From assembly GCA_964506075.1 (NCBI GenBank), contig CAZDKO010000001.1:25637-89636 (forward strand): DNA of 64,000 nt. The letters are read 5' to 3'. How positions within the stretch are numbered: the stretch's first letter is position 1; the number at the start of each line of letters is the position of its first letter. The position numbers and the translations under genes are program-made. The notes under the pieces were generated by a model. The model had not been told where the DNA came from. It did not search any database and saw only the letters and a list, made by a program, of their open reading frames with translations. This DNA comes from an uncultured bacterium (GTDB lineage: Bacteria; CAZDME01; JAYEMH01). Of the stretch, positions 1 through 64,000 are shown piece by piece.

Positions 1-171
1 CAAAACAACCGCGATAGTTTAGAAGTAGGCAGCGATACCTTTACCGGCGGGCAATATGAAATAAAATTAAGCGGACTGGACCCTAATCTTTATTTTGTCA
101 AGGTTGAAGCTTTAGATGACGAGGGCCGGGTGATTCATACCCTGATAACTTATCTTTATAAACCGGATTAA
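1..171 (+). CDS. 3' end of an ORF that begins upstream of the window (partial; function unknown)
   Basis: Open frame from position 1 to TAA at 169-171 (..QNNRDSLEVGSDTFTGGQYEIKLSGLDPNLYFVKVEALDDEGRVIHTLITYLYKPD*). It sits directly upstream of the pseudopilin genes in the same orientation. No diagnostic motif. Confidence 0.3.
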   Translation, partial: QNNRDSLEVGSDTFTGGQYEIKLSGLDPNLYFVKVEALDDEGRVIHTLITYLYKPD

Positions 172-180
172 AGACAGGAT

Positions 181-230
181 TAAGAAATAAGAAATAAGGA
201 TTAAGCGGTAAAGGAATAAGAGATTAATAA
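181..230. repeat. Heptanucleotide tandem array, TAAGNNN x about 7
   Basis: taagaaa|taagaaa|taaggat|taagcgg|taaagga|ataagag|attaata shows strict 7-nt periodicity. It is upstream of the 302 pseudopilin gene. Confidence 0.6.
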
Positions 231-241
231 AAATAAAACTT

Positions 242-277
242 AATTCTTAGAGTGAGCGTAGCGAACGTCTTAATCCT
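242..277. repeat. 36-bp element shared with 49175-49210 (inverse orientation, central 6-mers swapped); possible operator
   Basis: aattcttagAGTGAGcgtAGCGAAcgtcttaatcct. The reverse complement of 49175-49210 is aattcttagAGCGAAcaaAGTGAGcgtcttaatcct. Both lie 25-100 bp upstream of a + strand start codon. Confidence 0.5.
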
Positions 278-301
278 GATGACTGAAATAAAGGATTTAA
301 A

Positions 302-844
302 ATGAAAAGCAAAGGATTTAGTTTAGTGGAACTGCTTATTGCTCTGCTTTTGGTGACTGTCATCAGCACAGTTTTTCTGAATATTTTTAAACGCGGCGGC
401 CTGGCCTGGCAATTGGGTGACCGCCGGGTGCAGTCTTACCAGAATGCCCGGGTGATTATGGGACAATTTTTCCGGGAGCTGCCGGTGGTTTATGTGAACG
501 CCACGGAAACTTTTGTCGGCTCAGCCGACCAGATTAGGTTTTTTGCCAATCTCTGGTCAGGAGATAGCGGTGCCGAGGGACTGGTAGAATTGGGTTATCG
601 TAAAAGGTCCGGAGAATATGTTTTGGAAAGATTATATAAAACAGACCCGGCCAGCGCCGATACCTGGCGGGAGCTTGCTTTTTATTTTAAAAGTATCACC
701 TTTACTTATTATGACGGTTCTACCGCCGAAACGTCCTGGAATTCCGCGGCTAAAAACAATAAGCCGCCGTCTAAAGTGGAAATTACCGTGACTATGGAGG
801 ATGATAAAACATACACCACGGCGGTAAGTATCTTGGAGAGATAA
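302..844 (+). CDS. Minor pseudopilin with a prepilin-type N-terminal cleavage/methylation domain (GspJ/PilW-like)
   Basis: The N-terminus MKSKGFSLVELLIALLLVTVISTVF has the canonical G|F-x-L-x-E prepilin peptidase site (Glu at +5) followed by a hydrophobic helix. Length is 180 aa. It is followed by a GspK-like gene. Confidence 0.6.
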   Translation: MKSKGFSLVELLIALLLVTVISTVFLNIFKRGGLAWQLGDRRVQSYQNARVIMGQFFRELPVVYVNATETFVGSADQIRFFANLWSGDSGAEGLVELGYRKRSGEYVLERLYKTDPASADTWRELAFYFKSITFTYYDGSTAETSWNSAAKNNKPPSKVEITVTMEDDKTYTTAVSILER

Positions 845-940
845 TATTAAAGTACCAAAGTATCAAAGAGTCAGAGTGTCAGAGAATTCCTGAAAAGTTG
901 TAGGAATAAAAGGGGATTGGAAACAGAGATAGGTTAAATT

Positions 941-3900
941 ATGATTAAAACGAGATTTAAAAATCAGGGCGGGGTCATAATCATTATGGCCCTGGTGGTT
1001 CTGGTTATTGCCTCGGTGCTGGCGGTAACCTTTGCTACCAGTATGCGCCTGGAGGAAAAAACGGCCGCTACTTTTAGAAAACACGGAAAAGTTTTTTATA
1101 TCGCCCAGGCGGGGTATGAATACGCCCTGGCTATTTTGCGAAAAGATAAAAATGAAGAATCAAGCCGTCCCTACGACGCTTTGAACGAGGAATGGCGGAC
1201 GTTATTTAACGGCAGCGGCGAAGAGGAAGAACCGGCGGTCAATCTGGACGGTATCAATTCCAACGGTATAAACAGCGATGGAAAAGATGCCCGCTGGATT
1301 TATTTACACCGTGACCCGGAAGATGATGAATCTCCGTTAATCGGCCGTTTTGCCGTTTTAATCGTAGATGAAGCCAGTAAACTGAGTCTCCACGCTTCCG
1401 GTAGCGGCCAGCAAAACCAGGGCTGGACGCCTTTTGAAAACGATTTAACCAATTTAAAAAATCCTAATACCGGCGCCAGTTTGTTTGATTCTTCCACGGC
1501 GCCAAATTTAATCAATTACCGCCAGGGTGATAAAACCGGCGGCGGGGTAAACACCAAATACCCGGGTGATAGCGGTGATGACGATAGTGATAACACCCCT
1601 CTGGAAAATGACGGTATTGATAATGACGGCGACGGCGTAATTGATGAGGCTTTTGAAGGAACGAACGAGCCGGATGAATACGTCTCCCGGATTCCCTACG
1701 GTACCGGTGATGAGCTTGATTTTGCCCTGAAGCTGGTTGATGAGTTAAGAATGGTGAGTGGCATCGGGGAAACGACGACGCGGATGTGTAAGAATTTTAC
1801 CACCGTTGATGCCGGGGCTCAAACGCGATACTGGGATAGCGCCACCTCCAGCTGGGAGAGTCAGGAAAATATTAACGCCCTGACTTCAGTTGATACTCTA
1901 TTTAACCTGATGACCGGGGCCGGGATTAGCAGTGAAAATGCGGCCCGCTGGACGGCGAACACAATTGACTATGGCGACCGGGACGGTGTCCCGACGGTAA
2001 TAGAGACCGGCGGCAAAAAATATCTCGGTGTCGAAGGACTCCAGATAAATGAGGTGATGAGCTGGGTTAATCATCGGGGGGATACTTATAAGGGTCCGAT
2101 AATCCTGGATAATTTTGTCGACACCCCGACCAACTGGAATGACCCGAGCAGTTTTAGTAATAATGGCAACTGGAATAATGCTCTTTGGACGGCTCAAGGA
2201 AACGTTGACGGAGGAGAAGATACTTGGACCTGGCCCTGGGATAACGGCACCTACGACATTTATATTTATAGAGATTCAAGTTTAAACGGCCGGGATTTTC
2301 ATTATAAATTTGAAGACGGTATCAGTCCGGGCGTGGACTTGGAAGGCGACACAGATTTTTATCTGAGTGACCGGTATCTGGTTCCCGGGGTTAAAATTTC
2401 TAACGGAGAAATAAGACTAACTTTAAGGGCCAGTGTCGGGGGGGAAACCTTTAGCTGGTTCCAGTGTCTAAGTTTAAATCCCACTAATCCTAATGATCCC
2501 AATACGGGAACAAGGAGAAATAGCTTTGCCGACCCTCCTCCTGTTGGTCCGGTGCAGGACCCACCGCCGGGAGATCCCTGGGATGACAGCACATGGGCGG
2601 CCAAAGGCTGGCAAACCGGAGGAAAAAGTACCTGGGTTTGGACTGTTTCTAACGGCACTTATGATGTTTATTTATATCAGAATATAGGTTGGCCGGGCAC
2701 CAATGACTATGATTATAGGTTTGAAGAAGGTGAAGCCGGAGATATTTCGGGGACGGCTACTTTCGGCTCCAGCGGCACTAATATTTATTATCACGTCGGT
2801 AACGTGACCGTCAGCGGTGGTCAGCTTACCTTGAAACTGACGGCTTGTTACACCTGGACGAGGAGCCGCTTTGAACAAATCGGTGTTGAAGGAGCTGAAT
2901 ACGTAGAATTGGTTAACCTTTCCTCCAGTCCCATCACCATTGATAAAAGTTGGGGGATAAATGTCGGCGGGAATATTATTCTGGATAATAACACGGCTAA
3001 GATTGATTCTTCCAGCCCCGGTACCACCTATAAATTCACCTGGTTTGAAGGAGACGCGGCTACTTTCACCATTCCCGGCTCAACGGCGCCAAATTACAGT
3101 TATTTTATTGCCGCCGACAGCCGCTACGCGATGGATTACCGCCACGCCTGGGCCGATGCTTATAAAGACGGCGTCTGGGGGTCGCCGGGGAATTTGGGTA
3201 ATGAACCGGGAGATTTAGGGGTAATCGGCGATTTAGAAATATCCAACACCGGGGGAGTAAATATTTCTCTGGTTAGAGAAGTAAACGGAGAAGAAATCGT
3301 GGTTGATTTTGTCCCCTGCACCACCACTGCTTCCGGATTCGGGACTTCGGCCTGGGATACGGTCGCACCCCAGGAAGATAAAAGTGTGGAAAGGAACAGC
3401 GCTTATAAAGACGATAGCTCCTGGGCTTTAACTACCGAAGGCTGGGGACGGGGAACACCCGGGGCTGCCAATACCGGTGGTGCCTCGGTTGCCGTCGCGG
3501 TTAAGAACCGGCCCTTTGCCTCGCCGGGATTTATGACCGAGGTTTATAAAGGTACGGGGGATTACTCCACCAATAAATTGATCACTTCGGATATCAAAGA
3601 TTTCGTGAGCGTTCTCACTACCGCTTATTACCGCCTGGAAGTGGAAAATACCACTTCACCTCCGGGCTGGTCAACCGATACGGGGATGGACGGTACCCCC
3701 CGTTATCTTTCGCCTACGGCCGGCAGTAACGCCACTTTAAGCTGGACCGGCCTTCATATCCCGGACGGGACTTATAATCTTTTTGTAGCCGGCGGCATCG
3801 GCGGAAAGTTCCAGTGTCCTTCGGGCACGGCCCGAGTAATGCGGCCCGACGGCATAGTTTATGCCGGTACCGCTGCCGTCAGTAGCGGGAGTTTAACCGT

Positions 3901-4405
3901 CGGTGTTTATGGCGACGGCACCAATCTTTATTCACTGGACTATATTTTACTGGTGCCTGAAAAAGAAAGCCCGCTGCTTATCGGTAAAATCAACATCAAT
4001 ACGGCCAGCGAGCAGGTTTTAAACGCCCTTCCTCCGGCTTTCTGGACCGGGTTTTATATTATTGATTATCGAAACGGCGCCGATAATAAAGACGGGACGA
4101 CGGACGATAATCCTTTTGGAAACATTGGAGAATATCTGTCCATTACCGGATTAAGCGAGGCGCAGTTAGCCGAAGCTTTCCAGAAACAGGCCAGTCTTAT
4201 CACCGTTCATTCCGACATTTTTGAAATTATTGTCGTCGGCCAGGAAATAGAGGATTTAACCAATACAGGTATCTTTGACGACCCGGAGGCCGAAGGGAGA
4301 ACCGGGGAAGCGGACCTGGTCACCGGGAAGGAGAAAATCAGGGCCATTGTTGACCGCTCCTATGACCCACCCAGAGTATTGTATTTCCGCCGGGAACCCG
4401 AGTAA
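941..4405 (+). CDS. Giant (1154 aa) GspK/PilX-like minor pseudopilin with about 800 aa of inserted repeat and Asp-rich modules
   Basis: The N-terminus NQGGVIIIMALVVLVIASVLAVTFATSMRLEEKTAATF..IAQAGYEYALAIL matches the GspK pseudopilin N-domain (no Glu5, conserved R-x-E..A..AG). The C-terminus INTASEQVLNALPP is the GspK helix-hairpin-helix signature. The interior has two copies of a roughly 35-aa module (TWTWPWDNGTYDIYIYRDSSLNGRDFHYKFEDG and TWVWTVSNGTYDVYLYQNIGWPGTNDYDYRFEEG) and Asp-rich loops (DNDGDGVIDE, GDSGDDDSDN). Confidence 0.55.
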   Translation: MIKTRFKNQGGVIIIMALVVLVIASVLAVTFATSMRLEEKTAATFRKHGKVFYIAQAGYEYALAILRKDKNEESSRPYDALNEEWRTLFNGSGEEEEPAVNLDGINSNGINSDGKDARWIYLHRDPEDDESPLIGRFAVLIVDEASKLSLHASGSGQQNQGWTPFENDLTNLKNPNTGASLFDSSTAPNLINYRQGDKTGGGVNTKYPGDSGDDDSDNTPLENDGIDNDGDGVIDEAFEGTNEPDEYVSRIPYGTGDELDFALKLVDELRMVSGIGETTTRMCKNFTTVDAGAQTRYWDSATSSWESQENINALTSVDTLFNLMTGAGISSENAARWTANTIDYGDRDGVPTVIETGGKKYLGVEGLQINEVMSWVNHRGDTYKGPIILDNFVDTPTNWNDPSSFSNNGNWNNALWTAQGNVDGGEDTWTWPWDNGTYDIYIYRDSSLNGRDFHYKFEDGISPGVDLEGDTDFYLSDRYLVPGVKISNGEIRLTLRASVGGETFSWFQCLSLNPTNPNDPNTGTRRNSFADPPPVGPVQDPPPGDPWDDSTWAAKGWQTGGKSTWVWTVSNGTYDVYLYQNIGWPGTNDYDYRFEEGEAGDISGTATFGSSGTNIYYHVGNVTVSGGQLTLKLTACYTWTRSRFEQIGVEGAEYVELVNLSSSPITIDKSWGINVGGNIILDNNTAKIDSSSPGTTYKFTWFEGDAATFTIPGSTAPNYSYFIAADSRYAMDYRHAWADAYKDGVWGSPGNLGNEPGDLGVIGDLEISNTGGVNISLVREVNGEEIVVDFVPCTTTASGFGTSAWDTVAPQEDKSVERNSAYKDDSSWALTTEGWGRGTPGAANTGGASVAVAVKNRPFASPGFMTEVYKGTGDYSTNKLITSDIKDFVSVLTTAYYRLEVENTTSPPGWSTDTGMDGTPRYLSPTAGSNATLSWTGLHIPDGTYNLFVAGGIGGKFQCPSGTARVMRPDGIVYAGTAAVSSGSLTVGVYGDGTNLYSLDYILLVPEKESPLLIGKININTASEQVLNALPPAFWTGFYIIDYRNGADNKDGTTDDNPFGNIGEYLSITGLSEAQLAEAFQKQASLITVHSDIFEIIVVGQEIEDLTNTGIFDDPEAEGRTGEADLVTGKEKIRAIVDRSYDPPRVLYFRREPE

Positions 4406-4513
4406 TTTTTAAATAGGGCTAGCTGTACCCCATTATTTAACCAATTATTGAGTTGGTATAGCTAGCCCTATTAAACTAATGGTAAAATATTAAAAATTTT
4501 GAAAGGAGAAAGA

Positions 4514-5869
4514 ATGGAAACAAATAAAATAATTTATTCCGGCGGTATAATCTTTTTGTGTCTTTTGTTATTTATCATTATTTTTTCACCGGCTTCTTCC
4601 GCCGACGTGATTTATTTAAAAAACGGACAGAAAATGGAAGGGACGATTGAAAAGCAGGATGCAGAGAAGATTTATTTAAAAATTAAACTGGGAATAATCG
4701 GCATCAGCCGGAACCAGATTGACCGGATAGAGAAAACCGTAGAAAAAATCGCCGGGGAAGGAAAAGAGATTGAAACTGAAAAAGAAATAGTAAAGGAAGA
4801 TGATTCGGCGACCAAGAAAAAATTTGAAGAAGAGCAGATGGCAGAAGGAAAAGTTAAATATAAAGACCGCTGGGTAACTCCGGAAGAAAAGGCCATCCTG
4901 GAACTGCCTAAAATAAAAATTTCCAACCGCCGGATTTATAAAGACGGTAAATTATTTTTTATCAAGGGCATAGATTACAGCGTTAATTATCCCAAAATGA
5001 CTAATTTTAGCGATATTCCAAGAACAGTCTGGGAAAAAGATTTTAAGATGATAAAGGAATTAGGCGTAAATACCATCCGCACTTATCATCCCCTCCCGCC
5101 GGAACTGCTGGATTTAGCCGAAGAAAATGAGTTGATGGTCATAGAAGCCGTGGTTTCCCCCAACAGTGAGACAAATTATAATTCCCCGGAAGAATTAAAA
5201 AAGCTTACTGATGAAGCCGTCCGGATAGTCAAGCGGGATAAATTACGCAAATGTATTCTTATGTGGGCTATCTGGAACGACGCTCCTTTCCACTGGGAGA
5301 AAGGCGGTAACTCGGTTGAGCGTTACGGAATGGAAAAGGTAAACGGGTTTTTAGGGAAAATTTATACGGCGGTTAAGAAAGAAGATAAGAATCACCCGGT
5401 CACGGCTTCAAATATGCTTGATTTACCGGGTTCAAATCTGGGATTTGATTTTCTGGATGCTATTGGTATCAACGCTTTTATCGGTATTGCCAAAGAGACC
5501 GGCTGGTTTGAAGGTATCTATACTCAGGAAAAAGCCCGTAACGACATAGAAAAACTGAAAGAGATTTCCGAAAAATATAATAAACCCGTCTATATCGCCG
5601 AGACCGGTTACAGCACCTTCTGCCGGAGCGAAAGACAGGATAAGATAATCAGAGAACAGATTGTTGCCTGCGGAGATGAGCTTCCCGGCGTGATAATTTT
5701 TGAGTGGGCCGATGAATGGTGGAAAGCCGGAAACCCCGCGGTTCAGGATAATAACATTGAAGAACACTGGGGGATAACCGATGCCTATCGCAAACCCAAA
5801 CCCGGCTATGAGGCCGTTTCGGAAATGTTTAAATCCATCAGGACCGAATCAAAGGGATATGTAAGATAA
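4514..5869 (+). CDS. Secreted TIM-barrel glycoside-hydrolase-like protein (ETG nucleophile motif as in GH17)
   Basis: RBS aaaggag lies 6 nt upstream of ATG 4514; the track ORF starting at 4499 includes the RBS. The protein has a signal peptide, a Lys/Glu-rich linker, then GVNTIRTYHP..ILMWAIWND..YIAETGYST..FEWADEWW, which resembles the acid/base and ETGW nucleophile segments of family-17-like beta-glycanases. The family call is weak. Confidence 0.4.
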   Translation: METNKIIYSGGIIFLCLLLFIIIFSPASSADVIYLKNGQKMEGTIEKQDAEKIYLKIKLGIIGISRNQIDRIEKTVEKIAGEGKEIETEKEIVKEDDSATKKKFEEEQMAEGKVKYKDRWVTPEEKAILELPKIKISNRRIYKDGKLFFIKGIDYSVNYPKMTNFSDIPRTVWEKDFKMIKELGVNTIRTYHPLPPELLDLAEENELMVIEAVVSPNSETNYNSPEELKKLTDEAVRIVKRDKLRKCILMWAIWNDAPFHWEKGGNSVERYGMEKVNGFLGKIYTAVKKEDKNHPVTASNMLDLPGSNLGFDFLDAIGINAFIGIAKETGWFEGIYTQEKARNDIEKLKEISEKYNKPVYIAETGYSTFCRSERQDKIIREQIVACGDELPGVIIFEWADEWWKAGNPAVQDNNIEEHWGITDAYRKPKPGYEAVSEMFKSIRTESKGYVR

Positions 5870-5870
5870 A

Positions 5871-6090
5871 AGTAGTTAGTAGACAGTAGATAGTAGTCAG
5901 TAGACAGTAATTTTTAATCAGCAGGCTCTTTAATGCCTAATTCCTAAATGACTAATGACGAATGAATGACCAAATAACTAATAAGGGTACAGAAACCAGA
6001 GCACGGAGTACAAACTCGTCTGTTATCTGTTCCCTGTACTTTTTAGTTTCTTGTTTTTCTCTGTTCTCAGTACTCTGGTATCTGTAATCT
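5871..6090. repeat. Composite intergenic repeat, copy A (AGTAGNN, AATGACN and ACAGANN heptad arrays); homologous in inverse orientation to 14581-14790
   Basis: agtagtt|agtagac|agtagat|agtagtc|agtagac then cagtaatttttaatcagcaggctctttaatgcctaattcctaaatgac then aatgact|aatgacg|aatgaat then ggtacagaaaccagag. The reverse complement of 14690-14790 matches at about 85% over more than 80 nt. Confidence 0.7.
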
Positions 6091-6244
6091 TTATTTTTAT
6101 TTGACTTTTAAATTAACATATGTTATATTTATAGCACTTATATCCTCCTATATTAATGTTGATAACACTCTTAATTTTATTATGTCTGGATTGATAATTC
6201 CTCCCCAAGTACATACCGTTTTAATGAAAGGTTAATTCATTTAT

Positions 6245-7882
6245 ATGAACAAACCCAAGATTACTATCGGTGTAGATATCGGTTCAAGTTGTATTAAAGT
6301 AGTTGAATTGAAAGAAACAAAATCCGGAATAACCCTTAAACGAGCCGGCCTCATAAATACACAGCTTGACCCGGCCAATCCCCCGACTTCAAAAGGTCAA
6401 TATCTGGCCGCCACCCTGGCGAAGTTATTGGCCGTCCTTAACATAAAGAATGTTTCAATTATTACTTCTGTTCCCGGCCAGTCAGTTCTAATTCGGTTAA
6501 TCAAACTTCCCCCTATTCCCGAAGATAAGATTGAGGAAGTCATAAAATATGAAGCCCAGCAACAGGTTCCTTTTTCCCTTGACGAGGTGGTTTGGGACTA
6601 TTATTTGCTTAAGAGAAAAAAAATATTAGAAATGGAAGTGCTGCTGGTAGCGATAAAAATAAATTTAATCGGAGAGATTCAGGATAAACTCGGGCCACAC
6701 CTTAACGCCAGTATCATTGATGTGGCTCCGCTGGCTCTCTATAATTGTGTGCGGTATAACAAGGATTACGAGAACGATAAAAAAGGCGTGGTCGTCATAG
6801 ATATCGGAGCTGAATCCACCGATATTATTTTTTTTAAAGAAGAAGATGTCTGGATAAGAAGTTTTCCTCTGGGGGGGAATAGTTTTACCCAGGTTCTCCA
6901 GAAGGAATTCGGCCTTTCTTACGCTGAAGCGGAACGCATTAAAAAAGGAGGGCTTAAGGACTATCCGGATGAAGAAGTTAAAAGGGTTACCAAGCCGATT
7001 ATTGAAGACTTGATAGTAGAGGTTCAGCACGCTATCGGCTATTATCGAAGCCAGGTTGAAGGATTAACTATTGGAGAGGTGATTTTAACCGGCGGTAACA
7101 GCCGGCTCCCGAATCTGGACCATTTTTTTAGCGAGAGTTTAGGTTTGGAAGTAAAGCATATTGACTGTTTTAAACGAATAAAAAGGGAACCAAATACGAA
7201 AATTTTTGTCGAAGATAAATGGGATGAAATTGAACCTTACCAGCATCTCTTCGGAGTAGCGGCCGGTCTGGCCCTGAGAGATAAAACCAAATGTGCGGTA
7301 GAAATTAACCTTCTCTCCCAGGAACTGGTAAAAAAGAAGACCAGTAAGCGTAAAAAAGAGTCTATAGCCGTTACGTTAATCATTTTTTTTATTATTCTGG
7401 GAAGTGGTTTTTTTATGCTGCGCCGTAGTTTCTCACACTGGCAGGCGAAACTTACTGAAACCCAGAGGCTTTATAATAAAGAATATAGTGTTTACCGGCC
7501 GGAAATAGAAACTTTAAAAAAAGAAAAAAGCCTTCTGGAAGGCCAGGTCGAAGTGATGTATCAACTTCTAGGCAAGAAAATGATGTGTTTAGAGTTATGT
7601 AGAGCTATAGGGAAGAATCTGACCGAAGAAATCTGGATAGACAGTTTGTCTTTTCCCAGAGATTCTGAGAGGGCGGAAGAAAAGGATAAGGAATTTCTTT
7701 TTTTAAAGGGTAAAGCGATGTCATTTGACGTAATTAATGAATTTATGCAGAAGTTAAAAGCGGATACCGCCTATATATCCAAAATAGAACCTTTGGCATC
7801 TAATTCCATAAAAATAGATGATAAAGAATTTATTGAGTTTTTTTTAGAAGGAAAACTTGCTTTGAAAGTAGACAGTAGATAG
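6245..7882 (+). CDS. pilM: Type IV pilus assembly PilM-PilN fusion protein
   Basis: The N-terminus KITIGVDIGSSCIKVVELKETKSGITLKRAG is the PilM actin-like ATPase start. At about residue 345 EINLLSQE matches the PilN INLLP motif. A single TM helix follows (IAVTLIIFFIILGSGFFML) and then a coiled-coil periplasmic region, as in PilN. The last codons overlap the AGTAGNN repeat. Confidence 0.65.
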   Translation: MNKPKITIGVDIGSSCIKVVELKETKSGITLKRAGLINTQLDPANPPTSKGQYLAATLAKLLAVLNIKNVSIITSVPGQSVLIRLIKLPPIPEDKIEEVIKYEAQQQVPFSLDEVVWDYYLLKRKKILEMEVLLVAIKINLIGEIQDKLGPHLNASIIDVAPLALYNCVRYNKDYENDKKGVVVIDIGAESTDIIFFKEEDVWIRSFPLGGNSFTQVLQKEFGLSYAEAERIKKGGLKDYPDEEVKRVTKPIIEDLIVEVQHAIGYYRSQVEGLTIGEVILTGGNSRLPNLDHFFSESLGLEVKHIDCFKRIKREPNTKIFVEDKWDEIEPYQHLFGVAAGLALRDKTKCAVEINLLSQELVKKKTSKRKKESIAVTLIIFFIILGSGFFMLRRSFSHWQAKLTETQRLYNKEYSVYRPEIETLKKEKSLLEGQVEVMYQLLGKKMMCLELCRAIGKNLTEEIWIDSLSFPRDSERAEEKDKEFLFLKGKAMSFDVINEFMQKLKADTAYISKIEPLASNSIKIDDKEFIEFFLEGKLALKVDSR

Positions 7883-7915
7883 TAAACAGTAGTTAGTAGT
7901 CAGTAGTAAATAGTC
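7867..7915. repeat. AGTAGNN heptad tandem array (about 7 units)
   Basis: agtagac|agtagat|agtaaac|agtagtt|agtagtc|agtagta|aatagtc. This is the same word family as 5871-5905 and 14745-14790. Confidence 0.65.
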
Positions 7916-7952
7916 GGTTACCGAGCGACTAGATACGAGATGCGGAGTGTGA

Positions 7953-8723
7953 ATGGCAAAAAATAAATTTGATAGTTCTCTTTTAATAGTCATCGCCATA
8001 ATGATAGTGGTTATGACGGTTTATTTTTTAGGCTTGGTGCGTCCTTATTTATCAAAACGTAAAAAGATAGTTAAAGAGATTAATCAAAAAATTGATGAAC
8101 TGGAATTATTCAGGAAGGAAAAAGGCGGAGTTACTTCTCAGGAATTAATTGATTCCCTTAGGGCAGACCAGGATGATTACCGCAAAAAAATAGAATTTTT
8201 AAAGAAATATCTTGGGGATTTCAAGGTTGCTTTCCCTTCGGGGGTTACCCAGAAAGGTTTATTTTTTAAAGAGCAGGCGTATCAAAGTGAACGCCGTTTA
8301 AGAGAAAATGCCGAGAATAAAGGGATGGTCTTGCCTGATTTTCTGGGTTTTGATAAAGGGGTTCCTAAGGAGGAAAACGCAGAATTGCTGCTCTGGGAAT
8401 TAATGGCCGTTGAGAAGATTGTCGGGACTTTAATTGAAAGCGGAATAGCGTCTTTATCTTCGCTGAACATAAGAACAGTAGAGGAACGCACGCAGTCAGA
8501 GGTGATTTATGATGTTATTCCTGTTGAAATTAAATGCCAGGGACGCACGCAGCCTTTACTTAAATTTGTTTATGATTTAAGCCGCGCTGATTATCCCCTC
8601 ATAATAGAGAAAGCGGATATTCAGAAGGCCATGTCGACCGGAAAAGATAATTTAGAGATAAATTTAACCATAGATGGTATCCGTTTAAAAAAATCTGATG
8701 GAGATAAAGAGAAAAACATATAG
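7953..8723 (+). CDS. pilO: PilO-like pilus assembly protein (N-terminal TM helix plus coiled coil)
   Basis: One N-terminal TM helix (LLIVIAIMIVVMTVYFLGLV), a coiled-coil segment and a C-terminal alpha/beta region. It sits between the pilM-N fusion and pilP-pilQ. The call rests on position and architecture, not a strong motif. Confidence 0.4.
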   Translation: MAKNKFDSSLLIVIAIMIVVMTVYFLGLVRPYLSKRKKIVKEINQKIDELELFRKEKGGVTSQELIDSLRADQDDYRKKIEFLKKYLGDFKVAFPSGVTQKGLFFKEQAYQSERRLRENAENKGMVLPDFLGFDKGVPKEENAELLLWELMAVEKIVGTLIESGIASLSSLNIRTVEERTQSEVIYDVIPVEIKCQGRTQPLLKFVYDLSRADYPLIIEKADIQKAMSTGKDNLEINLTIDGIRLKKSDGDKEKNI

Positions 8724-9168
8724 GGTGGCGGTATCTTTAATTCTGGCCGGGATTATGGGCGCTAAAATCGTTCAGGCCGAAGAGATCGGTTTTCAACCCA
8801 AAATTTTTGACTTACCCCGGCTGGAAAAGATTAAAAATGAATCCTTTGATAATTTTTGGCAGGATATTAACGAAAGGGATATTTTTTCTTCTCCAAAATT
8901 AGATAAGGTGTCTCAGGAAGTAGTTGCTCCGCCTCAAGAAAAGGTTAAGATACCGGAAACGAATTTAATCTATCGGGGAAGCCTCGTGGTGGGAGAAGAA
9001 CAATTGGCTATGATTGAAGTAGTCAAAGACGGTATGAATAAAAGTTACTTTTTGAGGAAAGGAGAATATATAGAAGGGTTTAGAATAGTTGACATCAATA
9101 GGGAATTTGTGTTAATCTATAGTCAGAAGAAAGGCGAACAAAAGCTTTTTCTTCTGGAGGATAATTAA
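8698..9168 (+). CDS. PilP-like small periplasmic pilus assembly protein (candidate)
   Basis: Signal peptide MEIKRKTYRVAVSLILAGIMGAKIVQA|EE. It is a 156-aa protein immediately upstream of the secretin and overlaps the pilO-like gene by 26 nt. Confidence 0.35.
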   Translation: MEIKRKTYRVAVSLILAGIMGAKIVQAEEIGFQPKIFDLPRLEKIKNESFDNFWQDINERDIFSSPKLDKVSQEVVAPPQEKVKIPETNLIYRGSLVVGEEQLAMIEVVKDGMNKSYFLRKGEYIEGFRIVDINREFVLIYSQKKGEQKLFLLEDN

Positions 9169-9187
9169 AAACGACGGAGGTTAGAGG

Positions 9188-11803
9188 ATGAAGAAAGCAA
9201 CGGTTCTTTTGGTAGTTGTGGGGCTAATGCTGCTGGGGGGGGCTTTAGGCTGGAGTGTATCCAGCAATGAGGTTATAAGTATAGGAGTTGAGAAACTCCC
9301 TGACAAAGACTTAGTAACCATCAGAACTGGGACGGAGGTTCATTATACTTATTTTAAATTAAAAAGCAGTAATCTGGAAGAGCCGGACCGGATCGTAATT
9401 GATGTATTAGAAACCGGCCGGACCCGGACGCCGAAGGTCATCCCGGTCGGGACAGAAGTAATTGAGCAGATTCGCACCGGTGTTTACGAAGACAAACAGA
9501 TACGGGTGGTAATTGACTTAAAAGGCGATTATTCTTATAAAGTAGGGAAAAAAGGTAATGATATTATGGTTTATGTGGATAATCCGGTCAGAGCCGCCGT
9601 TCCCGCCCGGGATATACAAAAGGGAACCTTAGCTGAAGACGTTTCCAGTCCTCTTTCGCAGGAAGAAATGGTTCGCCGGTATTATCTGAAAGGTAAAGAG
9701 CTTTATATTGAAGGAAAACAGTACGAAGCTAAAAAAGAATTTGAAAAGGTTTTGACCCTTGACCCTGCACATGTCTGGGCGAAGAGGTATCTGGCGGAGA
9801 TTAAAGAAGAAGAAGGCGCTTTAAAAACACAAGCTAAAGAATTATTGTCTGAACAGATAGGAGAGCTGCAAACATCCCAGGAAAGGGAGTTTATGCAGCA
9901 TTATGGCGCCGGTAAAGCTTATTACGACGAGAAAAGATATTTTGAAGCTATGGAAGAATTTAAAAAAGCTAATGAGCTATTGCCCGACCATAGATTCAGC
10001 GAAGAAGTTAATGCTTATATTTTAAAGTCACAGAAAAATTTACAAAAGACCCGAAGCGATGAAAAATCGGCACGGATTCAATATTTAATCGATGCCGGCC
10101 GAAGCGCCTATATGGCTAATGATTATTCCCGGGCTAAAGAATTATGGAGCAAGATTTTAGAGGTGGACCCGTATAATACACAGGCCTCGGCTTTGATTGC
10201 CAGGGCTGAAAAAGCAATGCTTGACAAAGAAGGGAAAAACGTTGAGGCTCAAAAAAGAATGGAGGAAAAAGCCCGGATTTTAGATGTAGAAAAGAATTTT
10301 TTACGAAAGCCTTATAAAGTTGGACCGGAAAAACCTGAATTAGATATATTGACGGCCAAGGTTGCCGGTGTCGGCAGAAAAGAAAAGGTTTCACGTTTTC
10401 TGGGAGAAAAAGCGACCCAGAAAGTTACTTTAGATTTTAAAGAAGCCAATATCAGGGATGTGATTCAGCAGCTTCATCAATGGACCGGGGTGAATATTAT
10501 TTTAGATGAAGCGGTTTTTAGCGATATAGAACCCACTTTAACCATTTATCTTACTGACGTAACCTTGATTGAAGCTTTGGAGTATATTATAAAAGCCAAA
10601 GGGCTTGATTACCAGTTAACGGAGGGGGTTATTTTTGTGACCACCCCGGAAAGACTCCAGGCCGAAGAAAAAATGGAGACCAGGATTTATCATTTACGCA
10701 AGGGTTTAGCTACCCACACTGTATTTAGTGAGCAGGCGATGGAGCCCAGAAAAGCGGTGGAAAAGGAGGTTTATGCGGAACAAGCCACCGTTCAAAAAGA
10801 AATCACTCTTAAGGACATTCTGGAAAAGAGTATTTCCTGGCCCGAAGGAAGCAAAATTACTCTCATTGAAAGGACCGGTTCTTTAATTGTCACCAACACT
10901 ACTTCTAATTTAATGATTATAGAGGATATTTTAAAAGAATTTGATGCTTCCCCCATCCAGATAATGATTGAGGCCCGTTTTGTTGAAGTCGGCGAAGGCG
11001 GTTTAAAAGAATTAGGGATGGAATGGAAACTGGATACAGACTGGGGTTTTGACCGTGTTTCCGGCAAGGGTAATAAAATTCAGGTTAACAAAGGACAAGT
11101 CAGCGAATTTCCTAAATTAGGCAGCCACAGATTTATTAAAGATATAGATGGTTCAACAATTGATAGTCTTGGTTCAATTGATTTGACCGTCGCCGGCATA
11201 CTTACCACTCCCCAGTTTGAAGCCGTTCTTCATGCGATTGAACAGGACGAAAAGACGAATCTTCTTTCTTCACCCAAGGTTACTACCATTAATGGGCAGG
11301 GAGCGGTTATAAAGGTCGTCCGGGAATATATCTATCCCACTGCTTATAAAACGACTGCTGCTGAATACAATTCAGCCGGCGTCAAGGTAAAAGATGCCAC
11401 CTCCACCCCGGAAAAATTCGTTACCCGTGATGCCGGGATACTGCTTAAGGTTGTACCCCGGGTAGGTATGGATAAAAAAATGATTAATCTAACGATTGTC
11501 CCGGAAGTCAGCGAATTAGGGGAATGGTATGATTACGGCACCGTAGAAACGCCGTATAAACAGCCGTTCTTTGATTCCAGGAAATGTATCACCAGTATTG
11601 TCGTTAACGATGGAGACACCGTAGTTCTGGGAGGATTAATCAAGGAGACGGTTGAGCATATTCGGGACAAAGTTCCTATTTTAGGAGACATTCCTCTTCT
11701 GGGTACGGCGTTCCGCCGCGATTACGACCGGGTAACCAAAAACAATTTAATCGTTTTTGTTACGGCGCGTATTATTGAACCGACCGGGGAAAATTACCGT
11801 TAA
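9188..11803 (+). CDS. pilQ: Type IV pilus secretin PilQ with an N-terminal AMIN domain and an inserted TPR region
   Basis: Signal peptide, then an AMIN-like beta domain (..IRVVIDLKGDYSYKV..). TPR-like repeats follow (YYLKGKELYIEGKQYEAKKEFEKVLTLDP; AGKAYYDEKRYFEAMEEFKKANELLPDH; GRSAYMANDYSRAKELWSKILEVDPYN). The C-terminal secretin signature is VPILGDIPLLGTAFRRDYDRVTKNNLIVFVTARIIE. Confidence 0.8.
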   Translation: MKKATVLLVVVGLMLLGGALGWSVSSNEVISIGVEKLPDKDLVTIRTGTEVHYTYFKLKSSNLEEPDRIVIDVLETGRTRTPKVIPVGTEVIEQIRTGVYEDKQIRVVIDLKGDYSYKVGKKGNDIMVYVDNPVRAAVPARDIQKGTLAEDVSSPLSQEEMVRRYYLKGKELYIEGKQYEAKKEFEKVLTLDPAHVWAKRYLAEIKEEEGALKTQAKELLSEQIGELQTSQEREFMQHYGAGKAYYDEKRYFEAMEEFKKANELLPDHRFSEEVNAYILKSQKNLQKTRSDEKSARIQYLIDAGRSAYMANDYSRAKELWSKILEVDPYNTQASALIARAEKAMLDKEGKNVEAQKRMEEKARILDVEKNFLRKPYKVGPEKPELDILTAKVAGVGRKEKVSRFLGEKATQKVTLDFKEANIRDVIQQLHQWTGVNIILDEAVFSDIEPTLTIYLTDVTLIEALEYIIKAKGLDYQLTEGVIFVTTPERLQAEEKMETRIYHLRKGLATHTVFSEQAMEPRKAVEKEVYAEQATVQKEITLKDILEKSISWPEGSKITLIERTGSLIVTNTTSNLMIIEDILKEFDASPIQIMIEARFVEVGEGGLKELGMEWKLDTDWGFDRVSGKGNKIQVNKGQVSEFPKLGSHRFIKDIDGSTIDSLGSIDLTVAGILTTPQFEAVLHAIEQDEKTNLLSSPKVTTINGQGAVIKVVREYIYPTAYKTTAAEYNSAGVKVKDATSTPEKFVTRDAGILLKVVPRVGMDKKMINLTIVPEVSELGEWYDYGTVETPYKQPFFDSRKCITSIVVNDGDTVVLGGLIKETVEHIRDKVPILGDIPLLGTAFRRDYDRVTKNNLIVFVTARIIEPTGENYR

Positions 11804-11820
11804 AAATATTTTCCCGGTTG
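11776..11820 (+). terminator. Candidate intrinsic terminator overlapping the pilQ stop
   Basis: ccggggaaaat..(13-nt loop)..attttcccgg forms an imperfect 10-bp stem and is followed by ttgattttgtt. Confidence 0.35.
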
Positions 11821-11990
11821 ATTTTGTTAAATGTTTAACTGCCGTTAGCCGACTTAGTTAGATAGTTAGATTTGAAACGTTCGTAATTTTTTGATTTATT
11901 TGATTTGTCATGCCGTAGATTTATCTCTGGCGAAAAGTTTCCAAAACCTACAGCTCTTCAAATTACTCGGTTTATTCATTAATAAGAACC

Positions 11991-12860
11991 ATGCCGAAAG
12001 AAATATATCTGATTGATGGTAATTCTTATGCCTATAGAGCTTTTTACGCTCTGGGAAAACTTACCACTTCTCAAGGAAAGCCAATTGGAGCAGTTTATGG
12101 TTTTTATAACATGCTTTTCAGCTTAATCAGCGAAAAGAGACCGGAATACCTGTCTATTGTCTTTGACCATCCGTCGCCGACTTTCAGGCATAAGAAATTT
12201 GAGGAATATAAAATTCACCGCCGGCCAATGCCTGAAGACTTAAAAGGACAAATTGCTTTAATTAAAGATATTGCTGTAACCATGGATATCTCGGTAATGG
12301 AACAAGCCGGCTTTGAGGCCGATGATATTTTAGCTACCCTGGCAAAAAAATTCGAAAAAGATTTTATGATATTTGTTGTCACCGGGGATAAAGATATTTT
12401 ACAGCTGATTAATTCAAAAATAAAAGTTATTGACACCCATAAGGATAATCTGGTTTATGATGAGGAAAAGGTGAAAGAGCGATACGGCTTTAAGCCGGTC
12501 CAAATTGTGGATTTCATTGCTCTTGCCGGAGATGCTACCGACAATATTCCGGGAGTCCGGGGGATAGGCAGTAAAACAGCCGTGGAGCTCCTTCAGGAAT
12601 TTGGAACCCTTGAAAATATTTACCGGAATCTGGATAAAGTTAAAGGGGAAGCAAAACAAAAAATTCTCCGCGAAAATTATGACCAGGCTAATATCAGCCG
12701 GGAATTAGCTCTTTTAAATTGCCGGGTGCCCATGGAAGTTAACCCGGAGGATTTACGCTGGGTAAAATTTGACAGAGAAAAAATAAAAGCAATTTTTAGA
12801 GACCTGGAATTTAACCGTTTGATTAAACGGCTGGACGAATTACCTTTAGTTTGTACTTAA
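11991..12860 (+). CDS. polA: DNA polymerase I, 5'->3' exonuclease domain fragment (frame 0)
   Basis: LIDGNSYAYRAFYAL (5'-nuclease motif, compare E. coli LVDGSSYLYRAYHAF) and ..REKIKAIFRDLEFNRLIKRL (end of the nuclease domain). The frame terminates at 12858-12860 inside the interdomain linker. Confidence 0.8.
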   Translation: MPKEIYLIDGNSYAYRAFYALGKLTTSQGKPIGAVYGFYNMLFSLISEKRPEYLSIVFDHPSPTFRHKKFEEYKIHRRPMPEDLKGQIALIKDIAVTMDISVMEQAGFEADDILATLAKKFEKDFMIFVVTGDKDILQLINSKIKVIDTHKDNLVYDEEKVKERYGFKPVQIVDFIALAGDATDNIPGVRGIGSKTAVELLQEFGTLENIYRNLDKVKGEAKQKILRENYDQANISRELALLNCRVPMEVNPEDLRWVKFDREKIKAIFRDLEFNRLIKRLDELPLVCT

Positions 12861-14518
12861 CTGATTATTATCAATATAAATCCGGGGTTGTCTTGGTGGG
12901 GAAAAAAGAATTAAATGATTTTATCAAGGCTGTTACAATCGGAAAGAAAGTAGCCTTGGAAATCAAAGCTGAAGATAAAGAAAAAAATTTTTTTGATGCC
13001 GGCCAGGCCGTTACCATCTATCTGGCTGGTGTCAACGGAAACTCTTATTCCGTATCTTTAGATAAGAATTCTCCTGAAGACAATTTAAAGAATATCCTGA
13101 TTGACGAAACGATAGATAAATACGGGTTTGATTTAAAAAATCAATCTCTGATTCTTTGTAATTTTAACCTGGATTTAAAAGCCGTAAAATTTGACCTTCA
13201 GATTGCCGCTCATCTCCTTGATTTTAATCTAGAAAAAGTTTCTTTAGAGAAAGTATTTAGTGAAGCAGAAATTTTAGAAAAAAAATTAAAAAAGGAGCTT
13301 TTGATTTCTCTGTTTCAGGATGTGGAAATGCCTTTAATAGAAGTTTTAGCTTCTATGGAGAAAAAAGGCGTAAAACTCAAAAAGGAGATTTTAGAGCGTC
13401 TTTCCGAAGAGATGGAAGGTCAGAAAAAAACGTTAAGAGAGGAAATCTATAAAATAGCCGGTGAAGAATTTAATATTGATTCACCGAAACAACTCGGCCT
13501 CGTTTTATTCGGTAAATTGGGCTTACCGCCGGTAAAAAAGAAAAAAACAGGATTTTCCACAGATGGGGAAGTTCTTGAAGTTCTGGCAAAAATCCATATT
13601 CTCCCCAAGAAAATTTTGGAGTACCGTGAAATTTCCAAACTTAAATCAACGTATATTGATGTTTTACCCGAACTTATTAGTTCCCGAGACGGGCGTCTTC
13701 ATACCTGTTATAATCAGACGGTTACCGCTACCGGCCGTCTTTCAAGCAGTAATCCCAACCTGCAAAATATTCCCATCAGGAGTGATTGGGGTAAACGTTT
13801 ACGGGAGGCTTTTGTTTCTCCTGATAAGTATTTTCTGCTGGGAGCCGATTATTCGCAGATTGAACTACGCCTTTTAGCCCATTTCTGTAAAGATGCTTTG
13901 CTATGTGAATCTTTTAAGAATGACGAAGATATCCATACGCAGACCGCACAGGAAATTTTTGAAGTCAAAGAAGGCAATATAAACGAAGATTTAAGAAGGA
14001 TGGCTAAAACTATAAATTTTGGAATAATTTACGGGATGAGTGCTTACGGTTTATCCCGCAGTCTACAGATTGAAGTTAATCAGGCCCAGGATTTTATTGA
14101 ACGTTATTTTAAGAAATACCAGGGGGTTAAGCAGTATATTAACCGGGTAATAGAAGAAGCTAAAAACAAAGGTTACGTTACCACGATGTTCGGACGGAAA
14201 CGCTATATTCCCGAGATTAAAAGCTTTATCCGTTCAAAAAAAGAATTCGCCTATCGCATAGCCATTAATACGCCCATTCAGGGCACAGCAGCGGAAATTA
14301 TAAAATTGGCGATGATCGGGATATACAGGGAACTTAAAAATAATAGATTAAAGACAGAAATGATTCTTCAGGTTCATGACGAATTAATTCTGGAAGTTCA
14401 TAAAGATGAGATATCGTTAGTTAAAGAAATAGTAAAAAAAGAAATGGAAAGTGTAGTTAATATTTCAGTGCCGCTTAAGGTAAAGTTATCCCTGGGGAGG
14501 TCCTGGGCGGAAATTTAA
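12851..14518 (+). CDS. polA: DNA polymerase I, vestigial 3'-5' exonuclease-like domain plus polymerase domain fragment (shifted frame; the track start is TTG)
   Basis: Motif A DYSQIELRLLAH, motif B RRMAKTINFGIIYGMSAYGLS, motif C LQVHDELILEV, plus EEFNIDSPKQLGLVLF. There is no DTE proofreading motif. The frame is open from the stop at 12824-12826. Confidence 0.8.
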   Translation: MYLTDYYQYKSGVVLVGKKELNDFIKAVTIGKKVALEIKAEDKEKNFFDAGQAVTIYLAGVNGNSYSVSLDKNSPEDNLKNILIDETIDKYGFDLKNQSLILCNFNLDLKAVKFDLQIAAHLLDFNLEKVSLEKVFSEAEILEKKLKKELLISLFQDVEMPLIEVLASMEKKGVKLKKEILERLSEEMEGQKKTLREEIYKIAGEEFNIDSPKQLGLVLFGKLGLPPVKKKKTGFSTDGEVLEVLAKIHILPKKILEYREISKLKSTYIDVLPELISSRDGRLHTCYNQTVTATGRLSSSNPNLQNIPIRSDWGKRLREAFVSPDKYFLLGADYSQIELRLLAHFCKDALLCESFKNDEDIHTQTAQEIFEVKEGNINEDLRRMAKTINFGIIYGMSAYGLSRSLQIEVNQAQDFIERYFKKYQGVKQYINRVIEEAKNKGYVTTMFGRKRYIPEIKSFIRSKKEFAYRIAINTPIQGTAAEIIKLAMIGIYRELKNNRLKTEMILQVHDELILEVHKDEISLVKEIVKKEMESVVNISVPLKVKLSLGRSWAEI

Positions 14519-14580
14519 GAAGGTAGGTTCTCCGGTTTACCAGTTAGCCGGTTGATTGGTTAAATGATTAACTGGTGAGC

Positions 14581-14790
14581 GGTGAATGGTAAGATAGTGA
14601 AAGATTAAAAGCCATAATCTAAAATGCCGAATGACTAAATCCGAATGCCGAATAAAAGATCTAATGCTCAAATGACTCAAAATGTTTTTTTCTGTTCTCT
14701 TATTAGGTCATTTAGGAATTAGGCATTAAAGGGTCTACTGATTAAAAATTACTGACTACTAACTACTGACTACTGTCTACTATTTACTGA
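14581..14790. repeat. Composite intergenic repeat, copy B (inverse orientation relative to 5871-6090)
   Basis: aatgccg|aatgact|aaatccg|aatgccg heptads; tcatttaggaattaggcattaaagggtctactgattaaaaattactg; then ctgacta|ctaacta|ctgacta|ctgtcta, which is the reverse complement of the AGTAGNN array. The reverse complement aligns to 5871-5960. Confidence 0.7.
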
Positions 14791-14801
14791 AATGAGAAAG
14801 A

Positions 14802-15431
14802 ATGTTAATCATCGGTTTAACCGGTAATATCGGTTCGGGAAAAAGCACCGTGGCCAAAATGTTTCATCGTTTAGGGGCAGCGGTAATTGACGTTGATAAG
14901 CTCGCTCATAAACTTCTTTCCCCGGGAAGTTTAGCATGGAAAGAGGTTGTCACTATTTTCGGAAGAAGAATTCTTAACGCCGACCAAAAAATTAACCGGC
15001 AGAGATTAGGAAGAATCGTCTTTGATAACCAGCAGAGGCTGAAAAAACTCAATAAGGTTATCCATCCGCATCTGGTTCATCAGGTAGAAAATGAGGTTAG
15101 CCGGCTAAAAAGAAATAAAAAGGAAATTATAATTATAGAAGCAGCTTTAGTTATAGAAATAGAGCCTTTATTTAAGATGATTGATTATCTGATTATGATT
15201 AAGATTGACAGAAAAAATCAGATTTCCCGACTTAAAAAAAATAAGAAGCATCTTACCAGAGATGAAATTGTAAAAAGAATTAAGTCTCAAATGCCTCAAC
15301 AGGAGAAAATTAAATTAGCCGATTTTGTTATCAATAATACGGGGAGTTTACAATCAACGCAAAAACAAGTCAAAAAAATTTGGGATGAGGATATTAAATT
15401 ATTAAGGAGGAAATCTTATGGATATTGTTGA
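14802..15431 (+). CDS. coaE: Dephospho-CoA kinase
   Basis: [21 protein letters not shown] contains a P-loop at the N-terminus. Length is 209 aa and the CoaE layout is typical. Confidence 0.85.
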
Positions 15432-16674
15432 TTTAAAAGGTAAAACAATCAATGAATTACATAAAATTGCCCAGGATTTAAATGTGACGGGATTAAGAGG
15501 AATGAAAAAAACCGACCTTATTTTTCGAATCCTCCAGGCAAAAACGGAAAAGAACGGTTTAACTTTTGGCGAGGGGGTGTTAGAAATTTTACCTGACGGT
15601 TTTGGTTTCCTCCGTTCTCCCAATTACAATTATTTACCCTGTCCCGATGATATCTATGTTTCTCCTTCCCAGATTAGACGTTTCAGTTTATTGACCGGGG
15701 ATACGGTTTCCGGGCAAATCAGGCCGCCCAAAGAAGGGGAACGGTATTTTGCTTTACTGAAAGTAGAAGCCGTAAATTTTGAAAATCCCGAAGGGATAAA
15801 AAACCGGATACTTTTTGACGATTTAACGCCTATCTATCCTCAGGAAAAGTTTATCCTGGAAACCAAGCCGGAAGAGATTTCTATGAGGATAATAGACCTT
15901 TTAGCGCCGATTGGTAAAGGTCAGCGGGGTCTAATTGTTTCCCCCCCCCGGGCCGGTAAGACTATCCTGCTTCAAAAAATTGCTAATTCTATTACCACCA
16001 ATACCCCGGAAGCGACCTTAATAGTTCTATTGATTGACGAGCGGCCAGAGGAAGTAACCGATATGCAGCATTCGGTAAAAGGAGAGGTAATCAGTTCTAC
16101 TTTTGACGAACCGGCTGAGCGTCACGTTCAGGTAGCGGAAATGGTTATTGAAAAAGCCAAGCGTTTAGTGGAACAAAAGAAAGATGTAATTATCCTTCTG
16201 GACAGCATTACCCGGTTAGGCCGGGCTTATAATGCCGTTGTCCCCCATAGCGGAAAGATTCTTTCCGGAGGTGTTGATTCCAATGCTTTACAGAAACCGA
16301 AGAGATTCTTCGGTGCGGCCAGAGCGATTGAAGGAGGAGGCAGTATCACCATTATCGCTACCGCTCTAATTGATACGGGAAGCCGTATGGATGAGGTAAT
16401 TTTTGAAGAGTTTAAAGGCACCGGCAATATGGAACTTCAGCTTGATAGAAAGTTAGTGGATAAAAGAGTTTTTCCGGCAATTGATATCAACCGTTCAGGA
16501 ACGCGCCGGGAAGAATTACTTTTAGATAAAAATGAACTCAATAAACTATGGGTGCTCCGCAAGGTTCTTAATTCCTTAAATCCTGTTGAGGCGATGGAAT
16601 TATTGGTTGAGAAGATTCAAAAAACTAAAACCAACAAAGAGTTTCTATCAATTATTAATAATCAGAAGGAGTAA
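15418..16674 (+). CDS. rho: Transcription termination factor Rho
   Basis: N-terminal domain ([19 protein letters not shown]), RNA-binding OB region, Walker [16 protein letters not shown]. Length is 418 aa. It overlaps coaE by 14 nt. Confidence 0.9.
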
Positions 16675-16763
16675 AAAGTTAAATTTTAAAATGATTTTCA
16701 TTATAAAAATGTAATTTTTTATCGGCGACTTAACATTTTTAAAAATAGACGGTAAAGCACTTT

Positions 16764-16807
16764 AAATCTCCAGAAGTAATATCGACTGGAGATTTTTCTG
16801 TTTTTTA
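16764..16807 (+). terminator. Rho-independent terminator downstream of rho
   Basis: aaatctccag / ctggagattt forms a 10-bp perfect stem with a 12-nt loop, followed by ttctgttttttaa. Confidence 0.6.
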
Positions 16808-16877
16808 ACTTAAAAATTCTATGTTATAATAACGAAGAGATAAATCACTTGCCCAGCTTAAAAAGAGGATTTTAAAG

Positions 16878-18245
16878 ATGCGAAACAACACAATTTCCCG
16901 GGTTCAATTAATTTTGCCCGAGATAAAAGAATTAATTGACCAGCAGAATCTCCAGGACTTAAAAGGCCTATGGGATGAATTTGAACCCGTGGAGATTGCT
17001 GAAATAGTAAAAAATCTTAAGTCTAAAGAGCGTCAGTTTTTATTTAATAACTGGAATGATAATTTTGCCGCTGATGTTTTTGAAAATCTGATTCGGTCTG
17101 TCCAGATTTCTCTTCTTAAATCTTTAAATCGTAACGAAAGCGCGAAAATTCTTAATAGACTTTCCTCGGATGAACGGGCCGACCTCTTCTCCACCTTACC
17201 TGAAGATATGGTCAAGGAATTCTTAAGCCTTATGGAGCAGGAAGAGGCGCGCGATGTCAGGGAATTGATTACCTACGACAGTAATACTGCCGGCGGCCGG
17301 ATGACTACGGAATTTGCCCGTTTATCTCCTGACGATACGGTTAGAGAATCTTTAGAAAAAATCCGGGCTCTGGCTAAAGATTTAGAGACCATCTATTATC
17401 TATATGTGCTGGATAAGGAAGAAAAAGTCATCGGTGTTCTCTCGTTAAAAGAGCTGGTAACAGCCGATCCGGATTCACCCGTATCTAAAATAATGCACCG
17501 GCACGTTATTTCTGTTCCGGTTTATATGGATCAAGAACAAGTCGCTCATAAAATTTCCTGGTATGATTTTTTGGCTCTTCCGGTGGTAGATGATATGAGA
17601 CGGATGAGAGGAATTATTACCGTGGATGACATACTTGATGTTATGGAAGATGAATCTACCGAAGATATGTATCATTTAGGAGCGGTGACCAAACCGGTTG
17701 AAAATTATCTCCAGACCAATGTACTTTCTATCGCGCGTCACCGGATTAACTGGCTTTTATTTTTGGTGGTAGCCAGCTTATTCTCCGGTTTAATAATGGA
17801 AAAGAATGCTGCTCTTCTCGGGACAACCGTGACTTTAGCTTTTTTTATTCCTTTGCTTATGAATTCGGGAGGCGGTGCCGGCACACAGGCAGCCACTGTT
17901 ATTGTTAGAGGCTTAGCGACGGGAGACCTTAAACTTAGCGATATCTGGCGAATTATTCGTAAAGAATTATTAATCGGCGTATTAATAGGTACTATTATAG
18001 GGATTTTTGCGGCTCTCAGGGCTTTAATTTTTCAGCAGGACCCGTTGCTTGGTTTAACGGTGGCTTTAACTATGGTTATTATAATCTCCGTAGCGACTAC
18101 AATCGGTTCTCTCCTGCCTTTATTTTTCAAGCGAATCGGGATTGACCCGGCTATTAGTTCCGGCCCCTTGATTAGTACGATTATTGATATTACCACTCTA
18201 TTCATTTATTTTCATATTGCCGTATGGATTTTTAAACTGGGTTAA
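16878..18245 (+). CDS. mgtE: Magnesium transporter MgtE
   Basis: MgtE N-domain, tandem CBS region, and a C-terminal five-TM domain with GGGAGTQAATVIVRGLATGD. Confidence 0.85.
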   Translation: MRNNTISRVQLILPEIKELIDQQNLQDLKGLWDEFEPVEIAEIVKNLKSKERQFLFNNWNDNFAADVFENLIRSVQISLLKSLNRNESAKILNRLSSDERADLFSTLPEDMVKEFLSLMEQEEARDVRELITYDSNTAGGRMTTEFARLSPDDTVRESLEKIRALAKDLETIYYLYVLDKEEKVIGVLSLKELVTADPDSPVSKIMHRHVISVPVYMDQEQVAHKISWYDFLALPVVDDMRRMRGIITVDDILDVMEDESTEDMYHLGAVTKPVENYLQTNVLSIARHRINWLLFLVVASLFSGLIMEKNAALLGTTVTLAFFIPLLMNSGGGAGTQAATVIVRGLATGDLKLSDIWRIIRKELLIGVLIGTIIGIFAALRALIFQQDPLLGLTVALTMVIIISVATTIGSLLPLFFKRIGIDPAISSGPLISTIIDITTLFIYFHIAVWIFKLG

Positions 18246-18247
18246 AT

Positions 18248-19321
18248 ATGAAAAATCAAAAGCTATCTCCCGCTAAAATAATCGCTTTAACGGTAATTAT
18301 TCTGGTTTTAATTTTATATTTCTCGCGACTCTTTTTAGAACCGAAGGTGATTAAAAAAAGCCGGGTTCTAATGGGAACAATAGTTAATATCATTATATTT
18401 GATAGAGATTTAAAAAAAGGAGAGGTAGCTTCTGAACTGGCCTTCCAGGAAATGAAACGGGTAGAGCGGATGCTCTCTATAAAAGATGAATATAGTGAAC
18501 TTTCAAGATTAAACCAGAATGAAGATTTAAAGTTTCACCGGGTAAATCCGGAGATTATTTTTTTACTGAAAGAAAGCCGGAGAATCTCGCGTTTAAGTAA
18601 AGGGAAATTCAGTATTTGCGTCGGGCCGCTGGTTAATTTATGGGAAGAAAAACTGGGCGAGGGGCAGATCCCTACGGAAAAAGAAATAAAAAAAATTTTA
18701 CCCCTGGTAGATTATAGGAACATAGAGATAAATGAACGGAACAATATGGTCAGGTTCAGGAAAAAAGGAGTAAAGATTAACCTGGCCGCTATTGCCAAAG
18801 GTTATGCCGTTGACCAGGCGGCAAAAACACTGAGGAAAAGCGGTATTAAAAATTATCTGGTGGAAGCCGGAGGGGATTTATTTGCCTCGGGTAAAGGAAG
18901 TAATGGAAAAGACTGGCTGATTGGTGTAAAAAATCCCAGAGCAGCAAATATTCTTTTTGAATTTAGATGTACGGATAAAGGCGTAGCCACTTCAGGAGAT
19001 TACGAACGTTTTAAAATAGTAAATGAAAAACGTTATCACCATTTGTTTGATCCATGGTCTGGTTTTCCGGCGGAAAAAGTTATCAGCGTGACGATTATCG
19101 CTCCCAGTGCCATGACGGCTGACGCTTTAGCTACGGCGGTTTTTATTTCAGGAGAAAAAGACGGCCTGAAATTAATTGAAAAAACTAAAGGTGTCCACGG
19201 TATGATTATTGCGGAAAAAGACGAAAAAATAAAAATTTCCATGTCCAAAGGTTTCAAAAAATATTTTAAAATTAAAACCCGCCAAAAATTTTTTAAAAAT
19301 GTTATTTTTTCCCGTCGGTGA
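18248..19321 (+). CDS. apbE: FAD:protein FMN transferase (ApbE family)
   Basis: LAAIAKGYAVDQAAKTLRKSGIKNYLVEAGGDLFASG and ..ATSGDYERF.. are typical of ApbE. An N-terminal TM/signal anchor is present. Confidence 0.7.
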   Translation: MKNQKLSPAKIIALTVIILVLILYFSRLFLEPKVIKKSRVLMGTIVNIIIFDRDLKKGEVASELAFQEMKRVERMLSIKDEYSELSRLNQNEDLKFHRVNPEIIFLLKESRRISRLSKGKFSICVGPLVNLWEEKLGEGQIPTEKEIKKILPLVDYRNIEINERNNMVRFRKKGVKINLAAIAKGYAVDQAAKTLRKSGIKNYLVEAGGDLFASGKGSNGKDWLIGVKNPRAANILFEFRCTDKGVATSGDYERFKIVNEKRYHHLFDPWSGFPAEKVISVTIIAPSAMTADALATAVFISGEKDGLKLIEKTKGVHGMIIAEKDEKIKISMSKGFKKYFKIKTRQKFFKNVIFSRR

Positions 19322-19384
19322 TTAAAACAGCCGTTAATTTAAAATAAAAAAACAAAAAAATTTTCCAAAAATCACATTTTCTTC

Positions 19385-19414
19385 TTGACAAGGAAACTTG
19401 TTTCGTTATATATT
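19385..19414 (+). promoter_or_regulatory. Sigma70-like promoter upstream of the tiny Lys-rich ORF
   Basis: TTGACA (19385-19390), a 16-18-nt spacer, and TATATA/TATATT around 19407-19414. An aggagg RBS follows at 19440-19445. Confidence 0.3.
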
Positions 19415-19452
19415 TAATTAAGATGTTGTTTAATAACGAAGGAGGGGATAAA

Positions 19453-19503
19453 ATGGCGAAGAAAAAGAAAGCGAAAAAAGCCGCAAAGAAAAAGAAAAAA
19501 TAA
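19453..19503 (+). CDS. 16-codon Lys-rich micro-ORF (MAKKKKAKKAAKKKKK)
   Basis: Strong RBS ggaggg 7 nt upstream of ATG. The coding sequence is made of A-rich Lys codons. A promoter-like sequence lies upstream and an intrinsic terminator 38 nt downstream. Not in the supplied ORF track (too short). Confidence 0.25.
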   Translation: MAKKKKAKKAAKKKKK

Positions 19504-19540
19504 ATTTTAAATTTTAGATTGTTAGTTCTAAATGGTTAAA

Positions 19541-19567
19541 AGCAGGAGCGTAAGCTCCTGCTTTTGC
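19541..19567 (+). terminator. Rho-independent terminator after the micro-ORF
   Basis: agcaggagc-gtaa-gctcctgct forms a 9-bp perfect stem with a tetraloop, followed by tttgct. Confidence 0.55.
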
Positions 19568-19602
19568 TATGATGTCGCATCTTGCGGTAAAAGGGGGATT
19601 AA

Positions 19603-19740
19603 ATGTATAATAAGAAATTTTTGATTTTCGCAATTATTTTATTTTTTCTGGCTGGAATTAATTACGGGTGTTCAAAAAAAGAGAAAGGGCAGGAAGAAGA
19701 AAAAACAACTTATGATTTCGTCATCTGGGGAGAGAAGTAA
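19603..19740 (+). CDS. 45-aa small secreted or lipoprotein-like peptide (candidate)
   Basis: RBS aaggggga upstream of ATG. MYNKKFLIFAIILFFLAGINYGCSKKEKGQEEEKTTYDFVIWGEK has one hydrophobic helix then a Cys, followed by a charged tail. Confidence 0.25.
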   Translation: MYNKKFLIFAIILFFLAGINYGCSKKEKGQEEEKTTYDFVIWGEK

Positions 19741-19805
19741 CCCCAAGTTATTAATAAAAGATATTTAAGCTATATCAATTTGCATAACTTGTAAGTGAGG
19801 ATACA

Positions 19806-19889
19806 ATGCCAAAACCGAGAAGAAAAGGGAAATTGCGCTGGCGTTCTAAAAAAGCCAATAAGAGGCGCAGTCCAACCCGGGGCCGGTAG
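19806..19889 (+). CDS. 27-aa highly basic peptide (candidate small protein)
   Basis: RBS gtgagg 5 nt upstream. MPKPRRKGKLRWRSKKANKRRSPTRGR has 13 basic residues out of 27. Confidence 0.2.
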   Translation: MPKPRRKGKLRWRSKKANKRRSPTRGR

Positions 19890-20052
19890 TTTTAGAGTGC
19901 TAACGGGAAAGACTGATTCCTGATAAAAATTTTGTTGACAATATAGCGCATTTGAGGATATATTATTATATATAATATATAGGACTCATTCCCATATTAT
20001 ATGTGGATACATGCTTATATAGTATGTACCGGTTAATATAGGAGGAGAAAAG

Positions 20053-20319
20053 ATGATCAGGAACAGGGAAGAGGAAAAAGTACCGGTTACTGCTCCGCTT
20101 AAGATTTTAGAATATCGGACTTTAAGTAAAGGTTTTGGCTGGTGGTCAGCGGTTGTTTTACTTGAATCATGGGGAAGAAAACAACTTTGTTTTTATCTCT
20201 GGCAAAAAAAAGGTAATAAATGGGCCAGGAAACAAAAGTTCACCATCCAGAATCAGGAGCAATGGGAATATTTATCTGATTGCGTGGAAGAGTTAATTCC
20301 CAAACTCAGTGCTGAATAA
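20053..20319 (+). CDS. Hypothetical protein (88 aa)
   Basis: Strong RBS ataggaggag 6 nt upstream. No recognisable family. Confidence 0.4.
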   Translation: MIRNREEEKVPVTAPLKILEYRTLSKGFGWWSAVVLLESWGRKQLCFYLWQKKGNKWARKQKFTIQNQEQWEYLSDCVEELIPKLSAE

Positions 20320-20430
20320 AAAAATTTAAAAAAATTAAATTTAATACTTGACATAAAGAGCAATATTTTGTATAAATATACAAACCTAAATTTTTAGGGG
20401 GTGAAAAGAAAACCCATAGGAGGTAGATGG

Positions 20431-20856
20431 TTGAAAAGTCTGGGGAGACATGTGTTGCTGGAACTTTTTGACTGTGACGGTAAAATACTTAATAGTGAGA
20501 GTAAGGTGAGAGTTATTCTCCGGCGGTCGGCTGAAATTGCCAAGGCGAACATTGTCGGAGATTTTTTTCATCAATTCAATCCTTACGGAATAAGCGGGAT
20601 AATAGTCATATCTGAATCTCATTTCTCAATTCACACCTGGCCGGAGTATAATTACGCGGCCGTTGATTTATTCAGCTGTGACGACTCATTAAAGATAAAA
20701 AGCGCTATTGATTATATCAAAGAAAGTTTTAAAGCGCAGAAGACCACAATTTTAGAATTAAAAAGGGGCGTATTGAATTTGCCCCCTGACAAAATAGAGT
20801 ATAAACCTAAGTTTATTACGCAGCCTTACCGTTTGGAAGAAGTTAAGATACTCTGA
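20431..20856 (+). CDS. speH: S-adenosylmethionine decarboxylase proenzyme (pyruvoyl-dependent, SpeH type)
   Basis: HVLLELFDCD..NP.GISGIIVISESHFSIHTWPEYNYAAVDLFSC contains the ES|H self-cleavage site and IHTWPE. The likely start is TTG 20431, preceded by aggagg at 20417-20422. The track ORF starts at GTG 20401. Confidence 0.8.
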   Translation: MKSLGRHVLLELFDCDGKILNSESKVRVILRRSAEIAKANIVGDFFHQFNPYGISGIIVISESHFSIHTWPEYNYAAVDLFSCDDSLKIKSAIDYIKESFKAQKTTILELKRGVLNLPPDKIEYKPKFITQPYRLEEVKIL

Positions 20857-20881
20857 ATTTAAATAGAATAAGGAAATTAAA

Positions 20882-20919
20882 GAGAGGAGCAAGCCGTAGC
20901 GGCTCCTCTTTTTTTTTAA
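20882..20919 (+). terminator. Rho-independent terminator after speH
   Basis: agaggagc..gctcctct forms a GC-rich stem with an inner gccg/cggc extension, followed by T9. Confidence 0.7.
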
Positions 20920-20926
20920 TATGGGG

Positions 20927-20954
20927 TTGACTCCAATTTTTTTTGGCGTATAAT
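20927..20954 (+). promoter_or_regulatory. Near-consensus sigma70 promoter for tRNA-Val
   Basis: TTGACT (20927-20932), a 16-nt spacer, and TATAAT (20949-20954). The tRNA starts 15 nt downstream. Confidence 0.5.
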
Positions 20955-20968
20955 ATATTTGTTATTAT

Positions 20969-21045
20969 GGACGATTAGCTCAGCTGGATAGAGCACTGTC
21001 TTCACACGGCAGGGGTCGCTGGTTCGAGCCCAGCATCGTCCACCA
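20969..21045 (+). tRNA. tRNA-Val (anticodon CAC), CCA encoded
   Basis: Cloverleaf folded by hand. Acceptor GGACGAT/ATCGTCC; D arm GCTC-AGCTGGATA-GAGC; anticodon stem CTGTC/GGCAG with loop TTCACAC (CAC at positions 34-36); T arm GCTGG-TTCGAGC-CCAGC; discriminator A plus CCA. Confidence 0.85.
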
Positions 21046-21133
21046 ACCTGGCAGATAGCAAAGGGCAAATAGCTAATGGTTTATAATTAATAATTCTGGC
21101 GATTAGCCGTGTGCCACTTGTTCAAAAAGGCGG

Positions 21134-22846
21134 TTACTTATTGAGGTATTTTTTGATTTGTTCCAGGCTGTTCCGGGCGTCAAGGGCTTCCGGGGAAGAA
21201 GGATTAATCTCTATTACTTTCTTCCAGAGCGGGATAGCTCGTTCTAAATCGCCTTTATTGGCGTAAAGCATCCCGAGATTAAGATACCCTTTTAAATATT
21301 GAGGGTCAATTTTTATAGATTCCTGGTATTCTGCTTCAGCTTCTTTCCATTTTCCTTCCTGAGCATAAAAAAGCCCTAAAAGACAATAAGCCTCGGTAAG
21401 ACCCGGGTCAGATATCTTGGCCCGGCGGGCACATTCTTCCCCTTCTTTTAATCTTCCTTTCACCCAGTAGACCGCTCCCAGATTAACCAGGGCTTTAGCG
21501 TGGTCAGGTTGTAACTTAAGAAGGTTTCTAAAAGCTTTTTCTGCTTCTTCGTAGCTTCCTTCTCTTAAATAAATAGTGCCTAAATTATACCAGACCAGGA
21601 CTACCTCAGGATTATATTTCAAAATTTTTTGATACAGTTTAACCTCATTTTGCCATTGAAGGTTTTGTGTTACGGTGAGAGAGGCATAGTAGATAAAAAA
21701 AGGCATAAAGACAAAAATTAAAAATTTTTTCCGGTTGACCGCTTTTTCAATTATCCGGCCCAGGAGGGCCAGGAAGCCGATTGAAGGAATATATAACCAG
21801 TGCTCTGCTATCAAAGCATTAAGGCGCAATATATTCAAGAAAGGAAGGAGAAAGATAAAAAACCAGAAAGAGAAGAAGAAAGTAAATCGAGATTTATGAT
21901 AGCTCTTAATTGCCGCCCAGATAATTATAACCAGTAGGAAAGAAAAAATAATAAAGGCCGGGTCAAGAAACGATTTAACCAGATGATATCCTCTGGCCAT
22001 TTTAAGTTCCTGGGGGAATATGAGCAGGCCTAAATAAGAGAATAATATCTTTATTGAAGTAGCCAGTCTCAAGAAATAATCGCGGTTAAAATGGAAAGCC
22101 AGGTTAGTTTCGGTAAATTTAAGAAAATGAAAACGGAAATAAATGTATCCTAAAGCGGTGATAAAAAAAGGGGCCGGTTTTATTAAATTCCCCCCCTTTG
22201 AGGATTTTTCTCTAACGACGGGATTTATTTCCGTCTTCTCTTTGGCGAAACTTAATTCATACAGCAGCAGGATGAAAGGGAAAATCAAGGCCAATTCTTT
22301 AGAGAGCAGGGCACCCGTAAAGAATAACACGGAGCAGATGTAGCTAGAATTTGAATTTTTGCGGTAAGCAAGCAAAGAGAGCAGGATAAAAATAGTTACC
22401 AGGCTATCGGCTCTCCCGGCAATATAACTGACCGCTTCGGTATGTATCGGATGGATAGCAAAGAGTAACCCCGCCCAAAGCGCCGTCAGGTGTTTTTCTC
22501 CTATTTCAAGAACAAGAAAATAAACCAGGATAGAGGCCAGTAAATGAAGTATGAGATTGGTCAGGTGGTATCCCGCCGCCTTAAAATGCCAGATGTGATA
22601 ATCCAGAAGCAGGGTCAGCGTCTGCAAGGGGCGGTAGAAAGTACTTGCCTCTCCGGTAGTGTAAAAAAGATGATGAGTGAAAATATCCGGAATGAATTTC
22701 CAGTTTTGAATGAGCAGGTTTTTTTCTATTAATAAATGGTCATCCCACACAAATGGATTTTTTAGGGTATTAGAATATAAGGCGATACAGGAGACGCTGA
22801 TTAAGAATAACGCCAGGATAGTATTTTTATTCATTGGCTGTTTCAC
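21134..22846 (-). CDS. Polytopic membrane protein with a C-terminal TPR array (TMTC/PMT-like GT-C architecture), paralog 1
   Basis: About 11 predicted TM helices, with conserved NPFVWDDHLLI in the first loop. The C-terminal has about 5 TPR units (..YNLGTIYLREGSYEEAEKAFRNLLKLQPDH..). Confidence 0.5.
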   Translation of the reverse strand: MKQPMNKNTILALFLISVSCIALYSNTLKNPFVWDDHLLIEKNLLIQNWKFIPDIFTHHLFYTTGEASTFYRPLQTLTLLLDYHIWHFKAAGYHLTNLILHLLASILVYFLVLEIGEKHLTALWAGLLFAIHPIHTEAVSYIAGRADSLVTIFILLSLLAYRKNSNSSYICSVLFFTGALLSKELALIFPFILLLYELSFAKEKTEINPVVREKSSKGGNLIKPAPFFITALGYIYFRFHFLKFTETNLAFHFNRDYFLRLATSIKILFSYLGLLIFPQELKMARGYHLVKSFLDPAFIIFSFLLVIIIWAAIKSYHKSRFTFFFSFWFFIFLLPFLNILRLNALIAEHWLYIPSIGFLALLGRIIEKAVNRKKFLIFVFMPFFIYYASLTVTQNLQWQNEVKLYQKILKYNPEVVLVWYNLGTIYLREGSYEEAEKAFRNLLKLQPDHAKALVNLGAVYWVKGRLKEGEECARRAKISDPGLTEAYCLLGLFYAQEGKWKEAEAEYQESIKIDPQYLKGYLNLGMLYANKGDLERAIPLWKKVIEINPSSPEALDARNSLEQIKKYLNK

Positions 22847-24497
22847 TGAGCATCTTTTCCAGGTTATACTTAGCCTGTTCGTTTAGGGGATCTATGGATA
22901 AAACTTTATTCCATGTCTCTTCGGCTAAGGCTTTTTTACCTGTTTTTTCGTAATATATCCCCAGGTTATTTAATGTTCCCAGATGCAAAGGATTAACCGC
23001 CAGGGCTTTTTGGAAATATTGGTGGGCTAAATCACGCTCCCCGCTTAAAAAATAGAAAAGGCCCAGGTTATTCCAGGCGTCAAAATTAAGAGGGTCTAAT
23101 TCGGTAGCTCGGCTAAAGCATTTTCTGGCTTCTTCTAATTGTTGATTACGGATATAAGCCACTCCAAGGCTATTATATGAATCGCTGTCATTGGGTCTTA
23201 AAGCCAGCACTTTTTGAAACTGTACGGCGGCCTGAGAGTTTAAACCTTCATCAAGTAAAATCTGCCCCAGAAGATAATTGGCCCGGAAAGAATTCGGAGC
23301 GGCATCCAGGGTATGCCGGCAGAATTTGACTTTATCTCCCCACTCAATGTTTCTTTTAATGGTGAAGCTGCTGTAGAATATAAGCAGTAAAAACAGGATG
23401 GAATAGAACGAAACTTCGCTTTTAGTCAGATTTTTTAATCCGGAAATTACCAGGACAAAAAACCCGATAGAGGCAAGATATACCCAGTGTTCGGCAATCA
23501 GGGTATCCAGTTTTATGATATTTAGCATTGGAAGCAGAAGAACGAAAAACCAGCCGGTAAAGAAAAAAGTTATTCTGGAACGTTTATAAGTGAGAAACAT
23601 TAAATAGATAATAACGGCTAACCCCAGAAGAGGTAAAATAAAGGAATAATCCAGGAAAGATTGAGGCGGCATTAAACGGCGCTCTACATGGAGATTAACC
23701 GGGTAAAGAAGGAGTTGCAGGTAAATAAAGATAACCTTGCCGATACTGAAGAGGCGCGGTAAAAAATTATATACTGAATATTCTAAAACTTTATAGCCGG
23801 AAAATTCTAAAAGGTAAGCACGTAAGTAGATATAAAGGGCATCTGTAGCTATAAAGGGGAGGTATCTTGTAAGCCGGAAAACGTCTTTGAATTTATCCCT
23901 CCGGAAAGTAAAATCATAAAAAATCAGTAATAACGGGAAAATAAGGGCGTATTCTTTACAAAAAAGAGAAGGGATGAAAGAGATTATAGAAAGAAGGTAG
24001 AAAGACCTAATGTAGCACAGAAAGGCTAAAAGCAGAAAGACACCGACTAATAAATCTGCCCGTCCGGAGATATAAGTGACGGCCTGGGTATGAACAGCGT
24101 GAATTACAAAAAGGAGACTGCTGGCTAAAGATACGGCGTAATTTTTAGTAATGGTTTTAATTATAAGAAACATTAATACGGCGTTAGCAACGTGCAGGAA
24201 AACATTGGTCAAATGGTAACCCAAAGTGTCCAGTGTCCAGAACTGAAAATCCAGAAGATAAGTTAGTTCCTGTAAAGGGCGGTAAAAAAATGTATTGGAG
24301 CGGTAAAAACGAAACAAAGGAGTAGTAAATATATTCACTAAATTCTGCCAGCTCCTGATATATGGATTCCTTACTATCAGTATTTCATCATCCCATATGA
24401 AAGGATTGGGAAAACTATAGGAGTAGACGGCAATCCCTAGCCCCAGAATGAGTAATACAGCTTTAAGGTTTCTGGCTTTCTCAGTCTGTGAGTTCAT
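22827..24497 (-). CDS. Polytopic membrane protein with a C-terminal TPR array, paralog 2
   Basis: Same architecture; loop motif NPFIWDDEILI. The start overlaps paralog 1 by 20 nt. Confidence 0.5.
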   Translation of the reverse strand: MNSQTEKARNLKAVLLILGLGIAVYSYSFPNPFIWDDEILIVRNPYIRSWQNLVNIFTTPLFRFYRSNTFFYRPLQELTYLLDFQFWTLDTLGYHLTNVFLHVANAVLMFLIIKTITKNYAVSLASSLLFVIHAVHTQAVTYISGRADLLVGVFLLLAFLCYIRSFYLLSIISFIPSLFCKEYALIFPLLLIFYDFTFRRDKFKDVFRLTRYLPFIATDALYIYLRAYLLEFSGYKVLEYSVYNFLPRLFSIGKVIFIYLQLLLYPVNLHVERRLMPPQSFLDYSFILPLLGLAVIIYLMFLTYKRSRITFFFTGWFFVLLLPMLNIIKLDTLIAEHWVYLASIGFFVLVISGLKNLTKSEVSFYSILFLLLIFYSSFTIKRNIEWGDKVKFCRHTLDAAPNSFRANYLLGQILLDEGLNSQAAVQFQKVLALRPNDSDSYNSLGVAYIRNQQLEEARKCFSRATELDPLNFDAWNNLGLFYFLSGERDLAHQYFQKALAVNPLHLGTLNNLGIYYEKTGKKALAEETWNKVLSIDPLNEQAKYNLEKMLSETANE

Positions 24498-26349
24498 CAG
24501 TATCCCCTTCTAATTCAGATGTATCTTTTTTTAATTTTTCTAAATTATATTTTGCTTCCTGGTAATGCGGGTCAAGTTTTAAAGCTTTCATCCATTCTTT
24601 TTTGGCTTCATTTAGTTCATTCATTTCCGCATAGCATATCCCCAGGTTATTATGCAGTTCGGGAAAATTATTGTCAATAGATAACCCGGCCTTAAAGATA
24701 TCCCTGGCTTCTTCAATCTTTCCTTTCTGATAATAGAAGTTGCCTAATTTGTAGTAAGTATAAGCAAAACCCGGGTTTGTTTCCATCATTTTACGGTATA
24801 TCTGGACAGCTTTTTCATCTTCTCCTTTTTTGGAATATAGGTCGGCAAGGCTGAGATGAGCCTCTATATTCTCCGGGTCCGACTTTAATAAAATCTTCAG
24901 TTCTTCTTCAGCCTCATCTAATTTTCCGGTTTCAATTAGAACGGAAGCAAGGTTATGCCGGGCTTTAAAATATTGCGGGACCTTTTTTATAACTTTTTTT
25001 AAAAGAGCGGTTGCTTCAGGATATCTTTTTTGCTCGGAATATATCGAGGCAAGACAGATATCCATCCGGCTGGAATAAGGGGCTTTACGGGCGGTATATT
25101 CATAGAAAGTCAGAGGGTCTCTCCAGATTTGAATTTGTTTTATAGTCATATAAGAATAGATTACCAGAAGAAGGGTTAGAAAAAGCGGAATAAAGTTTTC
25201 TCCGATTTTTAGCTTTTCCATTGCCGGATGATTTTTTATTTTAAAAGCCAGCCAGGCCATAATAGCCAGAAAACCGGTTGAAGGCAGATAAAGCCAGTGT
25301 TCAGCCATCTGGGCGTTTAAGGGGATAATATTTAAAAAAGGGGAAAGCGTAATGACAAACAGTAAAGCAAAAAACCCCACGGCTTTATCTTTTCTGGAAA
25401 GTTTCAGGCAAAGATAAATAATAATTAGAATAAATATTAATGAAAAAATTACGCCAGAATCTAAAAAGCTTTCACTCCACGGGACGAATCTTTCCATATG
25501 GAGATTATAAGGAAATAAAAGAAGCAGGATATACTGGCTGATTATTTTTAGCTCGGTAATCATCCTTATCCCCCAGGACATATTCCACTGGTAGAAGTTT
25601 AAAGAATCGGCGGCGGTTAACTTAAGCCGGATAAACGCATATAAGAAGCCGATCATTAAGAACCATAAGAAAGGAAATAATTTTTGATTCAAACTTTCTT
25701 TTTTTAGAAAAATCAAGTTGTAAGCGAGGATTACAAAAGGAAAGACTAAATTTGACTCTCTGGAAAATAACGCCAGCAGGAATGAAAAAAGGGAAAGCGG
25801 GAATAAAAATTTGTTTCCTTTCTTCGCCTCAATATAAGTACTCAGTGCCAGTAAAATAAAAAGTGTCCCCAGAGGGTCGGCCCGCCCGGAAATATAGACG
25901 ACCGCCTCCGTCTGGACAGGGTGGACGAGGAAGAAAACCCCTCCCCATAAACTTATAAATAAATTTTTAAAAATTTGATAAAGAATTAAAGAAAACATAA
26001 CCCCACAGGAAATATGAATGAAACTATTAGACAGGTGATAACCGAAAGGATTTAGTCCCCAGAGGCGGTAATCCAGGGCGTAAGAAATCTCCTGTAGCGG
26101 GCGGTAGTATTTACTTTGTCCCTGGAGATGATGAAAAAGAAACCGGCTAAAAGAGAAATACCAGTTATGTAAACTTTTTATAAAATGGTTATCTTTAATT
26201 AAGTGGTCATCGTCCCAGACGAAATCGTTAGACCAGCTGAAAGAATAAACCGCTATTCCTATTAAAATTATTATCAGAAAATTTTTAAATAGTTGCGCCC
26301 GCATATCTTGTAAAAGACCAATTGTTTTTTGGTGTTTAAAATTGAGCAA
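24481..26349 (-). CDS. Polytopic membrane protein with a C-terminal TPR array, paralog 3
   Basis: Same architecture; loop motif NDFVWDDDHLI. The TPR units run to a C-terminal acidic tail. Confidence 0.5.
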   Translation of the reverse strand: MLNFKHQKTIGLLQDMRAQLFKNFLIIILIGIAVYSFSWSNDFVWDDDHLIKDNHFIKSLHNWYFSFSRFLFHHLQGQSKYYRPLQEISYALDYRLWGLNPFGYHLSNSFIHISCGVMFSLILYQIFKNLFISLWGGVFFLVHPVQTEAVVYISGRADPLGTLFILLALSTYIEAKKGNKFLFPLSLFSFLLALFSRESNLVFPFVILAYNLIFLKKESLNQKLFPFLWFLMIGFLYAFIRLKLTAADSLNFYQWNMSWGIRMITELKIISQYILLLLFPYNLHMERFVPWSESFLDSGVIFSLIFILIIIYLCLKLSRKDKAVGFFALLFVITLSPFLNIIPLNAQMAEHWLYLPSTGFLAIMAWLAFKIKNHPAMEKLKIGENFIPLFLTLLLVIYSYMTIKQIQIWRDPLTFYEYTARKAPYSSRMDICLASIYSEQKRYPEATALLKKVIKKVPQYFKARHNLASVLIETGKLDEAEEELKILLKSDPENIEAHLSLADLYSKKGEDEKAVQIYRKMMETNPGFAYTYYKLGNFYYQKGKIEEARDIFKAGLSIDNNFPELHNNLGICYAEMNELNEAKKEWMKALKLDPHYQEAKYNLEKLKKDTSELEGDTDELTD

Positions 26350-26355
26350 TATGGT

Positions 26356-27240
26356 TTATGAATTGGAAGACGAGTTAGGAATAGTTATTTCAACTGAAGT
26401 ATGCCCATATTGCTGGAATCTATTGGTTTTTATTTTGATATCACAGGGATTGCAGTGGCCGAAATGGTCGCAATCTCTGAATTTCTCTTCAATCTGAAAC
26501 CCCGGATTTAAAATATTCCCTATTACGTCTATCCCGGCGTAAAGGTCGGAGTGGCAGCGGAAGATATTACCGAGGCTATCCATGAGAAGTTCGGTTGTTT
26601 TACATTGCACTTTCTTTTTGAATTTTTTATCGCAGGCGCCGGGATATTTATAGGAACCATATAACTTTCCGTTATGTTCCCCGAGAAATTCTTTGAGGCG
26701 GAAATCAATCCCGAGTTTCCGGCATTTAATCTGGGCGTCTTTTATGATTTTTTCATAAGGTGGAAACATTACCGCCCAGATGCCGATGCTGAAATTTGCC
26801 TCTAACATCCGGAGTATTTTTTTGATTAATTCATCTAAATCCATTTGTTCCGGATGATAACTTACCCGGATGGAGGCATAAGGGGATTTTCTTTTAATCC
26901 TTTCGGGATCCACGGCTTTTATGAAATTTTCCACGTCAAACTGCAAATTAGTTAAAATGTCAAGATTAAGTTCCGGCTTTAAATTATTGATGATATAAAT
27001 AAAGTCCGGATGAAGACTTGGTTCTCCGCCCTGTAAAGTTACCGGCAGGTCTTCGCGTGAGATAAGCCGGTTAAGGGCTTTTACCCATTCCTGGCCTGAA
27101 ATCATTTTTCTCCTGATTACGCTCTGTTCAAAATTATTAATGCAAAAACTGCACTTTAGATTACAGGCAAAAGTTAAAAAAGCGGCAATGTAGTTATAAT
27201 GAGACGGTATTTTGATTGGTTTCATAATTTTCTGTTTCAT
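26356..27240 (-). CDS. Radical SAM protein with a C-terminal Cys-rich (SPASM/twitch-like) region
   Basis: CNLKCSFC (CX3CX2C) at residues 26-33. The C-terminal cysteines are ..CDKK..QCK..RCH..CDHFGHCNPCD. Confidence 0.6.
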   Translation of the reverse strand: MKQKIMKPIKIPSHYNYIAAFLTFACNLKCSFCINNFEQSVIRRKMISGQEWVKALNRLISREDLPVTLQGGEPSLHPDFIYIINNLKPELNLDILTNLQFDVENFIKAVDPERIKRKSPYASIRVSYHPEQMDLDELIKKILRMLEANFSIGIWAVMFPPYEKIIKDAQIKCRKLGIDFRLKEFLGEHNGKLYGSYKYPGACDKKFKKKVQCKTTELLMDSLGNIFRCHSDLYAGIDVIGNILNPGFQIEEKFRDCDHFGHCNPCDIKIKTNRFQQYGHTSVEITIPNSSSNS

Positions 27241-27260
27241 AGGGTCCTCTTTTAAAAAAA

Positions 27261-27782
27261 TTATTCAAATTCAGATTTTTTCCCCAGAAGGATAATTTTT
27301 AAGAAGATTAAAAATCTGGCCATTATTAAAACGAGGGGTTTCCCGATAAAAAGTTTATTATTATCCAGTTTGACCTGTCCGGTTTGTATTAATCTGGAAA
27401 TCCTTCGTTCAATGATTTCCTTGGCGTTATAACGGCTTAAAATTTCATTTAAGGTTAGCCCGCCGGCAGATTCTTTTAATTCTCTTAAGATTCTCGTCCG
27501 CCGGGCGGTTTCACCCAGATTAATAAAATGGAAATAGCAGTATCCTAAAGCCGAATAGGCAATGAAATCCGCCAAGAAATTACCGGCCACGTCTTTTAAA
27601 GCCGTTTTTTCTCCGGTAATTTCAAGTAAAGATAAAGCCGATAAACCGGCAATAAATCCCCAAAATATAGATTTAAGGAGCCCTGATTGCGGACGAATCC
27701 TGTAATGTAAAATCTGGCTGATGACGTTTACCGCCAGGGCAATTAAAGGGATAGAAACGTTTAAACAATCTTTCCAGGTCAA
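27261..27782 (-). CDS. Small membrane protein with a winged-helix-like core; paralog of 27785-28306
   Basis: N-terminal TM helices, then TRILRELKESAGGLTLNEILSRYNAKEIIERRISRLIQTGQVKLDNNKLF, then a C-terminal TM helix. Confidence 0.35.
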   Translation of the reverse strand: MTWKDCLNVSIPLIALAVNVISQILHYRIRPQSGLLKSIFWGFIAGLSALSLLEITGEKTALKDVAGNFLADFIAYSALGYCYFHFINLGETARRTRILRELKESAGGLTLNEILSRYNAKEIIERRISRLIQTGQVKLDNNKLFIGKPLVLIMARFLIFLKIILLGKKSEFE

Positions 27783-27784
27783 AT

Positions 27785-28306
27785 TCAGCCGCCTTTAGGA
27801 GCGTTTAATAGGTTTCGAAAAACAATGAATATCCCGGCTATAAAACTTCCCGCGGGATTCAATTTATATTTCTCCCCCTCTTTATACGCCAGTCCGTCGT
27901 TTACTAAATTGTTTATCCGCGGTTTAACCAGATATTCGTCATTCAGAAGGTTATACAGTTTATCTCTTTCCAGTCCACCGGGATGGGTTTTAGCGATATT
28001 TAAGACCATAATTAAAGAAGGACTGTCTACTTCCACCGCAGAATATGTGGTGATATAGGCGAGAGTCAGAGAAATATATAGAAGAGAAAGTTTTAAGAAA
28101 TCAGGCAAGCTCTGAGGCGGAGTAATGCCGCCCAAGGCCAGGGATGGATTTATTTTTAATATAAATAGACTGACAGCCAATACACCCAGAAAAATCTCCA
28201 GGAGAATGACGACGTGTTTTTTCCCGGGGAGGTGCACCCGCCAGATAATAAGGTGGAGCAAAAAAGATATTATGAATATTAAAATTCCGTAAAGGAGGAT
28301 ACTCAT
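27785..28306 (-). CDS. Small membrane protein with a winged-helix-like core; paralog of 27261-27782
   Basis: N-terminal TM helices, then IMVLNIAKTHPGGLERDKLYNLLNDEYLVKPRINNLVNDGLAYKEGEKYKL, then a C-terminal TM helix. It aligns position-for-position with the neighbouring paralog. Confidence 0.35.
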   Translation of the reverse strand: MSILLYGILIFIISFLLHLIIWRVHLPGKKHVVILLEIFLGVLAVSLFILKINPSLALGGITPPQSLPDFLKLSLLYISLTLAYITTYSAVEVDSPSLIMVLNIAKTHPGGLERDKLYNLLNDEYLVKPRINNLVNDGLAYKEGEKYKLNPAGSFIAGIFIVFRNLLNAPKGG

Positions 28307-28340
28307 CGTGATTCTTTCCCGGATAAATTTTTAAATAAAT

Positions 28341-29444
28341 TTAGATAAAATTAATGTGTTCCGGCGGAGGCCCCTCGGGCTTTTCCAGCTTAACCCGCCC
28401 GGCTTTTAAATCAGAAAGAAATTCGTTAACTTTATGCTGGAGGCATAAAGTGCCGCACATGGTTCTGGCGTCAAATTTATCGGAAGAGAGAAGCCGTAAA
28501 ACTTCCCAGTAACGTTCACTTTTCCAGATTTCCTTAAATGATTTTTCGGCGATATTACCGATATGATATTTGGAATATCCAGTGTTAAAAAGCATACCGC
28601 AAGGAGCGACTAAACCCGAACCGGAAAACTGCATGATAAAAGCCGGGCCGTAACAGCGGATATATTTACGTTTTCCCTCACTCATGATTTTAGACCATTT
28701 AACCGCGACCTGATATTTATCCGTTGAATGCTTCTCGGCCTCCTTTAAAATATCGACACATTCTGAATATTGAGAATAGTTTACCCCCAGACTTCCTTTC
28801 TCATCGTCACTGCAATGTTTAAAAATTACGTAGTCAACCCCCATTTCTTTACCCAGTTTTGTCAGAGGGATAACCTGATCAGAGAAGGCCGGGAGAAAAA
28901 CCATCTGCAGCCCGATAGTGACTTTTAAGTTCTTCTCCTTTTTAATCTTTACGCATTCGCGGATAATCCGGCAGACCTTATGATAACATTCTTCGGTGCA
29001 GCCGTGAATCTGGGCGTATCTCTTCGGTTCGGCGGCGGAAATATTAAAGCGGATATAAGTTAAAGCCGGCAGAATTTCTTCTAAACGCTCAAGGTTAAGT
29101 AAATATCCGTTAGTGCCGAGAGCCATATCCAGACCGTTAGCTTTCCCGCGGCGGATGGCTTCATAGATATGAGGGGAACAGGTGCTTTCGCCGTCGCTGA
29201 CAAAGCTTACCGCTTTAACCCCTATTTCGGCGGCATCGTCAAGAAACCTGAAGATAACGTCTCTGGTCATTTTTTTCTCGTCGTTTGCCTGTAGCTGCCC
29301 GTAGCAGTAAATGCAGCGGTAGGTGCATCTTCTGGTTAAAGAACAGTCAATGGTGATAGGCGCAATTCTTTCACCCTTAAGCCACGCTTCAAGCCGGTCT
29401 TTATGCCAGAGTAATTTATGACTGTCAAGAATCAGTTTTGCCAT
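28341..29444 (-). CDS. Radical SAM protein (paralog of 32271-33338)
   Basis: CSLTRRCTYRCIYC has a CX3CX2C motif. It is preceded by the conserved N-motif DSHKLLWHKDRLEAWLKG and ends in a Cys-containing tail. Confidence 0.6.
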   Translation of the reverse strand: MAKLILDSHKLLWHKDRLEAWLKGERIAPITIDCSLTRRCTYRCIYCYGQLQANDEKKMTRDVIFRFLDDAAEIGVKAVSFVSDGESTCSPHIYEAIRRGKANGLDMALGTNGYLLNLERLEEILPALTYIRFNISAAEPKRYAQIHGCTEECYHKVCRIIRECVKIKKEKNLKVTIGLQMVFLPAFSDQVIPLTKLGKEMGVDYVIFKHCSDDEKGSLGVNYSQYSECVDILKEAEKHSTDKYQVAVKWSKIMSEGKRKYIRCYGPAFIMQFSGSGLVAPCGMLFNTGYSKYHIGNIAEKSFKEIWKSERYWEVLRLLSSDKFDARTMCGTLCLQHKVNEFLSDLKAGRVKLEKPEGPPPEHINFI

Positions 29445-29458
29445 ATTGTATTTTGTAT

Positions 29459-30238
29459 TTAATCTTTTGGATTTTCTCTTCTTAGCGCTGTTAGTGAATC
29501 TTTGGAATAGACGGTTTTCTTTTCTCTTCTGGTTTTAAAATAAAAATCCCTGACTAATTTAAAATAACCTTTGATAACCTTAAGGAGAGAAGGGAAGGTA
29601 ACGGCTTTAGAAACGCCTGATTTTCTCAAGCCCAGCTTATAGGGAACCTCAGCAAAAAGATATCCTTTTTTGACTGACCGGATCAGGATATCGGTTTGAA
29701 AAAAGAAACTGTCCGAATGCCAGTTTAATTCTTCCAGGATTGACTTTCGGTAAAGGACCGTGCCGTTGGTGTAATTGAAATTGACTAAAAAAGTAGTGTT
29801 GATGATAAAACGATAGATAAAAGAAAGGATGTTTCTAAATGATGTTCTGGCTTCTCTGTTAAAAATGAAAGGAATAACGATGTCTACCTGTTCAAGAAGC
29901 TTATAATAACGAAGGGTTTCTTTCGGGTCATTTTCATTATCTCCCGGAAGCATAACGATGCTATCTCCCTTTGAATAATCAACCCCCTCCCAGAAAGAGG
30001 CGCCTATCCCCTTTGGCTTATCGTGTTTAATGACGTAAATCCGGGCCGGATTTTCTTTTATTTTCTCTTCAACCAGCTCTTGAGTCCGGTCGGTACTCCC
30101 GTCATTAATAACAACGATTTCGCCGTTTATATTAAAAAAATCAAGAGCTTCCAGTGTTTCGGTAATGGCCGCAGAAATATTTTTTTCTTCATTCAGAGCC
30201 GGCATAATTATGCTTAATTTGTTTTTATCTTTTTCCAT
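29459..30238 (-). CDS. GT2-family glycosyltransferase, polyprenyl-phosphate sugar synthase-like (DPM1/ArnC/GtrB-like)
   Basis: LSIIMPALNEEKNI..EIVVINDGSTDRT..VMLPGDNE are GT-A N-terminal motifs. Length is 259 aa. Confidence 0.6.
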   Translation of the reverse strand: MEKDKNKLSIIMPALNEEKNISAAITETLEALDFFNINGEIVVINDGSTDRTQELVEEKIKENPARIYVIKHDKPKGIGASFWEGVDYSKGDSIVMLPGDNENDPKETLRYYKLLEQVDIVIPFIFNREARTSFRNILSFIYRFIINTTFLVNFNYTNGTVLYRKSILEELNWHSDSFFFQTDILIRSVKKGYLFAEVPYKLGLRKSGVSKAVTFPSLLKVIKGYFKLVRDFYFKTRREKKTVYSKDSLTALRRENPKD

Positions 30239-31272
30239 AATGTTCTCTTCACGGCTTTTATAATGTCTTTTGAATCTTTATAAAAGGCCTTTTCTAATTC
30301 GTAACTGCCGGGTGTGGGGGTATCCGGCAGGGCGACAATTTCAACCGCTGATTTTAGATACGGTTTTATTTTATTGTGGAGGCGTCCCAGAATAATTTCG
30401 GCGGCACCGCCTTTTTGCCAGCCCGGGTCAGCCATAACCAGCCGGCCGGTTTTTTTGACCGAATCAATAATTATCTTTTCATCCAGAGGATTAAGAGACC
30501 GGGGGTCAATAATTTCCATGCTAATACCGTCCCGGTTTAATTTTTCCGAGGCTTTAATGGCTTCGGCAACCATCAGGGATATGGCCAGAACCGTAACGTC
30601 TTTTCCGGTTTTTCTGATTAAACCCTTTCCAAGGGGAATTAAATACTCTCTTTCAGGCACATATCCTTTGATATCATAGAGCCAGCGGTGTTCAATAAAC
30701 ACCACCGGGTTATTATCGGCAATACTGGAAAGTAAAAGTCCCTTGGCGTCATAAGCTGAAGACGGTATCACCACTTTAACACCGGGCATATGAATAAATA
30801 AGGCGTGCAGGGCCTGAGAATGCTGGGCGGCTGAACCCCAACCCCGGCCGATAATGGCCCGGATAACCAGAGGAACGCAGGATTTACCACCGGACATATA
30901 AGAGATTTTCGCCGCGTGGTTAAGTATCTGGTCAAAAGATAGGAGTAAGAAATCCACTCTCATATGGACTAAGACCGGTCTCATCCCGGTTAAAGCCGCG
31001 CCGACGGCAAATCCGGTGAGGGCGTTCTCGGCTATGGGCGTATCAAAAACTTTATTTCCGAATTCCCGGTGAAGGTTAAGGGTTGAGCCAAAGATACCGC
31101 CCGGGTCGTCAATTCCTTCTCCCATTATAAAGACGCCGGGGTCTCTTTTAAGAGCCTGAAGGAGCGCTTCTCTTAAGGCTTCCCTATAGCTTAAGAGTCT
31201 TTTATTCTTAATGTTTTTTTCAGACGGTAAATATTTAACGGCTTTATCTACGGCTACCTTGGTCCAGGGCAT
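30214..31272 (-). CDS. ThDP-dependent 2-oxoacid dehydrogenase E1 component, beta subunit-like
   Basis: LSYREALREALLQALKRDPGVFIMGEGIDDPGGIFGSTLNLHREFGNKVFDTPIAENALTGFAVGAALTGMRPV is the typical E1-beta / transketolase C-terminal pyrimidine-binding fold. Confidence 0.7.
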   Translation of the reverse strand: MPWTKVAVDKAVKYLPSEKNIKNKRLLSYREALREALLQALKRDPGVFIMGEGIDDPGGIFGSTLNLHREFGNKVFDTPIAENALTGFAVGAALTGMRPVLVHMRVDFLLLSFDQILNHAAKISYMSGGKSCVPLVIRAIIGRGWGSAAQHSQALHALFIHMPGVKVVIPSSAYDAKGLLLSSIADNNPVVFIEHRWLYDIKGYVPEREYLIPLGKGLIRKTGKDVTVLAISLMVAEAIKASEKLNRDGISMEIIDPRSLNPLDEKIIIDSVKKTGRLVMADPGWQKGGAAEIILGRLHNKIKPYLKSAVEIVALPDTPTPGSYELEKAFYKDSKDIIKAVKRTLWKKIKTN

Positions 31273-32261
31273 TATATTTTCTCCCGGTAAACGTCTTTGT
31301 AGAGTTCTTTCCTCTCCGGGAAAGAACTCTTTTGGGCAAAGTTTTCAGCTTCTCTTATTTCTTTGGTAATTTGCAAACGGAGATTTTTAATTTTTTCTTT
31401 ATTTAGCCTTCCGGTTTCCAAAAGATATTCTTCTAATTTTTGGACCGGACATTTTTTTATCCAGTGTTCAAGCTCGCCCTTCGGCCGGCAGCCTTTTTCA
31501 AAATCACAGTCCGGACCGACGTGACCTTTCCAGCGGTAAGTCCGGCATTCAAGAAGAAAGGGGCCTCCTTCTTCTCTAATTTTTTTAATGAGGTCGCCGG
31601 CAATTCCCATTATTTCTAAGGCGTTATTTCCATCGCAGCGGAAACCTTTAATACCGAAGATTTCCCCTTTTTGAAAGATGTTGTCTTTTGACTGTCTCAC
31701 CCGCTGAGGCGAGTTGGTGGCGTAGAAGTTATTTTCGCAGACGAATAACACCGCCAGTTTCTTCAAGGCGGCAAAATTGAGGCTTTCGTAGAAGACCCCC
31801 TGGTCCACGGCTCCATCCCCGAAAAAAGTAACGGCGATGTTTTTGCTTTTTTGGAATTTAAGGCTTAAAGCGGCGCCTACGGCCAGAGGTATGTCGCCGC
31901 CGACGATAGCCGAGGTGGCAAAAATCCCGTAAGCCGGGTCTGACAGATGCATGGAGCCACCTTTGCCTTTACAGCAGCCCGTCTCTTTTCCATAAAGTTC
32001 AGCCATAATAGAGGAAAGACTCATGCCTTTGGCAATACAATGGCCGTGACAGCGATGATTGGTAAAGAGATAATCTTCTTTTTTTAAATAGTGAATAACT
32101 CCGGCAGCGATAGCTTCCTCGCCGATATATAAATGGACCGGCGTTTTCATTTCCTGTTCGGGATATAGCTCAATTATCCTTTCTTCAAACAGGCGGATTT
32201 TAAGCATCACGGTATAGACCCGGAGTAAATCATTAATTGAGATTTGCGTTTTTATTATCAT
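31272..32261 (-). CDS. ThDP-dependent 2-oxoacid dehydrogenase E1 component, alpha subunit-like
   Basis: The ThDP-binding motif is FFGDGAVDQGVFYESLNFAALKKLAVLFVCENNFYA (GDG..NN). HLYIGEEAIAAG is near the N-terminus. There is a 1-nt overlap with the beta gene. Confidence 0.7.
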   Translation of the reverse strand: MIIKTQISINDLLRVYTVMLKIRLFEERIIELYPEQEMKTPVHLYIGEEAIAAGVIHYLKKEDYLFTNHRCHGHCIAKGMSLSSIMAELYGKETGCCKGKGGSMHLSDPAYGIFATSAIVGGDIPLAVGAALSLKFQKSKNIAVTFFGDGAVDQGVFYESLNFAALKKLAVLFVCENNFYATNSPQRVRQSKDNIFQKGEIFGIKGFRCDGNNALEIMGIAGDLIKKIREEGGPFLLECRTYRWKGHVGPDCDFEKGCRPKGELEHWIKKCPVQKLEEYLLETGRLNKEKIKNLRLQITKEIREAENFAQKSSFPERKELYKDVYREKI

Positions 32262-32270
32262 AATTTACAA

Positions 32271-33338
32271 TTAAATAAAATTAACGTGTGGACCGGGATG
32301 TTCCAGCTCCCAGAGATAGCTGTTTATTTTATCCAGTCGGCAAACCTCCCGGCATTTAGTTGTATCTAATTTCCGGGCGGCTCTTTTTAAAATGTCTTTC
32401 CGGCGTTTACTTTCCATTATGGTTTTAAAGCTATGCTGATAAATGTTGCCGTAACAAAATTCTTTTTTCCCGAGAAAAGCACTGCAGGCGTAAATGTCGC
32501 CTCCGGCGGTGATATATGTCCAGAAAGGTAAACCCAGGCAATGTTTATAGTCACGGCCGGAACTTAATCTTCTTATAGTTTCGCTTCTAAAAATAATTTT
32601 AAATTTATTGTTCTGTATGTTCTCTAATTTTTTGCTCAGGTAGGTATAATTTTCGTATTTAAATGCCGGATTGATATGCGACCGGCTTAGAGGATGTTGT
32701 GAGTATGGCTTTATAGTTAAATAGTCCACACCGATATTTTTTAACAATTGAGCCAGGATGCATACCTCTTTTACGTTTTCGGGAATGAGTAATAACTGTA
32801 CGCCGATTACTGTTTTCAATTTATTTTTATTTTTGATTTTAACGGCATCCTCAAGATTTTTCAGGACCTTATTAAAATCCTCTTTTAGGGTTCGGTGGAC
32901 CAGGGCGTAAGTTTTATCTTTCCCCGCATTTAAACTGATTCTTATCCAGCTGAGGAAATCCAGCATCTCTTTTGCTTTATCTTCGGTAAAGAGAACACCG
33001 TTAGTAGTTATTGAAACATCAATTCCGGAATTTTTTGTATAGCGGACAATTTCAGAGATATCTTTATGAAGCAGGGGTTCTCCTTCACCGGCGTACATAA
33101 CACTTTTAACGCCTGAGTTAGAAGCTTGCTTTAAGGTGTTTTTTAAAACATTTAAGTCCAGGAATACCGGCTTATATTTCAGATAGTCAAGAGCGCAGAA
33201 GATACACCGGTGGTTGCAACCTCCCGAAGGGGTAATTTCCATATAAAGAGGATAGATGGTTTTACCCTTCAGCCAGTCGCTTACTCTTTCGGGGTGAAAC
33301 ATCAGTTTATGGCTATCTATTCTAAAGTTATCCTGCAT
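32271..33338 (-). CDS. Radical SAM protein (paralog of 28341-29444)
   Basis: GGCNHRCIFC has a CX3CX2C motif. It is preceded by DSHKLMFHPERVSDWLKGKTIYPLYMEITP. Confidence 0.6.
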   Translation of the reverse strand: MQDNFRIDSHKLMFHPERVSDWLKGKTIYPLYMEITPSGGCNHRCIFCALDYLKYKPVFLDLNVLKNTLKQASNSGVKSVMYAGEGEPLLHKDISEIVRYTKNSGIDVSITTNGVLFTEDKAKEMLDFLSWIRISLNAGKDKTYALVHRTLKEDFNKVLKNLEDAVKIKNKNKLKTVIGVQLLLIPENVKEVCILAQLLKNIGVDYLTIKPYSQHPLSRSHINPAFKYENYTYLSKKLENIQNNKFKIIFRSETIRRLSSGRDYKHCLGLPFWTYITAGGDIYACSAFLGKKEFCYGNIYQHSFKTIMESKRRKDILKRAARKLDTTKCREVCRLDKINSYLWELEHPGPHVNFI

Positions 33339-33340
33339 GG

Positions 33341-34282
33341 CTATTTCTCTTTCAATAATAAGTTTGCAATTTCGTTTTTGATTTTTTCCGGTTTAATAAA
33401 TTCCATACAATTTATTTTCTGGATGCATTTAGAATCATGACAGGGAATACATTTATAAGAAGTTTCAGGTAAAATTTTAACCCCTCTCCCGTATAGAAAG
33501 ACTTCTTTGGAAGAGGTGGGTCCAAAAAGAGCGATAATCTTTTTCTTTAAGGCAATGGCTAAATGCATTCCTAAACTGTCATTGGTAACAATTAACCGGC
33601 AGGAGTTAATCCAGTTGATATATTCATGGAGCTCGTTTAAGCCCTTCTGCCATGATATTTTATATCTCTTTTTTAAAAGACTTTCCAGCTTATTCCAGTG
33701 TTTTTCGGGCCAGCTCTTATTCGGCCATTTATTGCCGGCAATCCAGTTAAACCCAACGTCATATTTTACCAGAGAAGCCGGATTATAGCCAAGAATATAT
33801 TCTTTTTTTTCAGTCCACTTTTCTCCGACCATTGAAGCCAGGGCATCCTGCCAGAATTTTAAATTTTCTTTCTTTTTTTCTAAATCAAGACAGAGACTTA
33901 AAACCTTTTCCGCTCCGTCATAAGCCTGCGCCACGCCGCGGTTAACGTCAAATCTGAACCCGAATCTTCTCCAGGCATTAATGGAATCAGAAAAAGCACA
34001 GATGCCGGGGCCCTTTTCCAGATTAATGACCGTATCAAAACGTTCCCGCTGAAGCTGTAGAACCGATTCAAGGTTAAAAATTAATATCCGGTTGATAAAA
34101 GGGTTATTTTCCAGGAGCGGATAAGCTTTTTCGTCAACCAACCAGGTAACATCATCGTCTTTTAAATAGTTTAAAATTACCGTGGTTCTTAATACGTCCC
34201 CGAGGCTGGTGGTAGTGCTTATTTCCTTATCCAGTGTTTCCGAATATCCCAATTTGATGATTAAAACTTTTTTTGCCGTCAT
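33341..34282 (-). CDS. GT9-family glycosyltransferase (heptosyltransferase-like)
   Basis: ..LIVTNDSLGMHLAIALKKKIIALFGPTS.. is the GT9 C-terminal signature. Length is 313 aa. Confidence 0.6.
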   Translation of the reverse strand: MTAKKVLIIKLGYSETLDKEISTTTSLGDVLRTTVILNYLKDDDVTWLVDEKAYPLLENNPFINRILIFNLESVLQLQRERFDTVINLEKGPGICAFSDSINAWRRFGFRFDVNRGVAQAYDGAEKVLSLCLDLEKKKENLKFWQDALASMVGEKWTEKKEYILGYNPASLVKYDVGFNWIAGNKWPNKSWPEKHWNKLESLLKKRYKISWQKGLNELHEYINWINSCRLIVTNDSLGMHLAIALKKKIIALFGPTSSKEVFLYGRGVKILPETSYKCIPCHDSKCIQKINCMEFIKPEKIKNEIANLLLKEK

Positions 34283-34319
34283 AACGCCTCCACTAAAAGT
34301 TTAATTTTAAATAGTTTTA

Positions 34320-36257
34320 TTAATTAATCCAGAGTGTTCCTAAATTTATCTCTCCGGAGGGGTCGTTTTCATTACCTCTGGAGGAGACGGGTAAAATTTC
34401 TTTATTGGCTAAATTAAAGACCGTGGCTTTAACTTGATAGCTTTCCGGTTTTACCCACGAAGGGATTAACAGGAAATGGTGCTCTTTAACGATTTTCTCC
34501 TCAGGCCAGGTATCGGGCTGGTATGTTCGGTAACCTAAAACATGGTATTTATTAAACGGGGTATCTTTAGAATCAAATCGGATAAAAAGACCTAATTCTT
34601 TCGGTGTTTCTCCTGTTCGTTTCCAATAATAGATAAAGTGCATAATCTTCAGATTGCTTTTATTTTCCTGAATAATGTCATACCCCAGAAAGATTAACCG
34701 GTTATCTATGTTGACGTTACTGAGATTTTTTATTTCCGAAGCCCGTACAAACTCGCATAGATCATGCCCTTCTCTATAGTTCTTCTTGAATAAGACAATG
34801 TCGTCAACCGCTTCCAGAACCTTCCAGTTACCATTTTTTAGAAAATTCTCTATGTTAGCCGGGGCCTGAGGCGGGAAAAAGGAACTAATCAACAGGGGTT
34901 CATTAAAATCTATTAAGGCGTATTCTAAATTGTCCGGCGGATTATATTTCACCTGAGTGTGCATTTGGACCCCGGTGGCCACAAAATGCATTGAGTAAAG
35001 ATTATGCCGATGGGCTAATTTCGGTAAAAACTGAAAGGTGGCTATAACTGAAGCATCTTCGGGAATCATTTTGAGTATCTGATTTTTAGCTTCTACCAGG
35101 GTATCAATTTTACAGTTATTTATATACTTCATAAAATAAAATTGCGGGGCTCTTAAATAAAAACCGGCGGCAATTGAAACGATTACAAATCCGGAAAGCA
35201 GTTTATAACGGTAATTGTAAATTTCTCTATAAGCCAATAATTTTTTAAAAGCAAATATAACCGAAGAAAATATAAAAGGGATAAGAAAAGCGACGTATTG
35301 ATAGTGAATGTCAGCGTGAGTGCCTGCCGTTGATAAAAGGTTTTGGGCGAAAACCGGTAAAGTCATTAATAATATCCCGGGACTCAATAATCCGATAAAA
35401 GAGACGGGAACAAACAATTGATATAGATATAGAATTTTCCTGGGGGTAAAAATGAATTTGAAGATATATAGAGGATGGGTGAGGACATTCCATAGTATCT
35501 CCCCCCAGCTTCTGCCTAAATGTTTGTAAAATATACTGAAAATAAAGCCTTCCTGATATAATTTGGCCGCCTTAGCAAAGTAAGGAATAATGAATTTTAA
35601 TGACAGGATAAACCAGGCAACCCCTAAAAGAAAAGGCGTTAAAATCCATTTTTTAGACCTTTTTCTTAAAAGAGCGTATAATCCGAACATCGTCACGACT
35701 AAGCTGACATTTTCTTTGCAGGATAAAGCTAACAAAATAAAAACCATGAATTTGCCGAACTTTTCCTTATGGAAGTAATATATGGCAAAAGCAAGAAAAA
35801 ATACCGTAAAAGAGTCAAAATGGGTTTCAAAGAGATTAACAAAACCCAAAGGGGGATACATTAAATACACCAGCCCGATGATTAAAGCGAAGGTTTTATT
35901 GATTTCTGATTTCCCCAATAAATACAAAGGATACGCCGCCAGGCCCAAAAAAAGACTTTGTAAAAATAAGATGGTTACGGGATGCTGAAAAAGAGCGTAG
36001 ACAGGCAGAATCAAAAGAACAATTAGATAAAAATGTGCTCCAAAAATTGATTCTTCCAGAAAGGGAAAATAGAGAAATTTACCATGCAAACTATTCCAGT
36101 AGACAATAATGTCACTGGCAAAGTCTATATCGTAATAATTAAAAGAATGATATTTCAGGAAGCAGATATAACTGAAAAGAAAAATATAGATGAATATCAA
36201 AATCCATATGGCTTTATCAGAAAATTTATCGAAAAATTTATTGATTGGTTTTCTCAT
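34320..36257 (-). CDS. Large polytopic membrane protein, GT-C-like (DUF2079-like layout)
   Basis: About 12 TM helices in the first roughly 400 aa, then a roughly 240-aa soluble C-terminal domain. Confidence 0.35.
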   Translation of the reverse strand: MRKPINKFFDKFSDKAIWILIFIYIFLFSYICFLKYHSFNYYDIDFASDIIVYWNSLHGKFLYFPFLEESIFGAHFYLIVLLILPVYALFQHPVTILFLQSLFLGLAAYPLYLLGKSEINKTFALIIGLVYLMYPPLGFVNLFETHFDSFTVFFLAFAIYYFHKEKFGKFMVFILLALSCKENVSLVVTMFGLYALLRKRSKKWILTPFLLGVAWFILSLKFIIPYFAKAAKLYQEGFIFSIFYKHLGRSWGEILWNVLTHPLYIFKFIFTPRKILYLYQLFVPVSFIGLLSPGILLMTLPVFAQNLLSTAGTHADIHYQYVAFLIPFIFSSVIFAFKKLLAYREIYNYRYKLLSGFVIVSIAAGFYLRAPQFYFMKYINNCKIDTLVEAKNQILKMIPEDASVIATFQFLPKLAHRHNLYSMHFVATGVQMHTQVKYNPPDNLEYALIDFNEPLLISSFFPPQAPANIENFLKNGNWKVLEAVDDIVLFKKNYREGHDLCEFVRASEIKNLSNVNIDNRLIFLGYDIIQENKSNLKIMHFIYYWKRTGETPKELGLFIRFDSKDTPFNKYHVLGYRTYQPDTWPEEKIVKEHHFLLIPSWVKPESYQVKATVFNLANKEILPVSSRGNENDPSGEINLGTLWIN

Positions 36258-38532
36258 TGATGTATCTCTTTAATCCTGAATAATTATAGAGAAGCATTAC
36301 TGAGATGATTGAAAGCCCCAGAAAATAACAGAATAAAGTGAACACATATAATTTAGGCTTGTATATAAATCTCAGTGTATGCTCGCCTTTATCAATAATA
36401 ACAGACTTAAAAGCTAAATTAGCTTCATATATTACGCCCTGTTTTCCGTTGATAAAGACTTTCCATGATTTGTCAAAAGCGTCACCGTAATAAAGTAAAC
36501 TGTCTCTCTCCGCATTAATGTCCAGAATAATTTCATTAGGGCCGAATTTTTTTACCGTGATTTCTCCGCAAGTTTCGTTGTTTACGTTATCCGGTGATTT
36601 CTCTAAATGAGAATAAGCGGAGGGTAAATTTTTCTCGATAAAAATTACCTGCCGGGCAGTATCGGGGTCTATTTTACTTAAGGCTTCGATTATTTTATCC
36701 CGCGGTAAAACGATGACGTTAGAAACAAGCCGAAGTTTAGGAGCGGATATGCCCGCCAGGATGCTTTTAATTTCATTGGGAATTTGCTGGTGATTGGCAA
36801 ATTCAAAAAAATCCTTCATTTCATAAATGTGGGTGGTGACGTCGCGGGCTTTAGTGCTGTAAGCGGTAAATATTTTAAGCGTTGCCGGCACAAAAGCATA
36901 AAAAGGATATTTAGGACCGATTACTGGAATCCGGTAGTTTTCTTCAGGCGGTTTAACCGAATACAATAAAGGGGGGGTAATTCTCGGCAAAGTTACGAAA
37001 TTGTAAACATTGCTGTTAAACAGAGCCAAATCAACGATTATAAAAAATAATATCAGGGTATATTTAGTTTTTATATTTATCTTTTTAAAGTTTAATAAAA
37101 TGAAAATAAGAGGTATGCCGATAACGAAAAAGATTAAATTGGAATCAGATAAAGAAAGTGAATCTTGAAGCGTGGCTTTTAAGGCGTCGTTCATATACGC
37201 TAAATAGCCCAATAAAATGTGATATTTTAAAGTTAAAAAATTACTGAGACTGATGGTATTGGCATTGATTAACCAGGCGAAAAAGCATATCAGCACGCCT
37301 AAAAAGAAATAAGGTATTTTATAAAACTTGAGTCTGGATTTAAAGGCGGCTTCAAAAATTACATCCGAGCCGATACAGGTGAAATAAACTAAACAAAAGA
37401 TGAAAAAGGGGCCAAAAGTATGGGTGTTTCTAATTATTGAGAAAAAAGGGAAAAATTTATTAAAAAATAAGTAGAGGGGGCTTCTGTACCCCAACATCAA
37501 ACTCATGGTCAGTAAAATAGTTATTATGAATCCCCATTTATATTTATGACGGGAAAAACCCATTCCGAATATAGCCAGAAAAAGAGGAATTAACCCAATA
37601 TACAGAAAAGATTCAGATACATAATACCAGTTAAAGAAATGCAATATGAAAGAGTAAGGAGTAAGAAGATTTAAAAAATCAGCCGGAAAAGAATGGGCGG
37701 CGAAAGGGGCTTCGAACATTTTTACCGTGGGAACCACATCATAGGTATAAGCTAAATAAATAGGCAGAATTTTTATTGTTAGAAGAAATAATATGGATAA
37801 GGCCAAAAAACTGACGGCTTTATGGTTTTTTAAGAACATGCCTAATTTCGGCCAGCGGATGCTTTTGGATAAAAGTAAAGACAATAAAAGAATAGTTACC
37901 GAACTTATTATGAACATTGAATGGTAGGAGGGCAGTGTTATCCCTAAAAAAAGTACCGTTAATAAAAGGAATTTAGGTTTCTGCTCCTCCAGGAATCTTA
38001 CGGACGAATATACGATCCAGGGTAGTAAATAAAAGGCTAAAAGGAAAGCGTGCTGTCTTAAATAAGAGGTAGAGAAAGACGAAAAAGAGATGGCGACAAA
38101 AGCAAGGAAAGCACTGATTTCATATCTGGCTACATGCCGGTAAAAAAAGTATGCCCCGCAGATAAAGATCAAATAGCGTAAGAATAAATCCCAGTGGTAA
38201 AGGGTGAGTAAATTAATATGTAACAGCTTGCCGGTCAAAATTAACAGCAGCGTTGAAGGATCAGATAGATGAAGGATATTTATGTTTAGAAAAAAGATTT
38301 CCCCGCAGTTCATATAGGGATTCCAGAAGGACCAGACGCCGTGCTGGAGATTATCGGCAAAGTAATGGAATATTCCATACCAGATGATACTGTCATGTGA
38401 AACCATTAATTTATTGGAAATTAATAGTTGCCATTGTAGAATTATCAAGCCCGAAACAACAAAAGCGATGGCTAAGAAAATTTTTAAAATTTTGTGCTTT
38501 AACATAGCTAAATATTTAATAGTTAGAAACAA
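36238..38532 (-). CDS. Large polytopic membrane protein, GT-C-like (YfhO-like layout)
   Basis: 764 aa. About 14 TM helices followed by a C-terminal beta-rich domain and one terminal TM helix. The start overlaps the upstream gene by 20 nt. Confidence 0.35.
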   Translation of the reverse strand: MFLTIKYLAMLKHKILKIFLAIAFVVSGLIILQWQLLISNKLMVSHDSIIWYGIFHYFADNLQHGVWSFWNPYMNCGEIFFLNINILHLSDPSTLLLILTGKLLHINLLTLYHWDLFLRYLIFICGAYFFYRHVARYEISAFLAFVAISFSSFSTSYLRQHAFLLAFYLLPWIVYSSVRFLEEQKPKFLLLTVLFLGITLPSYHSMFIISSVTILLLSLLLSKSIRWPKLGMFLKNHKAVSFLALSILFLLTIKILPIYLAYTYDVVPTVKMFEAPFAAHSFPADFLNLLTPYSFILHFFNWYYVSESFLYIGLIPLFLAIFGMGFSRHKYKWGFIITILLTMSLMLGYRSPLYLFFNKFFPFFSIIRNTHTFGPFFIFCLVYFTCIGSDVIFEAAFKSRLKFYKIPYFFLGVLICFFAWLINANTISLSNFLTLKYHILLGYLAYMNDALKATLQDSLSLSDSNLIFFVIGIPLIFILLNFKKINIKTKYTLILFFIIVDLALFNSNVYNFVTLPRITPPLLYSVKPPEENYRIPVIGPKYPFYAFVPATLKIFTAYSTKARDVTTHIYEMKDFFEFANHQQIPNEIKSILAGISAPKLRLVSNVIVLPRDKIIEALSKIDPDTARQVIFIEKNLPSAYSHLEKSPDNVNNETCGEITVKKFGPNEIILDINAERDSLLYYGDAFDKSWKVFINGKQGVIYEANLAFKSVIIDKGEHTLRFIYKPKLYVFTLFCYFLGLSIISVMLLYNYSGLKRYINEKTNQ

Positions 38533-38535
38533 ATG

Positions 38536-39996
38536 TTATACGTATATTTTAATTAACGCTTCTAAAAGCTTAAAGCTAAGTTTAATCAGCCCGCCCCACT
38601 CCTTTGGTTTTAAATACCACTTTGGGGGAAGATAAAACCAGCCGGCCGGCCCTATTCTTTTTATCAATAGTTCCATAACCCTGTTTAATCTTAAAGAGAA
38701 AAGAAGGTTGGCTTTGATTATGTCTTTTCTTAATGTCTCTTCATCGGTTGTTATCGGAACGTAAGGCAATTTCGCCTGGGTTTTGGAATCCTGGACCAGT
38801 GAGCCGCAGGCATTAAGATTACCCCAGTCTTTTTCGATAAAAAGCCTGCCTTCGGCTTTGGCGATTTCATATAATTTGGTTCCCGGATAGGGAGTAGCGT
38901 TATTAAAGCGGACATAATCCAGATTCAATTTTTTAGCTAATTTATAATCCTGCCATCTTTCTTCTCTGGTTTCGGTGGGGAGACCAAATATAAATGTTCC
39001 GGAAACCTCGAAGCCGTGTTGCTTAGCCATTTTTACCGCTTCAATATTGGCCTGCACGGTTTCTCTTTTATTCAATATGACCATTAATCGTTCCGAAGCA
39101 GTTTCCAATCCAAAATTAATCAATCTAAAGCCCGCTTGTTTCAAAATATCAAGCATATTGTCATTAACCGCATCGGCTCTCGTCTGACAATCAAAAGTTA
39201 TTTTTTTATGAAATTGTTTTTTTATTATACCTTCGCATAGTTCAATGACTCTTTTAGGGTTAGCCGTAAAATTATCGTCAAGGAAATTAATGTGGGTTTG
39301 TTTATATTTGTTGACCAGAAGGTCTATTTCATCAAGGACAATCGCCGTAGGCACATAACGAAATTTCTGCCCGGAAATTAATCGCTGGCTGCAAAATATA
39401 CAGTCGTAAGGGCATCCCCGGGAACTGGCGATAAAACTAAAATTATATCTGCCGATGTCTTTCTCAAAGAGATAATAGGGAAAGGGGGAGAGCTGACTTA
39501 GCTCGGGTAAATCAGTATCGGGGTTATGAATGACTTCTCCGTTCTTTTTAAAAGACAGTCCTTTTATATTTGAATAGTCGCCTCTATTTTTAATCGCCTC
39601 GTAAAGAGTCACTAAAGTTTCTTCTGCTTCGCCGCGAAGGACAAAATCAATGTCGGCATTTTCTAAAACTTCTTCAGGGAGGACAGTCGGATGAATTCCC
39701 CCCGAAATAATTTTTGAATCCGGATATAAAGTTTTGATTAAACGGGCAATTTCTTTACTTCTTCCCACGCAGGCGGTTAAAGTGGATAGACCAAAGATAT
39801 ATGGCGGGGAGGTAGTTTTGACGGATTCTTTAAGTAAATCTCTGGATATGGGTTGGATATGTTCATTGACTATGGTTATTTTTTTACCGTGAGAAAGTAA
39901 GCTTGAGGCTAAATAACCGATGCCGATAGGAACACTCAAAGGGACATATTTATCAAAAATACCGAATTTGGTTGATTTTGGATTTATTAAAATCAT
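38536..39996 (-). CDS. B12-binding-domain radical SAM protein (class B)
   Basis: An N-terminal Rossmann-like B12-binding region (MILINPKSTKFG..IGIGYLASSL..) followed by RGCPYDCIFCSQ (CX3CX2C). Length is 486 aa. Confidence 0.65.
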   Translation of the reverse strand: MILINPKSTKFGIFDKYVPLSVPIGIGYLASSLLSHGKKITIVNEHIQPISRDLLKESVKTTSPPYIFGLSTLTACVGRSKEIARLIKTLYPDSKIISGGIHPTVLPEEVLENADIDFVLRGEAEETLVTLYEAIKNRGDYSNIKGLSFKKNGEVIHNPDTDLPELSQLSPFPYYLFEKDIGRYNFSFIASSRGCPYDCIFCSQRLISGQKFRYVPTAIVLDEIDLLVNKYKQTHINFLDDNFTANPKRVIELCEGIIKKQFHKKITFDCQTRADAVNDNMLDILKQAGFRLINFGLETASERLMVILNKRETVQANIEAVKMAKQHGFEVSGTFIFGLPTETREERWQDYKLAKKLNLDYVRFNNATPYPGTKLYEIAKAEGRLFIEKDWGNLNACGSLVQDSKTQAKLPYVPITTDEETLRKDIIKANLLFSLRLNRVMELLIKRIGPAGWFYLPPKWYLKPKEWGGLIKLSFKLLEALIKIYV

Positions 39997-40287
39997 TAAT
40001 TTTAAGGGATATAGGGCTTTATGAAATTTTGGCTTTCCGTATTATAGCAGTAATTTAATACTAATGCCAGATTTATTTAGTCATATTGTGATATATAGCG
40101 AAAAGGGAGAATATCCACAAAAATTACCTTTCCGATTGTAAAACGACAGAATATTTTAAGGTTTTAGACTGATAATACTCTTGCCCCCATAAACTATATA
40201 TGGTAATATTAAAAACAATAAACTCCGAAAGAAAGTTTCTTGCCGGTTTAGGCGAGACTGAATACGAAGAAAAAGGAGAAAATAGCT

Positions 40288-40941
40288 ATGTTTAACGACA
40301 TAAAGGCCTGTTTTGAGCGGGACCCGGCGGCTAAAAATATTCTGGAAGTACTTTTTTGCTATTCGGGTCTGCACGCTATAATTGGTTATAGGACCTGTCA
40401 TTTTCTCTATCGGCTGCATATCCCTTTTTTTCCCCGGTTTTTTTCTCAGATAGTCAGGTTTTTTACCGGAACGGAAATCCATCCGGCTGCCCAGATCGGC
40501 CGGGGCTTTTTTATTGACCACGGTATGGGAGTGGTCATAGGGGAGACCACGGTGATTGGTGATAACGTTACTCTTTTTCAGGGGGTAACTCTGGGCGGAA
40601 CCGGAAAAGAGAAGGGTAAAAGGCACCCGACTTTAGGTAATAACGTCGTCGTTGGCGCCGGAGCAAAAATACTGGGTAATATTACCATCGGTGATAATGT
40701 CCAGGTGGGAGCTAATGCAGTGGTCGTCCGTTCGGTTCCGACTAATTCAACGGTGGTCGGAGTTCCGGGACGGATTGCCAGACGTGAGGGCGTGCCGATT
40801 CCGGGAATTAATCTTGACCATACCAGTCTTCCTGACCCGCTGGCCGAAAAATTGGAAAATGTTCAGCATGAAATTGACCTGATTGAGAAACATCTTAAGG
40901 AGTGGAGAGAAAATAAAACTAAAAATAACCCAACAGGATAA
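40288..40941 (+). CDS. cysE: Serine O-acetyltransferase
   Basis: An N-terminal SATase helical domain ([27 protein letters not shown]) plus a left-handed beta-helix of hexapeptide repeats ([41 protein letters not shown]). RBS aaaggag. Confidence 0.85.
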
Positions 40942-41160
40942 AATTTACAATAAACAAATTCCAAATTACCCGTCTGCCCTGTCTGCCGAGAGGGAGGTGC
41001 CCCGCTTCGCCAAGCGAGGCGAGCAGGCAGGCGACAAACAGATAAACAATATACAAATTCCAAAACCGAAATTCCCAATAGCATATTGTCTATGGTATAT
41101 TGTAGTTTGTTTGTAATTTGTATATTGGTAATTGGAATTTACTGGACTATAAGGTAAATA
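40942..41160. repeat. Heptad-periodic AT-rich intergenic region with an embedded GC-rich hairpin island (40970-41036)
   Basis: caaattN heptads; a GC island ccgtctgccctgtctgccgagagggaggtgccccgcttcgccaagcgaggcgagcaggcaggcgac with local hairpin cgctt-cgcc-aagcg; then atattgt|ctatggt|atattgt|agtttgt|ttgtaat|ttgtata|ttggtaa|ttggaat. Confidence 0.55.
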
Positions 41161-42570
41161 ATGGTTTTAAAAGTTTATAACACACTCAAGCGAAAGAAAG
41201 AAGAATTTATTCCTCTTAAAAAAGGCAGGGTAAATATGTATGTCTGCGGGGTCACGGTTTACGATGACTGCCACCTGGGACACGCCCGGGCGTACGTTGC
41301 TTTTGACGTTATCCGCCGGTATCTGGAGGATAAAGGATATAAAGTTAACTATATCCAGAATTTTACCGATATAGACGATAAGATTATTAACCGGGCGAGG
41401 GAGGAAGTGGCCTCCTCCGGCGATAAAAAGGCCGATTTAAAGGAAAAAGTGAAAGAAATAAGCGAGCGCTACATCAAATCTTACTTTGAGGTAATGGATA
41501 AGCTGAACATCAAAAGGGCGGATAAATATCCTAAAGCGACCGAAAATATCCCGGAAATGATTCAGATGATTAAAATTCTTATTGACAGGGGGTTTGCTTA
41601 TGAGGTGGACGGCAATGTTTACTTTGCGGTGGAGAACTTTAAAAACTACGGTAAACTTTCCCGTCGGCCGCGCGACGAAATGGCTAATATCAGCCGGATT
41701 GAAAAGGATGAAAATAAAAAAAGCCCGCTTGATTTTGCTCTATGGAAAAAGTCAAAGCCGGATGAACCGGCCTGGCCTGACCCCTGGGGAGAAGGCCGCC
41801 CGGGCTGGCACATAGAGTGCTCGGTGATGTCTCAGAAAAATCTGGGGGAGACCCTTGATATTCACGGGGGAGGGAGTGATTTAATTTTCCCTCACCACGA
41901 AAACGAAATTGCCCAGTCAGAGGCTTATACGGGAAAACCCTTTGTCCGCTACTGGCTTCATAACGGCTTTATTACCATTAATAAAGAGAAAATGTCTAAA
42001 TCGTTAGGTAATATCTTTGCTTTAAAAGACCTTTTTGGAAAATATCCACCCGAAGTGGTTCGTCTTTTTCTTATTTCCACTCACTACCGCAGTCCCATTG
42101 ATTTCAGCCCGGATAAAATTGAGGAAGCCCGGAAAAAATGGGAAAGAATCAGTATTTGTTTAGAAAAAAAACCGGCGGTGATTCCGGAAAAGAGAGTAAA
42201 TTATCTAGATACAGAAAAACTTTTTACCCGTTTTGAAGAATTTATGGATGATGATTTTAATACTGCCGGGGCAATCGGAATCGTTTTTGAACTGGTGGGG
42301 ATGATTAATAAAGAGTTGGAGAAAGATAGGCCTGAAGAAAAATTAATTAACGCCGGTTATCAGGTTTTAGAGAAGATGCTTAAAGTTTTAGGGTTGCCGG
42401 ATAGAATCGTGAAAAAATCCGAACAGGAAATTGAGGACTTAATCAGGCAAAGAGAAGAAGCGCGTGCTTCTAAAAACTGGGCTTTGTCCGATAAAATCCG
42501 CGACGAATTAAAATCGCGCGGCGTCGTCCTTGAAGATACCAAAGACGGGACGAAGTGGAGGAGAATATAG
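41161..42570 (+). CDS. cysS: Cysteine--tRNA ligase
   Basis: HIGH-type motif CHLGHARAYVAFDVIRRYL and KMSKS. Zn-binding cysteines are present. Length is 469 aa. Confidence 0.9.
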   Translation: MVLKVYNTLKRKKEEFIPLKKGRVNMYVCGVTVYDDCHLGHARAYVAFDVIRRYLEDKGYKVNYIQNFTDIDDKIINRAREEVASSGDKKADLKEKVKEISERYIKSYFEVMDKLNIKRADKYPKATENIPEMIQMIKILIDRGFAYEVDGNVYFAVENFKNYGKLSRRPRDEMANISRIEKDENKKSPLDFALWKKSKPDEPAWPDPWGEGRPGWHIECSVMSQKNLGETLDIHGGGSDLIFPHHENEIAQSEAYTGKPFVRYWLHNGFITINKEKMSKSLGNIFALKDLFGKYPPEVVRLFLISTHYRSPIDFSPDKIEEARKKWERISICLEKKPAVIPEKRVNYLDTEKLFTRFEEFMDDDFNTAGAIGIVFELVGMINKELEKDRPEEKLINAGYQVLEKMLKVLGLPDRIVKKSEQEIEDLIRQREEARASKNWALSDKIRDELKSRGVVLEDTKDGTKWRRI

Positions 42571-42623
42571 GTTTTCCGGTTTATAACTGGTCAACCGGCT
42601 AACTGAAAGCAAGGAGGGAAAAA

Positions 42624-43409
42624 ATGGACTGGGGAATGAAAAATCGTTTAAATACACTGATGCCGAACGGGCGTTGTTTTTTTATGCCCATTGACCACGG
42701 TTATTTTCAGGGGCCGACGAGGGGATTGGAAAAACCGGGCGAAACGATAAAGCTACTCCTTCCTTATGTTGACGCTCTTTTTTGCACCAGAGGCGTTCTT
42801 CGTTCATCAATTGACCCTCTGAAAAGTAAACCGATTGTTTTAAGAGTCTCGGGATGCACCAGTATGGTCGGGGGAGACCTGGCTAATGAAGAAGTTACCA
42901 CCTCAATCGAAGAGATTATTCGCCTCAACGCCTCGGCCGTGGGAGTATCTGTTTTTATCGGTAGTAATTATGAACGACAGACGTTACTTAATCTTTCCAA
43001 AATGGTTAATGACTGCGAAAATTACGGTATCCCGGTCATGGCCGTAACCGCCGTAGGCAAGGAACTGGAAAAACGGGACGCGCGGTATCTCTCTTTATGC
43101 TGCCGGATTGCGGCCGAACTGGGAGCGCGCGTGGTCAAAACTTACTGGTGTGAAAATTTTGAGAAAGTCGTTCAGGGCTGTCCGGTTCCGGTGATTATGG
43201 CCGGCGGACCAAAATGCGAAACAGAAAAAGAGGTTTTTGAATTTGTTTACGACGGGATGCAGAAAGGCGCGGTCGGCATCAATCTGGGACGGAATGTCTG
43301 GCAGAATCCTGCTCCGGTTTCCATAGCTAAAGCCTTAAGAGCGATCGTTCATAAAAAAGCAACGGTTAGAGAAGCAGTCGAGATATTTAAAGAAAATAAA
43401 AAGGAATAA
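42624..43409 (+). CDS. Class I aldolase of the DhnA/FbaB (DeoC/LacD-fold) family
   Basis: FFMPIDHGYFQGPTRGLE near the N-terminus. Length (261 aa) and TIM-barrel layout are typical of DhnA-type fructose-bisphosphate / ADH-synthase aldolases. Confidence 0.65.
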   Translation: MDWGMKNRLNTLMPNGRCFFMPIDHGYFQGPTRGLEKPGETIKLLLPYVDALFCTRGVLRSSIDPLKSKPIVLRVSGCTSMVGGDLANEEVTTSIEEIIRLNASAVGVSVFIGSNYERQTLLNLSKMVNDCENYGIPVMAVTAVGKELEKRDARYLSLCCRIAAELGARVVKTYWCENFEKVVQGCPVPVIMAGGPKCETEKEVFEFVYDGMQKGAVGINLGRNVWQNPAPVSIAKALRAIVHKKATVREAVEIFKENKKE

Positions 43410-43410
43410 T

Positions 43411-43481
43411 AAATCATAAATTCCAAATTACAATAGACAAATTACAAACAATACACAATATCCAATATCCAATATTAAATA
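43411..43481. repeat. Heptanucleotide tandem array (10 units)
   Basis: aaatcat|aaattcc|aaattac|aatagac|aaattac|aaacaat|acacaat|atccaat|atccaat|attaaat. Confidence 0.65.
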
Positions 43482-43841
43482 ATGTCTATAACTCGAACCA
43501 AACCATATGATTTAGAAGAAAGAACTTTAGAATTTGCTAAGGGAATAATTAAACTATGTAAAAAGATGAACAGGGATACAATTAATATAAAACTAATTGG
43601 ACAATTAATAGCTTCTTCAACCTCTGTGGGAGCAAATTATAGAGAGGCAAATGAAAAACTAAGCAAGAAAGATTTTCTGCACAGGATGAGGATTTCTAGA
43701 AAAGAATGTAAGGAAACAAGTTTTTGGTTAGAGCTTATTAAAGAGACAAATGGCCAATTTGAAAACGAATTAAACAGTTTTATTAGAGAATCTCAAGAGT
43801 TAAGAAATATATTTACCTCTATTATCGATAAATCTAAATAA
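43482..43841 (+). CDS. Four-helix-bundle protein (23S rRNA intervening-sequence protein family)
   Basis: ..LEFAKGIIKLCKKM..IGQLIASSTSVGANYREANEKLSKKDFLHRMRISRKECKETSFWLELIKE matches the conserved core of this family. Length is 119 aa. Confidence 0.7.
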   Translation: MSITRTKPYDLEERTLEFAKGIIKLCKKMNRDTINIKLIGQLIASSTSVGANYREANEKLSKKDFLHRMRISRKECKETSFWLELIKETNGQFENELNSFIRESQELRNIFTSIIDKSK

Positions 43842-43989
43842 TTTTTAGCTTTTGTGTATTAAAGTTTTGTATATTGTTTGCCCTGTGAAATTTAAAGAAT
43901 TTCCAGGATTAAGTTCCCGCAATTTTTCAAATTACAGGGGATAATTTGTAATTTATGTATTGTAATTTTAACTATTTTGGTAATGTAAA

Positions 43990-44967
43990 ATGCGTGTAGC
44001 TGTTTATTATAACAATCACGATATCCGCCTGGAAGAAAGGCCGGTGCCTGAAATTTCAACCGGTGAAATTCTGGTTAAAATGATGGCCAGCGGTATCTGC
44101 GGAACCGACGTGATGGAATGGTACCGAATTCAAAAAGCCCCGCGGGTTCTGGGGCATGAGATAGCCGGTATCATTGCTGAGTCTAAGTCAAAAAAATATA
44201 AAGCGGGGGAGAGGGTATTTGTCAGCCATCACGTGCCCTGTAATACCTGTAAATATTGTCTGGATGGTAATCATACGGCTTGCGAGACACTTCATAAAGG
44301 TAACTACGAACCGGGTGGATATAGTGAATTTATCCGGGTGTCCAGAGAAAATGTCAGTCTCGGCACTTATGTTTTACCGAAAAGTGTTTCTTATGAAGAA
44401 GGAACGATGATTGAGCCTTTAGCCTGTGCCGTCAGAGGCCAGAGAATAATTACCGTTAAGAAAGGGCAGATAGTTTTAGTTCTGGGAAGCGGTGTTTCGG
44501 GTCTTTTAAATATTCGTCTGGCGAAATTAAAAGGAGCCAGAGTTATTGCGACCGACATCAATGATTACCGGTTAAATAAGGCCAGAGAGTTTGGCGCCGA
44601 TGAAGTTTTAAAACCGGATGAGGTCTTAAGTCTTAAAGCAGACCGGATTATCATTTGTACCGGTGCGTACCAGGCCGTCAAGCAGGCCTTTGACTGTATA
44701 GACAGAAAAGGCATCATCTTACTTTTTGCCATTCCTGACCGAAACATAGAAGTACCGGTTACGGATTTCTGGAGAAACGAAATCACCATTACCTCTTCTT
44801 ACGGCGCCGCCCCGTCTGATTTAAAAGAAGCCCTGGATTTAATCAAAGATAAAAAGGTGGACGTTAAGGCCACAATTACCCACCGGCTGCCGTTAGAGGA
44901 AATTCTGGAAGCTTTCCGGATAGTTTCTGAAGCGGGAGAATCTTTAAAGGTAGTTTTGACCCCTTAA
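43990..44967 (+). CDS. Zn-dependent alcohol dehydrogenase, MDR family (threonine/sorbitol dehydrogenase-like)
   Basis: GICGTDV..GHEIAGII has the catalytic Zn ligands. The structural Zn site is CNTCKYCLDGNHTAC. The Rossmann motif is VLGSGVSG. Confidence 0.75.
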   Translation: MRVAVYYNNHDIRLEERPVPEISTGEILVKMMASGICGTDVMEWYRIQKAPRVLGHEIAGIIAESKSKKYKAGERVFVSHHVPCNTCKYCLDGNHTACETLHKGNYEPGGYSEFIRVSRENVSLGTYVLPKSVSYEEGTMIEPLACAVRGQRIITVKKGQIVLVLGSGVSGLLNIRLAKLKGARVIATDINDYRLNKAREFGADEVLKPDEVLSLKADRIIICTGAYQAVKQAFDCIDRKGIILLFAIPDRNIEVPVTDFWRNEITITSSYGAAPSDLKEALDLIKDKKVDVKATITHRLPLEEILEAFRIVSEAGESLKVVLTP

Positions 44968-44985
44968 TAATACATACTAAAAATA

Positions 44986-47709
44986 ATGAATTGTAGATTT
45001 TTCAAAATCGTCAGATTACTCCTCGGAAAATTTTTATTATTTTTAATTTTAGCCGGGTTTATTTTTTCACCTTTCGCCTTTGCCTCTAATGATGACTATA
45101 GTCCTTATGGAGTTATGACTCACTTTGAAAGGCCGGATTTCTATAAGATTGATGACCTTAGAAAAAGCTGTAAATTAATTAGAGAGGCCGGAATACAGTG
45201 GGTGCTTACCTGTTTTAACTGGAAAGATGTTGAACCGCATCAAGGCCATTTTGATTTTTCCCAGACGGATAGAATTGTATATATCACTTCTTCCCATAAT
45301 TTAAAGTTGATGCCTTTAATCTGGCTCTGTCCTGAATGGGCGGAAGATTCTTCGGGAGGCGGCAAAGAAAAAGAATCTTATCTTTATCCCCCCCGGGATA
45401 AAGAGGAATTCGCCAATTTTGTTTATCAGCTGGTAAAAAGGTATAAAAATAAAATTAAATACTGGCAGATTTGGGGGGAAGAAAATACCCCCGGCCGGTG
45501 GCTACCCGAATCAGACCCGGCGGCATACCTTGATTTACTCAAAGCTTCCTACCAGAAAATAAAAGAAGCCGACCCGGAGGCCAAAGTTGTTCTGGGAGGT
45601 TTGGCTTTGCATGATTTAGACAAATTTTTAGAAAAACTCTATCAGCTTGGCGGTAAAGATTATTTTGATATTCTGGCGATCAATCCTTACGTTCACCCCA
45701 CGCTTAATTATGACCCTTATCTGGATAAAAAAGGGGAAGCCCTTGAACTTTTAAAAGATTATATTTTCAGCGTCCGCCAGATTATGGCCAAGCACGGAGA
45801 TTCTTTAAAACCGTTATGGATAACCGAAATAGGTTCTCCCGGACAGGACCAACCGGGAGATTGGTGGTTACTGGGAGAAACTCCGACCGAACAGGAACAG
45901 GCCGAATGGGTGACGAAAATCTACACCGAACTTCTAAAAGAAGACCTGGTTGATAAAATATTCTGGTATAATTTCAGAACCCCGCCCGACCAGCTAAAGG
46001 CCCGCGCTGGTTTGGTGGAAACAGATTACCGGATAAAACCGGCTTATCAGGCTTATAAAAAACTGCCCAAACTCAAAAAACGCCAGGGCTTTAATGTTTT
46101 TCTTATTTCCGTCGATTGTCTGCGGCCCGACCACTTAAGCTGTTACGGTTACTGGCGGCCGACGACTCCGACCATTGATAAACTGGCTGGAGACGGAGTG
46201 AGATTTGCCCGGGTAATCTCGGTGGCCCCCTGGACATCGCCTTCTTTAATTTCTTTACTTACCTCTTTATACCCGCCGGTGCACGGGGTGGACGGACGAA
46301 CCAGATCTTTACCGGAGGGAGCGCCGACGCCGATTAAGATATTGAAAAATCTGGGTTACCTGGTTCCCGGAATATCTTATATTCACACCGTCTGGAATTA
46401 TCAGAATTTAGGGTTTGACGTCGTTAAAGAACCCACCCGTTTTGAAGAAAAAAATGAAGAGGTCCGAATTAACGAATGGCTGGATAAGAACTACCGAAAA
46501 AAGTTCTTTTTCTGGCATCATTTTTATACGCCTCATATACCGTATAATCCCCTGCCTGAGTACGAGAAACTCTTTTTACAAGATGAAAAGGAGCTCCCCC
46601 GGGAGATTAGAAAAAAACTGCGTTTTGTCCGGACTCAGCCGGCCATTCGAGAAGGGGAGTTAAGTTTTACGGAAGAGGAACTTTTCTATATTATATCTCT
46701 TTATGATGCGGAGATAAGACAGTTAGATGACCAGATAGCTTCGGTGGTGAATAAACTTGAAGAGCTGGGTATACTTTATAAGACTATTCTGGTTATTACG
46801 GCCGACCACGGGGAAGAATTTCTTGAACACGGTAATATCGGACACGCCTCAACCACTTTAGCGGCCAGTTTGTATGATGAGTGTCTGCGCATTCCGCTTA
46901 TTATGTGGAATCCCCGCCTTTTACCCCGGTCTGAAATAATCAGCCAGCAAATCCAGAATATAGATATTATGCCGACCATATTTGAGCTTTTAGGTATTGA
47001 TTTAAATATACCGGTAGACGGTAGTTCTCTTATCCCTTTAATTCAGCAGAAAACCGATAAACCCCCCAGGGAATATGCTTTTAGTGATACCACCCCCGGC
47101 GGTTTTCAATCTACCGAGGAACAGGAAAAAAGAAGAATTAATTCCATAAGAACAGAGGATTGGAAATTAATTTATAATTACAGTTCAGAAAAGGAAAATT
47201 ATCTTTTATTTAATTTAAGAGAAGACCCGAAGGAAGAAAAAAATATAATTGAAGATTATCCGCAGATAGTCCGGCAGTTGACTTTTCAGCTTCGCAGATG
47301 GGTTTTTAACTGTCTGGTTAAAAGGAAATGGTTTCTGGCTCAAGGTAAAAAAAAGGAGGAGAAACTCCTTCCCCCTGATTTAGCGGGTAAGATCAGCTCT
47401 CCGGAAGTTATTTATCCCGGCGATAATTCAAATTTAACATACGAAGAAAACAGCGGGAAAGTTATTCTTGAATGGACCGGTGACCCCCGGCTTTCATATA
47501 TCGTTGAATACGACGTCGGTCTTGGTAATTTTAATATGAAAGGTGATTTCCCGTCCGAAGGTACCCGTCAGGAATTTGGTCCTATCCCTAAGGACGTCTG
47601 GAAGCTTTTACCCGCTTATAATCCCTGGAAATTCAGGGTTAAGGTTAAAGGCCAGGAAAATTTACGTAGCCGATGGATTCGTTTTAATTTTTCCCTCCCC
47701 GAAGAATAA
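44986..47709 (+). CDS. Secreted two-domain protein: glycoside-hydrolase-like TIM barrel plus an alkaline-phosphatase-superfamily (sulfatase-like) domain with a non-canonical active site
   Basis: Signal/TM, then ..LTCFNWKDVEPHQGHFDFSQTDRIV.. (GH5/GH42-like barrel). At about residue 370: FLISVDCLRPDHLSCYGYWRPTTPTIDKLAGDGVRF..APWTSPSLISLLTSLYPPVHG. This aligns to the sulfatase signature AP-x-C-x-PSR with Cys->Thr and Arg->Leu. Confidence 0.5.
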   Translation: MNCRFFKIVRLLLGKFLLFLILAGFIFSPFAFASNDDYSPYGVMTHFERPDFYKIDDLRKSCKLIREAGIQWVLTCFNWKDVEPHQGHFDFSQTDRIVYITSSHNLKLMPLIWLCPEWAEDSSGGGKEKESYLYPPRDKEEFANFVYQLVKRYKNKIKYWQIWGEENTPGRWLPESDPAAYLDLLKASYQKIKEADPEAKVVLGGLALHDLDKFLEKLYQLGGKDYFDILAINPYVHPTLNYDPYLDKKGEALELLKDYIFSVRQIMAKHGDSLKPLWITEIGSPGQDQPGDWWLLGETPTEQEQAEWVTKIYTELLKEDLVDKIFWYNFRTPPDQLKARAGLVETDYRIKPAYQAYKKLPKLKKRQGFNVFLISVDCLRPDHLSCYGYWRPTTPTIDKLAGDGVRFARVISVAPWTSPSLISLLTSLYPPVHGVDGRTRSLPEGAPTPIKILKNLGYLVPGISYIHTVWNYQNLGFDVVKEPTRFEEKNEEVRINEWLDKNYRKKFFFWHHFYTPHIPYNPLPEYEKLFLQDEKELPREIRKKLRFVRTQPAIREGELSFTEEELFYIISLYDAEIRQLDDQIASVVNKLEELGILYKTILVITADHGEEFLEHGNIGHASTTLAASLYDECLRIPLIMWNPRLLPRSEIISQQIQNIDIMPTIFELLGIDLNIPVDGSSLIPLIQQKTDKPPREYAFSDTTPGGFQSTEEQEKRRINSIRTEDWKLIYNYSSEKENYLLFNLREDPKEEKNIIEDYPQIVRQLTFQLRRWVFNCLVKRKWFLAQGKKKEEKLLPPDLAGKISSPEVIYPGDNSNLTYEENSGKVILEWTGDPRLSYIVEYDVGLGNFNMKGDFPSEGTRQEFGPIPKDVWKLLPAYNPWKFRVKVKGQENLRSRWIRFNFSLPEE

Positions 47710-47877
47710 AATAACCGTTATTACCCAAATATTATTTTAACTATAAAATTATAATATATAAAAGTGTTTTATGTTGATTAGAGGCAATACATATGTTAGT
47801 TTAATATTAATCCGGCTCTCTCTAAAGTATCAGACGGATAGAAAAGAGGAGCTTTTAACTAATTAAAGGAGATAAAG

Positions 47878-48510
47878 ATGAAAAACTTATTAAAATTTCT
47901 CTCTGAGTTCTCGCCGGTAGCGGTTATGGTTGCTTCTTTAATGTTAACTTTAACCGTGGTTAGCCTGGTCATTTTAACCGGTTACTATGCCTGGGAAACA
48001 AGAGCCTTAAGGAAAATCGCTTCCAAAGCCGTTTTTGCCGAACTTTCTCCCCAGGTTTTTCTGGAAATTTCCGATTCTATAACCGAGGTAAATAGAGATG
48101 AAAAAGATAAAGGTCTCTATATAGCGGTCACGGTTGATATAAAAAACGCCGGGAAAACAGCCGCCAGTCAGATTCAAGGCGGGTATGAGATATTTTTTAA
48201 AGAGGAGAAAAAAGAAGAGGGAATACTCCCGCTTTTACCGGTTTTATTTCCTTCCCAGAATTTACCCGTGCTTTTTAAAACGATTTTTATTCCTCTGGAT
48301 GATAAACAACTGGATAGTTTTACCGAATTGATAAATAACAGGAGAAACCCACAAAACCCAACGGTTAAAGACAGCGATAAGATTATTACGCCGGTGATGT
48401 TAAACGTTCATTTTAAATATATTGACCCGGCCGGGCAAAGTCAGAATTACGGGAGCAGGTTTATATATATCCCCGTTACCCAAAAATGGATGTATACACA
48501 TGAGCAGTAG
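47878..48510 (+). CDS. Hypothetical membrane-anchored protein
   Basis: One N-terminal TM helix (VAVMVASLMLTLTVVSLVILTGYYAW). No recognisable family. Confidence 0.4.
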   Translation: MKNLLKFLSEFSPVAVMVASLMLTLTVVSLVILTGYYAWETRALRKIASKAVFAELSPQVFLEISDSITEVNRDEKDKGLYIAVTVDIKNAGKTAASQIQGGYEIFFKEEKKEEGILPLLPVLFPSQNLPVLFKTIFIPLDDKQLDSFTELINNRRNPQNPTVKDSDKIITPVMLNVHFKYIDPAGQSQNYGSRFIYIPVTQKWMYTHEQ

Positions 48511-49129
48511 ATTAAGAAAAGAGCTGGCTGGATTCGGCCGGAAGCTCTTTGAAAAAGGATTAATTCATGGTTCGGGCGGGAATATAAGCGCGCGGGAAGG
48601 GAAATTTGTTTATCTTTCCCCGAGCGGGTTTTATCTTAATAATATTAAGCCTTCCCAGCACATTAAGCTGAATTTAAGAACCGGTAAAAAAGAAAATTCT
48701 GTTTTAAAGCCCACCTGCGAAACCCCTATGCATCTGGCCTGTTATCGAGCCAGAAGTGATATTCAGGCGGTCATCCATGTCCACCCTCCTTTTGCCATTG
48801 CTTCAAGCTGTGCCGGAATAACCCTCAGAGCTTTATTTCCGGATTTTGTCGTTTTAATCGGGGATAAGGTGCCTTTAGTTCCTTATTTTATTCCCGGCTC
48901 TCAAATTATCGGGGAAAGATTTAAAAAGATTTTTAAAAAATATTCAGCCGTCTTGATTCAGAATCACGGACTGGTTACCGTGGGTAAAAATCTTTCCGAG
49001 GCCTTTCTCCGGGCAGAAATTATTGAGGAAGCGGCTAAGATTTATTACCTGGCTCGCTCACTGGGCCGGGTGAGGTTTCTATCCAAAAAAGAAATAGTGG
49101 AGATTGAAAAGAAATATAAAGGGAAATAG
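48500..49129 (+). CDS. Class II aldolase/adducin-family protein (fuculose-phosphate aldolase / MTRu-1-P dehydratase-like)
   Basis: MSSRLRKELAGFGRKLFEKGLIHGSGGNISAREG..AVIHVHPP..NHGLVTVG. The likely start is ATG 48500, in frame inside the longer track ORF that starts at 48422. Confidence 0.65.
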   Translation: MSSRLRKELAGFGRKLFEKGLIHGSGGNISAREGKFVYLSPSGFYLNNIKPSQHIKLNLRTGKKENSVLKPTCETPMHLACYRARSDIQAVIHVHPPFAIASSCAGITLRALFPDFVVLIGDKVPLVPYFIPGSQIIGERFKKIFKKYSAVLIQNHGLVTVGKNLSEAFLRAEIIEEAAKIYYLARSLGRVRFLSKKEIVEIEKKYKGK

Positions 49130-49130
49130 A

Positions 49131-49290
49131 TAACAGAGTACAGATTACAGAGAACAGAGTGACGAAAAAGTAAATAAAGAATTAAGGATTAAGACGCTCA
49201 CTTTGTTCGCTCTAAGAATTAAGGAATATAAGTAAAATAAATACTTAATTCTTAATCCTTAGTTCTTAATTCTGGATTATCTGTCATTTA
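49131..49290. repeat. Intergenic heptad-word repeat (ACAGANN array plus ATTAAGG/CTTAAT words) containing the 36-bp element copy at 49175-49210
   Basis: acagagt|acagatt|acagaga|acagagt; aggattaagacgCTCACTttgTTCGCTctaagaatt; cttaattcttaatccttagttcttaattc. Confidence 0.6.
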
Positions 49291-49310
49291 ACAGTTAAGG
49301 TCACACAGCT

Positions 49311-50222
49311 ATGTTTACCCAAATGTTAAGCCAGATCAGTATTCTTTTATTAATGGTTTTTATCGGGGTTTTAGCCCGGTTCACCAAAATTTTAACCGAG
49401 CCGGTTACCCGGGACCTGAATAAATTAATTATTGGTCTGACCCTGCCTATTTTATATTTCTACGTTCTGATTGAACAAACCTCCCGGGAGATTCTGTTTT
49501 CCAGCTGGTATCTGCCTTTTCTGGCCGTCGGTATTGTTCTGGGCGGTTTTTTCCTGGCGCGTCTATATACCAAATTGGTTTCTATTCCGCCCGAACAAGA
49601 AAAATCTTTCTTATATCTTTCTTCGTTCACTAACTGCGGATTTTTATCCATTCCTTTAGCTCTTTTTCTTCTGGGAGAAGAGGGGATGGTCAGGGTGGTT
49701 ATTTTTAATCTGGGTTTTTCGGTTCTTATCTGGACCCTGGGAGTAAGTATTCTGGGTGGGAAAAAAAAGGTGAAGTTGATTTTTAAAAATCTGTTTAATG
49801 CCGGGACCGTCGCTTTAGTATTAGGTTTTATCGGTGTAATTGCCGGCTTGAAATTACCTTATGTGGTCAGCGGCGCTTTGGGCCCTATTGGTAAACTGAC
49901 CATTCCTTTAGCGATGCTTCTTATCGGCGGGATACTGGCCGGCCGGGAGATTCATAAAAAAATTGAATTCAAACTGATTGTCCCCTTGATTTTAATCCGT
50001 TTAGTAATTATTCCTTTTTTAGCTCTGGTTATCGGTAAGCTTCTGGTTTTTCCTCCTTTTATTCAAAGTGTCTTTGTCCTTCAGGCGGCGATGCCTTCAG
50101 CTTCAACCACCCCCATCTTCGTTCAGCGTTATGGCGGTGAAGCAGAGTTGGCCGGTTCAGGTGTATTCTTTACCCATATTATTTCCATCGTCACCGTTCC
50201 TTTCTGGATAAGTCTGATATAA
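49311..50222 (+). CDS. AEC-family (auxin efflux carrier / MdcF-like) transporter
   Basis: 303 aa with about 10 TM helices in two 5-TM halves, the typical AEC layout. Confidence 0.55.
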   Translation: MFTQMLSQISILLLMVFIGVLARFTKILTEPVTRDLNKLIIGLTLPILYFYVLIEQTSREILFSSWYLPFLAVGIVLGGFFLARLYTKLVSIPPEQEKSFLYLSSFTNCGFLSIPLALFLLGEEGMVRVVIFNLGFSVLIWTLGVSILGGKKKVKLIFKNLFNAGTVALVLGFIGVIAGLKLPYVVSGALGPIGKLTIPLAMLLIGGILAGREIHKKIEFKLIVPLILIRLVIIPFLALVIGKLLVFPPFIQSVFVLQAAMPSASTTPIFVQRYGGEAELAGSGVFFTHIISIVTVPFWISLI

Positions 50223-50449
50223 AATTCTCACCCAATTCCTATTTTCCTAACCCTACCAAAATGCATAAAAATACATAAGCGATAAGTGTGTGAGTAAATC
50301 TTTAATTTTATATAAAATTAGATCAAATTTAACAGAAAATTCGACTTTTTAAAAGAGATTGTGGTATACTTATTATAATTAGGGTACCTACCTAAAAAAC
50401 GCAGGAAATTACCAACCTGAATAATCACAGAAATAAAAAAGGAGAGAAA

Positions 50450-51658
50450 ATGCAAAAAATATTAATTGGTTTGTTTTTAACCATTATCCTGGTTTTGTCT
50501 TCATCCTCTGTTTCTCAGGCGCTTACCTGGGAGATAAATGAGATTTCAACCACGGCCAACAATTTCTCCCCCCAGATAGACGGAAGCAAAGTGGTCTGGG
50601 CGGGAGCCGACGATTATACTGCCGACATATATCTCTACGATATCAATACCGGAACGGCCGCCAACATTTCAAATAATTCTGAGACAGATAGTTCTCCTCA
50701 GATAAGCGGGAATAATGTCACCTGGTATGGTAGTAACGATTATGATATATCCTTTTATAATGGCACAGAGGTAACGAATATTACCAACAGCCCGGGTTTT
50801 TATGACCTATACCCCGAGATAGATGGAAGCAAGGTGGTCTGGGGAGGAAGAGTTATAGGCACTAGCGTGGCTGAAATATATCTTTACGATTACAGCACCG
50901 GAGGGACAACTAATCTTTCCAACACCCCAGATTACGGTGATGTGGATCCCCGGATAAGCGGGAATTATGTGGTTTGGAACGGGGGCTCTTCCTCCGGACA
51001 AAGCCAGATATACGGTTATAACGGGACGGCGAAAATCCAAATTACAAACAACCTTTATTCAAATACAGCTCCCCAGATAAGCGGAAATTACGTGACCTGG
51101 AAGGGTTATTACAGCGGTAATTACCTCATAGGGCTTTACGATTTTAGTACCGGTGAGACAACTAATATTTATAGTGGTACCACTTGGCACGCTTCACCTC
51201 AGATAGGCGGGCATTATGTAACCTGGCTTCAAAGTGACGGCGTATACCTTTACGATATTGAGACCACGAATATGATTCAGCTTTCCACCAATTATTATTC
51301 CAGCGGGTATAACATAAGCGGGAATAATGTGGTCTGGTGTGAATATGAGAGTATCAACCCCGATCCTTTCGATCCCTTTGGTTCAACAATGTATAAGTAT
51401 GAGATATTCTTTTATGATGGGTCAAATGTAACTCAGATTACCGATAACGGCGAGACCCTGTTTGAGTCTTATTCTGCTCCGGTAATAGACGGGAATAACG
51501 TGGTTTGGACGGCGGATAGGGCCGTATTTCTGGCCAAAGGGTTAGGGGATGAAGAAGAAGAGGAAGAAGAATTAATCCCCGAACCGGCCTCACTTTTGCT
51601 TTTGGGGATGGGGGTATTGGGAATAGGGTTGTTCAGGAGGAGAAGGTTGTTGGGATGA
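50450..51658 (+). CDS. Secreted PD40/TolB-like beta-propeller repeat protein with a PEP-CTERM sorting signal
   Basis: Signal peptide ..SVSQA|LTW. About 8 repeats of the form SPQIDGSKVVW..DIYLYDINTGTAANIS. An acidic stretch EEEEEEE is followed by IPEPASLLLLGMGVLGIGLFRRRRLLG (PEP motif, TM helix, Arg cluster). Confidence 0.75.
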   Translation: MQKILIGLFLTIILVLSSSSVSQALTWEINEISTTANNFSPQIDGSKVVWAGADDYTADIYLYDINTGTAANISNNSETDSSPQISGNNVTWYGSNDYDISFYNGTEVTNITNSPGFYDLYPEIDGSKVVWGGRVIGTSVAEIYLYDYSTGGTTNLSNTPDYGDVDPRISGNYVVWNGGSSSGQSQIYGYNGTAKIQITNNLYSNTAPQISGNYVTWKGYYSGNYLIGLYDFSTGETTNIYSGTTWHASPQIGGHYVTWLQSDGVYLYDIETTNMIQLSTNYYSSGYNISGNNVVWCEYESINPDPFDPFGSTMYKYEIFFYDGSNVTQITDNGETLFESYSAPVIDGNNVVWTADRAVFLAKGLGDEEEEEEELIPEPASLLLLGMGVLGIGLFRRRRLLG

Positions 51659-51815
51659 GTCTGATATAAAATTTCAACTTATTTTCTATTTTTTCTCCGG
51701 ACATTTCACCCTATTACCGCAATTTGATTTCTGATAAAAAAATATGCTATAATTAACCTGTACAAAAACCTACAGAGATTAATTACCAGAATTACCACCT
51801 TATTATAATAATAGA

Positions 51816-53090
51816 ATGAAAAAATCAGTGATTTACTTATTTTCTTTCCTTAGCGCCGCGATTATTCTCGGTATTTTCCCTTCTTCAGGTTTTACCCAAA
51901 CGCACACCATTACCCAGCTTACGGCGCCAGACATAACAGAGGCAGATGAACCTAGAATAAATAACAATGGAGAAGTAGTCTGGTCTGGAGTCGATGAGAA
52001 CGGTAATTATCAGGTACTCTTTTACGATGGTACCACCACATATCAACTTACAGATGATGATAATGATAATTATATGCCTCAGATAAATAACAATGGTCAG
52101 GTAGTTTGGTTGGGAGCTGGCGATATATATTTCTGGGATGGAATACATCCGGCCGGTCCTACCATAACCCGGGTTACCACCACTGACTATTGGGAGAACT
52201 CCTACCATATCAACGATAACGGAGAAATTGTCTGGTATGGTGGTCCGGGCGGCGTGAGCATGAATTATGAAATATATTTCTGGGACGGAAATGATTCCTA
52301 CCAGATTACGGATAATACTTTAGGAGACCATGAACCTAAAATCAACAATAATGGTCGGGTAGTCTGGAATAAGTTTGATGGTCATGACCTGGAAATATAT
52401 TTCTGGGATGGGATAAATCCGGCCAGTCCTACCACAATCCAGATTACCAATAATACTTTGAGTGCTCAATATCAACAGATAAACAACAATGGACAGGTAG
52501 TCTGGTGTGAAGGTTATCATAATGGCGGTAATGAAGACCTATATTTCTGGGACGGAATGGACCCTCTGAACCCCAACATCATCTCGCTGGGCATGGAAGG
52601 CAATGGCAGGTCCTATTATCCCCAGATAAACAATAACGGAGCAGTAGTCTGGTATATGCATGAGTATGATCTTGACCCGGAGAGTGAAGAAGATGATTAT
52701 GAAATCTATTTATGGGACGGAACTAGCATTATCCAGATTACCGATAATGACTTTGATGACGGGGTAGACGGGGTACAGATAAACGATAATGGAGACATAG
52801 TGTGGGTGGGCGGAGTTTTTTGGGGTGCAGGAATAAATACTGAATTATACTTTTATGATGGTTCTACCGGACTTATTACCCAGCTTACCGAGGATACGGC
52901 AACCCACTATTCTCCCCAAATAAATAATAATGGGGATATAGTCTGGTACAGTTACAATGAAGATGAGGAAATGGTCGTCTTGTTTGCCAGCAGAGACCAG
53001 GGTGAAGACGTCATTCCCGAACCGGCCTCACTTTTGCTTTTGGGGATAGGGGTGGTGGGTATAGGGTTGTTCAGGAAAAAGAAAAATTAG
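51816..53090 (+). CDS. Secreted beta-propeller repeat protein with a PEP-CTERM sorting signal (paralog)
   Basis: Signal peptide. Repeats PQINNNGQVVW..EIYFWDG..QITDN. The C-terminus is IPEPASLLLLGIGVVGIGLFRKKKN. The roughly 60 nt encoding the sorting signal is nearly identical to 51579-51640. Confidence 0.75.
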   Translation: MKKSVIYLFSFLSAAIILGIFPSSGFTQTHTITQLTAPDITEADEPRINNNGEVVWSGVDENGNYQVLFYDGTTTYQLTDDDNDNYMPQINNNGQVVWLGAGDIYFWDGIHPAGPTITRVTTTDYWENSYHINDNGEIVWYGGPGGVSMNYEIYFWDGNDSYQITDNTLGDHEPKINNNGRVVWNKFDGHDLEIYFWDGINPASPTTIQITNNTLSAQYQQINNNGQVVWCEGYHNGGNEDLYFWDGMDPLNPNIISLGMEGNGRSYYPQINNNGAVVWYMHEYDLDPESEEDDYEIYLWDGTSIIQITDNDFDDGVDGVQINDNGDIVWVGGVFWGAGINTELYFYDGSTGLITQLTEDTATHYSPQINNNGDIVWYSYNEDEEMVVLFASRDQGEDVIPEPASLLLLGIGVVGIGLFRKKKN

Positions 53091-53158
53091 TTAAAAACGA
53101 CCGCCCGCCTTTATCGGGTAAAAGAAGGCAAAAAATAGTATCCGATATTTAATTCCGG

Positions 53159-53197
53159 AAGACGTAACTATTCTAAAATGGTTACGTCTTTTTTTAT
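53159..53197 (+). terminator. Rho-independent terminator after the PEP-CTERM pair
   Basis: aagacgtaac..(12-nt loop)..gttacgtctt forms a 10-bp perfect stem followed by T7. Confidence 0.65.
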
Positions 53198-53279
53198 TCC
53201 GATAGCCAGGGAAATATGCTAAGCTTAGGCAATAAAACAATTGCGTTCCGCCGGGGAAAATTTTAAATAATTAGAAAAA

Positions 53280-56200
53280 ATGAATTTCGAAGAATTTTTA
53301 AATACATTAGAAGATTATCCTCAATTTAAAGAATGTCTAAAGGAATTATCTTTAAATAAAAACATAGAGGTTACCGGTTTAGTTCCCGGGGCCAAAGCCT
53401 TTTTATTGGCCGGACTGGGAAAATCTTTAGCCAGGCGGATTTTATTGGTTGCGCCGGGTATAGCTGAAGCCGAGCAGATTTCTCAGGATATTAACTCTTT
53501 TGGCCATAAGGTTTATAATTTTCCCGCCTGGGAAATTTTACCCAAGGAAGAGCTTCTGCCGCACAGTGATATTGTCGGAGAGCAGCTCAGGATTTTAAAA
53601 ATTTTAAAAGACGAGAAAAATTATCCACCCGCCTTTTTTGTCGCCTCAGCCAAAGCATTTTATCATAATATTTTATCTCCCTCCCGCTTTGACCATTTGA
53701 GTTTTGAACTGGTTGAAGGTCACGAATGTAATCTGGACGGGCTCATTAAGAAACTGGATAAAGGCGGCTACAGCCGTTTACCCCTGGTTGAAGAAAAAGG
53801 AAATTTTTCTCTCCGGGGAGGCATCCTTGACATTTTCCCTTTAAATGAAGAAAATCCGGTCCGGATAGAATTTTTTGGCGATGAGGTTGAGTCCATCCGC
53901 TATTTTGACCCCCTTACCCAGCGGTCTTTAAAAAAGGTAAAAAGGATTTTTATCCCGCCGGCCCTGATCCAGGGAGAGAGCAGTTTACTGGAATATCTAT
54001 CTTCTGTAGATTCAATAATTCTGGATGAACCGGTTTTAATTAAAGAACAATTAACCGAGACCGTCTGGCAGAGATTTATTTCTTTTTTAAAAAAGAAGAG
54101 TAACCTTTATCTTTCAAGCCTGGCTCAATCTTTACCCGATTTACCGGTTCCTTTAAATATCCGGTTTACCTCCGGAGCAGTCGACGTTTTATGGGAGGAT
54201 TTTTCCGCTTTTATTTTCCGGCTTAAAAAATGGCAGGCAGATGATTTTAAAATTGCCCTGGTTTCTCAAAACGAAGGGGAAGCGACGAGACTTAAAGAAC
54301 TGCTTCAGGAAAATAAGATTGAGGCGACGGAGAATATATTTTTTACCATAGCGGAATTAAATCACGGATTTATTTTACCTGATTTAAAAATAATTTTAAT
54401 TACCGACCGGGAAATTTTTCATCGCTATTCTGAAAAAAGGCCGCGGCAGCGTTTTAAAGGTGGACTGCCTATTTCTACTTACCGGGAGCTGGAAAAAGGT
54501 GATTTAGTGGTTCATCTGAATTACGGTATCGGTAAATATCAAGGGATAAAAAAATTAAAAATTCAAGAGGGGAAAAAAGATTTTCTGGCCATTGAATATC
54601 AAAATAACGATATTCTTTATGTCCCTATAGAACAGGTAAAGCTGGTTCAAAAATATGTCGGGATTGAAGGTAGTGTCCCGAGATTATATAAGCTGGGTGG
54701 AAATGCCTGGTTTAAGGTTTTAAAAAGAACTAAAAAAGCTTTAAGAGACATGGCTTCCGAACTTTTAGCCCTCTACGCTAAAAGGCAGATGAAATCCGGC
54801 TATGCTTTTCCGGCAGACAGCCAATGGCAGCAAGAGTTTGACAGTGCTTTTATCTACGAAGAGACTCCTGACCAGAAAGAAGCGATTCTGGAAGTAAAAA
54901 GAGACCTGGAGAGGTCCCGCCCGATGGACCGTTTGATTTGTGGTGACGTCGGTTACGGGAAAACCGAAGTCGCCATGCGGGCGGCTTTTAAGGTGGCTAC
55001 CGAAGGAAAACAGGTAGCCGTACTTGTCCCCACGACTATTTTAGCCCAGCAGCATTTCTATACCTTTCGCGACCGGATGGCCGATTATCCCATCCGGATT
55101 GAAATGTTAAGCCGCTTTAAAACGCCTGAAGAACAAAAAGAAATTGTTAAAGCCCTGGCGAGTGGAAAAGTAGATATAGTTATCGGTACGCATCGTCTCC
55201 TTCAATCCGATATAAACTTTTATAATCTGGGTTTACTGGTAATTGATGAAGAGCAGCGTTTTGGGGTTGCCCATAAAGAGAAGATAAAAAAAATTAAAGA
55301 ACTGGTCGATGTTTTAACCCTGACGGCGACTCCTATACCGCGCACTCTTTATATGTCTCTTACCGGCATGCGTGATTTAAGCGTTATTGAAACCCCCCCG
55401 CGGGATAGATTGCCTATTGAAACCTTCGTTCTGGAATATGACGAAAAAATCGTGGTGGAAGCCATCAGAAGAGAAAGAGAGAGAGAAGGGCAGGTGTTCT
55501 TTGTTTATAACCGGATAAAACATATTTATAAAGTCGCCGGGAAACTTGGTGAAGTTATGCCCCATTTAAGAATTGGTGTTGCCCACGGAAGGATGAATGA
55601 AAGAGAGCTGGAAAAAGTGATGTTGCGCTTTATTAACCGTGAAATCGACATTTTGGTTTCTACCACTATTATTGAGTCGGGGCTGGATATTCCCAATGTT
55701 AACACCATTATTTTAACTAACGCCCATCAGTATGGCTTAGCCGACCTTTATCAACTTAGAGGCCGGGTCGGCCGATATAAACACCGGGCTTACGCTTATC
55801 TTTTTATTCCCAAAGGAGAGATAATTACCGGGGAAGCCATTAAACGTTTAAAGACCATGGAAGAGTTTACTGAACTGGGGGCAGGAATCCGTATCGCCAT
55901 GCGTGATTTAGAAATTAGAGGGGCAGGTAACGTTCTTGGCCCCCAGCAGCATGGATTTATTACGGCCGTGGGCTTTGATTTATACTGCCGCTTGCTCCAG
56001 GAATCTGTAGCTGAATTAAAGGGGGAGTTTCTGCCTGGACCGAAGCTGGAGACTAAAATTAATCTGGATGTTCCGGAATACATTCCTGACGAGTATATCC
56101 CGGAGGCCAGACAGAAGGTGGAAATTTACGCCAAAATATCTTCCCTGAATTCTTTAGAGGATTTAGAGGACCTGAGGAGAGAACTCATTGACCGGTTTGG

Positions 56201-56492
56201 CTCCCCTGATGAAGAAATGCAGATCCTTCTGGATGTGGCGGAGGTGAGAATGCGGGCTAATTCCCTGGGGATTGAAAGAATATACCGGGAAAAATCTAAC
56301 CGAAGAATTAATCTCCAATTTAATCCTGAACATACGCCCGATATTTCAAAAATTGAGGGTTTGGTTAAAAATAGCGAAGTTCAACTTTATTTTTACCAGG
56401 ATAAAGAGAACCGGGTAAGTCTAAAGCTGAATTGGGATGGAGAGGATAGAGTCGGCCTCTCTCTTTTGAAAAAGATATTGCAGAAGCAGTAA
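53280..56492 (+). CDS. mfd: Transcription-repair coupling factor
   Basis: UvrB-homology N-domains, an RNAP-interacting domain, and a superfamily-2 translocase with Walker [24 protein letters not shown] and [11 protein letters not shown]-terminal TRG-containing domain is present. Length is 1070 aa. Confidence 0.9.
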
Positions 56493-56635
56493 TGATGTGT
56501 TAGTATTGCATTTATTCATAAATGATTAAATCCGGACCTTAAAAAAGGCAGATGGTAAGCGGAATTAATCGTTTTTTTATTTAAGAGAGGCCACTTAGAG
56601 ATTCGAAGTCTCAATTTATTTAAAGACAGGAATAT

Positions 56636-57631
56636 ATGTTTGAAGGAAAGCCGCGAGTCGCTATTACCATGGGAGATGCCGCTGGTATTGGTCCGGAAGT
56701 AACTCTCAAAGCGCTGTTTGACCCGCAAATTCAAAATTTAGCCCGGTATGTGGTTTTTGGTAATAGCCGCTATTTAAAATTTATAGCTCAAAAAGTTTTA
56801 TATAAAAAAGCTAATGTATATTCTTTAAAAGATATTAAGGATTTAGAGAGACCCGGGAAAGGCATAGCCGTTTTAGATTTTGAGAGTCTCCCCGGTAAAT
56901 TTATCTGGGGAAAAATAAATCCTGAAATAGCCCGGGCGGCTTTAATTTATATTAAAGAGGCGGCCAATTTATGCCTGAAAGGAAAATTTGCGGCTTTAGT
57001 TACGGCCCCGGTAAATAAAGAGGCGATAAATCAAGCCGGATTTAAATTTTCCGGCCATACGGAATTTTTAGCTCAATTTTCCAGGGTTAAAAGTTTTATG
57101 ATGATGCTTATCGGTGGCGGCTGGCGGGTTATCCTGGTGACCCGGCACCAGCCTTTAAAAAAAGTAAGCCGGCTTCTTAGTGTTGATAAGATTGTTGAAG
57201 CCGTTGAATTGGGGGTAGAGGGTTTAAAGAAACTGGGGATTAAAAAACCGCGGATAGCGGTGGCCGCTTTTAATCCGCACGCCGGTGAGGGCGGTGTTCT
57301 GGGGGATGAAGAAGAGAAAATTATTACCCCGGCAGTCAAAAAGATGAAGAAAAAGGGGATAATAGTTTACGGCCCCCTGGCTAGTGACACTTTGTTCCTA
57401 CCCAGGAATAGAGAAAAATATGATGCCCAGGTTGTTATGTATCATGACCAGGGGTTAATCCCGCTTAAAATGAGTGGTTTTGGAAAAGCAGTTAATGTAA
57501 CCTGGGGGTTACCTTTTATCCGGACCTCTCCCGGTCATGGCACGGCTTACGAATTGGCCGGAAAAGGGGAAGCCGACCCCGACAGTATGAAAGAAGCGAT
57601 TAAACTGGCCGTGAAACTGGCTAAAGCATGA
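56636..57631 (+). CDS. pdxA: 4-hydroxythreonine-4-phosphate dehydrogenase
   Basis: PRVAITMGDAAGIGPEV at the N-terminus, ..SGHTEFLA.., and a length of 331 aa fit the PdxA family. Confidence 0.8.
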   Translation: MFEGKPRVAITMGDAAGIGPEVTLKALFDPQIQNLARYVVFGNSRYLKFIAQKVLYKKANVYSLKDIKDLERPGKGIAVLDFESLPGKFIWGKINPEIARAALIYIKEAANLCLKGKFAALVTAPVNKEAINQAGFKFSGHTEFLAQFSRVKSFMMMLIGGGWRVILVTRHQPLKKVSRLLSVDKIVEAVELGVEGLKKLGIKKPRIAVAAFNPHAGEGGVLGDEEEKIITPAVKKMKKKGIIVYGPLASDTLFLPRNREKYDAQVVMYHDQGLIPLKMSGFGKAVNVTWGLPFIRTSPGHGTAYELAGKGEADPDSMKEAIKLAVKLAKA

Positions 57632-57640
57632 ATTGGTGAG

Positions 57641-57736
57641 TGGTTAACTGATTTATCAGTTGGCCGGTTTACCAGTTATCAGTAATCAATTTTCAGAATA
57701 CGGATGACGGTATACGGGTAACGGAATACGGTATAC
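57641..57736. repeat. Heptad tandem array CRGNNNN (at least 9 consecutive units) and shared words with 14521-14560
   Basis: cagttat|cagtaat|caatttt|cagaata|cggatga|cggtata|cgggtaa|cggaata|cggtata. The upstream ccggtttaccagtta also occurs at 14536-14550. Confidence 0.65.
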
Positions 57737-57747
57737 CTGCCTGCAGC

Positions 57748-57778
57748 CCGCCTGTCGGCGGACAGGGCGGACAGGCGG
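57748..57778. repeat. GC-rich hairpin island (ccgcctgtc / gacaggcgg stem, 13-nt loop)
   Basis: The island shares words (cctgtc, gacagg, gccgagag) with the GC island at 40970-41036. It lies about 115 nt after the pdxA stop with no trailing T-run. Confidence 0.45.
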
Positions 57779-57855
57779 CCGAGAGAAGACAAATTTAGTT
57801 ATAGGTTTCACGTTTAGATTAACTAACTACTGGTGGATGATTTCGCCAAAGGATT

Positions 57856-59058
57856 ATGTCAATGATCAGACAAGTTTCAGATAAATACATTATGCCGACT
57901 TATCGCCGGGAGGTTTCTTTAGTTAAAGGCAAAGGAACCGTGGTCTATGACGATAAAGGAAAATCGTATCTTGATTTTATCTCCGGCATTTCAGTTAATA
58001 ACCTTGGATACGGCAATAAAAAAATTGTTGACGCCATCAGGGCTCAGAGTAAGTTGCTTATCCATTGCTCAAATTTATATTATAATGAGCCACAGGCAAA
58101 ATTAGCCGAGTGGCTGGTTAAGCATTCTTTTGGCGATCGGGTTTTTTTCGGTAATAGCGGCGCGGAAGCCATAGAAGGAGCGATCAAACTGGCCAGGAAA
58201 TGTGCCAAGCAGAACGGGCCGCGAAAATTTAAGATTATCTCCATGCAGAATTCTTTCCACGGTCGCACCTTTGGCGCTTTAAGTGCTACGGGACAGACTA
58301 AATATCAAAAGGGTTTTGAACCGATGTTAGAAGGATTTAATTACATCCCTTTTAATGATTTAAAAGCGGCAGAAGAAACGATTGACAGGGATTGCTGTGC
58401 CGTGCTTGTCGAGCCAGTCCAGGGTGAGGGCGGGGTTAATTTAGCGACGAAGGATTTCCTGGCGGGTCTCAAAAACCTTTGTCAAAAAAATAAAGCCCTT
58501 CTTATTTTTGACGAGATTCAATGCGGAATGGGAAGAACCGGGAAACTCTTTGCTTACGAACATTACGGAGTCACTCCTGATATCATGGTTTTAGCTAAAA
58601 GTCTGGGGGGGGGATTGCCTTTGGGAGCAATAGTTGCTGAAGAAAATATCAGCCGCGAATTTTCTCCTTCAACCCACGCCTCCACTTTTGGAGGCAACCC
58701 GGTCAGCTGCGCCGCCGGTTTAGCTTTTTGTAAACAACTGGAAGCGAAAGGATTTTTAGATAAAGTAACTGAAAAAGGAGATTATTTTAAAAATAAACTG
58801 GAAAATTTGAAGAAGGATTTTAAGTATATTAAGGAAATACGCGGCCAGGGTTTAATGATCGGTATGGAGCTGAACTTAAACGGCAGATTTTTAGCGACTA
58901 AATGTCTTTATGCGGGTTTATTGATTAATTGCACCGGCGATACAGTTTTAAGATTTCTGCCTCCGCTGACGGTTAAACGGACAGAGATTGATAAGGCAAT
59001 TCAAATAATGAAGACAGCCTTTAAGGAGTATTTTGAGAAGGTTGAAGGTAAACGTTAG
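57856..59058 (+). CDS. argD: Acetylornithine aminotransferase (class III PLP aminotransferase)
   Basis: Class III aminotransferase motifs (..GNSGAEAIEGAIKLARK.., DEIQCGMGRTGKLFA, a PLP Lys in VLAKSLGGG). It lies in a cluster with argF, argG and argH. Confidence 0.8.
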   Translation: MSMIRQVSDKYIMPTYRREVSLVKGKGTVVYDDKGKSYLDFISGISVNNLGYGNKKIVDAIRAQSKLLIHCSNLYYNEPQAKLAEWLVKHSFGDRVFFGNSGAEAIEGAIKLARKCAKQNGPRKFKIISMQNSFHGRTFGALSATGQTKYQKGFEPMLEGFNYIPFNDLKAAEETIDRDCCAVLVEPVQGEGGVNLATKDFLAGLKNLCQKNKALLIFDEIQCGMGRTGKLFAYEHYGVTPDIMVLAKSLGGGLPLGAIVAEENISREFSPSTHASTFGGNPVSCAAGLAFCKQLEAKGFLDKVTEKGDYFKNKLENLKKDFKYIKEIRGQGLMIGMELNLNGRFLATKCLYAGLLINCTGDTVLRFLPPLTVKRTEIDKAIQIMKTAFKEYFEKVEGKR

Positions 59059-59091
59059 AAAAGGAGACTTTTCTAACGGTAAATCTTAGAG

Positions 59092-60033
59092 GTGAAAATG
59101 TTAAAGAAAGATTTGATTTCCATTACCGAGCTTTCCCGTGAGGATATAAAACTCATATTCGATTGGACGGTGAAGATTAAACGCAGTAAAAATGGAGGGA
59201 AGGGTTTACTGTCGGGGAAAAGTCTGGGCTTAATTTTTGAAAAACCTTCCAGCCGGACGCGTATCTCCTTTGAAGTGGCGATGTATCAGTTAGGAGGCCA
59301 GGCAATCTACCTCGGGGAGGAGCAGATTCAGTTAGGGAAACGGGAAAGTGTGGCTGATGTGGCCAGGACGGTTTCCCGTTATATTGATGGGGTGGTCTTA
59401 CGGACTTTTTCTCACGAGACAATTCTTGAATTTGCCCGTTTTGCTTCCATCGCGGTTATCAACGGTCTTTCTGATTTATACCATCCCTGTCAGGTTTTAG
59501 CCGACATTTTCACTTTTAATGAACTTAAGGGAAAAATAAAAGGCAAAACGGTTGCTTTTATTGGCGATGGTAACAACGTTGCTCGTTCCTGGATCTGGGG
59601 AGCAGCTAAGACGGGGATAAACCTGGTTCTTTCTTCGCCTTTACAATATAAGATTGAAGAGACCCTGATTAAAGAAGCAGATAAAATAGCCAGAAAAAAT
59701 GGCGGTAGTATTCAATTTGAAATGGAACCGCATCAAGCAGTAAAAAATGCCGATCTTATTTATACGGATGTCTGGGTGAGTATGGGACAGGAAGAAGAGA
59801 GAGAAAAACGGGAAAAAAGTTTTGCTGCCTACCAGGTGAATGATGAACTTTTGTCTTTAGCTAATCCAGACTGTCTGGTGATGCACTGTTTACCGGCGCA
59901 TCGTGGGGAAGAAATAACCAATAGCGTCCTTGACGGTAAACACTCAGTCGTCTGGGATGAAGCGGAAAACCGTCTCCACGTGCAAAAAGCCATTCTTTAT
60001 TTACTATTGGGAAAAAAATTAGTTAATTTTTAG
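59092..60033 (+). CDS. argF: Ornithine carbamoyltransferase
   Basis: STRTR carbamoyl-phosphate motif (SSRTRISFEVA), DVWVSMGQEEE (the OTC SMG motif) and HCLP. Confidence 0.85.
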   Translation: MKMLKKDLISITELSREDIKLIFDWTVKIKRSKNGGKGLLSGKSLGLIFEKPSSRTRISFEVAMYQLGGQAIYLGEEQIQLGKRESVADVARTVSRYIDGVVLRTFSHETILEFARFASIAVINGLSDLYHPCQVLADIFTFNELKGKIKGKTVAFIGDGNNVARSWIWGAAKTGINLVLSSPLQYKIEETLIKEADKIARKNGGSIQFEMEPHQAVKNADLIYTDVWVSMGQEEEREKREKSFAAYQVNDELLSLANPDCLVMHCLPAHRGEEITNSVLDGKHSVVWDEAENRLHVQKAILYLLLGKKLVNF

Positions 60034-60097
60034 GAAATAGTATCCAGTGTTTAGCAGACGTTAATCACTAACGACTGATGAATGGAAGGGGGATAAA

Positions 60098-60874
60098 ATG
60101 GCAAAAGAAAGTATGGGATTTTGGAAAAGCGTGATTAATAGTTTTAATCCGAATAGCTACGTAAAAATTACCGGACAAAAATTCGGCCGGAGCTTTTTGT
60201 ATCTCTTCCTTTTAATCATCACCATCTCTCTTTTTCTTTCGGTAAGGTTAAGTTCAACTATAGTTCACTTAACGAGTGAATTCGTAGGTAAAGTTGGTGA
60301 AAAAATCCCTGAAATCAGGATTACCGAAGGGGTAGTTTCAGTTCCAATTGCCCAGCCGTATGTTTACGTGGTAGAAAACTATGCTTTTATCATCGATACT
60401 ACCGGACAGGTTAGTTCTCTGGATGATTATGATTCAGGGATGCTTCTGACCAGGGATAAACTTATTTATAAAGATAAAGCCAGGATGAAAACCGAAAGTT
60501 ACGATTTGTCAAAAATAAATTCACTTTATCTGACTCCGGAAACATTAAATAATTGGCTGAGGAAGGGAAGCAAGGTATTAATTCCTATATTGTTTATTAT
60601 TCTGGTAATTTATTATCTGGTGGCAAAGAACATACAGCTTTTTCTATTCAGTTTAGCCGCCCTTCTGGCTAACCAGATTAAGAACAAAAAATTGAGTTAT
60701 CACGAACTTTTAAATATCGGGGTTTACGCGTTGACTCCGCCGACTCTTCTGGCGTCTGTTATGATTCTTTTTAATCTTAGGTTTCCTCTTTTTGGCTTAA
60801 TCTATAGTTTGCTTTATATACTCATTATAGTCTTAGCGGTCGGAAGAATTCCACAGCAGGGAGAAGTTAAATGA
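60098..60874 (+). CDS. Hypothetical polytopic membrane protein embedded in the arg cluster
   Basis: Four or five TM helices. The stop overlaps the argG start (ATGA). Confidence 0.45.
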   Translation: MAKESMGFWKSVINSFNPNSYVKITGQKFGRSFLYLFLLIITISLFLSVRLSSTIVHLTSEFVGKVGEKIPEIRITEGVVSVPIAQPYVYVVENYAFIIDTTGQVSSLDDYDSGMLLTRDKLIYKDKARMKTESYDLSKINSLYLTPETLNNWLRKGSKVLIPILFIILVIYYLVAKNIQLFLFSLAALLANQIKNKKLSYHELLNIGVYALTPPTLLASVMILFNLRFPLFGLIYSLLYILIIVLAVGRIPQQGEVK

Positions 60875-62073
60875 ATAAAAAGAAAATTGTTTTAGCCTAT
60901 TCCGGCGGATTAGATACATCGGTGGCCATATCCTGGCTTAAAAAAGAACGAGGGCTGGAAGTAATTGCTCTTTTAGTTGACCTCGGTCAGCCCAAGGATC
61001 TTACCCGGGTGAAAGATAAAGCTTTAAAAATTGGGGCGAGTTCTGCTTATTTAATTGACGCCAAAGAGGAATTTTTAAAGGAATATGTTTATCCGGCGCT
61101 TAAGGCCGGGGCAGTTTATGAAGGTAAGTATTTCCTGGCTACGGCCCTGGGGCGGCCTTTAATCGCTAAAAAACTTGTTGAAGTCGCCCGTCGGGAAAAG
61201 GCGGATTTCGTTGCCCATGGCTGCACCGGCAAAGGCAACGATCAGGTTCGGTTTGAAGTGTCCATCATGGCTTTAAATCCCCGGTTAAAAGTCATCGCTC
61301 CTATCCGGGAGTGGACTTTAAAAACCCGGGAAGAATCGATGATTTATGCTAAAAAAAATAACATCCCGATTGACCAGACTAAAAAATCACCTTATAGTCT
61401 TGACGAAAATCTCTGGGGAGTAAGCATTGAATGCGGGGTGCTGGAGGACCCGACTAATGTTCCGCCGGATGATGCTTATCATTATACACAGTCTTTAAAA
61501 AAAGCGCCTGATAAAGCTCAAACGGTAGAAATAGAGTTTAAAGAGGGAATTCCGCTTAAGCTCAACAATAAAAGTTTAAGCCCGGTAGAACTGGTTTTAG
61601 AACTGAGTAAAATTGGGGGGGAGCATGGGATTGGACGGACCGATTTAGTGGAAAACCGGCTGGTCGGTATTAAATCACGTGAAATTTATGAGGCCCCGGC
61701 GGCAAAAATTCTTCATACCGCTCACCGCGCCTTAGAAGAATTAACCCTGGACCGGGAGACATTTCATTTTAAAGAAGGCGTGGCTTTAAAGTATGCCGAA
61801 CTTGTATATTACGGTTATTGGTTTTCTCCTTTAAGGGAGGCGCTCGATGCTTTTATTGATGTCTCCCAGAAAAATGTTACTGGCCAGATTCAAATGAGTC
61901 TTTATAAAGGAAACTGTGAAGTGCTAAGTCGTAAATCACCTTATAGTCTATACCAGAAGAATTTAGCTACTTATGAAAAGGGAGATATATTTGACCAGAG
62001 TTTAGCCGAGGGTTTTATTAAACTCTGGGGGCTGCCGCTTAAGGTTCAAGCGGAATTGAAGAAGAAAGATTGA
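60871..62073 (+). CDS. argG: Argininosuccinate synthase
   Basis: IVLAYSGGLDTSVAISWLK (PP-loop) and ..HGCTGKGNDQVRFE.. are the argG signatures. Confidence 0.9.
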   Translation: MNKKKIVLAYSGGLDTSVAISWLKKERGLEVIALLVDLGQPKDLTRVKDKALKIGASSAYLIDAKEEFLKEYVYPALKAGAVYEGKYFLATALGRPLIAKKLVEVARREKADFVAHGCTGKGNDQVRFEVSIMALNPRLKVIAPIREWTLKTREESMIYAKKNNIPIDQTKKSPYSLDENLWGVSIECGVLEDPTNVPPDDAYHYTQSLKKAPDKAQTVEIEFKEGIPLKLNNKSLSPVELVLELSKIGGEHGIGRTDLVENRLVGIKSREIYEAPAAKILHTAHRALEELTLDRETFHFKEGVALKYAELVYYGYWFSPLREALDAFIDVSQKNVTGQIQMSLYKGNCEVLSRKSPYSLYQKNLATYEKGDIFDQSLAEGFIKLWGLPLKVQAELKKKD

Positions 62074-62148
62074 ATTATACTATAAAACGTTCACTGCGTT
62101 CACTAGTGATTAGTTAAATGGTTAATTAGTTAACTGGTTGAAAGGTAT

Positions 62149-62215
62149 GTAGTCGTTAGTGAATAGTATTTAGAAGGGTTTACTAAATACTAACGACTAT
62201 TCACCAATGACTGGT
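62149..62215. repeat. Inverted pair of heptad arrays: TAGNNNN x4 then NNNNACT x5
   Basis: tagtcgt|tagtgaa|tagtatt|tagaagg then gtttact|aaatact|aacgact|attcacc|aatgact. The arms can pair (tagtatttag / ctaaatacta, gtcgtta / taacgac). The word AGTCGTTAGTGA also occurs at 60061-60085 in reverse complement. Confidence 0.55.
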
Positions 62216-62240
62216 CAACTTATACAACCGGGAGGACATC

Positions 62241-63614
62241 ATGAAACTTTGGGGAGGACGGTTCAGGAAAAAAACCCATCCAAAGGCAGAAGAATTTCTT
62301 TCATCCATTTCCTTCGACCAGCGGCTTTACCGTGAAGATATTGAGGGAAGTATCGCCCACGCCAAGATGCTGGGTGCTTCTGGTATTATTACTGAAAAAG
62401 AAGCCGAATCAATGGTCAAAGGTTTAGAAGAGATAAAAGGAGAAATAGAGAAAGGACAAATCCATTTTCTTGAAGAAGAAGATATCCATATGGCCATAGA
62501 AGAATACCTGGCTAAAAAAATCGGTGAGACGGCCGGGAAGCTTCATACCGCCCGCAGCCGTAATGACCAGGTGGCGCTGGATATGCGTCTTTTTTTACGC
62601 CGGGAAATCAAGGCAATTTCTAATTTGATTGAGACGTTAGAAAGGGTTATCCTGGATAAAGCTTCGGAAAATATCAAAGTGATTATGCCCGGGTTTACCC
62701 ATCTCCAGCACGCTCAGCCCGTTCTTTTTTCGCATCACCTTTTGACCTATTTTTATATGCTTAACCGCGATAAAAGCCGTCTGGATGATTGTTTAAAAAG
62801 GGTCAACGTTTTACCTCTGGGTTCGGCGGCAATAGCCGGGACTTCTTTACCCATTGACCGCGAATACGTCGCCAAGCTTTTGGATTTCCCGGAAATTTCT
62901 CCTCATTCAATTGATGCGGTAAGCGACCGGGATTTTATCGTTGAATTCGTGGCGACGAGCGCCATCATCGCCATGCATCTTTCCCGTTTCAGTGAAGAGT
63001 TGATTTTATGGGTCACGACGGAGTTCGGTTTTATTTCCATCGGTGATGATTTCTGTACCGGTAGCAGCCTTATGCCGCAGAAAAAAAATCCTGACGTGGC
63101 CGAATTGGTGCGGGCCAAAACCGGACGGGTATACGGGAATTTAATTCAGATTCTAACTATCTTGAAAGGTCTCCCGCTGGCTTATAACCGGGACATGCAG
63201 GAGGATAAAATTTCTCTTTTTGATACGGTGGACACTATAAAAGAAATCCTTTCTGTTTTTTCCGATATGCTTAAGACAGTGGAAATAAATAAAGAAAAAA
63301 TGGAGAAAGAAGCCCAACAAGGATATCTCCTGGCAACTGACTTAGCCGAATATCTGGTTAAAAAAGGGGTTCCTTTTCGTGAGGCGCACATATCGGTGGG
63401 GAAACTGGTAAAATATGCGGAGGAGCACGAGAAAAAATTAGAAAACCTGACCCTGGATGAATTTAAAGCTTTTTCTTATCAGTTTGAAAAAGATGTTTAC
63501 CAGATAATGAACCTGGATGTATCGGTTAACTCTAAAAAATCATCAGGAGGAACCTCTCCGGATAATGTAGAGAAGATGATTTCCGAAGCGAGAAAACAAA
63601 TAGGGAATGGTTAA
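62241..63614 (+). CDS. argH: Argininosuccinate lyase
   Basis: MKLWGGRF at the N-terminus. The fumarate-lyase signature is GSSLMPQKKNPD. Length is 457 aa. Confidence 0.9.
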   Translation: MKLWGGRFRKKTHPKAEEFLSSISFDQRLYREDIEGSIAHAKMLGASGIITEKEAESMVKGLEEIKGEIEKGQIHFLEEEDIHMAIEEYLAKKIGETAGKLHTARSRNDQVALDMRLFLRREIKAISNLIETLERVILDKASENIKVIMPGFTHLQHAQPVLFSHHLLTYFYMLNRDKSRLDDCLKRVNVLPLGSAAIAGTSLPIDREYVAKLLDFPEISPHSIDAVSDRDFIVEFVATSAIIAMHLSRFSEELILWVTTEFGFISIGDDFCTGSSLMPQKKNPDVAELVRAKTGRVYGNLIQILTILKGLPLAYNRDMQEDKISLFDTVDTIKEILSVFSDMLKTVEINKEKMEKEAQQGYLLATDLAEYLVKKGVPFREAHISVGKLVKYAEEHEKKLENLTLDEFKAFSYQFEKDVYQIMNLDVSVNSKKSSGGTSPDNVEKMISEARKQIGNG

Positions 63615-63688
63615 TTGGTGATTAGCAATTTAAATCACGGTTTTATTAATTAACCAGTAACCAATTAACCATTTAACCAAATAAAAGT

Positions 63689-64000
63689 ATGGATTACTTT
63701 AATTACAAAAATGACAGGTTGTACGCCGAAGATGTAGATATAGAGATGTTGGCTAAAAAATTCGGTACGCCTCTTTATGTTTACAGTAAACGGACTATTC
63801 TGGAACATTTCCACAAACTTTCTAAAGCTCTATCGCCGATAAACCCGTTAATCTGTTATTCCGTTAAAGCGAACGGGAATCTTAGTATAGGAAGGATTCT
63901 GGTTAAAGCGGGGGCGGGATTAGATATTGTTTCGGGGGGCGAGTTATTTAGAGCGATAAAGATGGGTTGCCCACCTGAAAAAATAGTTTACGCGGGCGTG
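63689..64000 (+). CDS. lysA: PLP-dependent Orn/DAP/Arg decarboxylase fold, diaminopimelate decarboxylase-like (5' partial, runs off the window)
   Basis: ..FGTPLYVYSKRTILEHF..ICYSVKANGNLSIGRIL (the YxVKAN PLP-Lys motif) is typical of LysA and related decarboxylases. Confidence 0.55.
   Translation, partial: MDYFNYKNDRLYAEDVDIEMLAKKFGTPLYVYSKRTILEHFHKLSKALSPINPLICYSVKANGNLSIGRILVKAGAGLDIVSGGELFRAIKMGCPPEKIVYAGV

What the first reader, a model, noticed from the sequence alone, without database searches (positions are those of the whole stretch)
302..11803. Hybrid locus of T2SS-type minor pseudopilins plus a secreted glycanase-like enzyme plus T4P PilM-N-O-P-Q, with no ATPase, platform or major pilin in the window
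Gene order is pseudopilin(J-like), giant K-like pseudopilin, secreted GH-like TIM barrel, pilMN fusion, pilO-like, pilP-like, pilQ. The alignment subcomplex and secretin are of type IVa pilus type (AMIN-domain secretin, INLLP PilN motif). The pseudopilins are GspJ/K-like. A hydrolase inside the operon suggests either a cargo enzyme or a matrix-remodelling function coupled to the fibre.
Basis: partly seen in the sequence, partly recalled or inferred. Interest (0 to 1): 0.55.

Follow-up and report, generated by a model that had tools for sequence, protein, structure and literature searches.

The report
Pilus gene cluster with lodged glycanase
This is the pilin, alignment-complex and outer-membrane-pore part of a type IV pilus machine of a kind already known in Omnitrophota and related bacteria; a sugar-cleaving enzyme gene sits between its two operons in one narrow lineage only, so it is a modest variant and not a new hybrid system.

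Summary
The genes are real and in the stated order. They are a J-like minor pilin, a 1154-aa K/PilX-like minor pilin, a secreted TIM-barrel glycanase-like protein, a PilM-PilN fusion, a PilO/GspM-like protein, a PilP/GspC-like protein, and a PilQ secretin with AMIN and TPR domains.

The "hybrid" reading is a naming artefact. T4aP minor pilins are homologues of GspH-K. The best family matches for the fusion, the PilO-like protein and the secretin are the Akkermansia Amuc_1101/1100/1098 pilus families.

The missing major pilin is a window-edge effect. The ORF cut at base 171 is an I-like prepilin, and relatives carry a GspG-type pilin a few genes upstream. The ATPases and platform lie elsewhere in this clade, but they are adjacent in a more distant Omnitrophota cluster that includes PilT.

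pilMN-O-P-Q has its own promoter, conserved in four lineages, so the glycanase gene lies between two transcription units. The enzyme is related to GH157 but has Asp at the acid/base position. Most relatives are PilZ-anchored and sit in non-pilus contexts. The gene is present in all three assessable close relatives and absent from the 78 other related pilus loci. One distant locus holds a beta-helix protein with the same N-terminal domain in the same slot. Functional coupling to the pilus is possible but unproven.

The parts
1..171 (+). 3' end of an I-like minor (pre)pilin gene, cut by the window edge
   Evidence: The 56 translated residues are 61% identical to the C-terminus of the 161-aa prepilin-motif protein of L089 that directly precedes the J-like gene.
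302..844 (+). J-like (GspJ/PilW-type) minor pilin, 180 aa
   Evidence: N_methyl plus T2SSJ in Pfam. It is 59% identical to the L089 orthologue and 30% identical to those of L003 and L088.
941..4405 (+). Giant K-like (GspK/PilX-type) minor pilin, 1154 aa, with a roughly 900-aa beta-rich insertion; a putative tip adhesin
   Evidence: PilX_N in Pfam and T2SS_GspK in NCBIfam (E 3e-12, sub-threshold), with weak HHH_3 near the C-terminus. Only 11 homologues were found, so it evolves fast. The AF2 model is poor (pLDDT 58). It gives weak domain-level hits to XcpX/GspK, the lamin-tail domain and CBM6/35/61, which are leads only.
4412..4471 (+). Strong hairpin with an 18-bp stem, directly after the K-like stop codon
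   Evidence: RNA fold of -31.5 kcal/mol, z = -4.8. It is unique in the window and not conserved in relatives.
4514..5869 (+). Sec-exported GH157-related clan GH-A TIM-barrel glycanase-like protein (451 aa from ATG 4514; the ORF opens at TTG 4499). It has a signal/anchor helix, a small Lepto_7_Nterm-type beta domain and a linker before the catalytic domain.
   Evidence: Pfam GH2_C. NCBIfam Lepto_7_Nterm at aa 22-77. AF2 pLDDT 90.5. Foldseek top hit is GH157 9fz9 at E 5e-20, and the family profile hits 9fz9 at E 4.7e-30. Nucleophile E368 is conserved, and the acid/base position holds D261 in all 41 close homologues aligned.
5984..6046 (+). Terminator-like hairpin followed by a U-rich tract, downstream of the GH gene
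   Evidence: RNA fold of -24.6 kcal/mol, z = -2.0. This is modest support.
6101..6129 (+). Sigma-70-type promoter with an extended -10 element (TTGACT, 17 nt, TGnTATATT) for pilMN-O-P-Q
   Evidence: Found by the promoter scan. The motif ATTTGACTTtT...TATGyTATAyTTA is invariant in the window, L003, L089 and L172, while the flanking intergenic DNA does not align.
6245..7882 (+). PilM-PilN fusion (GspL-like architecture), 545 aa
   Evidence: PilM_2 at E 1e-44 over the full model and weak PilN. The best NCBIfam hit is Amuc_1101_fam at E 8.5e-88. There are 1401 homologues, mostly 500-800-aa fusions in PVC phyla, Omnitrophota and Hydrogenedentes.
7953..8723 (+). PilO/GspM-like bitopic protein (Amuc_1100-family-like), 256 aa
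   Evidence: T2SSM_b in Pfam above its cut-off. Amuc_1100_fam at E 9e-12 and GspM at E 4e-4. The orthologues in L003, L089 and L172 carry PF28028 Amuc_1100 hits.
8698..9168 (+). PilP/GspC-HR-like periplasmic protein with a signal peptide, 156 aa
   Evidence: Weak GspC_delta hit (E 0.0018). Three remote homologues give weak T2SSC hits over the same profile region. Its position between the PilO-like gene and the secretin is conserved, and distant relatives carry two tandem copies of the module. There is no PDB sequence hit.
9188..11803 (+). PilQ-type secretin, 871 aa: AMIN, TPR repeats, STN/N0, N-domain and secretin core
   Evidence: Pfam. Amuc_1098_fam at E 7e-78, GspD at 2e-62 and PilQ at 3.5e-58, all sub-threshold. 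PDB PilQ chains match from N0 onward.

Best explanation
**What the locus is.** It is the distal two-thirds of a type IVa-pilus-like machine of the kind common in Omnitrophota and the PVC superphylum. It is the same broad kind as the Akkermansia Amuc_1098-1101 cluster.

**Organisation.** There are two transcription units:
1. A pilin operon. It begins upstream of the window with a GspG-type major pilin and H/I-like minor pilins. Inside the window it continues with the J-like pilin and a giant K/PilX-like pilin that presumably caps the fibre.
2. pilMN-pilO-pilP-pilQ, driven by its own conserved sigma-70 promoter. The PilM-N fusion and the PilO-like protein would form the inner-membrane alignment complex. 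The PilP-like protein would link that complex to the AMIN/TPR-bearing PilQ pore. These roles are inferred from homology.

The motor ATPases and the platform protein are encoded elsewhere in this clade.

**The glycanase gene.** Between the two units sits a gene acquired once in the ancestor of this narrow clade. It encodes a Sec-exported, GH157-related TIM-barrel enzyme with Glu as nucleophile and Asp at the acid/base position.

**Most likely role (inferred).** The enzyme is made together with the pilins and cuts or remodels a beta-glucan-type polymer in the envelope, in the matrix or on a target cell surface. That would help the glycan-binding pilus tip pass through or engage. It would be an accessory, not a part of the machine.
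For: **Identity of the machine**
- Pfam and NCBIfam assignments.
- PDB PilQ chains match better and over more of the protein than GspD chains.
- A complete homologous Omnitrophota cluster carries a PilT-size ATPase, PilB with an MshEN domain, PilC, a T2SSG pilin, a J-like pilin, the PilMN fusion and a secretin (L088).
- T4aP is reported in nearly all Omnitrophota (PMC10066038).
- The Akkermansia cluster is described as a type IV pili cluster (PMC10688800).

**Window edge**
- The truncated ORF is the orthologue of the L089 I-like prepilin.
- T2SSG pilins lie 3-4 genes upstream in L003, L089 and L173.

**Two transcription units**
- The promoter is conserved in four lineages.
- Hairpins flank the GH gene.

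**The GH enzyme**
- Confident AF2 model.
- GH157 is the best hit by both structure and profile.
- The catalytic columns are conserved as described.

**Single old acquisition under constraint**
- The GH is present in the window, L003/L009 and L089.
- Its pairwise identity is 64-69%, which tracks PilMN (68-74%) and PilQ (63-71%).

**Hints of coupling to the pilus**
- In the distant locus L013 the same slot, between the K-like pilin and PilMN, holds a secreted beta-helix (pectate-lyase-fold) protein with the same N-terminal domain. An HMM built without L013 hits it at E 7.6e-9, and it is the only non-GH ORF hit below E 0.01 among 9032 ORFs.
- The L013 K-like pilin carries a PA14 domain.
- The window's K-like pilin gives weak CBM-like hits.
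Against: - The GH is absent within 10 kb in 78 of the 80 PilMN loci from genome representatives.
- None of 80 GH-related metagenome loci lies next to PilMN.
- More distant family members (44-47% identity) sit in unrelated contexts (L006, L008). Many are PilZ-TM-coiled-coil-anchored forms, so the family's basic job does not need a pilus.
- The junction after the K-like gene is an insertion hot spot. It holds a DUF4143 ATPase in L003, a Y1 transposase-like gene in L089, two small ORFs in L173 and nothing in the window.
- The GH is separated from pilMN by a promoter, so co-regulation with the machine genes is not shown.
- The K-like model is of low confidence.
- The substrate, the enzyme's localisation and its activity with Asp at the acid/base position are all untested.
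- No PilT or PilB of this genome was seen, so retractile T4aP behaviour is inferred from relatives only.
Confidence: 0.5

Rival explanations
1. The glycanase gene is a passenger. It landed in a permissive gap between two pilus operons and does the same pilus-independent job as its relatives elsewhere, namely remodelling an envelope or matrix glycan. It has no functional link to the fibre.
For: - The slot after the K-like gene repeatedly holds unrelated or mobile genes.
- The GH is bracketed by hairpins and followed by an independent promoter.
- Family members occur in unrelated neighbourhoods, and short signal-peptide forms exist outside pilus loci (L006, L090-L094).
- The GH is absent from the 78 other homologous pilus loci.
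Against: - The gene is retained in the same place and orientation in three lineages that have diverged to about 65-70% protein identity. Its divergence matches the core machine genes, while neighbouring inserts come and go.
- L013 independently has a different carbohydrate-active-type protein with the same N-terminal domain in the same slot, tightly spaced with gaps of 5 and 117 nt.
Confidence: 0.33
2. The cluster works as a type II secretion system. A GspG-type pseudopilus with a GspH-K tip, a GspL-like PilM-N fusion, a GspM-like protein, a GspC-like protein and the secretin would push folded proteins out. The adjacent glycanase would be its cargo, as pullulanase PulA is for the Klebsiella Pul system.
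For: - The major pilin of relatives is a clear T2SSG match (E 7e-20) and the next gene hits GspH.
- The gene order G-H-I-J-K-(GH)-L-M-C-D mirrors gsp operons.
- T2SSM_b is above its cut-off, and there are GspK and GspC-type hits.
- No PilT is linked in this clade.
- The GH has a signal peptide, and T2SS substrates are often encoded next to their system (established knowledge).
Against: - The secretin is PilQ-like, with an AMIN domain.
- The cytoplasmic domain is a full-length PilM, and no GspL-family (T2SSL) model appears among the hits.
- Homologous Omnitrophota clusters with the same GspG-type pilin include PilT-size ATPases.
- Most GH family members are inner-membrane-anchored through a PilZ-TM-coiled-coil region and could not be secreted cargo.
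- The GH is missing from nearly all homologous systems.
Confidence: 0.12

Closest known systems
Type IVa pilus clusters of Omnitrophota (Seymour et al. 2023, PMC10066038); example here: L088
   Same: A GspG-type major pilin, a J-like minor pilin, a PilM-N fusion, PilO-like and PilP-like genes, and a TPR-associated secretin. Such clusters are reported in nearly all genomes of the phylum.
   Different: In the window's clade the ATPases and platform are not linked to the cluster. The K-like pilin is giant. TPR and the secretin form one polypeptide, whereas they are separate ORFs in L088. A glycanase gene sits between the two operons.
Akkermansia muciniphila Amuc_1098-Amuc_1102 'type IV pili' cluster (PMC10688800)
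   Same: The best-scoring NCBIfam families for the fusion, the PilO-like protein and the secretin are Amuc_1101, Amuc_1100 and Amuc_1098, in the same gene order.
   Different: All scores are far below the equivalog cut-offs (296 vs 650, 45 vs 180 and 262 vs 750 bits). In Verrucomicrobia-type loci the gene upstream of the fusion encodes a roughly 200-aa secreted protein, not pilins or a glycanase.
Pseudomonas/Myxococcus T4aP: PilMNOPQ plus the FimU-PilVWX minor pilins
   Same: A PilM actin-like domain, the INLL motif, bitopic PilN/PilO-like proteins, a PilP-like linker, an AMIN-bearing PilQ, and a four-member minor-pilin set with a K/PilX-like member.
   Different: PilM and PilN are fused. The major pilin is GspG-type. 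No PilY1 is seen. TPR repeats (the pilotin PilF/PilW is a TPR protein) are built into the secretin.
Canonical T2SS (Gsp/Pul/Xcp), with an adjacent glycosidase substrate such as PulA
   Same: The G-H-I-J-K-L-M order, a fused L-type architecture, a GspM-type hit and a neighbouring exported glycoside-hydrolase-like gene.
   Different: The secretin and the cytoplasmic domain are PilQ-type and PilM-type. No GspE or GspF is nearby. Relatives have PilT.
GH157 endo-beta-1,3-glucanase (LaGH157, PDB 9fz9/9g4n) and other clan GH-A TIM barrels (GH2, GH158)
   Same: The fold and sequence profile match. The nucleophile motif TE(F/T)GYS and the C-terminal DxWWKxG...EExxG motifs are shared.
   Different: The acid/base Glu of the NE motif is Asp (WNDAPF) in all 41 close homologues aligned. 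The enzyme also has an extra N-terminal Lepto_7_Nterm-type domain, and relatives have a PilZ-TM-coiled-coil anchor.
Periplasmic glycan-trimming enzymes encoded in polymer-export loci (AlgL, PMC8829089; PslG, BcsZ), and secretin-dependent slime export (PMC12475490)
   Same: An exported glycan-cleaving enzyme encoded beside an envelope-spanning export machine. Relatives have a c-di-GMP link through PilZ.
   Different: No polysaccharide synthase or export genes are adjacent, and the enzyme belongs to a different family.
Verru_Chthon cassette (TIGR02596-02600): a prepilin-type gene set with a roughly 1300-aa protein A
   Same: A minor-pilin-like set that ends in a giant GspK-like protein. There are weak hits to protein A and protein C.
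   Different: Scores are two orders of magnitude below the cut-offs (20 vs 332 bits), so this is a resemblance only.

Membership tests
Type IVa pilus system (T4aP) | Alignment subcomplex PilM, PilN, PilO and PilP | tested here: met
   PilM_2 at E 1e-44 and TIGR01175 pilM at 161.7 bits (cut-off 133). PilN is weak. The PilO position holds a T2SSM_b/Amuc_1100-type protein. The PilP position holds a weak GspC/T2SSC-type protein.
Type IVa pilus system (T4aP) | PilQ secretin with AMIN domain(s) | tested here: met
   AMIN at 30.6 bits (cut-off 20.5) and Secretin at E 9e-39. PDB PilQ chains are the best hits and match from N0 onward. TIGR02515 scores 197.6 bits, below its 284 cut-off.
Type IVa pilus system (T4aP) | Extension and retraction ATPases (PilB, PilT) and the platform PilC | tested here: not met
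   None are in the 64-kb window or next to the syntenic loci L003 and L089. They are present beside the homologous cluster in L088 and L074. The rest of this genome could not be searched.
Type IVa pilus system (T4aP) | Major pilin plus a set of four minor pilins | tested here: met
   I-like (cut), J-like and K-like genes are in the window. G-type and H-type pilins lie upstream in the orthologous loci L003, L089 and L173. The major pilin is GspG-type, not PilA-type.
Type II secretion system (T2SS) | GspD secretin of T2SS type (N0-N3, no AMIN) | tested here: not met
   AMIN and TPR are present. TIGR02517 scores 211 bits against a 351 cut-off. GspD structures match only N3 plus the secretin core.
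Type II secretion system (T2SS) | GspL (cytoplasmic domain fused to a periplasmic domain) and GspM | tested here: inconclusive
   The architecture is fused like GspL, but the sequence family is PilM and no T2SSL hit appears. The T2SSM_b hit is above its cut-off.
Type II secretion system (T2SS) | GspE and GspF, and absence of PilT | not testable with these tools
   The ATPase and platform genes of this genome lie outside the window and outside all recovered contigs.
Amuc_1098-1101 PVC pilus-like cluster | Equivalog-level matches to Amuc_1101, Amuc_1100 and Amuc_1098 | tested here: not met
   These are the best-scoring families, but the scores are 295.7/650, 45/180 and 262.4/750 bits against the cut-offs. 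The window's proteins are distant relatives, not members.
GH157 (clan GH-A retaining glycosidases) | (beta/alpha)8 barrel with the nucleophile Glu on strand 7 | tested here: met
   AF2 model with pLDDT 90.5. 9fz9 is the top hit. E368 in ETGYS aligns with the nucleophile motif TEFGYS of 9fz9.
GH157 (clan GH-A retaining glycosidases) | Acid/base Glu in the N-E motif after strand 4 | tested here: not met
   The motif is WNDAPF (D261) in all 41 close homologues aligned. The 10 remote GH2_C-type homologues keep GNE.
GH157 (clan GH-A retaining glycosidases) | Endo-beta-1,3-glucanase activity | not testable with these tools
   This needs an enzyme assay.
Verru_Chthon cassette | Matches to TIGR02600 (protein A) and TIGR02599 (protein C) at their cut-offs | tested here: not met
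   20.1 vs 332 bits and 24 vs 256 bits, covering the N-terminal pilin helix only.

The most novel reading that the evidence does not exclude
In this lineage and in L013, the pilus could be a glycan-targeting device. A giant tip pilin carrying carbohydrate-binding modules would be paired with a secreted carbohydrate-active enzyme: the GH157-like barrel here, a pectate-lyase-fold beta-helix in L013. The shared Lepto_7_Nterm-type N-terminal domain would dock the enzyme to the machine or let it be exported through it. That would make this a type IV pilus that also delivers interchangeable glycan-degrading cargo, for example to breach or grip the surface of a host cell.
Probability: 0.12. Interest if true: 0.6.

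Novelty: new variant of a known kind. Interest (0 to 1): 0.3.

Why it matters
Omnitrophota are uncultured nanobacteria suspected of host-dependent or predatory lifestyles, and type IV pili are their main candidate attachment organelle. Knowing that this locus is an ordinary member of that pilus class prevents a false 'hybrid system' annotation. It also ties the locus to the Akkermansia Amuc_1100 cluster.

Three by-products may be of more use than the locus itself:
- An Omnitrophota-wide, GH157-related enzyme family with Asp at the acid/base position, often anchored to the membrane through a PilZ (c-di-GMP receptor) domain.
- A conserved promoter for pilMNOPQ.
- Two independent cases of carbohydrate-active-type proteins with a shared N-terminal domain placed between the tip-pilin gene and pilMN.

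If the last of these reflects function, it would point to glycan recognition and cleavage as part of how these cells engage surfaces.

Tried and rejected
1. **Recovering the DNA upstream of the window.** Exact-protein look-ups gave only 5-kb Logan contigs or nothing. The 132-kb NCBI contig could not be fetched, so the upstream content is inferred from orthologous loci.
2. **Naming the organism.** Cluster look-up returned no names. 'Omnitrophota' rests on the names attached to the nearest GH and PilM homologues.
3. **Looking for an RNA element.** Rfam, including c-di-GMP riboswitches, gave no match at E <= 1 over 1-12500.
4. **Sequence-level PDB hits.** The PilO-like and PilP-like proteins gave only chance-level matches, both as single sequences and as a profile. 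The K-like protein also gave nothing.
5. **Fold of the K-like pilin.** Only 11 homologues exist. The AF2 model has pLDDT 58, so its Foldseek hits (GspK, lamin-tail, CBM6/35/61 at E 0.01-0.1) are kept as leads only.
6. **REP-like element.** The hairpin at 4412-4471 might have been a REP-like element tied to the Y1 transposase seen in L089, but it is unique in the window and absent from relatives.
7. **L172 as a fourth test of GH presence.** The contig ends 255 nt upstream of pilMN, inside the promoter region, so it is uninformative. Its 42-aa 'gene' is not a GH C-terminus.
8. **'Hybrid T2SS/T4P' reading.** Rejected as explained above.
9. **GH as a peptidoglycan-clearing enzyme, like BfpH or VirB1.** Considered and set aside. 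Those enzymes have lysozyme-like folds, whereas this is a clan GH-A barrel closest to beta-1,3-glucanases.

Full report
**1. The observation**

The region 302-11803 holds seven consecutive ORFs on the + strand. Profile searches assign them as follows.
- 302-844 (180 aa) is a prepilin with a T2SSJ domain.
- 941-4405 (1154 aa) has a PilX_N pilin helix, a sub-threshold GspK match and a weak helix-hairpin-helix hit near its C-terminus.
- 4499-5869 is a Glyco_hydro_2_C-type TIM barrel behind a hydrophobic N-terminal helix.
- 6245-7882 (545 aa) is a full-length PilM domain followed by INLLS, a transmembrane segment and a weak PilN domain.
- 7953-8723 (256 aa) hits T2SSM_b, Amuc_1100 and GspM.
- 8698-9168 (156 aa) gives only a weak GspC hit.
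- 9188-11803 (871 aa) is a secretin with AMIN, TPR and STN/N0 domains and the secretin core.

The remaining 52 kb encode housekeeping, glycosylation and arginine-biosynthesis genes. They contain no GspE/PilB/PilT-type Walker A or GExRD motif.
- The likely start of the glycanase gene is ATG 4514, behind an AAGGAG site, which matches the 451-aa database entry P0001.
- The PilN motif reads INLLS here.
- The window starts inside the pilin operon.

**2. The window edge**

The first 171 bases end an ORF. Its 56 residues are 61% identical to the C-terminus of a 161-aa prepilin-motif protein that precedes the J-like gene in the closest relative, L089. Three related contigs show what lies upstream:
- L089: K-like pilin 61% identical, glycanase 68%.
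- L003/L009: glycanase 64%.
- L173.

In each, the same cluster begins a few genes further upstream with a 137-144-aa pilin. That pilin is a clear T2SSG match (E 7e-20 in L003), and H-like and I-like prepilins follow it. In L003 the genes upstream of the pilins are MetRS and TatD, so the ATPase and platform are not linked in this clade. Downstream synteny (PolA exonuclease, PolA, CoaE, Rho, MgtE) is shared by the window, L003 and L172. 'No ATPase or platform' is real, but only for this clade.

**3. What kind of machine it is**

The PilM-N fusion has more than 1400 homologues. Most are 500-800-aa fusions from Verrucomicrobia, Kiritimatiellae, Lentisphaerae, Planctomycetes, Hydrogenedentes, Auribacterota and Omnitrophota. 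In 80 loci recovered from species-representative genomes, a secretin gene follows a few kilobases downstream wherever the contig extends far enough.

NCBIfam's best families for the fusion, the PilO-like protein and the secretin are Amuc_1101, Amuc_1100 and Amuc_1098. All score well below the equivalog cut-offs. The orthologues of the 256-aa protein carry precomputed PF28028 Amuc_1100 hits. These names come from the Akkermansia muciniphila 'type IV pili' cluster Amuc_1098-1102 (PMC10688800).

The secretin matches solved PilQ structures from the N0 domain onward (best E 3e-41). GspD structures match only N3 plus the core.

A more distant Omnitrophota locus, L088, has the same module directly behind a full motor set. 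Its J-like pilin is 30% identical to the window's and its fusion 29%. The locus carries:
- a partial ATPase and a 356-aa PilT-size ATPase;
- a 574-aa PilB/GspE with an MshEN domain;
- a PilC/GspF;
- a T2SSG-type pilin.

Seymour et al. report type-4a pili in 135 of 141 Velamenicoccia genomes and in most genomes of the other Omnitrophota classes (PMC10066038).

It is established that the T4aP minor pilins FimU, PilV, PilW and PilX are homologues of GspH, I, J and K. It is also established that GspL corresponds to PilM plus PilN, GspM to PilO, and the GspC HR domain to PilP. Given this, 'T2SS-type pseudopilins plus T4P PilMNOPQ' is not a hybrid. It is the normal appearance of this pilus class under Pfam names.

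The 156-aa protein is assigned to the PilP/GspC-HR type on three modest grounds:
- its own weak GspC_delta hit (E 0.0018);
- three remote homologues, found by exhaustive search, that each give weak T2SSC hits over the same profile region;
- its conserved position, with distant relatives carrying two tandem copies of the same module.

It has no PDB sequence match.

**4. Transcription units**

The intergenic DNA between the glycanase gene and pilMN is 375 nt in the window. It does not align among relatives except for one block, ATTTGACTTtT, 17 nt, TATGyTATAyTTA. This block is invariant in the window, L003, L089 and L172. It coincides with the best promoter-scan hit on the + strand, TTGACT-17-TATATT with an upstream TG at 6101-6129.

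A hairpin followed by a U-rich tract lies just upstream at 5984-6046 (z = -2.0). A much stronger hairpin with an 18-bp stem (z = -4.8) follows the K-like stop codon at 4412-4471. That hairpin is unique to this genome.

pilMN-O-P-Q is therefore most likely its own operon. The glycanase gene lies at the 3' end of, or just after, the pilin operon, and not inside a single operon. No Rfam family matches the region.

**5. The glycanase-like protein**

An AlphaFold model built on 51 sequences is confident (pLDDT 90.5). It shows an N-terminal helix (residues 7-29), a five-stranded small domain (36-78), a helical linker and an eight-stranded barrel.

The small domain matches NCBIfam Lepto_7_Nterm (E 8.8e-10). 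The barrel's best structural neighbour is the GH157 endo-beta-1,3-glucanase of Labilibaculum antarcticum (9fz9, E 5e-20), followed by GH2 beta-glucuronidases. A profile of the family finds the same GH157 chain by sequence alone (E 4.7e-30), sharing the TE(F/T)GYS nucleophile motif and C-terminal motifs.

In all 41 close homologues aligned, the clan GH-A 'N-E' acid/base motif reads WNDAPF, so Asp replaces Glu (D261). Ten remote GH2_C-type homologues keep GNE. The nucleophile Glu (E368) is nearly invariant. I do not know of a characterised clan GH-A family with Asp at this position; that statement rests on my own knowledge and was not tested. Activity and substrate are therefore inferred only.

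Most family members (about 700 aa) carry an N-terminal PilZ domain with RxxxR and DxSxxG motifs. A transmembrane helix and a long coiled coil follow, before the small domain and the barrel. This suggests a periplasmic enzyme under c-di-GMP control. Short signal-peptide forms like the window's also occur outside pilus loci (L006).

**6. Is the glycanase part of the pilus system?**

Evidence for a link:
- The gene is present, co-oriented and in the same slot in all three assessable lineages of the clade.
- Its pairwise identity (64-69%) tracks that of PilMN (68-74%) and PilQ (63-71%). This fits one old acquisition followed by purifying selection.
- The gene directly upstream of it varies: nothing in the window, a DUF4143 ATPase in L003 and a Y1 transposase-like gene in L089. 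The glycanase stays while its neighbours come and go.
- In the distant locus L013 (fusion 34% identical), the slot between a 963-aa K-like pilin and pilMN holds a 444-aa secreted protein. It has the same N-terminal domain but a right-handed beta-helix (pectate-lyase-fold) body. The L013 K-like pilin carries PA14 and HHH_3 domains.
- An HMM of the small domain built without L013 hits that protein at E 7.6e-9. It is the only ORF outside the GH family hit below E 0.01 among 9032 ORFs from 175 loci.

Evidence against a link:
- The other 78 PilMN loci have no homologue of the glycanase within 10 kb.
- None of 80 GH-related metagenome loci is next to PilMN. One remote homologue lies about 8 kb from a secretin on the opposite strand.
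- More distant family members (44-47% identity) lie among unrelated genes.
- The slot is clearly permissive for insertions. L173 has two small ORFs there.

**7. The giant K-like pilin**

It has only 11 detectable homologues and a higher G+C content than its neighbours (0.46-0.50 against about 0.38-0.42). L003's 914-aa version is alignable only in the first ~67 residues (38% identity).

Its AlphaFold model is poor (pLDDT 58). Domain-level Foldseek hits to XcpX/GspK, the lamin-tail domain and CBM6/35/61 modules (E 0.01-0.1) are leads only. Some support comes from relatives: PA14 in the L013 protein and a lamin-tail domain (PF00932) in homologue P0226. A fast-evolving, modular, probably glycan-binding tip subunit is a reasonable inference, but it is not shown.

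**8. Verdict**

The locus is a member of a known kind, an Omnitrophota/PVC T4aP-like machine, seen without its 5' end. My confidence in that identification is about 0.85.

The glycanase gene is a stable addition confined to one lineage. I rate the possibilities as follows:
- It assists the pilus by clearing or cutting a glycan when pilins are made: about 0.4.
- It is a passenger with no functional link: about 0.33.
- The cluster works as a T2SS and the glycanase is its cargo: about 0.12.

The most novel reading still open is a pilus that delivers interchangeable carbohydrate-active cargo through a shared N-terminal domain. It rests on two loci and deserves a wider survey before any claim is made.

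Noticed in passing
window 44986-47709 (+): A 907-aa protein fuses an N-terminal clan GH-A TIM barrel (weak GH10/GH42/GH39 hits) to a sulfatase plus SGSH_C domain, behind a signal-like N-terminus. It is a second exported carbohydrate-active-type gene in the window and possibly acts on sulfated glycans.
   Followed up: partly
window 50450-51658 and 51816-53090 (+): Two adjacent paralogous PEP-CTERM proteins with many 'ISGNxVVW / INNNGxVVW' repeats, which look like a beta-propeller. This implies an exosortase-type sorting system, which is usually linked to exopolysaccharide production.
   Followed up: partly
window 21134-39996 (-): Three tandem paralogous PMT-like membrane proteins with C-terminal TPR repeats (570, 556 and 622 aa). 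They are followed by radical-SAM, glycosyltransferase, DUF2079 and YfhO-like genes, forming a large envelope-glycosylation-type cluster.
   Followed up: partly
window 11991-14518 (+): DNA polymerase I is split into a separate 5'-3' exonuclease ORF (289 aa) and a polymerase ORF (555 aa) that overlap by 10 nt. The same split is called in L003 and L172, so it is a lineage trait and not a frameshift error.
   Followed up: partly
P0019, P0033 and about 40 other homologues (L008:10001-12097, L093): An Omnitrophota-wide architecture of PilZ (RxxxR and DxSxxG motifs intact), a TM helix, a roughly 100-aa coiled coil, a Lepto_7_Nterm-type domain and a GH157-like barrel with Asp at the acid/base position. 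It looks like a c-di-GMP-sensing, membrane-anchored periplasmic glycanase family that appears undescribed.
   Followed up: partly
L013:2995-4329: A secreted 444-aa protein with the same N-terminal small domain as the glycanase but a pectate-lyase-fold beta-helix body. It sits between a PA14-bearing K-like pilin and pilMN.
   Followed up: yes
window 4412-4471: A hairpin with an 18-bp stem right after the K-like stop codon (z = -4.8). It is unique in the window and absent from relatives. The same junction holds a Y1 transposase-like gene in L089 and a DUF4143 ATPase in L003.
   Followed up: yes
window 5871-5965: Just after the glycanase stop codon there is short repetitive DNA (AGTAG(A/T)CAGTAG-type units, then TAATGAC/GAATGA units). 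L089 has a (GGGAAAA)n run at the equivalent place. Its meaning is unknown.
   Followed up: no
window 9188-11803 versus L088:13138-16693: The window's secretin carries AMIN and TPR domains and the secretin core in one polypeptide. L088 instead has a separate 384-aa TPR protein followed by two paralogous 400-aa and 387-aa secretin-core ORFs. This suggests fusion or fission of a pilotin-like TPR module with PilQ.
   Followed up: no
L171:1-4543: In a relative of the K-like pilin cluster, PilC is followed by a sigma-54 activator response regulator, a second response regulator and an FHA-GAF histidine kinase, all upstream of the pilin genes. This arrangement resembles PilS/PilR-type control of pilin expression.
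   Followed up: no

What the first reader, a model, noticed from the sequence alone, without database searches (positions are those of the whole stretch)
941..4405. Giant GspK/PilX-like minor pseudopilin (1154 aa) with inserted tandem modules and Asp-rich loops, sitting at the head of a pilMNOPQ locus
Canonical GspK is about 330 aa. Here the GspK N-domain (TM anchor, R-x-E..AQAG) and the C-terminal HhH (INTASEQVLNALPP) are present, but they bracket about 800 aa of extra sequence. That sequence includes two copies of a roughly 35-aa W/Y-rich module (TWTWPWDNGTYDIYIYRD..FHYKFEDG and TWVWTVSNGTYDVYLYQN..YDYRFEEG), several Asp-rich DxDxDG-type loops and Thr/Ser/Gly-rich stretches. Tip-located minor pseudopilins determine what the fibre binds. 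In type IV pili a separate large PilY1 adhesin usually does this, and none is present here. This looks like a pseudopilin that has taken on the tip-adhesin role itself.
Basis: partly seen in the sequence, partly recalled or inferred. Interest (0 to 1): 0.7.

Follow-up and report, generated by a model that had tools for sequence, protein, structure and literature searches.

The report
Giant GspK tip pseudopilin with sugar-binding-like modules
This Omnitrophota gene encodes a 1154-residue version of the small protein that caps type II secretion and type IV pilus filaments, carrying about 655 extra residues that fold like an Ig-like domain plus carbohydrate-binding modules; it probably acts as a built-in tip adhesin, but it belongs to a large unstudied family and is not a one-off.

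Summary
ORF 941..4405 (+) encodes 1154 aa. It was assembled identically in two other sequencing runs. Full-length homologues at 61-70% identity exist, and GC3 is uniform along the gene, so it is not a chimera.

The ends are GspK-like:
- NCBIfam T2SS_GspK gives E=3e-12, and PilX_N scores above its cutoff.
- Family profiles hit XcpX and Pfam T2SSK.
- A GspJ-like gene lies directly upstream in every full locus examined.

- The modules are about 90-100 aa, not 35.
- The main Asp-rich loop belongs to the conserved GspK-like part, not the insert.
- The gene ends a G-H-I-J-K pseudopilin operon.
- The family is widespread: 376 cluster representatives at E<=1e-30, and 81 of the 162 retrieved share the core layout.

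Most likely it is a modular tip pseudopilin that displays glycan-binding modules and needs no PilY1. The function is inferred, not shown. It is a new variant of a known kind (modular pilins). Interest is moderate.

The parts
941..4405 (+). Whole gene: 1154-aa modular GspK-family minor pseudopilin
   Evidence: ORF. Identical on two independent assemblies. Homologues P0002 and P0003 have 70% and 61% identity over the full length.
941..1153 (+). aa 1-71: short leader, invariant G11, hydrophobic alpha1 helix (prepilin-like, no Glu at +5)
   Evidence: PilX_N aa 11-60, 26.2 bits. T2SS_GspK aa 9-87, E=3e-12. AF2 helix 9-71. Strongest Kyte-Doolittle window starts at aa 11.
1154..1420 (+). aa 72-160: first beta-strands of the pilin fold, including the acidic loop NLDGINSNGINSDGKDARW
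   Evidence: AF2 strands 119-123, 133-143 and 148-151. Conserved D116, W119, D143, E144 and N149.
1421..1996 (+). aa 161-352: first, expanded half of the GspK-like alpha-domain
   Evidence: Helices 164-346. 125 of the retrieved family proteins match this segment by blastp. One family member hits Pfam T2SSK_1st.
1562..1681 (+). aa 208-247: nearly invariant acidic motif ..DDD.DN..LENDGIDNDGDGVIDE..EGTNEPDEY, a putative Ca2+ loop containing the only strict DxDxDG
   Evidence: Invariant or nearly invariant D213, D214, D224, D227, N228, D229, G230, D235, E239, G240, P244 and E246. Motif scan. Ca2+ binding is inferred.
1997..2095 (+). aa 353-385: conserved strand region GVEGLQINEVM that opens the beta-rich insert
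   Evidence: G363, E365 and E371 are invariant. In short relatives (P0010, P0011) this strand leads almost directly into the LTD core.
2153..2440 (+). aa 405-500: W/Y-rich module 1, a divergent CBM6-like beta-sandwich
   Evidence: Repeat alignment z=19.7. hhalign mod1 vs mod2 gives 93.9%. All-beta in AF2, pLDDT 53-89.
2561..2860 (+). aa 541-640: W/Y-rich module 2; by blastp a second copy is detected only in the closest relatives P0002 and P0003
   Evidence: hhalign mod2 vs C-domain gives 94.5%, E=7e-8. Missing in P0004, which is otherwise 62% identical.
2861..3445 (+). aa 641-835: lamin-tail (LTD) Ig-like domain, ..AEYVELVNLSSSPITIDKSW..
3518..3970 (+). aa 860-1010: CBM6/35-like beta-sandwich (RLEVEN...LDYILLVP)
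3971..4210 (+). aa 1011-1090: second half of the alpha-domain, a helix-hairpin-helix (GKININTASEQVLNALP) with a clade-specific acidic insertion NGADNKDGTTDD
   Evidence: T2SSK E=0.0037 for the query. Family profile vs XcpX 5vtm_X residues 174-217, E=2.5e-5, and vs ComEA, E=1.6e-9.
4211..4405 (+). aa 1091-1154: C-terminal beta-strands that complete the pilin sheet in cis
   Evidence: AF2 strands 1093-1104, 1126-1138 and 1145-1153, pLDDT 57-83. Conserved S1091, D1092, F1094, V1137 and D1138. Role inferred from PMC13533445.
302..844 (+). GspJ-like minor pseudopilin (180 aa), the predicted partner of GspK in the tip complex
   Evidence: N_methyl and T2SSJ Pfam hits. A GspJ-like gene lies directly upstream of the giant K gene in L006-L011.
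1..171 (+). 3' end of a further upstream gene cut by the window start; by synteny with L009 probably another pseudopilin
   Evidence: Translation. The L009 operon order is G-x-x-J-K. Identity not established.
4499..5869 (+). GH2_C-like TIM-barrel protein with an N-terminal hydrophobic segment; conserved between the K gene and pilM in this lineage only
   Evidence: 67% identical orthologue in the same position in L009.
6245..7882 (+). PilM actin-like domain + TM + PilN-like domain in one protein (GspL-like layout; Amuc_1101 family)
7953..8723 (+). GspM/PilO-like protein (T2SSM_b; Amuc_1100 family)
8698..9168 (+). Small protein (156 aa), weak GspC-like hit, in the position of PilP
   Evidence: E=0.0018. 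Orthologue in L009.
9188..11803 (+). Secretin with AMIN, TPR and N0/STN domains (Amuc_1098 family)

Best explanation
The gene encodes a modular member of the GspK/PilX family, the minor pseudopilin that caps type IV filaments. The host is a Candidatus Omnitrophota bacterium.

The GspK scaffold is complete. It has a prepilin-like leader and hydrophobic helix, a pilin beta-sheet, an alpha-domain made of two HhH/SAM-like halves, and C-terminal strands that close the sheet in cis.

At the junction between the two alpha-domain halves sits a beta-rich insert of about 655 aa. In solved GspK tip complexes this part points away from the filament. The insert has two tandem CBM6-like modules, a lamin-tail Ig-like domain and a third, well-formed CBM6/35-like domain.

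Inferred mechanism:
- The protein assembles with the GspJ-like protein encoded just upstream, and with a GspI-like protein, into the initiation and tip complex.
- It rides at the distal end of the filament that the PilM-N / GspM-like / secretin machine builds.
- It presents the CBM-like modules to bind a glycan on another cell or on a polymer.
- Because it supplies its own terminal beta-strand, no PilY1/PilC adhesin is needed.

Shown: the gene is real; family relationship of the two ends; fold class of the insert; the internal duplication; J-K synteny; wide distribution of the family.

Inferred: tip location, Ca2+ binding by the acidic loops, glycan binding, and whether the filament reaches the cell surface.
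For: - Real gene: ORF, identical in two independent assemblies, full-length homologues, uniform GC3.
- GspK ends: T2SS_GspK E=3.1e-12 and PilX_N above cutoff. After deleting the insert, 15/15 family members hit T2SS_GspK, best E=2.3e-23. The family profile hits XcpX 5vtm_X at E=2.5e-5. Pfam T2SSK hits 18/36 members. Foldseek on the full-length model hits XcpX 6utu_C with probability 0.96.
- Topology: helix 9-71, strands 119-151, helices 164-346, all-beta 353-1006, helices 1024-1083, strands 1093-1153.
- Modules: z=19.7 between the two copies. hhalign links module 2 to the C-terminal CBM-like domain at 94.5%.
- Synteny: a GspJ-like gene is directly upstream in L006-L011, and G-type pseudopilin genes head the operons. 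PilM to secretin clusters follow in the window, L009 and L010.
- No PilY1 in the window.
- Literature: modular pilins carry adhesive or lectin modules (PMC8179133, PMC9934059). GspK, CpaL and Com PilK homologues supply the terminal strand in cis where PilY1 is absent (PMC13533445). Omnitrophota pili are linked to host attachment (PMC10066038; taxonomy).
Against: - No sequence-level hit of the query to any CBM or LTD Pfam model. The fold matches are moderate: TM to target 0.52-0.57 and Foldseek E about 1e-3.
- Ligand-binding residues were not examined.
- Module 2 and the linkers are modelled poorly (pLDDT 35-57).
- The query scores far below the GspK equivalog cutoff (47-49 bits against 130).
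- The machine has T2SS-like traits: a T2SSG-type major subunit in relatives, a GspM-like protein, a GspL-like PilM-N fusion, and a secretin that scores slightly better as GspD than as PilQ. The filament may therefore be a short periplasmic pseudopilus and not an adhesive fibre.
- The assembly and retraction ATPases were not seen.
- The family's C-terminal HhH resembles ComEA more strongly than GspK, so DNA is an alternative ligand.
Confidence: 0.6

Rival explanations
1. It is the tip of a type II secretion pseudopilus, not an adhesive pilus. The giant insert stays in the periplasm or the secretin vestibule. There it recognises or pushes cargo, for example the adjacent GH2-like enzyme or other glycoproteins, or it gates the secretin.
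For: - The best named match is T2SS GspK.
- Relatives have T2SSG, GspH and T2SSJ-type genes upstream and a T2SSF platform protein nearby.
- The downstream proteins are a GspM-like protein, a weakly GspC-like protein, a PilM-N fusion with GspL layout, and a secretin scoring 211 bits as GspD against 198 bits as PilQ.
- A gene for a likely exported GH2-like TIM-barrel protein sits inside the cluster in two lineages.
Against: - PilM_2 (E=1e-44), TIGR01175 pilM above its cutoff, and an AMIN domain on the secretin are type IV pilus traits.
- A cap of about 125 kDa with three lectin-like modules has no known role in T2SS.
- The GH2-like gene is absent from the other loci carrying family members.
- Omnitrophota loci of this kind are read as T4aP in the literature (PMC10066038).
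Confidence: 0.2
2. It is a DNA receptor at the tip of a competence-type pilus, by analogy with ComZ. The ComEA-like HhH and the lamin-tail domain, which accompanies extracellular nucleases, would capture extracellular DNA.
For: - The family profile hits ComEA HhH domains (8dfk E=1.2e-9; E=1.6e-9).
- ComEA models hit 8/15 insert-deleted relatives.
- In L010 a 534-aa HHH_3 protein lies inside the PilM-secretin cluster.
- LTD occurs in extracellular nucleases such as ExeM (PMC6085458; found, only the listed title and abstract seen).
- ComZ is a precedent for a minor pilin with a large inserted DNA-binding domain (PMC6561018).
Against: - In the query the HhH is degenerate (HHH_3 E=0.09) and is interrupted by an acidic insertion, NGADNKDGTTDD.
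- An HhH/SAM-like pair is an intrinsic structural part of every GspK.
- The protein is acidic overall: D+E 14% against K+R 7%.
- The best fold matches of the insert are carbohydrate-binding modules.
Confidence: 0.12
3. It is an artefact: an assembly chimera, or a fusion of a GspK gene with an unrelated gene.
For: - The gene is unusually long.
- Its GC content (0.50) is higher than that of its neighbours (0.37-0.43).
Against: - The identical 1154-aa gene was assembled independently from two other runs.
- Collinear homologues exist at 70%, 61% and about 36% identity, and there are dozens of end-to-end profile matches.
- GC3 is uniform across the N-part, the insert and the C-part, and the upstream GspJ-like gene shares it.
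Confidence: 0.01

Closest known systems
GspK / XcpX, the tip minor pseudopilin of type II secretion systems (PDB 3CI0, 5VTM, 6UTU)
   Same: - Prepilin-like N-terminal helix without Glu5.
- A pilin beta-sheet interrupted by an alpha-domain with HhH/SAM-like halves.
- C-terminal strand supplied in cis.
- The gene follows gspJ.
- Acidic loops; canonical GspK binds Ca2+ (PMC6211770).
- Profile hits.
   Different: - 1154 aa against about 300-330 aa.
- A roughly 655-aa beta-rich insert (LTD plus three CBM6-like modules) between the two alpha-domain halves.
- Scores well below the equivalog cutoff (47-49 bits against 130).
- The machine context is the PVC/Omnitrophota Amuc_1098-1102-like cluster with PilM.
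Modular type IV pilins: S. sanguinis PilB (vWA) and PilC (ConA-like lectin), CofB/TcpB, T. thermophilus ComZ
   Same: A pilin module carries a bulky ligand-binding module for display at the filament tip. Lectin or carbohydrate-binding modules are a documented class (PMC8179133, PMC9934059). In ComZ the module is inserted inside the pilin fold rather than appended (PMC6561018).
   Different: Here the carrier is a GspK-type pilin and the modules are inserted into its alpha-domain. The combination of LTD with CBM6/35-like modules was not found in the literature searched.
CpaL/TadG of Tad pili and MshQ of MSHA pili
   Same: These are large tip-associated proteins. A minor-pilin-like domain is completed by the extreme C-terminal beta-strand, and a large, partly dispensable middle region probably handles surface interaction (PMC13533445, PMC11870444).
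   Different: No sequence relationship was tested or seen. CpaL belongs to the Tad (T4c) lineage. MshQ is a separate protein that donates its strand in trans.
Verru_Chthon cassette protein A (TIGR02600, model length 1296)
   Same: A giant GspK-like protein of PVC bacteria that is encoded with pilin-like cassette partners. Its N-terminus matches the query and 13/15 relatives. The upstream GspJ-like protein weakly matches cassette protein C.
   Different: Only the first ~64 residues match, and the score (20-25 bits) is far below the cutoff of 332. The middle parts are unrelated as far as tested.
PilY1/PilC tip adhesins of type IVa pili
   Same: The proposed role is the same: a large adhesin held at the tip by the minor-pilin complex.
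   Different: No PilY1 beta-propeller domain. Here the adhesin candidate is part of the pilin itself, not a separate non-pilin protein.

Membership tests
GspK (T2SS minor pseudopilin K; NCBIfam NF037980, Pfam PF03934/PF21687) | Prepilin-type N-terminus: short leader, Gly at -1, hydrophobic helix, no Glu at +5 | tested here: met
   KNQGG|VIIIMALVVLVIASVLAV. G11 is invariant in 11/11. +5 is Met. PilX_N scores 26.2 bits, above the 25.5 cutoff. NF037980 positions 1-78 align to aa 9-87.
GspK (T2SS minor pseudopilin K; NCBIfam NF037980, Pfam PF03934/PF21687) | Whole-protein score above the curated equivalog cutoff | tested here: not met
   46.7 bits for the full protein and 49 bits with the insert deleted, against a cutoff of 130. 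It is a relative, not an equivalog.
GspK (T2SS minor pseudopilin K; NCBIfam NF037980, Pfam PF03934/PF21687) | Alpha-domain with HhH/SAM-like subdomains (PF21687, PF03934) | tested here: inconclusive
   Query alone: PF03934 E=0.0037, 18 bits against a cutoff of 24.2, over only 16 residues. Family: PF03934 in 18/36, PF21687 in 1/36. The profile aligns to XcpX residues 174-217 at E=2.5e-5.
GspK (T2SS minor pseudopilin K; NCBIfam NF037980, Pfam PF03934/PF21687) | C-terminal beta-strands complete the pilin sheet in cis | tested here: inconclusive
   AF2 predicts strands 1093-1104, 1126-1138 and 1145-1153 at pLDDT 57-83. The sheet pairing could not be inspected. Foldseek hit to XcpX: probability 0.96 but E=0.024.
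GspK (T2SS minor pseudopilin K; NCBIfam NF037980, Pfam PF03934/PF21687) | Gene directly follows gspJ at the end of a gspG-H-I-J-K pseudopilin operon | tested here: met
   A GspJ-like gene lies at 302-844. The same adjacency holds in L006-L011, with T2SSG/GspH-type genes further upstream.
GspK (T2SS minor pseudopilin K; NCBIfam NF037980, Pfam PF03934/PF21687) | Forms a heterotrimeric tip complex with GspI and GspJ | not testable with these tools
   No multimer prediction was available.
Modular type IV pilins (sense of Raynaud et al. 2021, PMC8179133) | A pilin module plus at least one module that is not specific to type IV filament biology | tested here: met
   GspK-like pilin module plus LTD-like and CBM6/35-like folds.
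Lamin tail domain (Pfam PF00932) | Sequence match to the LTD model | tested here: not met
   No hit for the query even at E<=10. 15/36 relatives do hit, best E=3.3e-9.
Lamin tail domain (Pfam PF00932) | Ig-like lamin-tail fold | tested here: met
CBM6/CBM35/CBM36 carbohydrate-binding modules | Beta-sandwich (jelly-roll) fold of the family | tested here: met
CBM6/CBM35/CBM36 carbohydrate-binding modules | Sequence membership, conserved sugar- and Ca2+-binding residues, actual glycan binding | not tested
   No CBM Pfam model hits the query. Binding-site residues were not mapped. Binding needs experiment.
Verru_Chthon cassette protein A (TIGR02600) | Score above cutoff over the 1296-position model | tested here: not met
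   20.1-24.7 bits against a cutoff of 332.3; only model positions 1-64 align.
PilY1/PilC tip adhesin | C-terminal PilY1 beta-propeller domain | tested here: not met
   No such Pfam hit in the protein or in any scanned window ORF of 450 aa or more. The polA ORF (12851-14518) was not scanned.

The most novel reading that the evidence does not exclude
These giant GspK proteins may be the host- or prey-recognition determinants of ultra-small Omnitrophota and related candidate phyla. In this reading a self-contained tip adhesin needs no PilY1. Its CBM-like modules are duplicated, lost and swapped between lineages, much like phage receptor-binding proteins, and they set which cell-surface glycan the pilus grabs. 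The adjacent GH2-like enzyme would then trim that glycan.
Probability: 0.25. Interest if true: 0.65.

Novelty: new variant of a known kind. Interest (0 to 1): 0.45.

Why it matters
How type IV filaments gain binding specificity is an active question. Known answers are separate PilY1/PilC adhesins and "modular pilins".

This family shows a third layout. Lectin-like and Ig-like modules are inserted into the cap pilin GspK itself, and the family is widespread across uncultured lineages, with named relatives in Omnitrophota, Ratteibacteria, Scalindua and a MAG labelled Chlamydiae. For Omnitrophota, which are thought to attach to and exploit other cells through pili, it offers a concrete and testable candidate for the molecule that recognises the host.

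It also adds a natural example to the recent finding that a cis C-terminal strand in PilK/GspK homologues replaces PilY1. The practical value is limited until binding is shown.

Tried and rejected
- The word-indexed homologue search suggested a very rare protein (11-14 hits). The exhaustive HMMER search overturned that, with 376 representatives at E<=1e-30.
- Self-BLAST of the whole protein found no repeat. A targeted Smith-Waterman alignment with shuffles did.
- Pfam on four sub-segments of the query gave nothing for the insert.
- The full-length AF2 model built on an 11-sequence alignment was poor (pLDDT 58). It was used only for secondary structure and weak fold hits.
- The genome-contig scan used a low-specificity acidic-motif pattern. 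It returned only 5 loci and did not return the source genome.
- The afdb50 fold library was unavailable.
- I first read the insert as modules nested inside a split LTD. Pfam coordinates in relatives (P0008 LTD starts at model position 4, just before the 'IELIN' strand) leave this unresolved, so I state only that the modules lie between the conserved INEVM strand and the LTD core.
- Chimera and horizontal-patchwork readings were rejected.
- A PilY1-like role for any neighbouring gene was rejected.

Full report

ORF 941..4405 (+) starts with ATG and encodes 1154 aa, exactly as quoted. It is not an assembly artefact:
- The identical protein, with the same upstream 180-aa gene and downstream GH-like gene, sits on contigs assembled independently from SRR10178537 and SRR10178538.
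- Collinear full-length homologues exist at 70% (P0002, 1155 aa) and 61% (P0003, 1170 aa) identity.
- GC3 is the same in the N-terminal part, the insert and the C-terminal part (0.53, 0.50, 0.55).

The window comes from a Candidatus Omnitrophota genome. Its Rho protein is 77-79% identical to many Rho proteins labelled Omnitrophota.

**2. The two ends are GspK/PilX-like.**

- Residues 11-60 hit Pfam PilX_N above the gathering score (26.2 against 25.5). Residues 9-87 align to positions 1-78 of NCBIfam T2SS_GspK (E=3.1e-12, 46.7 bits, below the equivalog cutoff of 130).
- The N-terminus reads KNQGG|VIIIMALVVLVIAS. G11 is invariant in the family and residue +5 is not Glu, as in GspK.
- For the query alone the C-terminal HhH is weak (T2SSK E=0.0037). 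At family level it is clear: HHH_3 in 32/36 relatives and T2SSK in 18/36.
- I deleted the insert in silico from 15 family members. All 15 then hit T2SS_GspK (best E=2.3e-23), and 13 hit Verru_Chthon cassette protein A.
- The profile of these insert-deleted sequences aligns to residues 174-217 of P. aeruginosa XcpX (5vtm_X, E=2.5e-5).
- Foldseek on the low-confidence full-length model also recovers XcpX (6utu_C, probability 0.96, E=0.024).
- A GspJ-like gene (N_methyl + T2SSJ) lies directly upstream in the window and in loci L006-L011. GspG/GspH-type genes lie further upstream.

The termini do hit.

**3. Anatomy.**

Predicted secondary structure, in order along the protein:

| Residues | Element |
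|---|---|
| 9-71 | long helix |
| 119-151 | strands |
| 164-346 | helices |
| 353-1006 | purely beta region |
| 1024-1083 | helices |
| 1093-1153 | three strands |

This is the GspK topology: a pilin sheet interrupted by an alpha-domain, with about 655 residues inserted just before the 'GKININTAS' HhH. That places the insert at the junction of the two alpha-domain halves.

The remaining excess over a canonical GspK of about 300-330 aa lies in the first alpha-domain half. That half contains a nearly invariant acidic motif, NDGIDNDGDGxIDE..EGxDEPDE. It holds the only strict DxDxDG in the protein (aa 227). Looser acidic loops lie at aa 101-118, 343-351 and 1043-1056. Canonical GspK has two Ca2+ sites and XcpX has three (PMC6211770). 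Ca2+ binding here is plausible but inferred, and these loops are scaffold features rather than adhesin loops.

**4. The insert.**

I modelled aa 345-1015 with a 36-sequence alignment. The model has mean pLDDT 75 and pTM 0.75. Confidence is 85-96 over most of aa ~650-1005, lower for module 1 and poor for module 2 and the linkers.
- Foldseek agrees: CBM6 2cdp at probability 1.0 and lamin A/C 1ifr at probability 0.97.
- Pfam LTD hits 15/36 relatives, though not the query.

They are about 90-100 aa long (aa ~405-500 and ~541-640; score 161, z=19.7). Profile-profile comparison links them to each other (93.9%) and to the C-terminal CBM-like domain (94.5%, E=7e-8). The insert is therefore:

[conserved INEVM strand] - CBM-like module 1 - Pro-rich linker - CBM-like module 2 - LTD - CBM6/35-like domain

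By blastp, a second module copy is detected only in the closest relatives P0002 and P0003. P0004, which is 62% identical, and more distant members show a single copy. Domain-HMM scans suggest other lineages also carry two copies, but overlapping module and C-domain hits blur that count.

**5. How common is it?**

The fast word-indexed search found only 11-14 relatives. An exhaustive HMMER search of 1.84 billion cluster representatives found 36,993 hits at E<=1e-3, which includes ordinary GspK and HhH proteins. It found 4,989 at E<=1e-10 and 376 at E<=1e-30, many matching end to end at 950-1400 aa.

Domain HMMs built from the family show that 81 of the 162 retrieved sequences carry N-pilin + LTD + CBM-like domain + HhH, at 824-1808 aa and with a varying number of CBM-like modules. 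Named relatives come from Omnitrophota, Ratteibacteria, Scalindua and a MAG labelled Chlamydiae, where the protein is annotated only as 'helix-hairpin-helix domain-containing protein'. The protein is thus one member of a large, unnamed family.

**6. Context.**

Downstream genes in the window:
- a GH2_C-like TIM-barrel protein;
- a PilM + TM + PilN-like fusion (Amuc_1101 family);
- a GspM/PilO-like protein (Amuc_1100 family);
- a 156-aa protein;
- a secretin with AMIN, TPR and N0 domains (Amuc_1098 family).

The same order holds in L009, which has an IS200-type gene inserted after the K gene. L010 has a related order.

The rest of the window is housekeeping. No PilB, PilC, PilT or PilY1 was found. 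The machine mixes T4P traits (PilM, AMIN) with T2SS traits (GspK, GspM, GspL-like fusion, and a secretin scoring 211 bits as GspD against 198 bits as PilQ). I cannot tell from sequence whether it makes a surface fibre or a short pseudopilus.

**7. Mechanism.**

My best reading is a modular tip pseudopilin, at confidence about 0.6 for the functional claim. Confidence is higher, about 0.85-0.9, for 'GspK-family protein with an LTD/CBM-like insert'.

In this reading the GspK scaffold nucleates the filament with GspI/J. Its own C-terminal strands close the sheet, as shown for T2SS GspK, Com PilK homologues and CpaL where PilY1 is absent (PMC13533445). The insert projects from the distal alpha-domain and offers up to three CBM-like modules plus an Ig-like spacer for binding a glycan.

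This fits the known concept of modular pilins, including the lectin-bearing PilC of S. sanguinis (PMC8179133, PMC9934059). It also fits the proposed use of pili by Omnitrophota to attach to host cells (PMC10066038).

Rivals:
- a T2SS pseudopilus cap that handles cargo (0.2);
- a ComZ-like DNA receptor, suggested by the ComEA-like HhH of the family and by LTD's association with nucleases, but weakened by the degenerate, interrupted HhH and the acidic composition of this protein (0.12);
- an artefact (0.01).

**8. Novelty and score.**

Pilins that carry grafted binding modules are known, and so are large cis-strand tip proteins (CpaL/TadG) and giant GspK-like proteins of PVC bacteria (TIGR02600). 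The new element is the specific layout: LTD plus CBM6/35-like modules inserted into the GspK alpha-domain. No paper in the searched library links LTD with pilins in this sense.

I rate it a new variant of a known kind, with interest 0.45. It is a good, testable candidate for a host-recognition device in an uncultured phylum. It is neither unique nor surprising in principle, and its function remains inferred.

Noticed in passing
window 302-4405 compared with 4499-16674: The GspJ-like and giant GspK genes have GC3 of 0.50-0.52. The neighbouring genes (GH2-like, PilM, secretin, PolA, Rho) have 0.35-0.45. The two pseudopilin genes may have a different history or a different codon bias from the rest of the locus.
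   Followed up: partly
window 4499-5869; L009 8737-9963: A GH2_C-like TIM-barrel protein with an N-terminal hydrophobic segment and a Leptospira-type N-terminal domain (NF047433) sits between the giant GspK gene and pilM. It is conserved at 67% identity in L009 and absent from the other family loci. It could be cargo of the system or a glycan-processing partner.
   Followed up: partly
window 6245-7882: PilM (actin-like), a transmembrane segment and a PilN-like domain are fused in one 545-aa protein, which is the layout of T2SS GspL. It matches the Akkermansia Amuc_1101 family at 296 bits.
   Followed up: no
window 9188-11803: The 871-aa secretin carries an AMIN domain and about 300 aa of TPR repeats ahead of the N0/secretin core. 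It scores slightly better as GspD (211 bits) than as PilQ (198 bits).
   Followed up: no
window 11991-12860 and 12851-14518: DNA polymerase I appears as two overlapping ORFs: a 289-aa 5'-3' exonuclease part and a 555-aa polymerase part with a TTG start. This could be a natural split, a frameshift or a sequencing error.
   Followed up: no
L009 7657-8604: An IS200-type Y1 transposase gene is inserted between the giant GspK orthologue and the GH2-like gene. The junction therefore tolerates insertion.
   Followed up: no
window 44986-47709, 50450-53090, 21134-26349: Other genes suggest a focus on the cell envelope and on glycans: a 907-aa sulfatase with a GH10/GH42-like N-terminal domain, two adjacent PEP-CTERM proteins, and three tandem TPR proteins of about 560-620 aa.
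   Followed up: no
L010 20338-21942: In a distant relative's locus, a 534-aa HHH_3 (ComEA-like) protein sits between the Amuc_1100-like gene and the secretin gene, in the place of the small 156-aa protein of the window. This hints at DNA handling in some systems of this type.
   Followed up: no
L008 13061-14095: In the locus from the MAG labelled Chlamydiae, the giant GspK gene is followed on the opposite strand by a LamG/Laminin_G_3 protein instead of a pilM-secretin cluster.
   Followed up: no

What the first reader, a model, noticed from the sequence alone, without database searches (positions are those of the whole stretch)
5871..14790. Inverted copies of a composite intergenic repeat of at least 120 bp flank the pilMNOPQ-polA segment
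The reverse complement of 14690-14790 (..cagtaatttttaatcagtagaccctttaatgcctaattcctaaatga..) matches 5871-5960 (..cagtaatttttaatcagcaggctctttaatgcctaattcctaaatgac..) at about 85%. Both copies carry AGTAGNN heptad arrays and then AATGMCN heptads, with indels between them. A third AGTAGNN array sits at 7867-7915 between pilMN and pilO. The inverted copies bracket about 8.6 kb (6245-14518). This could be nothing more than reuse of a promoter-region cassette. Inverted repeats flanking a segment are also the arrangement seen in invertible or mobilisable DNA.
Basis: seen in the sequence. Interest (0 to 1): 0.65.

Follow-up and report, generated by a model that had tools for sequence, protein, structure and literature searches.

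The report
Inverted heptad-repeat spacer modules, not a switch
The two inverted repeats are real, but they are two copies of a 7-base tandem-repeat spacer module of a kind that fills intergenic gaps in this Omnitrophota-like genome and many other bacteria, and nothing indicates that the pilus-polA segment between them flips or moves.

Summary
Window 5871-5995 (+) and 14689-14790 (-) align over 100 columns at 89% identity with one 25-nt indel. A third AGTAGNN array lies at 7867-7915. The invertible or mobile-segment reading is not supported. The 64 kb encodes no recombinase or transposase. The order GH-pilMOPQ-exo-polA-coaE-rho has the same orientation wherever relatives cover it. GC skew does not change sign across the segment. 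The copies also face their downstream genes in opposite ways, so they are not a promoter cassette. Seven-base periodic runs cover 5% of intergenic bases against 0.08% of coding bases. AGTAGNN arrays occur in many phyla. They usually sit just after a stop codon in the AGTAG sense, and their inverted partners lie only in the AGTAG...CTACT arrangement. Copy 1 starts 1 nt after a stop codon. Copy 2 ends 13 nt before the coaE start, read as CTACTGA, like the published TAACTGA repeats. Such spacers come and go between close relatives. I classify the pair as members of the known heptanucleotide tandem-repeat class, whose function is unproven. In passing, TIGR02436 four-helix-bundle genes, including one in this window, are specifically bracketed by inverted repeats, often heptad arrays.

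The parts
5871..5995 (+). Copy 1 of the composite module. It consists of an AGTAGNN array (5871-5910), a shared non-array core CAGTAATTTTTAATCAG-N6-CTTTAATGCCTAATTCCTAAATGAC (5906-5952), a copy-1-specific 25-nt AATGACN insertion (5953-5977) and a shared tail CTAATAAGRGWACAGAAA (5978-5995). It begins 1 nt after the TAA stop of the glycosyl-hydrolase gene (4499-5869).
14689..14790 (-). Copy 2 of the composite module, in reverse complement. On the + strand (mRNA sense) it reads tail, core, then a (CTACTGA/CTACTAA/CTACTGT) array.
7867..7915 (+). Third AGTAGNN array, which lacks the core. The pilM(N) ORF runs into it and takes its stop codon (TAG, 7880-7882) from the array. pilO starts at 7953.
14619..14680 (+). 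AATGMCN heptads in + orientation within the polA-coaE spacer. They are complementary to the AATGCC/AATGAC part of copy 2's core, giving a possible local hairpin, but the fold is not better than shuffles.
5980..6095 (+). Imperfect long hairpin formed by ACAGANN heptads pairing with NNTCTGT heptads, followed by a U-rich run. It looks like a terminator for the glycosyl-hydrolase transcript (-31.1 kcal/mol, z = -3.5 against mononucleotide shuffles).
6101..6129 (+). Sigma-70-like pilM promoter, TTGACT-17(TG)-TATATT. The corresponding position is conserved in L002, L003 and L007. It lies outside the repeat.
6245..14518 (+). The bracketed segment: pilM(N), a pilO-like gene, an ORF at 8698-9168, the secretin pilQ, a 5'-3' exonuclease and polA. 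All are on the + strand, and the order and orientation are conserved in relatives.
14802..16674 (+). coaE (14802-15431) and rho (15418-16674). In relatives they follow polA after only 0-29 nt, so the 283-nt spacer B lies inside what is inferred to be a polA-coaE-rho operon.

Best explanation
The two arms are copies of one modular intergenic cassette built from heptanucleotide tandem arrays (AGTAGNN, then AATGMCN) around a 45-nt non-array core. They belong to the class of bacterial heptanucleotide tandem repeats known as cyanobacterial STRR, 'long simple sequence repeats' and TAACTGA repeats. That class populates the spacers of this Omnitrophota-like genome and its relatives.

Shown here:
- Arrays of this type are confined to spacers.
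- They are gained and lost as blocks between close relatives.
- They follow an orientation rule. The stop-codon-rich AGTAG sense abuts the 3' end of a gene, and the complementary CTACT(GA) sense precedes a start codon.
- Because every gene here is on the + strand, one copy behind the hydrolase stop and one copy ahead of the coaE start are necessarily inverted relative to each other. The 8.7-kb 'bracket' is a by-product of this.

Inferred:
- Arrays grow by replication slippage.
- The whole module was copied from one spacer to the other by ectopic recombination, gene conversion or an unidentified insertion process. About 11% divergence and one 25-nt indel have accumulated since.
- Both spacers are transcribed. 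Copy 1 would form an unstructured 3'-UTR that carries stop codons in all three frames upstream of a terminator-like hairpin. Copy 2 would form a (CUACUGA)n leader directly upstream of the coaE ribosome-binding site inside the polA-coaE-rho transcript. This is the position and orientation in which TAACTGA repeats were proposed to modulate translation.
- Whether either copy has more than a permissive spacer role is not shown.
For: Repeat reality.

Class membership:
- 7-nt periodic stretches cover 5.0% of intergenic bases against 0.08% of coding bases. Period 8 covers 1.2% and no other period from 4 to 12 is found in the spacers. Shuffled spacers give 0.15 nt against 236 nt observed.
- Many different units occur in the window's spacers and in those of relatives.

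Orientation rule, from 151 AGTAGNN arrays in 120 loci of diverse phyla:
- 39 arrays start 0-40 nt after a same-sense stop codon of an ORF of at least 150 aa, 23 of them within 9 nt.
- A further 31 contain the stop codon themselves.
- Only 8 lie in the opposite sense.
- There are 28 adjacent AGTAG...CTACT pairs, mostly 28-190 nt apart. The reverse arrangement never occurs at short range.
- The window's three arrays obey the rule.

Turnover:
- The polA-coaE spacer is 0, 14, 29, 83, 110, 283 or 476 nt in eight lineages.
- L002 and L129 are 88-89% identical in the flanking genes but have spacers of 476 and 29 nt.
- L003/L005 and L006 have 100% identical flanks with a 109-nt AGAAGAC-array block present or absent, bounded by a TGAAA direct repeat.

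Against inversion:
- Gene order and orientation are conserved.
- No recombinase is present.
- GC skew is uniform.

Literature:
- TAACTGA heptamer repeats lie mostly within a few nt upstream of start codons and carry stops in all three frames in forward orientation (PMC4679880).
- L002 carries NNACTGA arrays, including exact TAACTGA units, ending about 6 nt before its coaE start.
- A transcribed heptamer array that forms a 5'-UTR hairpin cut by RNase III has been shown experimentally in Haemophilus (PMC12721329).
Against: - Only 64 kb of the genome could be examined, so the copy number of the specific core is unknown. The core 22-mer has no exact match in either public collection.
- No function is demonstrated. 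Copy 1 alone has no significant RNA structure (z = -0.3) and spacer B only a modest one (z = -2.2).
- If the cassette were purely neutral, 89% identity over 100 nt, including a 25-nt and a 17-nt perfect block, would need a fairly recent copying event.
- The strict orientation and topology rule points to some constraint that is not identified here.
- The ORF-based orientation statistics use crude ORF calls, not curated genes.
Confidence: 0.7

Rival explanations
1. Long-range RNA pairing. The AGUAG-sense copy, in the hydrolase 3'-UTR or a read-through transcript, base-pairs with the CUACU-sense copy in the coaE leader. This could happen in cis, looping out pilM-polA like the processing stems of rRNA operons and 23S intervening sequences, or in trans as an antisense interaction. 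The duplex would be an RNase III substrate that couples or separates expression of the flanking units.
For: - Both copies are on the transcribed strand of co-oriented genes, so their RNAs are complementary. The predicted duplex is -127.6 kcal/mol, against -13.1 and -10.5 kcal/mol for the copies folded alone.
- In other bacteria the same array type occurs as AGTAG...CTACT pairs 28-190 nt apart within a single spacer, and only in that arrangement.
- Such pairs can bracket genes: TIGR02436 genes in L075, L077 and L116, and two genes in L062.
- A heptamer-array hairpin processed by RNase III is experimentally established in H. influenzae (PMC12721329).
Against: - A terminator-like hairpin (5980-6095) and a conserved promoter (6101-6129) lie between copy 1 and pilM, which argues for separate transcripts.
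- Relatives with the same gene order lack the pair.
- The 11 mismatches between the copies show no sign of selection for pairing.
- No expression data exist.
Confidence: 0.1
2. The module is a small non-autonomous mobile element of the MITE or REP type that inserted independently into the two spacers. The inverted orientation would then simply reflect two insertion events.
For: - Both spacers are much longer than in relatives. The GH-pilM spacer is 375 nt against 208-245 nt, and the polA-coaE spacer is 283 nt against 0-29 nt in four lineages.
- A 109-nt array block in L003 is bounded by a 5-nt direct repeat, TGAAA, and is precisely absent from L006.
- The AGTAG...CTACT-only arrangement in 28 pairs is what terminal inverted repeats with fixed polarity would give.
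- By inspection, the roughly 58-nt centres of the pairs from Pyrinomonadaceae assemblies (L034, L041, L074, L080) resemble one another.
Against: - No target-site duplication or terminal inverted repeat delimits either window copy.
- No transposase or RAYT-like gene is present in the window.
- Only two copies are visible.
- The TGAAA-bounded indel is equally well explained by deletion between microhomologies.
Confidence: 0.12
3. DNA-level regulatory cassette. The arrays and core are binding sites for a DNA-binding protein, such as a nucleoid-associated protein or a transcription factor, that co-regulates the pil operon and coaE-rho.
For: - Deleting heptamer repeats near the Nostoc recF and recO promoters altered reporter expression, and an unidentified binding partner was postulated (bioRxiv 10.1101/2022.06.06.494920).
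- A DNA-binding site can work in either orientation, which would fit inverted copies.
Against: - The strand and orientation rule relative to coding direction is not expected for symmetric DNA binding.
- Copy 1 lies upstream of a terminator-like hairpin, about 105-230 nt from the pilM -35 hexamer. Copy 2 sits inside an operon whose relatives have no spacer at all.
- No candidate binding protein was found.
Confidence: 0.05
4. Invertible or recombination-prone segment. The inverted copies mediate inversion of pilM-polA, either site-specifically or through RecA.
For: An inverted repeat of 82-100 nt flanks 8.7 kb. The longest perfect block is 25 nt, which I judge from general knowledge to be near the minimum length for homologous recombination.
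Against: - No recombinase is encoded in the 64 kb.
- Orientation is identical wherever related contigs cover the segment.
- GC skew is uniformly positive and all genes in 1-20 kb are co-oriented.
- Inversion would detach polA from coaE-rho and place seven housekeeping genes against their neighbours.
Confidence: 0.03

Closest known systems
TAACTGA heptamer direct repeats (MacGregor 2015, Front Microbiol, PMC4679880)
   Same: - Both are contiguous 7-nt intergenic arrays.
- The 'forward' orientation carries stop codons in all three frames, so arrays may overlap only the very end of an ORF.
- Most lie within a few nt upstream of a start codon.
- They are mixed with related heptamers, and contigs often break in them.
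- Copy 2 reads (CTACTGA/CTACTAA)n and ends 13 nt before the coaE ATG. The orthologous spacer of L002 carries NNACTGA arrays that include exact TAACTGA units.
   Different: - The unit is CTACTGA/AGTAGNN rather than TAACTGA.
- The host is an Omnitrophota-like bacterium, whereas that paper reported Beggiatoaceae, Cyanobacteria, a few Bacteroidetes and Thiocystis.
- Two of the three arrays here are in the opposite orientation directly behind stop codons, a minority class in that paper.
- The arrays here are part of a longer duplicated module with a non-array core.
Cyanobacterial STRR (short tandemly repeated repetitive sequences) and 'long simple sequence repeats' of 5-11 nt (Mazel 1990, from my own knowledge; Mrazek 2007, as summarised in PMC4679880)
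   Same: - Heptanucleotide units predominate.
- Many unit types occur in one genome.
- The arrays are intergenic.
- Function is unknown, and slippage has been proposed as their origin.
- AGTAGNN arrays were found here in many cyanobacterial assemblies, including Nostoc, Okeania, Waterburya and Moorena.
   Different: I know of no description in Omnitrophota. In the library searched I also found no description of the orientation and topology rule measured here, or of the link to TIGR02436 genes.
Haemophilus influenzae hmw1A (ATCTTTC)n 5'-UTR repeat (PMC12721329)
   Same: A heptamer array is transcribed within an untranslated region and forms one arm of a long hairpin with a complementary arm. 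This is an experimentally shown way for such arrays to act, through RNase III processing and tuning of expression.
   Different: That system is a phase-variable contingency locus with changes in unit number. Here L003 and L005, from different samples, have identical arrays, and the window's two arms are 8.7 kb apart rather than in one UTR.
REP/BIME elements of proteobacteria (from my own knowledge)
   Same: They are abundant intergenic elements, often in inverted pairs just downstream of stop codons, that form hairpins in mRNA. The AGTAG unit also contains GTAG, the conserved REP head tetranucleotide.
   Different: A REP unit is itself a 20-40-nt palindrome and is associated with RAYT transposases. 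Here the units are non-palindromic 7-mers of many different sequences, most lacking GTAG, and no RAYT is seen in the window.
23S rRNA intervening sequences that encode TIGR02436/PF05635 proteins (from my own knowledge)
   Same: A small four-helix-bundle gene is flanked by inverted repeats that can form a processing stem. The same design is found in the window at 43410-43989 and in 59% of 68 related genes.
   Different: The finding's arms bracket seven housekeeping genes, not a four-helix-bundle gene. None of these cassettes lies in an rRNA gene.

Membership tests
Site-specific invertible segment (Hin/Gin/Fim type) | Inverted repeats at both ends of the segment | tested here: met
   82 nt at 89% ungapped, or 100 aligned columns at 89% with gaps
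Site-specific invertible segment (Hin/Gin/Fim type) | A serine or tyrosine recombinase encoded in or next to the segment | tested here: not met
   Pfam and NCBIfam scans of the window's 46 ORFs of at least 100 aa assigned as genes plus the tRNA-flanking region found no recombinase, integrase or transposase
Site-specific invertible segment (Hin/Gin/Fim type) | Both orientations are observed, or inversion switches a promoter or gene end | tested here: not met
   Only one orientation is seen in the related contigs that cover the segment. GC skew is uniform. The segment holds complete co-oriented housekeeping operons with their own conserved promoter. Read-level data for this species could not be examined.
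Composite transposon or mobilisable island | Flanking IS or terminal repeats with a transposase, target-site duplication, and patchy presence of the cargo | tested here: not met
   There is no transposase and no duplication at the repeat ends. The cargo genes are syntenic in all relatives examined.
Heptanucleotide tandem repeat arrays (STRR / LSSR / TAACTGA type) | Head-to-tail units of 7 nt, at least 3 copies, longer than chance | tested here: met
   TRF finds period 7 with 4.6-7 copies. The AGTAGNN pattern gives 13 matches against 0.03 expected.
Heptanucleotide tandem repeat arrays (STRR / LSSR / TAACTGA type) | Confined to intergenic DNA, with several unit types per genome | tested here: met
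   5.0% of intergenic against 0.08% of coding bases. Units seen include AGTAGNN, AATGMCN, ACAGARN, AAGRATT, ACAAATT and ATACGGN.
Heptanucleotide tandem repeat arrays (STRR / LSSR / TAACTGA type) | Forward (stop-rich) arrays directly upstream of start codons or overlapping only the ends of ORFs | tested here: met
   Copy 2 ends 13 nt before the coaE ATG and has stops in all 3 frames on the + strand. The array at 7867 supplies the pilM(N) stop codon.
Heptanucleotide tandem repeat arrays (STRR / LSSR / TAACTGA type) | Rapid gain, loss or length change between close strains | tested here: met
   L003/L005 against L006; L002 against L129. These are relatives, not strains of the window's own species.
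REP/BIME | The unit is an imperfect palindrome with a GTAG head, and a RAYT gene is present in the genome | tested here: not met
   The units are non-palindromic 7-mers and each copy alone folds weakly (-13.1 and -10.5 kcal/mol). No RAYT is in the window, and the rest of the genome could not be tested.
MITE | Terminal inverted repeats, target-site duplication, and many near-identical copies | tested here: inconclusive
   Neither copy has terminal inverted repeats or a target-site duplication. Only two copies are visible in 64 kb. The core has no match in either public collection, so copy number is unknown.
IVS-like TIGR02436 cassette | A four-helix-bundle gene between the inverted arms | tested here: not met
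   No such gene lies between 5995 and 14689. The feature is met elsewhere in the window, at 43482-43841.

The most novel reading that the evidence does not exclude
AGTAG-type and other heptad arrays may be the arms of a widespread, cross-phylum hairpin-cassette system. In it, inverted arrays form long RNA stems, possibly RNase III substrates, around spacer centres, TIGR02436 four-helix-bundle genes or whole gene blocks. Under this reading the window's pair is a split or long-range version: the hydrolase 3'-UTR pairs with the coaE-rho leader and so brackets or couples the pil-polA unit. The TIGR02436 proteins, which are relatives of the nucleic-acid-binding Avd protein, could be the factors that recognise or propagate the arrays.
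Probability: 0.1. Interest if true: 0.7.

Novelty: new member of a known kind. Interest (0 to 1): 0.35.

Why it matters
For this finding, the result removes a false lead. The pilus-polA block is not a flip-switch or an island, and inverted repeats around it should not be annotated as such.

More broadly, the function of bacterial heptanucleotide arrays has been open since the STRR were described in 1990. This window and the loci fetched here add three things that can be tested:
- Arrays show a strict strand and topology rule relative to stop and start codons across phyla.
- Whole-block gain and loss occurs inside an essential operon (polA-coaE-rho).
- There is a specific association with TIGR02436 genes.

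If the arrays act as RNA processing or insulating stems, they would be a general and overlooked layer of operon architecture in uncultivated phyla. They also explain contig breaks in metagenome assemblies of these organisms.

Tried and rejected
- Known RNA families: an Rfam scan of the whole window at gathering thresholds found only tRNA-Val.
- Promoter cassette: the shared sequence has no consensus match and the copies face their downstream genes in opposite ways.
- Finding more copies of the core: the 22-mer has no hit in genome contigs or metagenome contigs. Exact-protein look-ups for CoaE, Rho, PilM and P0121 all failed. P0121 is the 100% identical NCBI Rho, recorded on a 132,672-nt contig. 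As a result, neither the rest of the genome nor an independent assembly across the junctions could be examined.
- L001, a Logan contig with 100% identical PolA, ends inside spacer B about 120 nt before copy 2, so it says nothing about orientation.
- Significant local RNA structure for the copies: copy 1's spacer has z = -0.3, spacer B z = -2.2, and the AATGMC hairpin z = -0.4.
- Ideas considered and dropped for lack of support: Hfq (ARN) or CsrA (GGA) binding motifs, because the AGTAGNN units do not fit either; a Rho-utilisation site upstream of coaE-rho, because the window's CUACU array has more C than G but L002's equivalent array does not; and conservation of the arrays by descent at orthologous spacers, which is contradicted by their presence or absence between close relatives.

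Full report
OBSERVATION

The inverted repeat is real. The repeat finder reports arms 5871-5952 and 14707-14788, 82 nt, 89% complementary, 8754 nt apart. A gapped alignment extends the homology to 5871-5995 against the reverse complement of 14689-14788. That gives 100 aligned columns at 89% identity, with one 25-nt insertion in copy 1 at 5953-5977 that is itself made of AATGACN units.

The match is far beyond chance. A 25-mer, CTTTAATGCCTAATTCCTAAATGAC, and a 17-mer, CAGTAATTTTTAATCAG, are identical in both copies. The 25-mer has no match in 100 shuffles. In a self-BLAST this pair is the strongest repeat in the 64 kb (E = 3.7e-23).

AGTAGNN arrays occur at three sites only: 5871-5910 (+), 7867-7915 (+) and 14749-14788 (-). 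That is 13 pattern matches against 0.03 expected.

GENES AND ORGANISM

All genes from 1 to 20 kb lie on the + strand. Their order is as follows:
- a GH2-like hydrolase, 4499-5869
- spacer A, 375 nt
- pilM(N), 6245-7882
- a pilO-like gene, 7953-8723
- an ORF, 8698-9168
- the secretin pilQ, 9188-11803
- a separate 5'-3' exonuclease, 11991-12860
- polA, 12851-14518
- spacer B, 283 nt
- coaE, 14802-15431
- rho, 15418-16674
- mgtE
- apbE

Every named Rho homologue at 77-79% identity is 'Candidatus Omnitrophota', so the source is an uncultivated Omnitrophota-like bacterium.

WHY IT IS NOT AN INVERTIBLE OR MOBILE SEGMENT

- Scans of essentially all ORFs in the window found only housekeeping functions and no recombinase, integrase or transposase.
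- Contigs from relatives keep the same order and orientation. Their PolA proteins are 63-69% identical to the window's. pilMOPQ-exo-polA-coaE-rho is collinear in L002, L003 and L007, with the hydrolase directly upstream in L003, L004 and L007 and mgtE following rho in L002 and L007. The partial contigs L005, L006, L129, L130 and L131 agree.
- GC skew is positive throughout 1-26 kb, with no local reversal.
- The pilM promoter, TTGACT-17-TATATT at 6101-6129, is conserved in L002, L003 and L007 and lies outside the repeat.
- Relative to their downstream genes the two copies have opposite polarity. This rules out a reused promoter cassette.

WHAT THE SEQUENCE IS

The window's spacers are full of short imperfect tandem arrays. 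Most have period 7 and a few have period 8, and they use many different units: AGTAGNN, AATGMCN, ACAGARN/TCTGTNN, AAGRATT, ACAAATT, ATACGGN and AACCRGTT-like 8-mers.

Stretches with at least 17 of 21 matches at lag 7 cover 5.0% of intergenic bases but only 0.08% of coding bases. Lag 8 covers 1.2%. No other lag from 4 to 12 is found in the spacers, although lag 12 flags 34 coding bases. Shuffled spacers give 0.15 nt against 236 nt observed. The spacers of relatives show the same habit with other units, such as AGAAGAC, CACAGAG, CCATAGA and NNACTGA.

This matches a known but functionally unexplained class:
- cyanobacterial STRR (from my own knowledge)
- 'long simple sequence repeats', among which heptamers predominate (Mrazek 2007, as summarised in PMC4679880)
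- the TAACTGA repeats of Beggiatoaceae, Cyanobacteria and Bacteroidetes. These lie mostly just upstream of start codons and carry stop codons in all three frames (PMC4679880).

On the mRNA strand, copy 2 reads (CTACTGA/CTACTAA/CTACTGT)n and ends 13 nt before the coaE ATG. L002 has NNACTGA arrays, including exact TAACTGA units, that end about 6 nt before its coaE ATG.

A GENERAL PLACEMENT RULE EXPLAINS THE INVERTED ARRANGEMENT

The hits span Cyanobacteria, Bacteroidota, Acidobacteriota, Planctomycetota, Chloroflexota, Elusimicrobiota, Patescibacteria, Bacillota, Proteobacteria and others.

Among the arrays in these loci:
- There are 28 adjacent pairs in the arrangement AGTAG...CTACT. Most are 28-190 nt apart.
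- There is no short-range pair in the reverse arrangement. The five reversed neighbours are 883-5184 nt apart and are separate elements.
- Using ORFs of at least 150 aa, 39 arrays begin 0-40 nt after a same-sense stop codon, 23 of them within 9 nt.
- A further 31 arrays contain the stop codon themselves.
- Only 8 arrays lie in the opposite sense.

In the window, copy 1 starts 1 nt after the hydrolase TAA. The array at 7867 supplies the pilM(N) stop codon. Copy 2, in the complementary sense, precedes a start codon.

On a co-oriented stretch of genes, a post-stop copy and a pre-start copy of the same module must be inverted relative to each other. A second, unrelated inverted heptad pair behaves the same way: the ACAAATT-type arrays at 41083-41141 and 43417-43475 (81% identity) bracket cysS and an aldolase gene. 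In L062, inverted AGTAG arrays likewise bracket two ordinary genes.

TURNOVER

The polA-coaE spacer varies widely among eight lineages:
- 0 nt in L006 and L131
- 14 nt in L130
- 29 nt in L129
- 83 nt in L007
- 110 nt in L003 and L005
- 283 nt in the window
- 476 nt in L002

L002 and L129 are 88-89% identical in the flanking genes yet differ by the whole 470-nt heptad-laden spacer. L003/L005 and L006 have 100% identical flanks and differ by a 109-nt AGAAGAC-array block bounded by a TGAAA direct repeat.

The arrays at these positions are therefore lineage-specific gains or losses, not ancient conserved elements. Spacer B sits inside what in relatives is a tight polA-coaE-rho operon. The GH-pilM spacer is also 130-170 nt longer than in L003 and L007. 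L007 carries its own AGTARGN-type array behind the hydrolase stop.

MECHANISM: WHAT IS SHOWN AND WHAT IS INFERRED

Shown: membership of the repeat class, the placement rule, block-wise turnover, and the absence of inversion hallmarks.

Inferred:
- The arrays expand by slippage.
- The composite module was copied between the two spacers by ectopic recombination, gene conversion or an unknown insertion process.
- At the RNA level, copy 1 is an unstructured 3'-UTR tract with stops in all three frames. It lies ahead of a terminator-like hairpin at 5980-6095 (-31.1 kcal/mol, z = -3.5).
- Copy 2 is a leader directly upstream of the coaE ribosome-binding site.

A transcribed heptamer array acting through a long hairpin and RNase III has experimental precedent in H. 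influenzae hmw1A (PMC12721329). Deleting heptamer repeats altered reporter expression in Nostoc.

Because the two copies give complementary RNAs, they could in principle pair with each other (-127.6 kcal/mol). I keep this as a low-probability rival. A terminator-like hairpin and a promoter separate copy 1 from the pil operon, and relatives lack the pair.

LIMITS

- Only 64 kb of the genome is available.
- The core has no exact match in either public collection.
- Exact-protein look-ups for the window's proteins failed. Genome-wide copy number and read-level structural variation therefore could not be tested.
- The orientation statistics rest on simple ORF calls.

SIDE FINDING

Window ORF 43482-43841 is a TIGR02436 four-helix-bundle protein (E = 1e-23). 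This family is the 23S rRNA intervening-sequence protein family and is related to the Avd protein. The ORF sits between inverted ACAAATT/AATTTGT arrays.

Among the AGTAG loci, the 390-515-nt centres of three inverted pairs also encode TIGR02436 proteins: L075 (Prevotella), L077 (Stahlbacteria) and L116 (Nomurabacteria). L038 (Elusimicrobiota) has the same design.

Among 80 metagenomic relatives of the window protein, 68 identified four-helix-bundle genes had both flanks available. Of these, 40 (59%) have an inverted repeat between their 180-nt flanks with score at least 14. Only 3 of 108 other genes in the same loci do. In a separate count of 77 loci with both flanks, 36 have a strictly 7-periodic stretch in at least one flank. 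Four full-text searches of the held library returned no paper making this link.

VERDICT

The inversion or mobility interpretation is not supported. The pair is a new member of the known heptanucleotide-array class in a new lineage, and it is of moderate interest mainly for the general rules it exposes.

Noticed in passing
window 43410-43989 (ORF 43482-43841); loci L075, L077, L116, L038, L132-L211: A TIGR02436 four-helix-bundle gene (the 23S rRNA IVS-protein family, related to Avd) sits between inverted heptad arrays (ACAAATT / AATTTGT). The design recurs across phyla. Of 68 related genes, 40 have inverted-repeat flanks, against 3 of 108 neighbouring genes. Three AGTAGNN inverted pairs from different phyla enclose exactly such a gene.
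   Followed up: partly
window 41083-41141 and 43417-43475: A second inverted heptad-array pair (81% over 59 nt, ACAAATT type) brackets cysS and an aldolase gene. The T-rich sense lies before the cysS start and the A-rich sense after the aldolase stop. This is the same placement logic as in the finding.
   Followed up: partly
L003 11596-11707 and L005, against L006 2655-2657: Contigs with 100% identical flanks differ by a 109-nt AGAAGAC-array block between polA and coaE. The block is bounded by a 5-nt direct repeat, TGAAA. Without it, the polA stop and the coaE start nearly overlap.
   Followed up: yes
L002 8532-9006 against L129 4402-4430: Two relatives that are 88-89% identical in the flanking genes have polA-coaE spacers of 476 nt and 29 nt. 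The long spacer holds several heptad array types and a GC-rich hairpin flanked by directly repeated ACTGANN arrays.
   Followed up: partly
window 40965-41040 and 57735-57790; L002 8855-8925: GC-rich palindromic elements of the form CCTGCCTG...CAGGCAGG are embedded in AT-rich heptad spacers. They recur in two window spacers and in a relative, and may be a separate small dispersed hairpin family or terminators.
   Followed up: no
window 175-285 and 49165-49275; L002 8590-8690: Another composite spacer module: AAGRATT heptad arrays flank a centre of about 20 nt (GACGCTCAC..GTTCGC). It is present in two window spacers in opposite orientation, with the two 6-mers of the centre swapped, and also in L002.
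   Followed up: no
window 11991-12860 and 12851-14518: DNA polymerase I is split into a separate 5'-3' exonuclease gene and a 555-aa polymerase gene that lacks a PF01612 3'-5' exonuclease hit. The same split occurs in all close relatives (PolA of 525-542 aa), whereas more distant Omnitrophota have a fused protein of about 890 aa.
   Followed up: partly
window 19452-19511 and 19805-19888; L007 16268-16318 and about 16397-16480: Two tiny, very basic ORFs are conserved between the window and L007, and the first is preceded by a GGAGG Shine-Dalgarno-like motif in both. They read MAKKKKAKKAAKKKKK and MPKPRRKGKLRWRSKKANKRRSPTRGR. They may be small ribosomal or RNA-binding peptides.
   Followed up: no
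L001 (Logan SRR10178537), end of contig, equal to window about 14566: An independent assembly with 100% identical PolA breaks inside spacer B, in the GGTTRAYNG-type 8-mer arrays. This fits the idea that heptad and octad spacers cause assembly breaks.
   Followed up: no
window 51578-51638 and 53016-53076: A 61-nt direct repeat at 93% identity lies at the 3' ends of two adjacent PEP-CTERM protein genes (50450-51658 and 51816-53090). The genes appear to be paralogues with conserved C-terminal sorting signals.
   Followed up: no
L034, L041, L074, L080 (Pyrinomonadaceae MAGs): The roughly 58-nt centres between inverted (AGTAGAC)n arms resemble one another across loci and MAGs (GCTCYGC...GAAGGYTTTT). 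This suggests a true dispersed hairpin element with a directional core.
   Followed up: no
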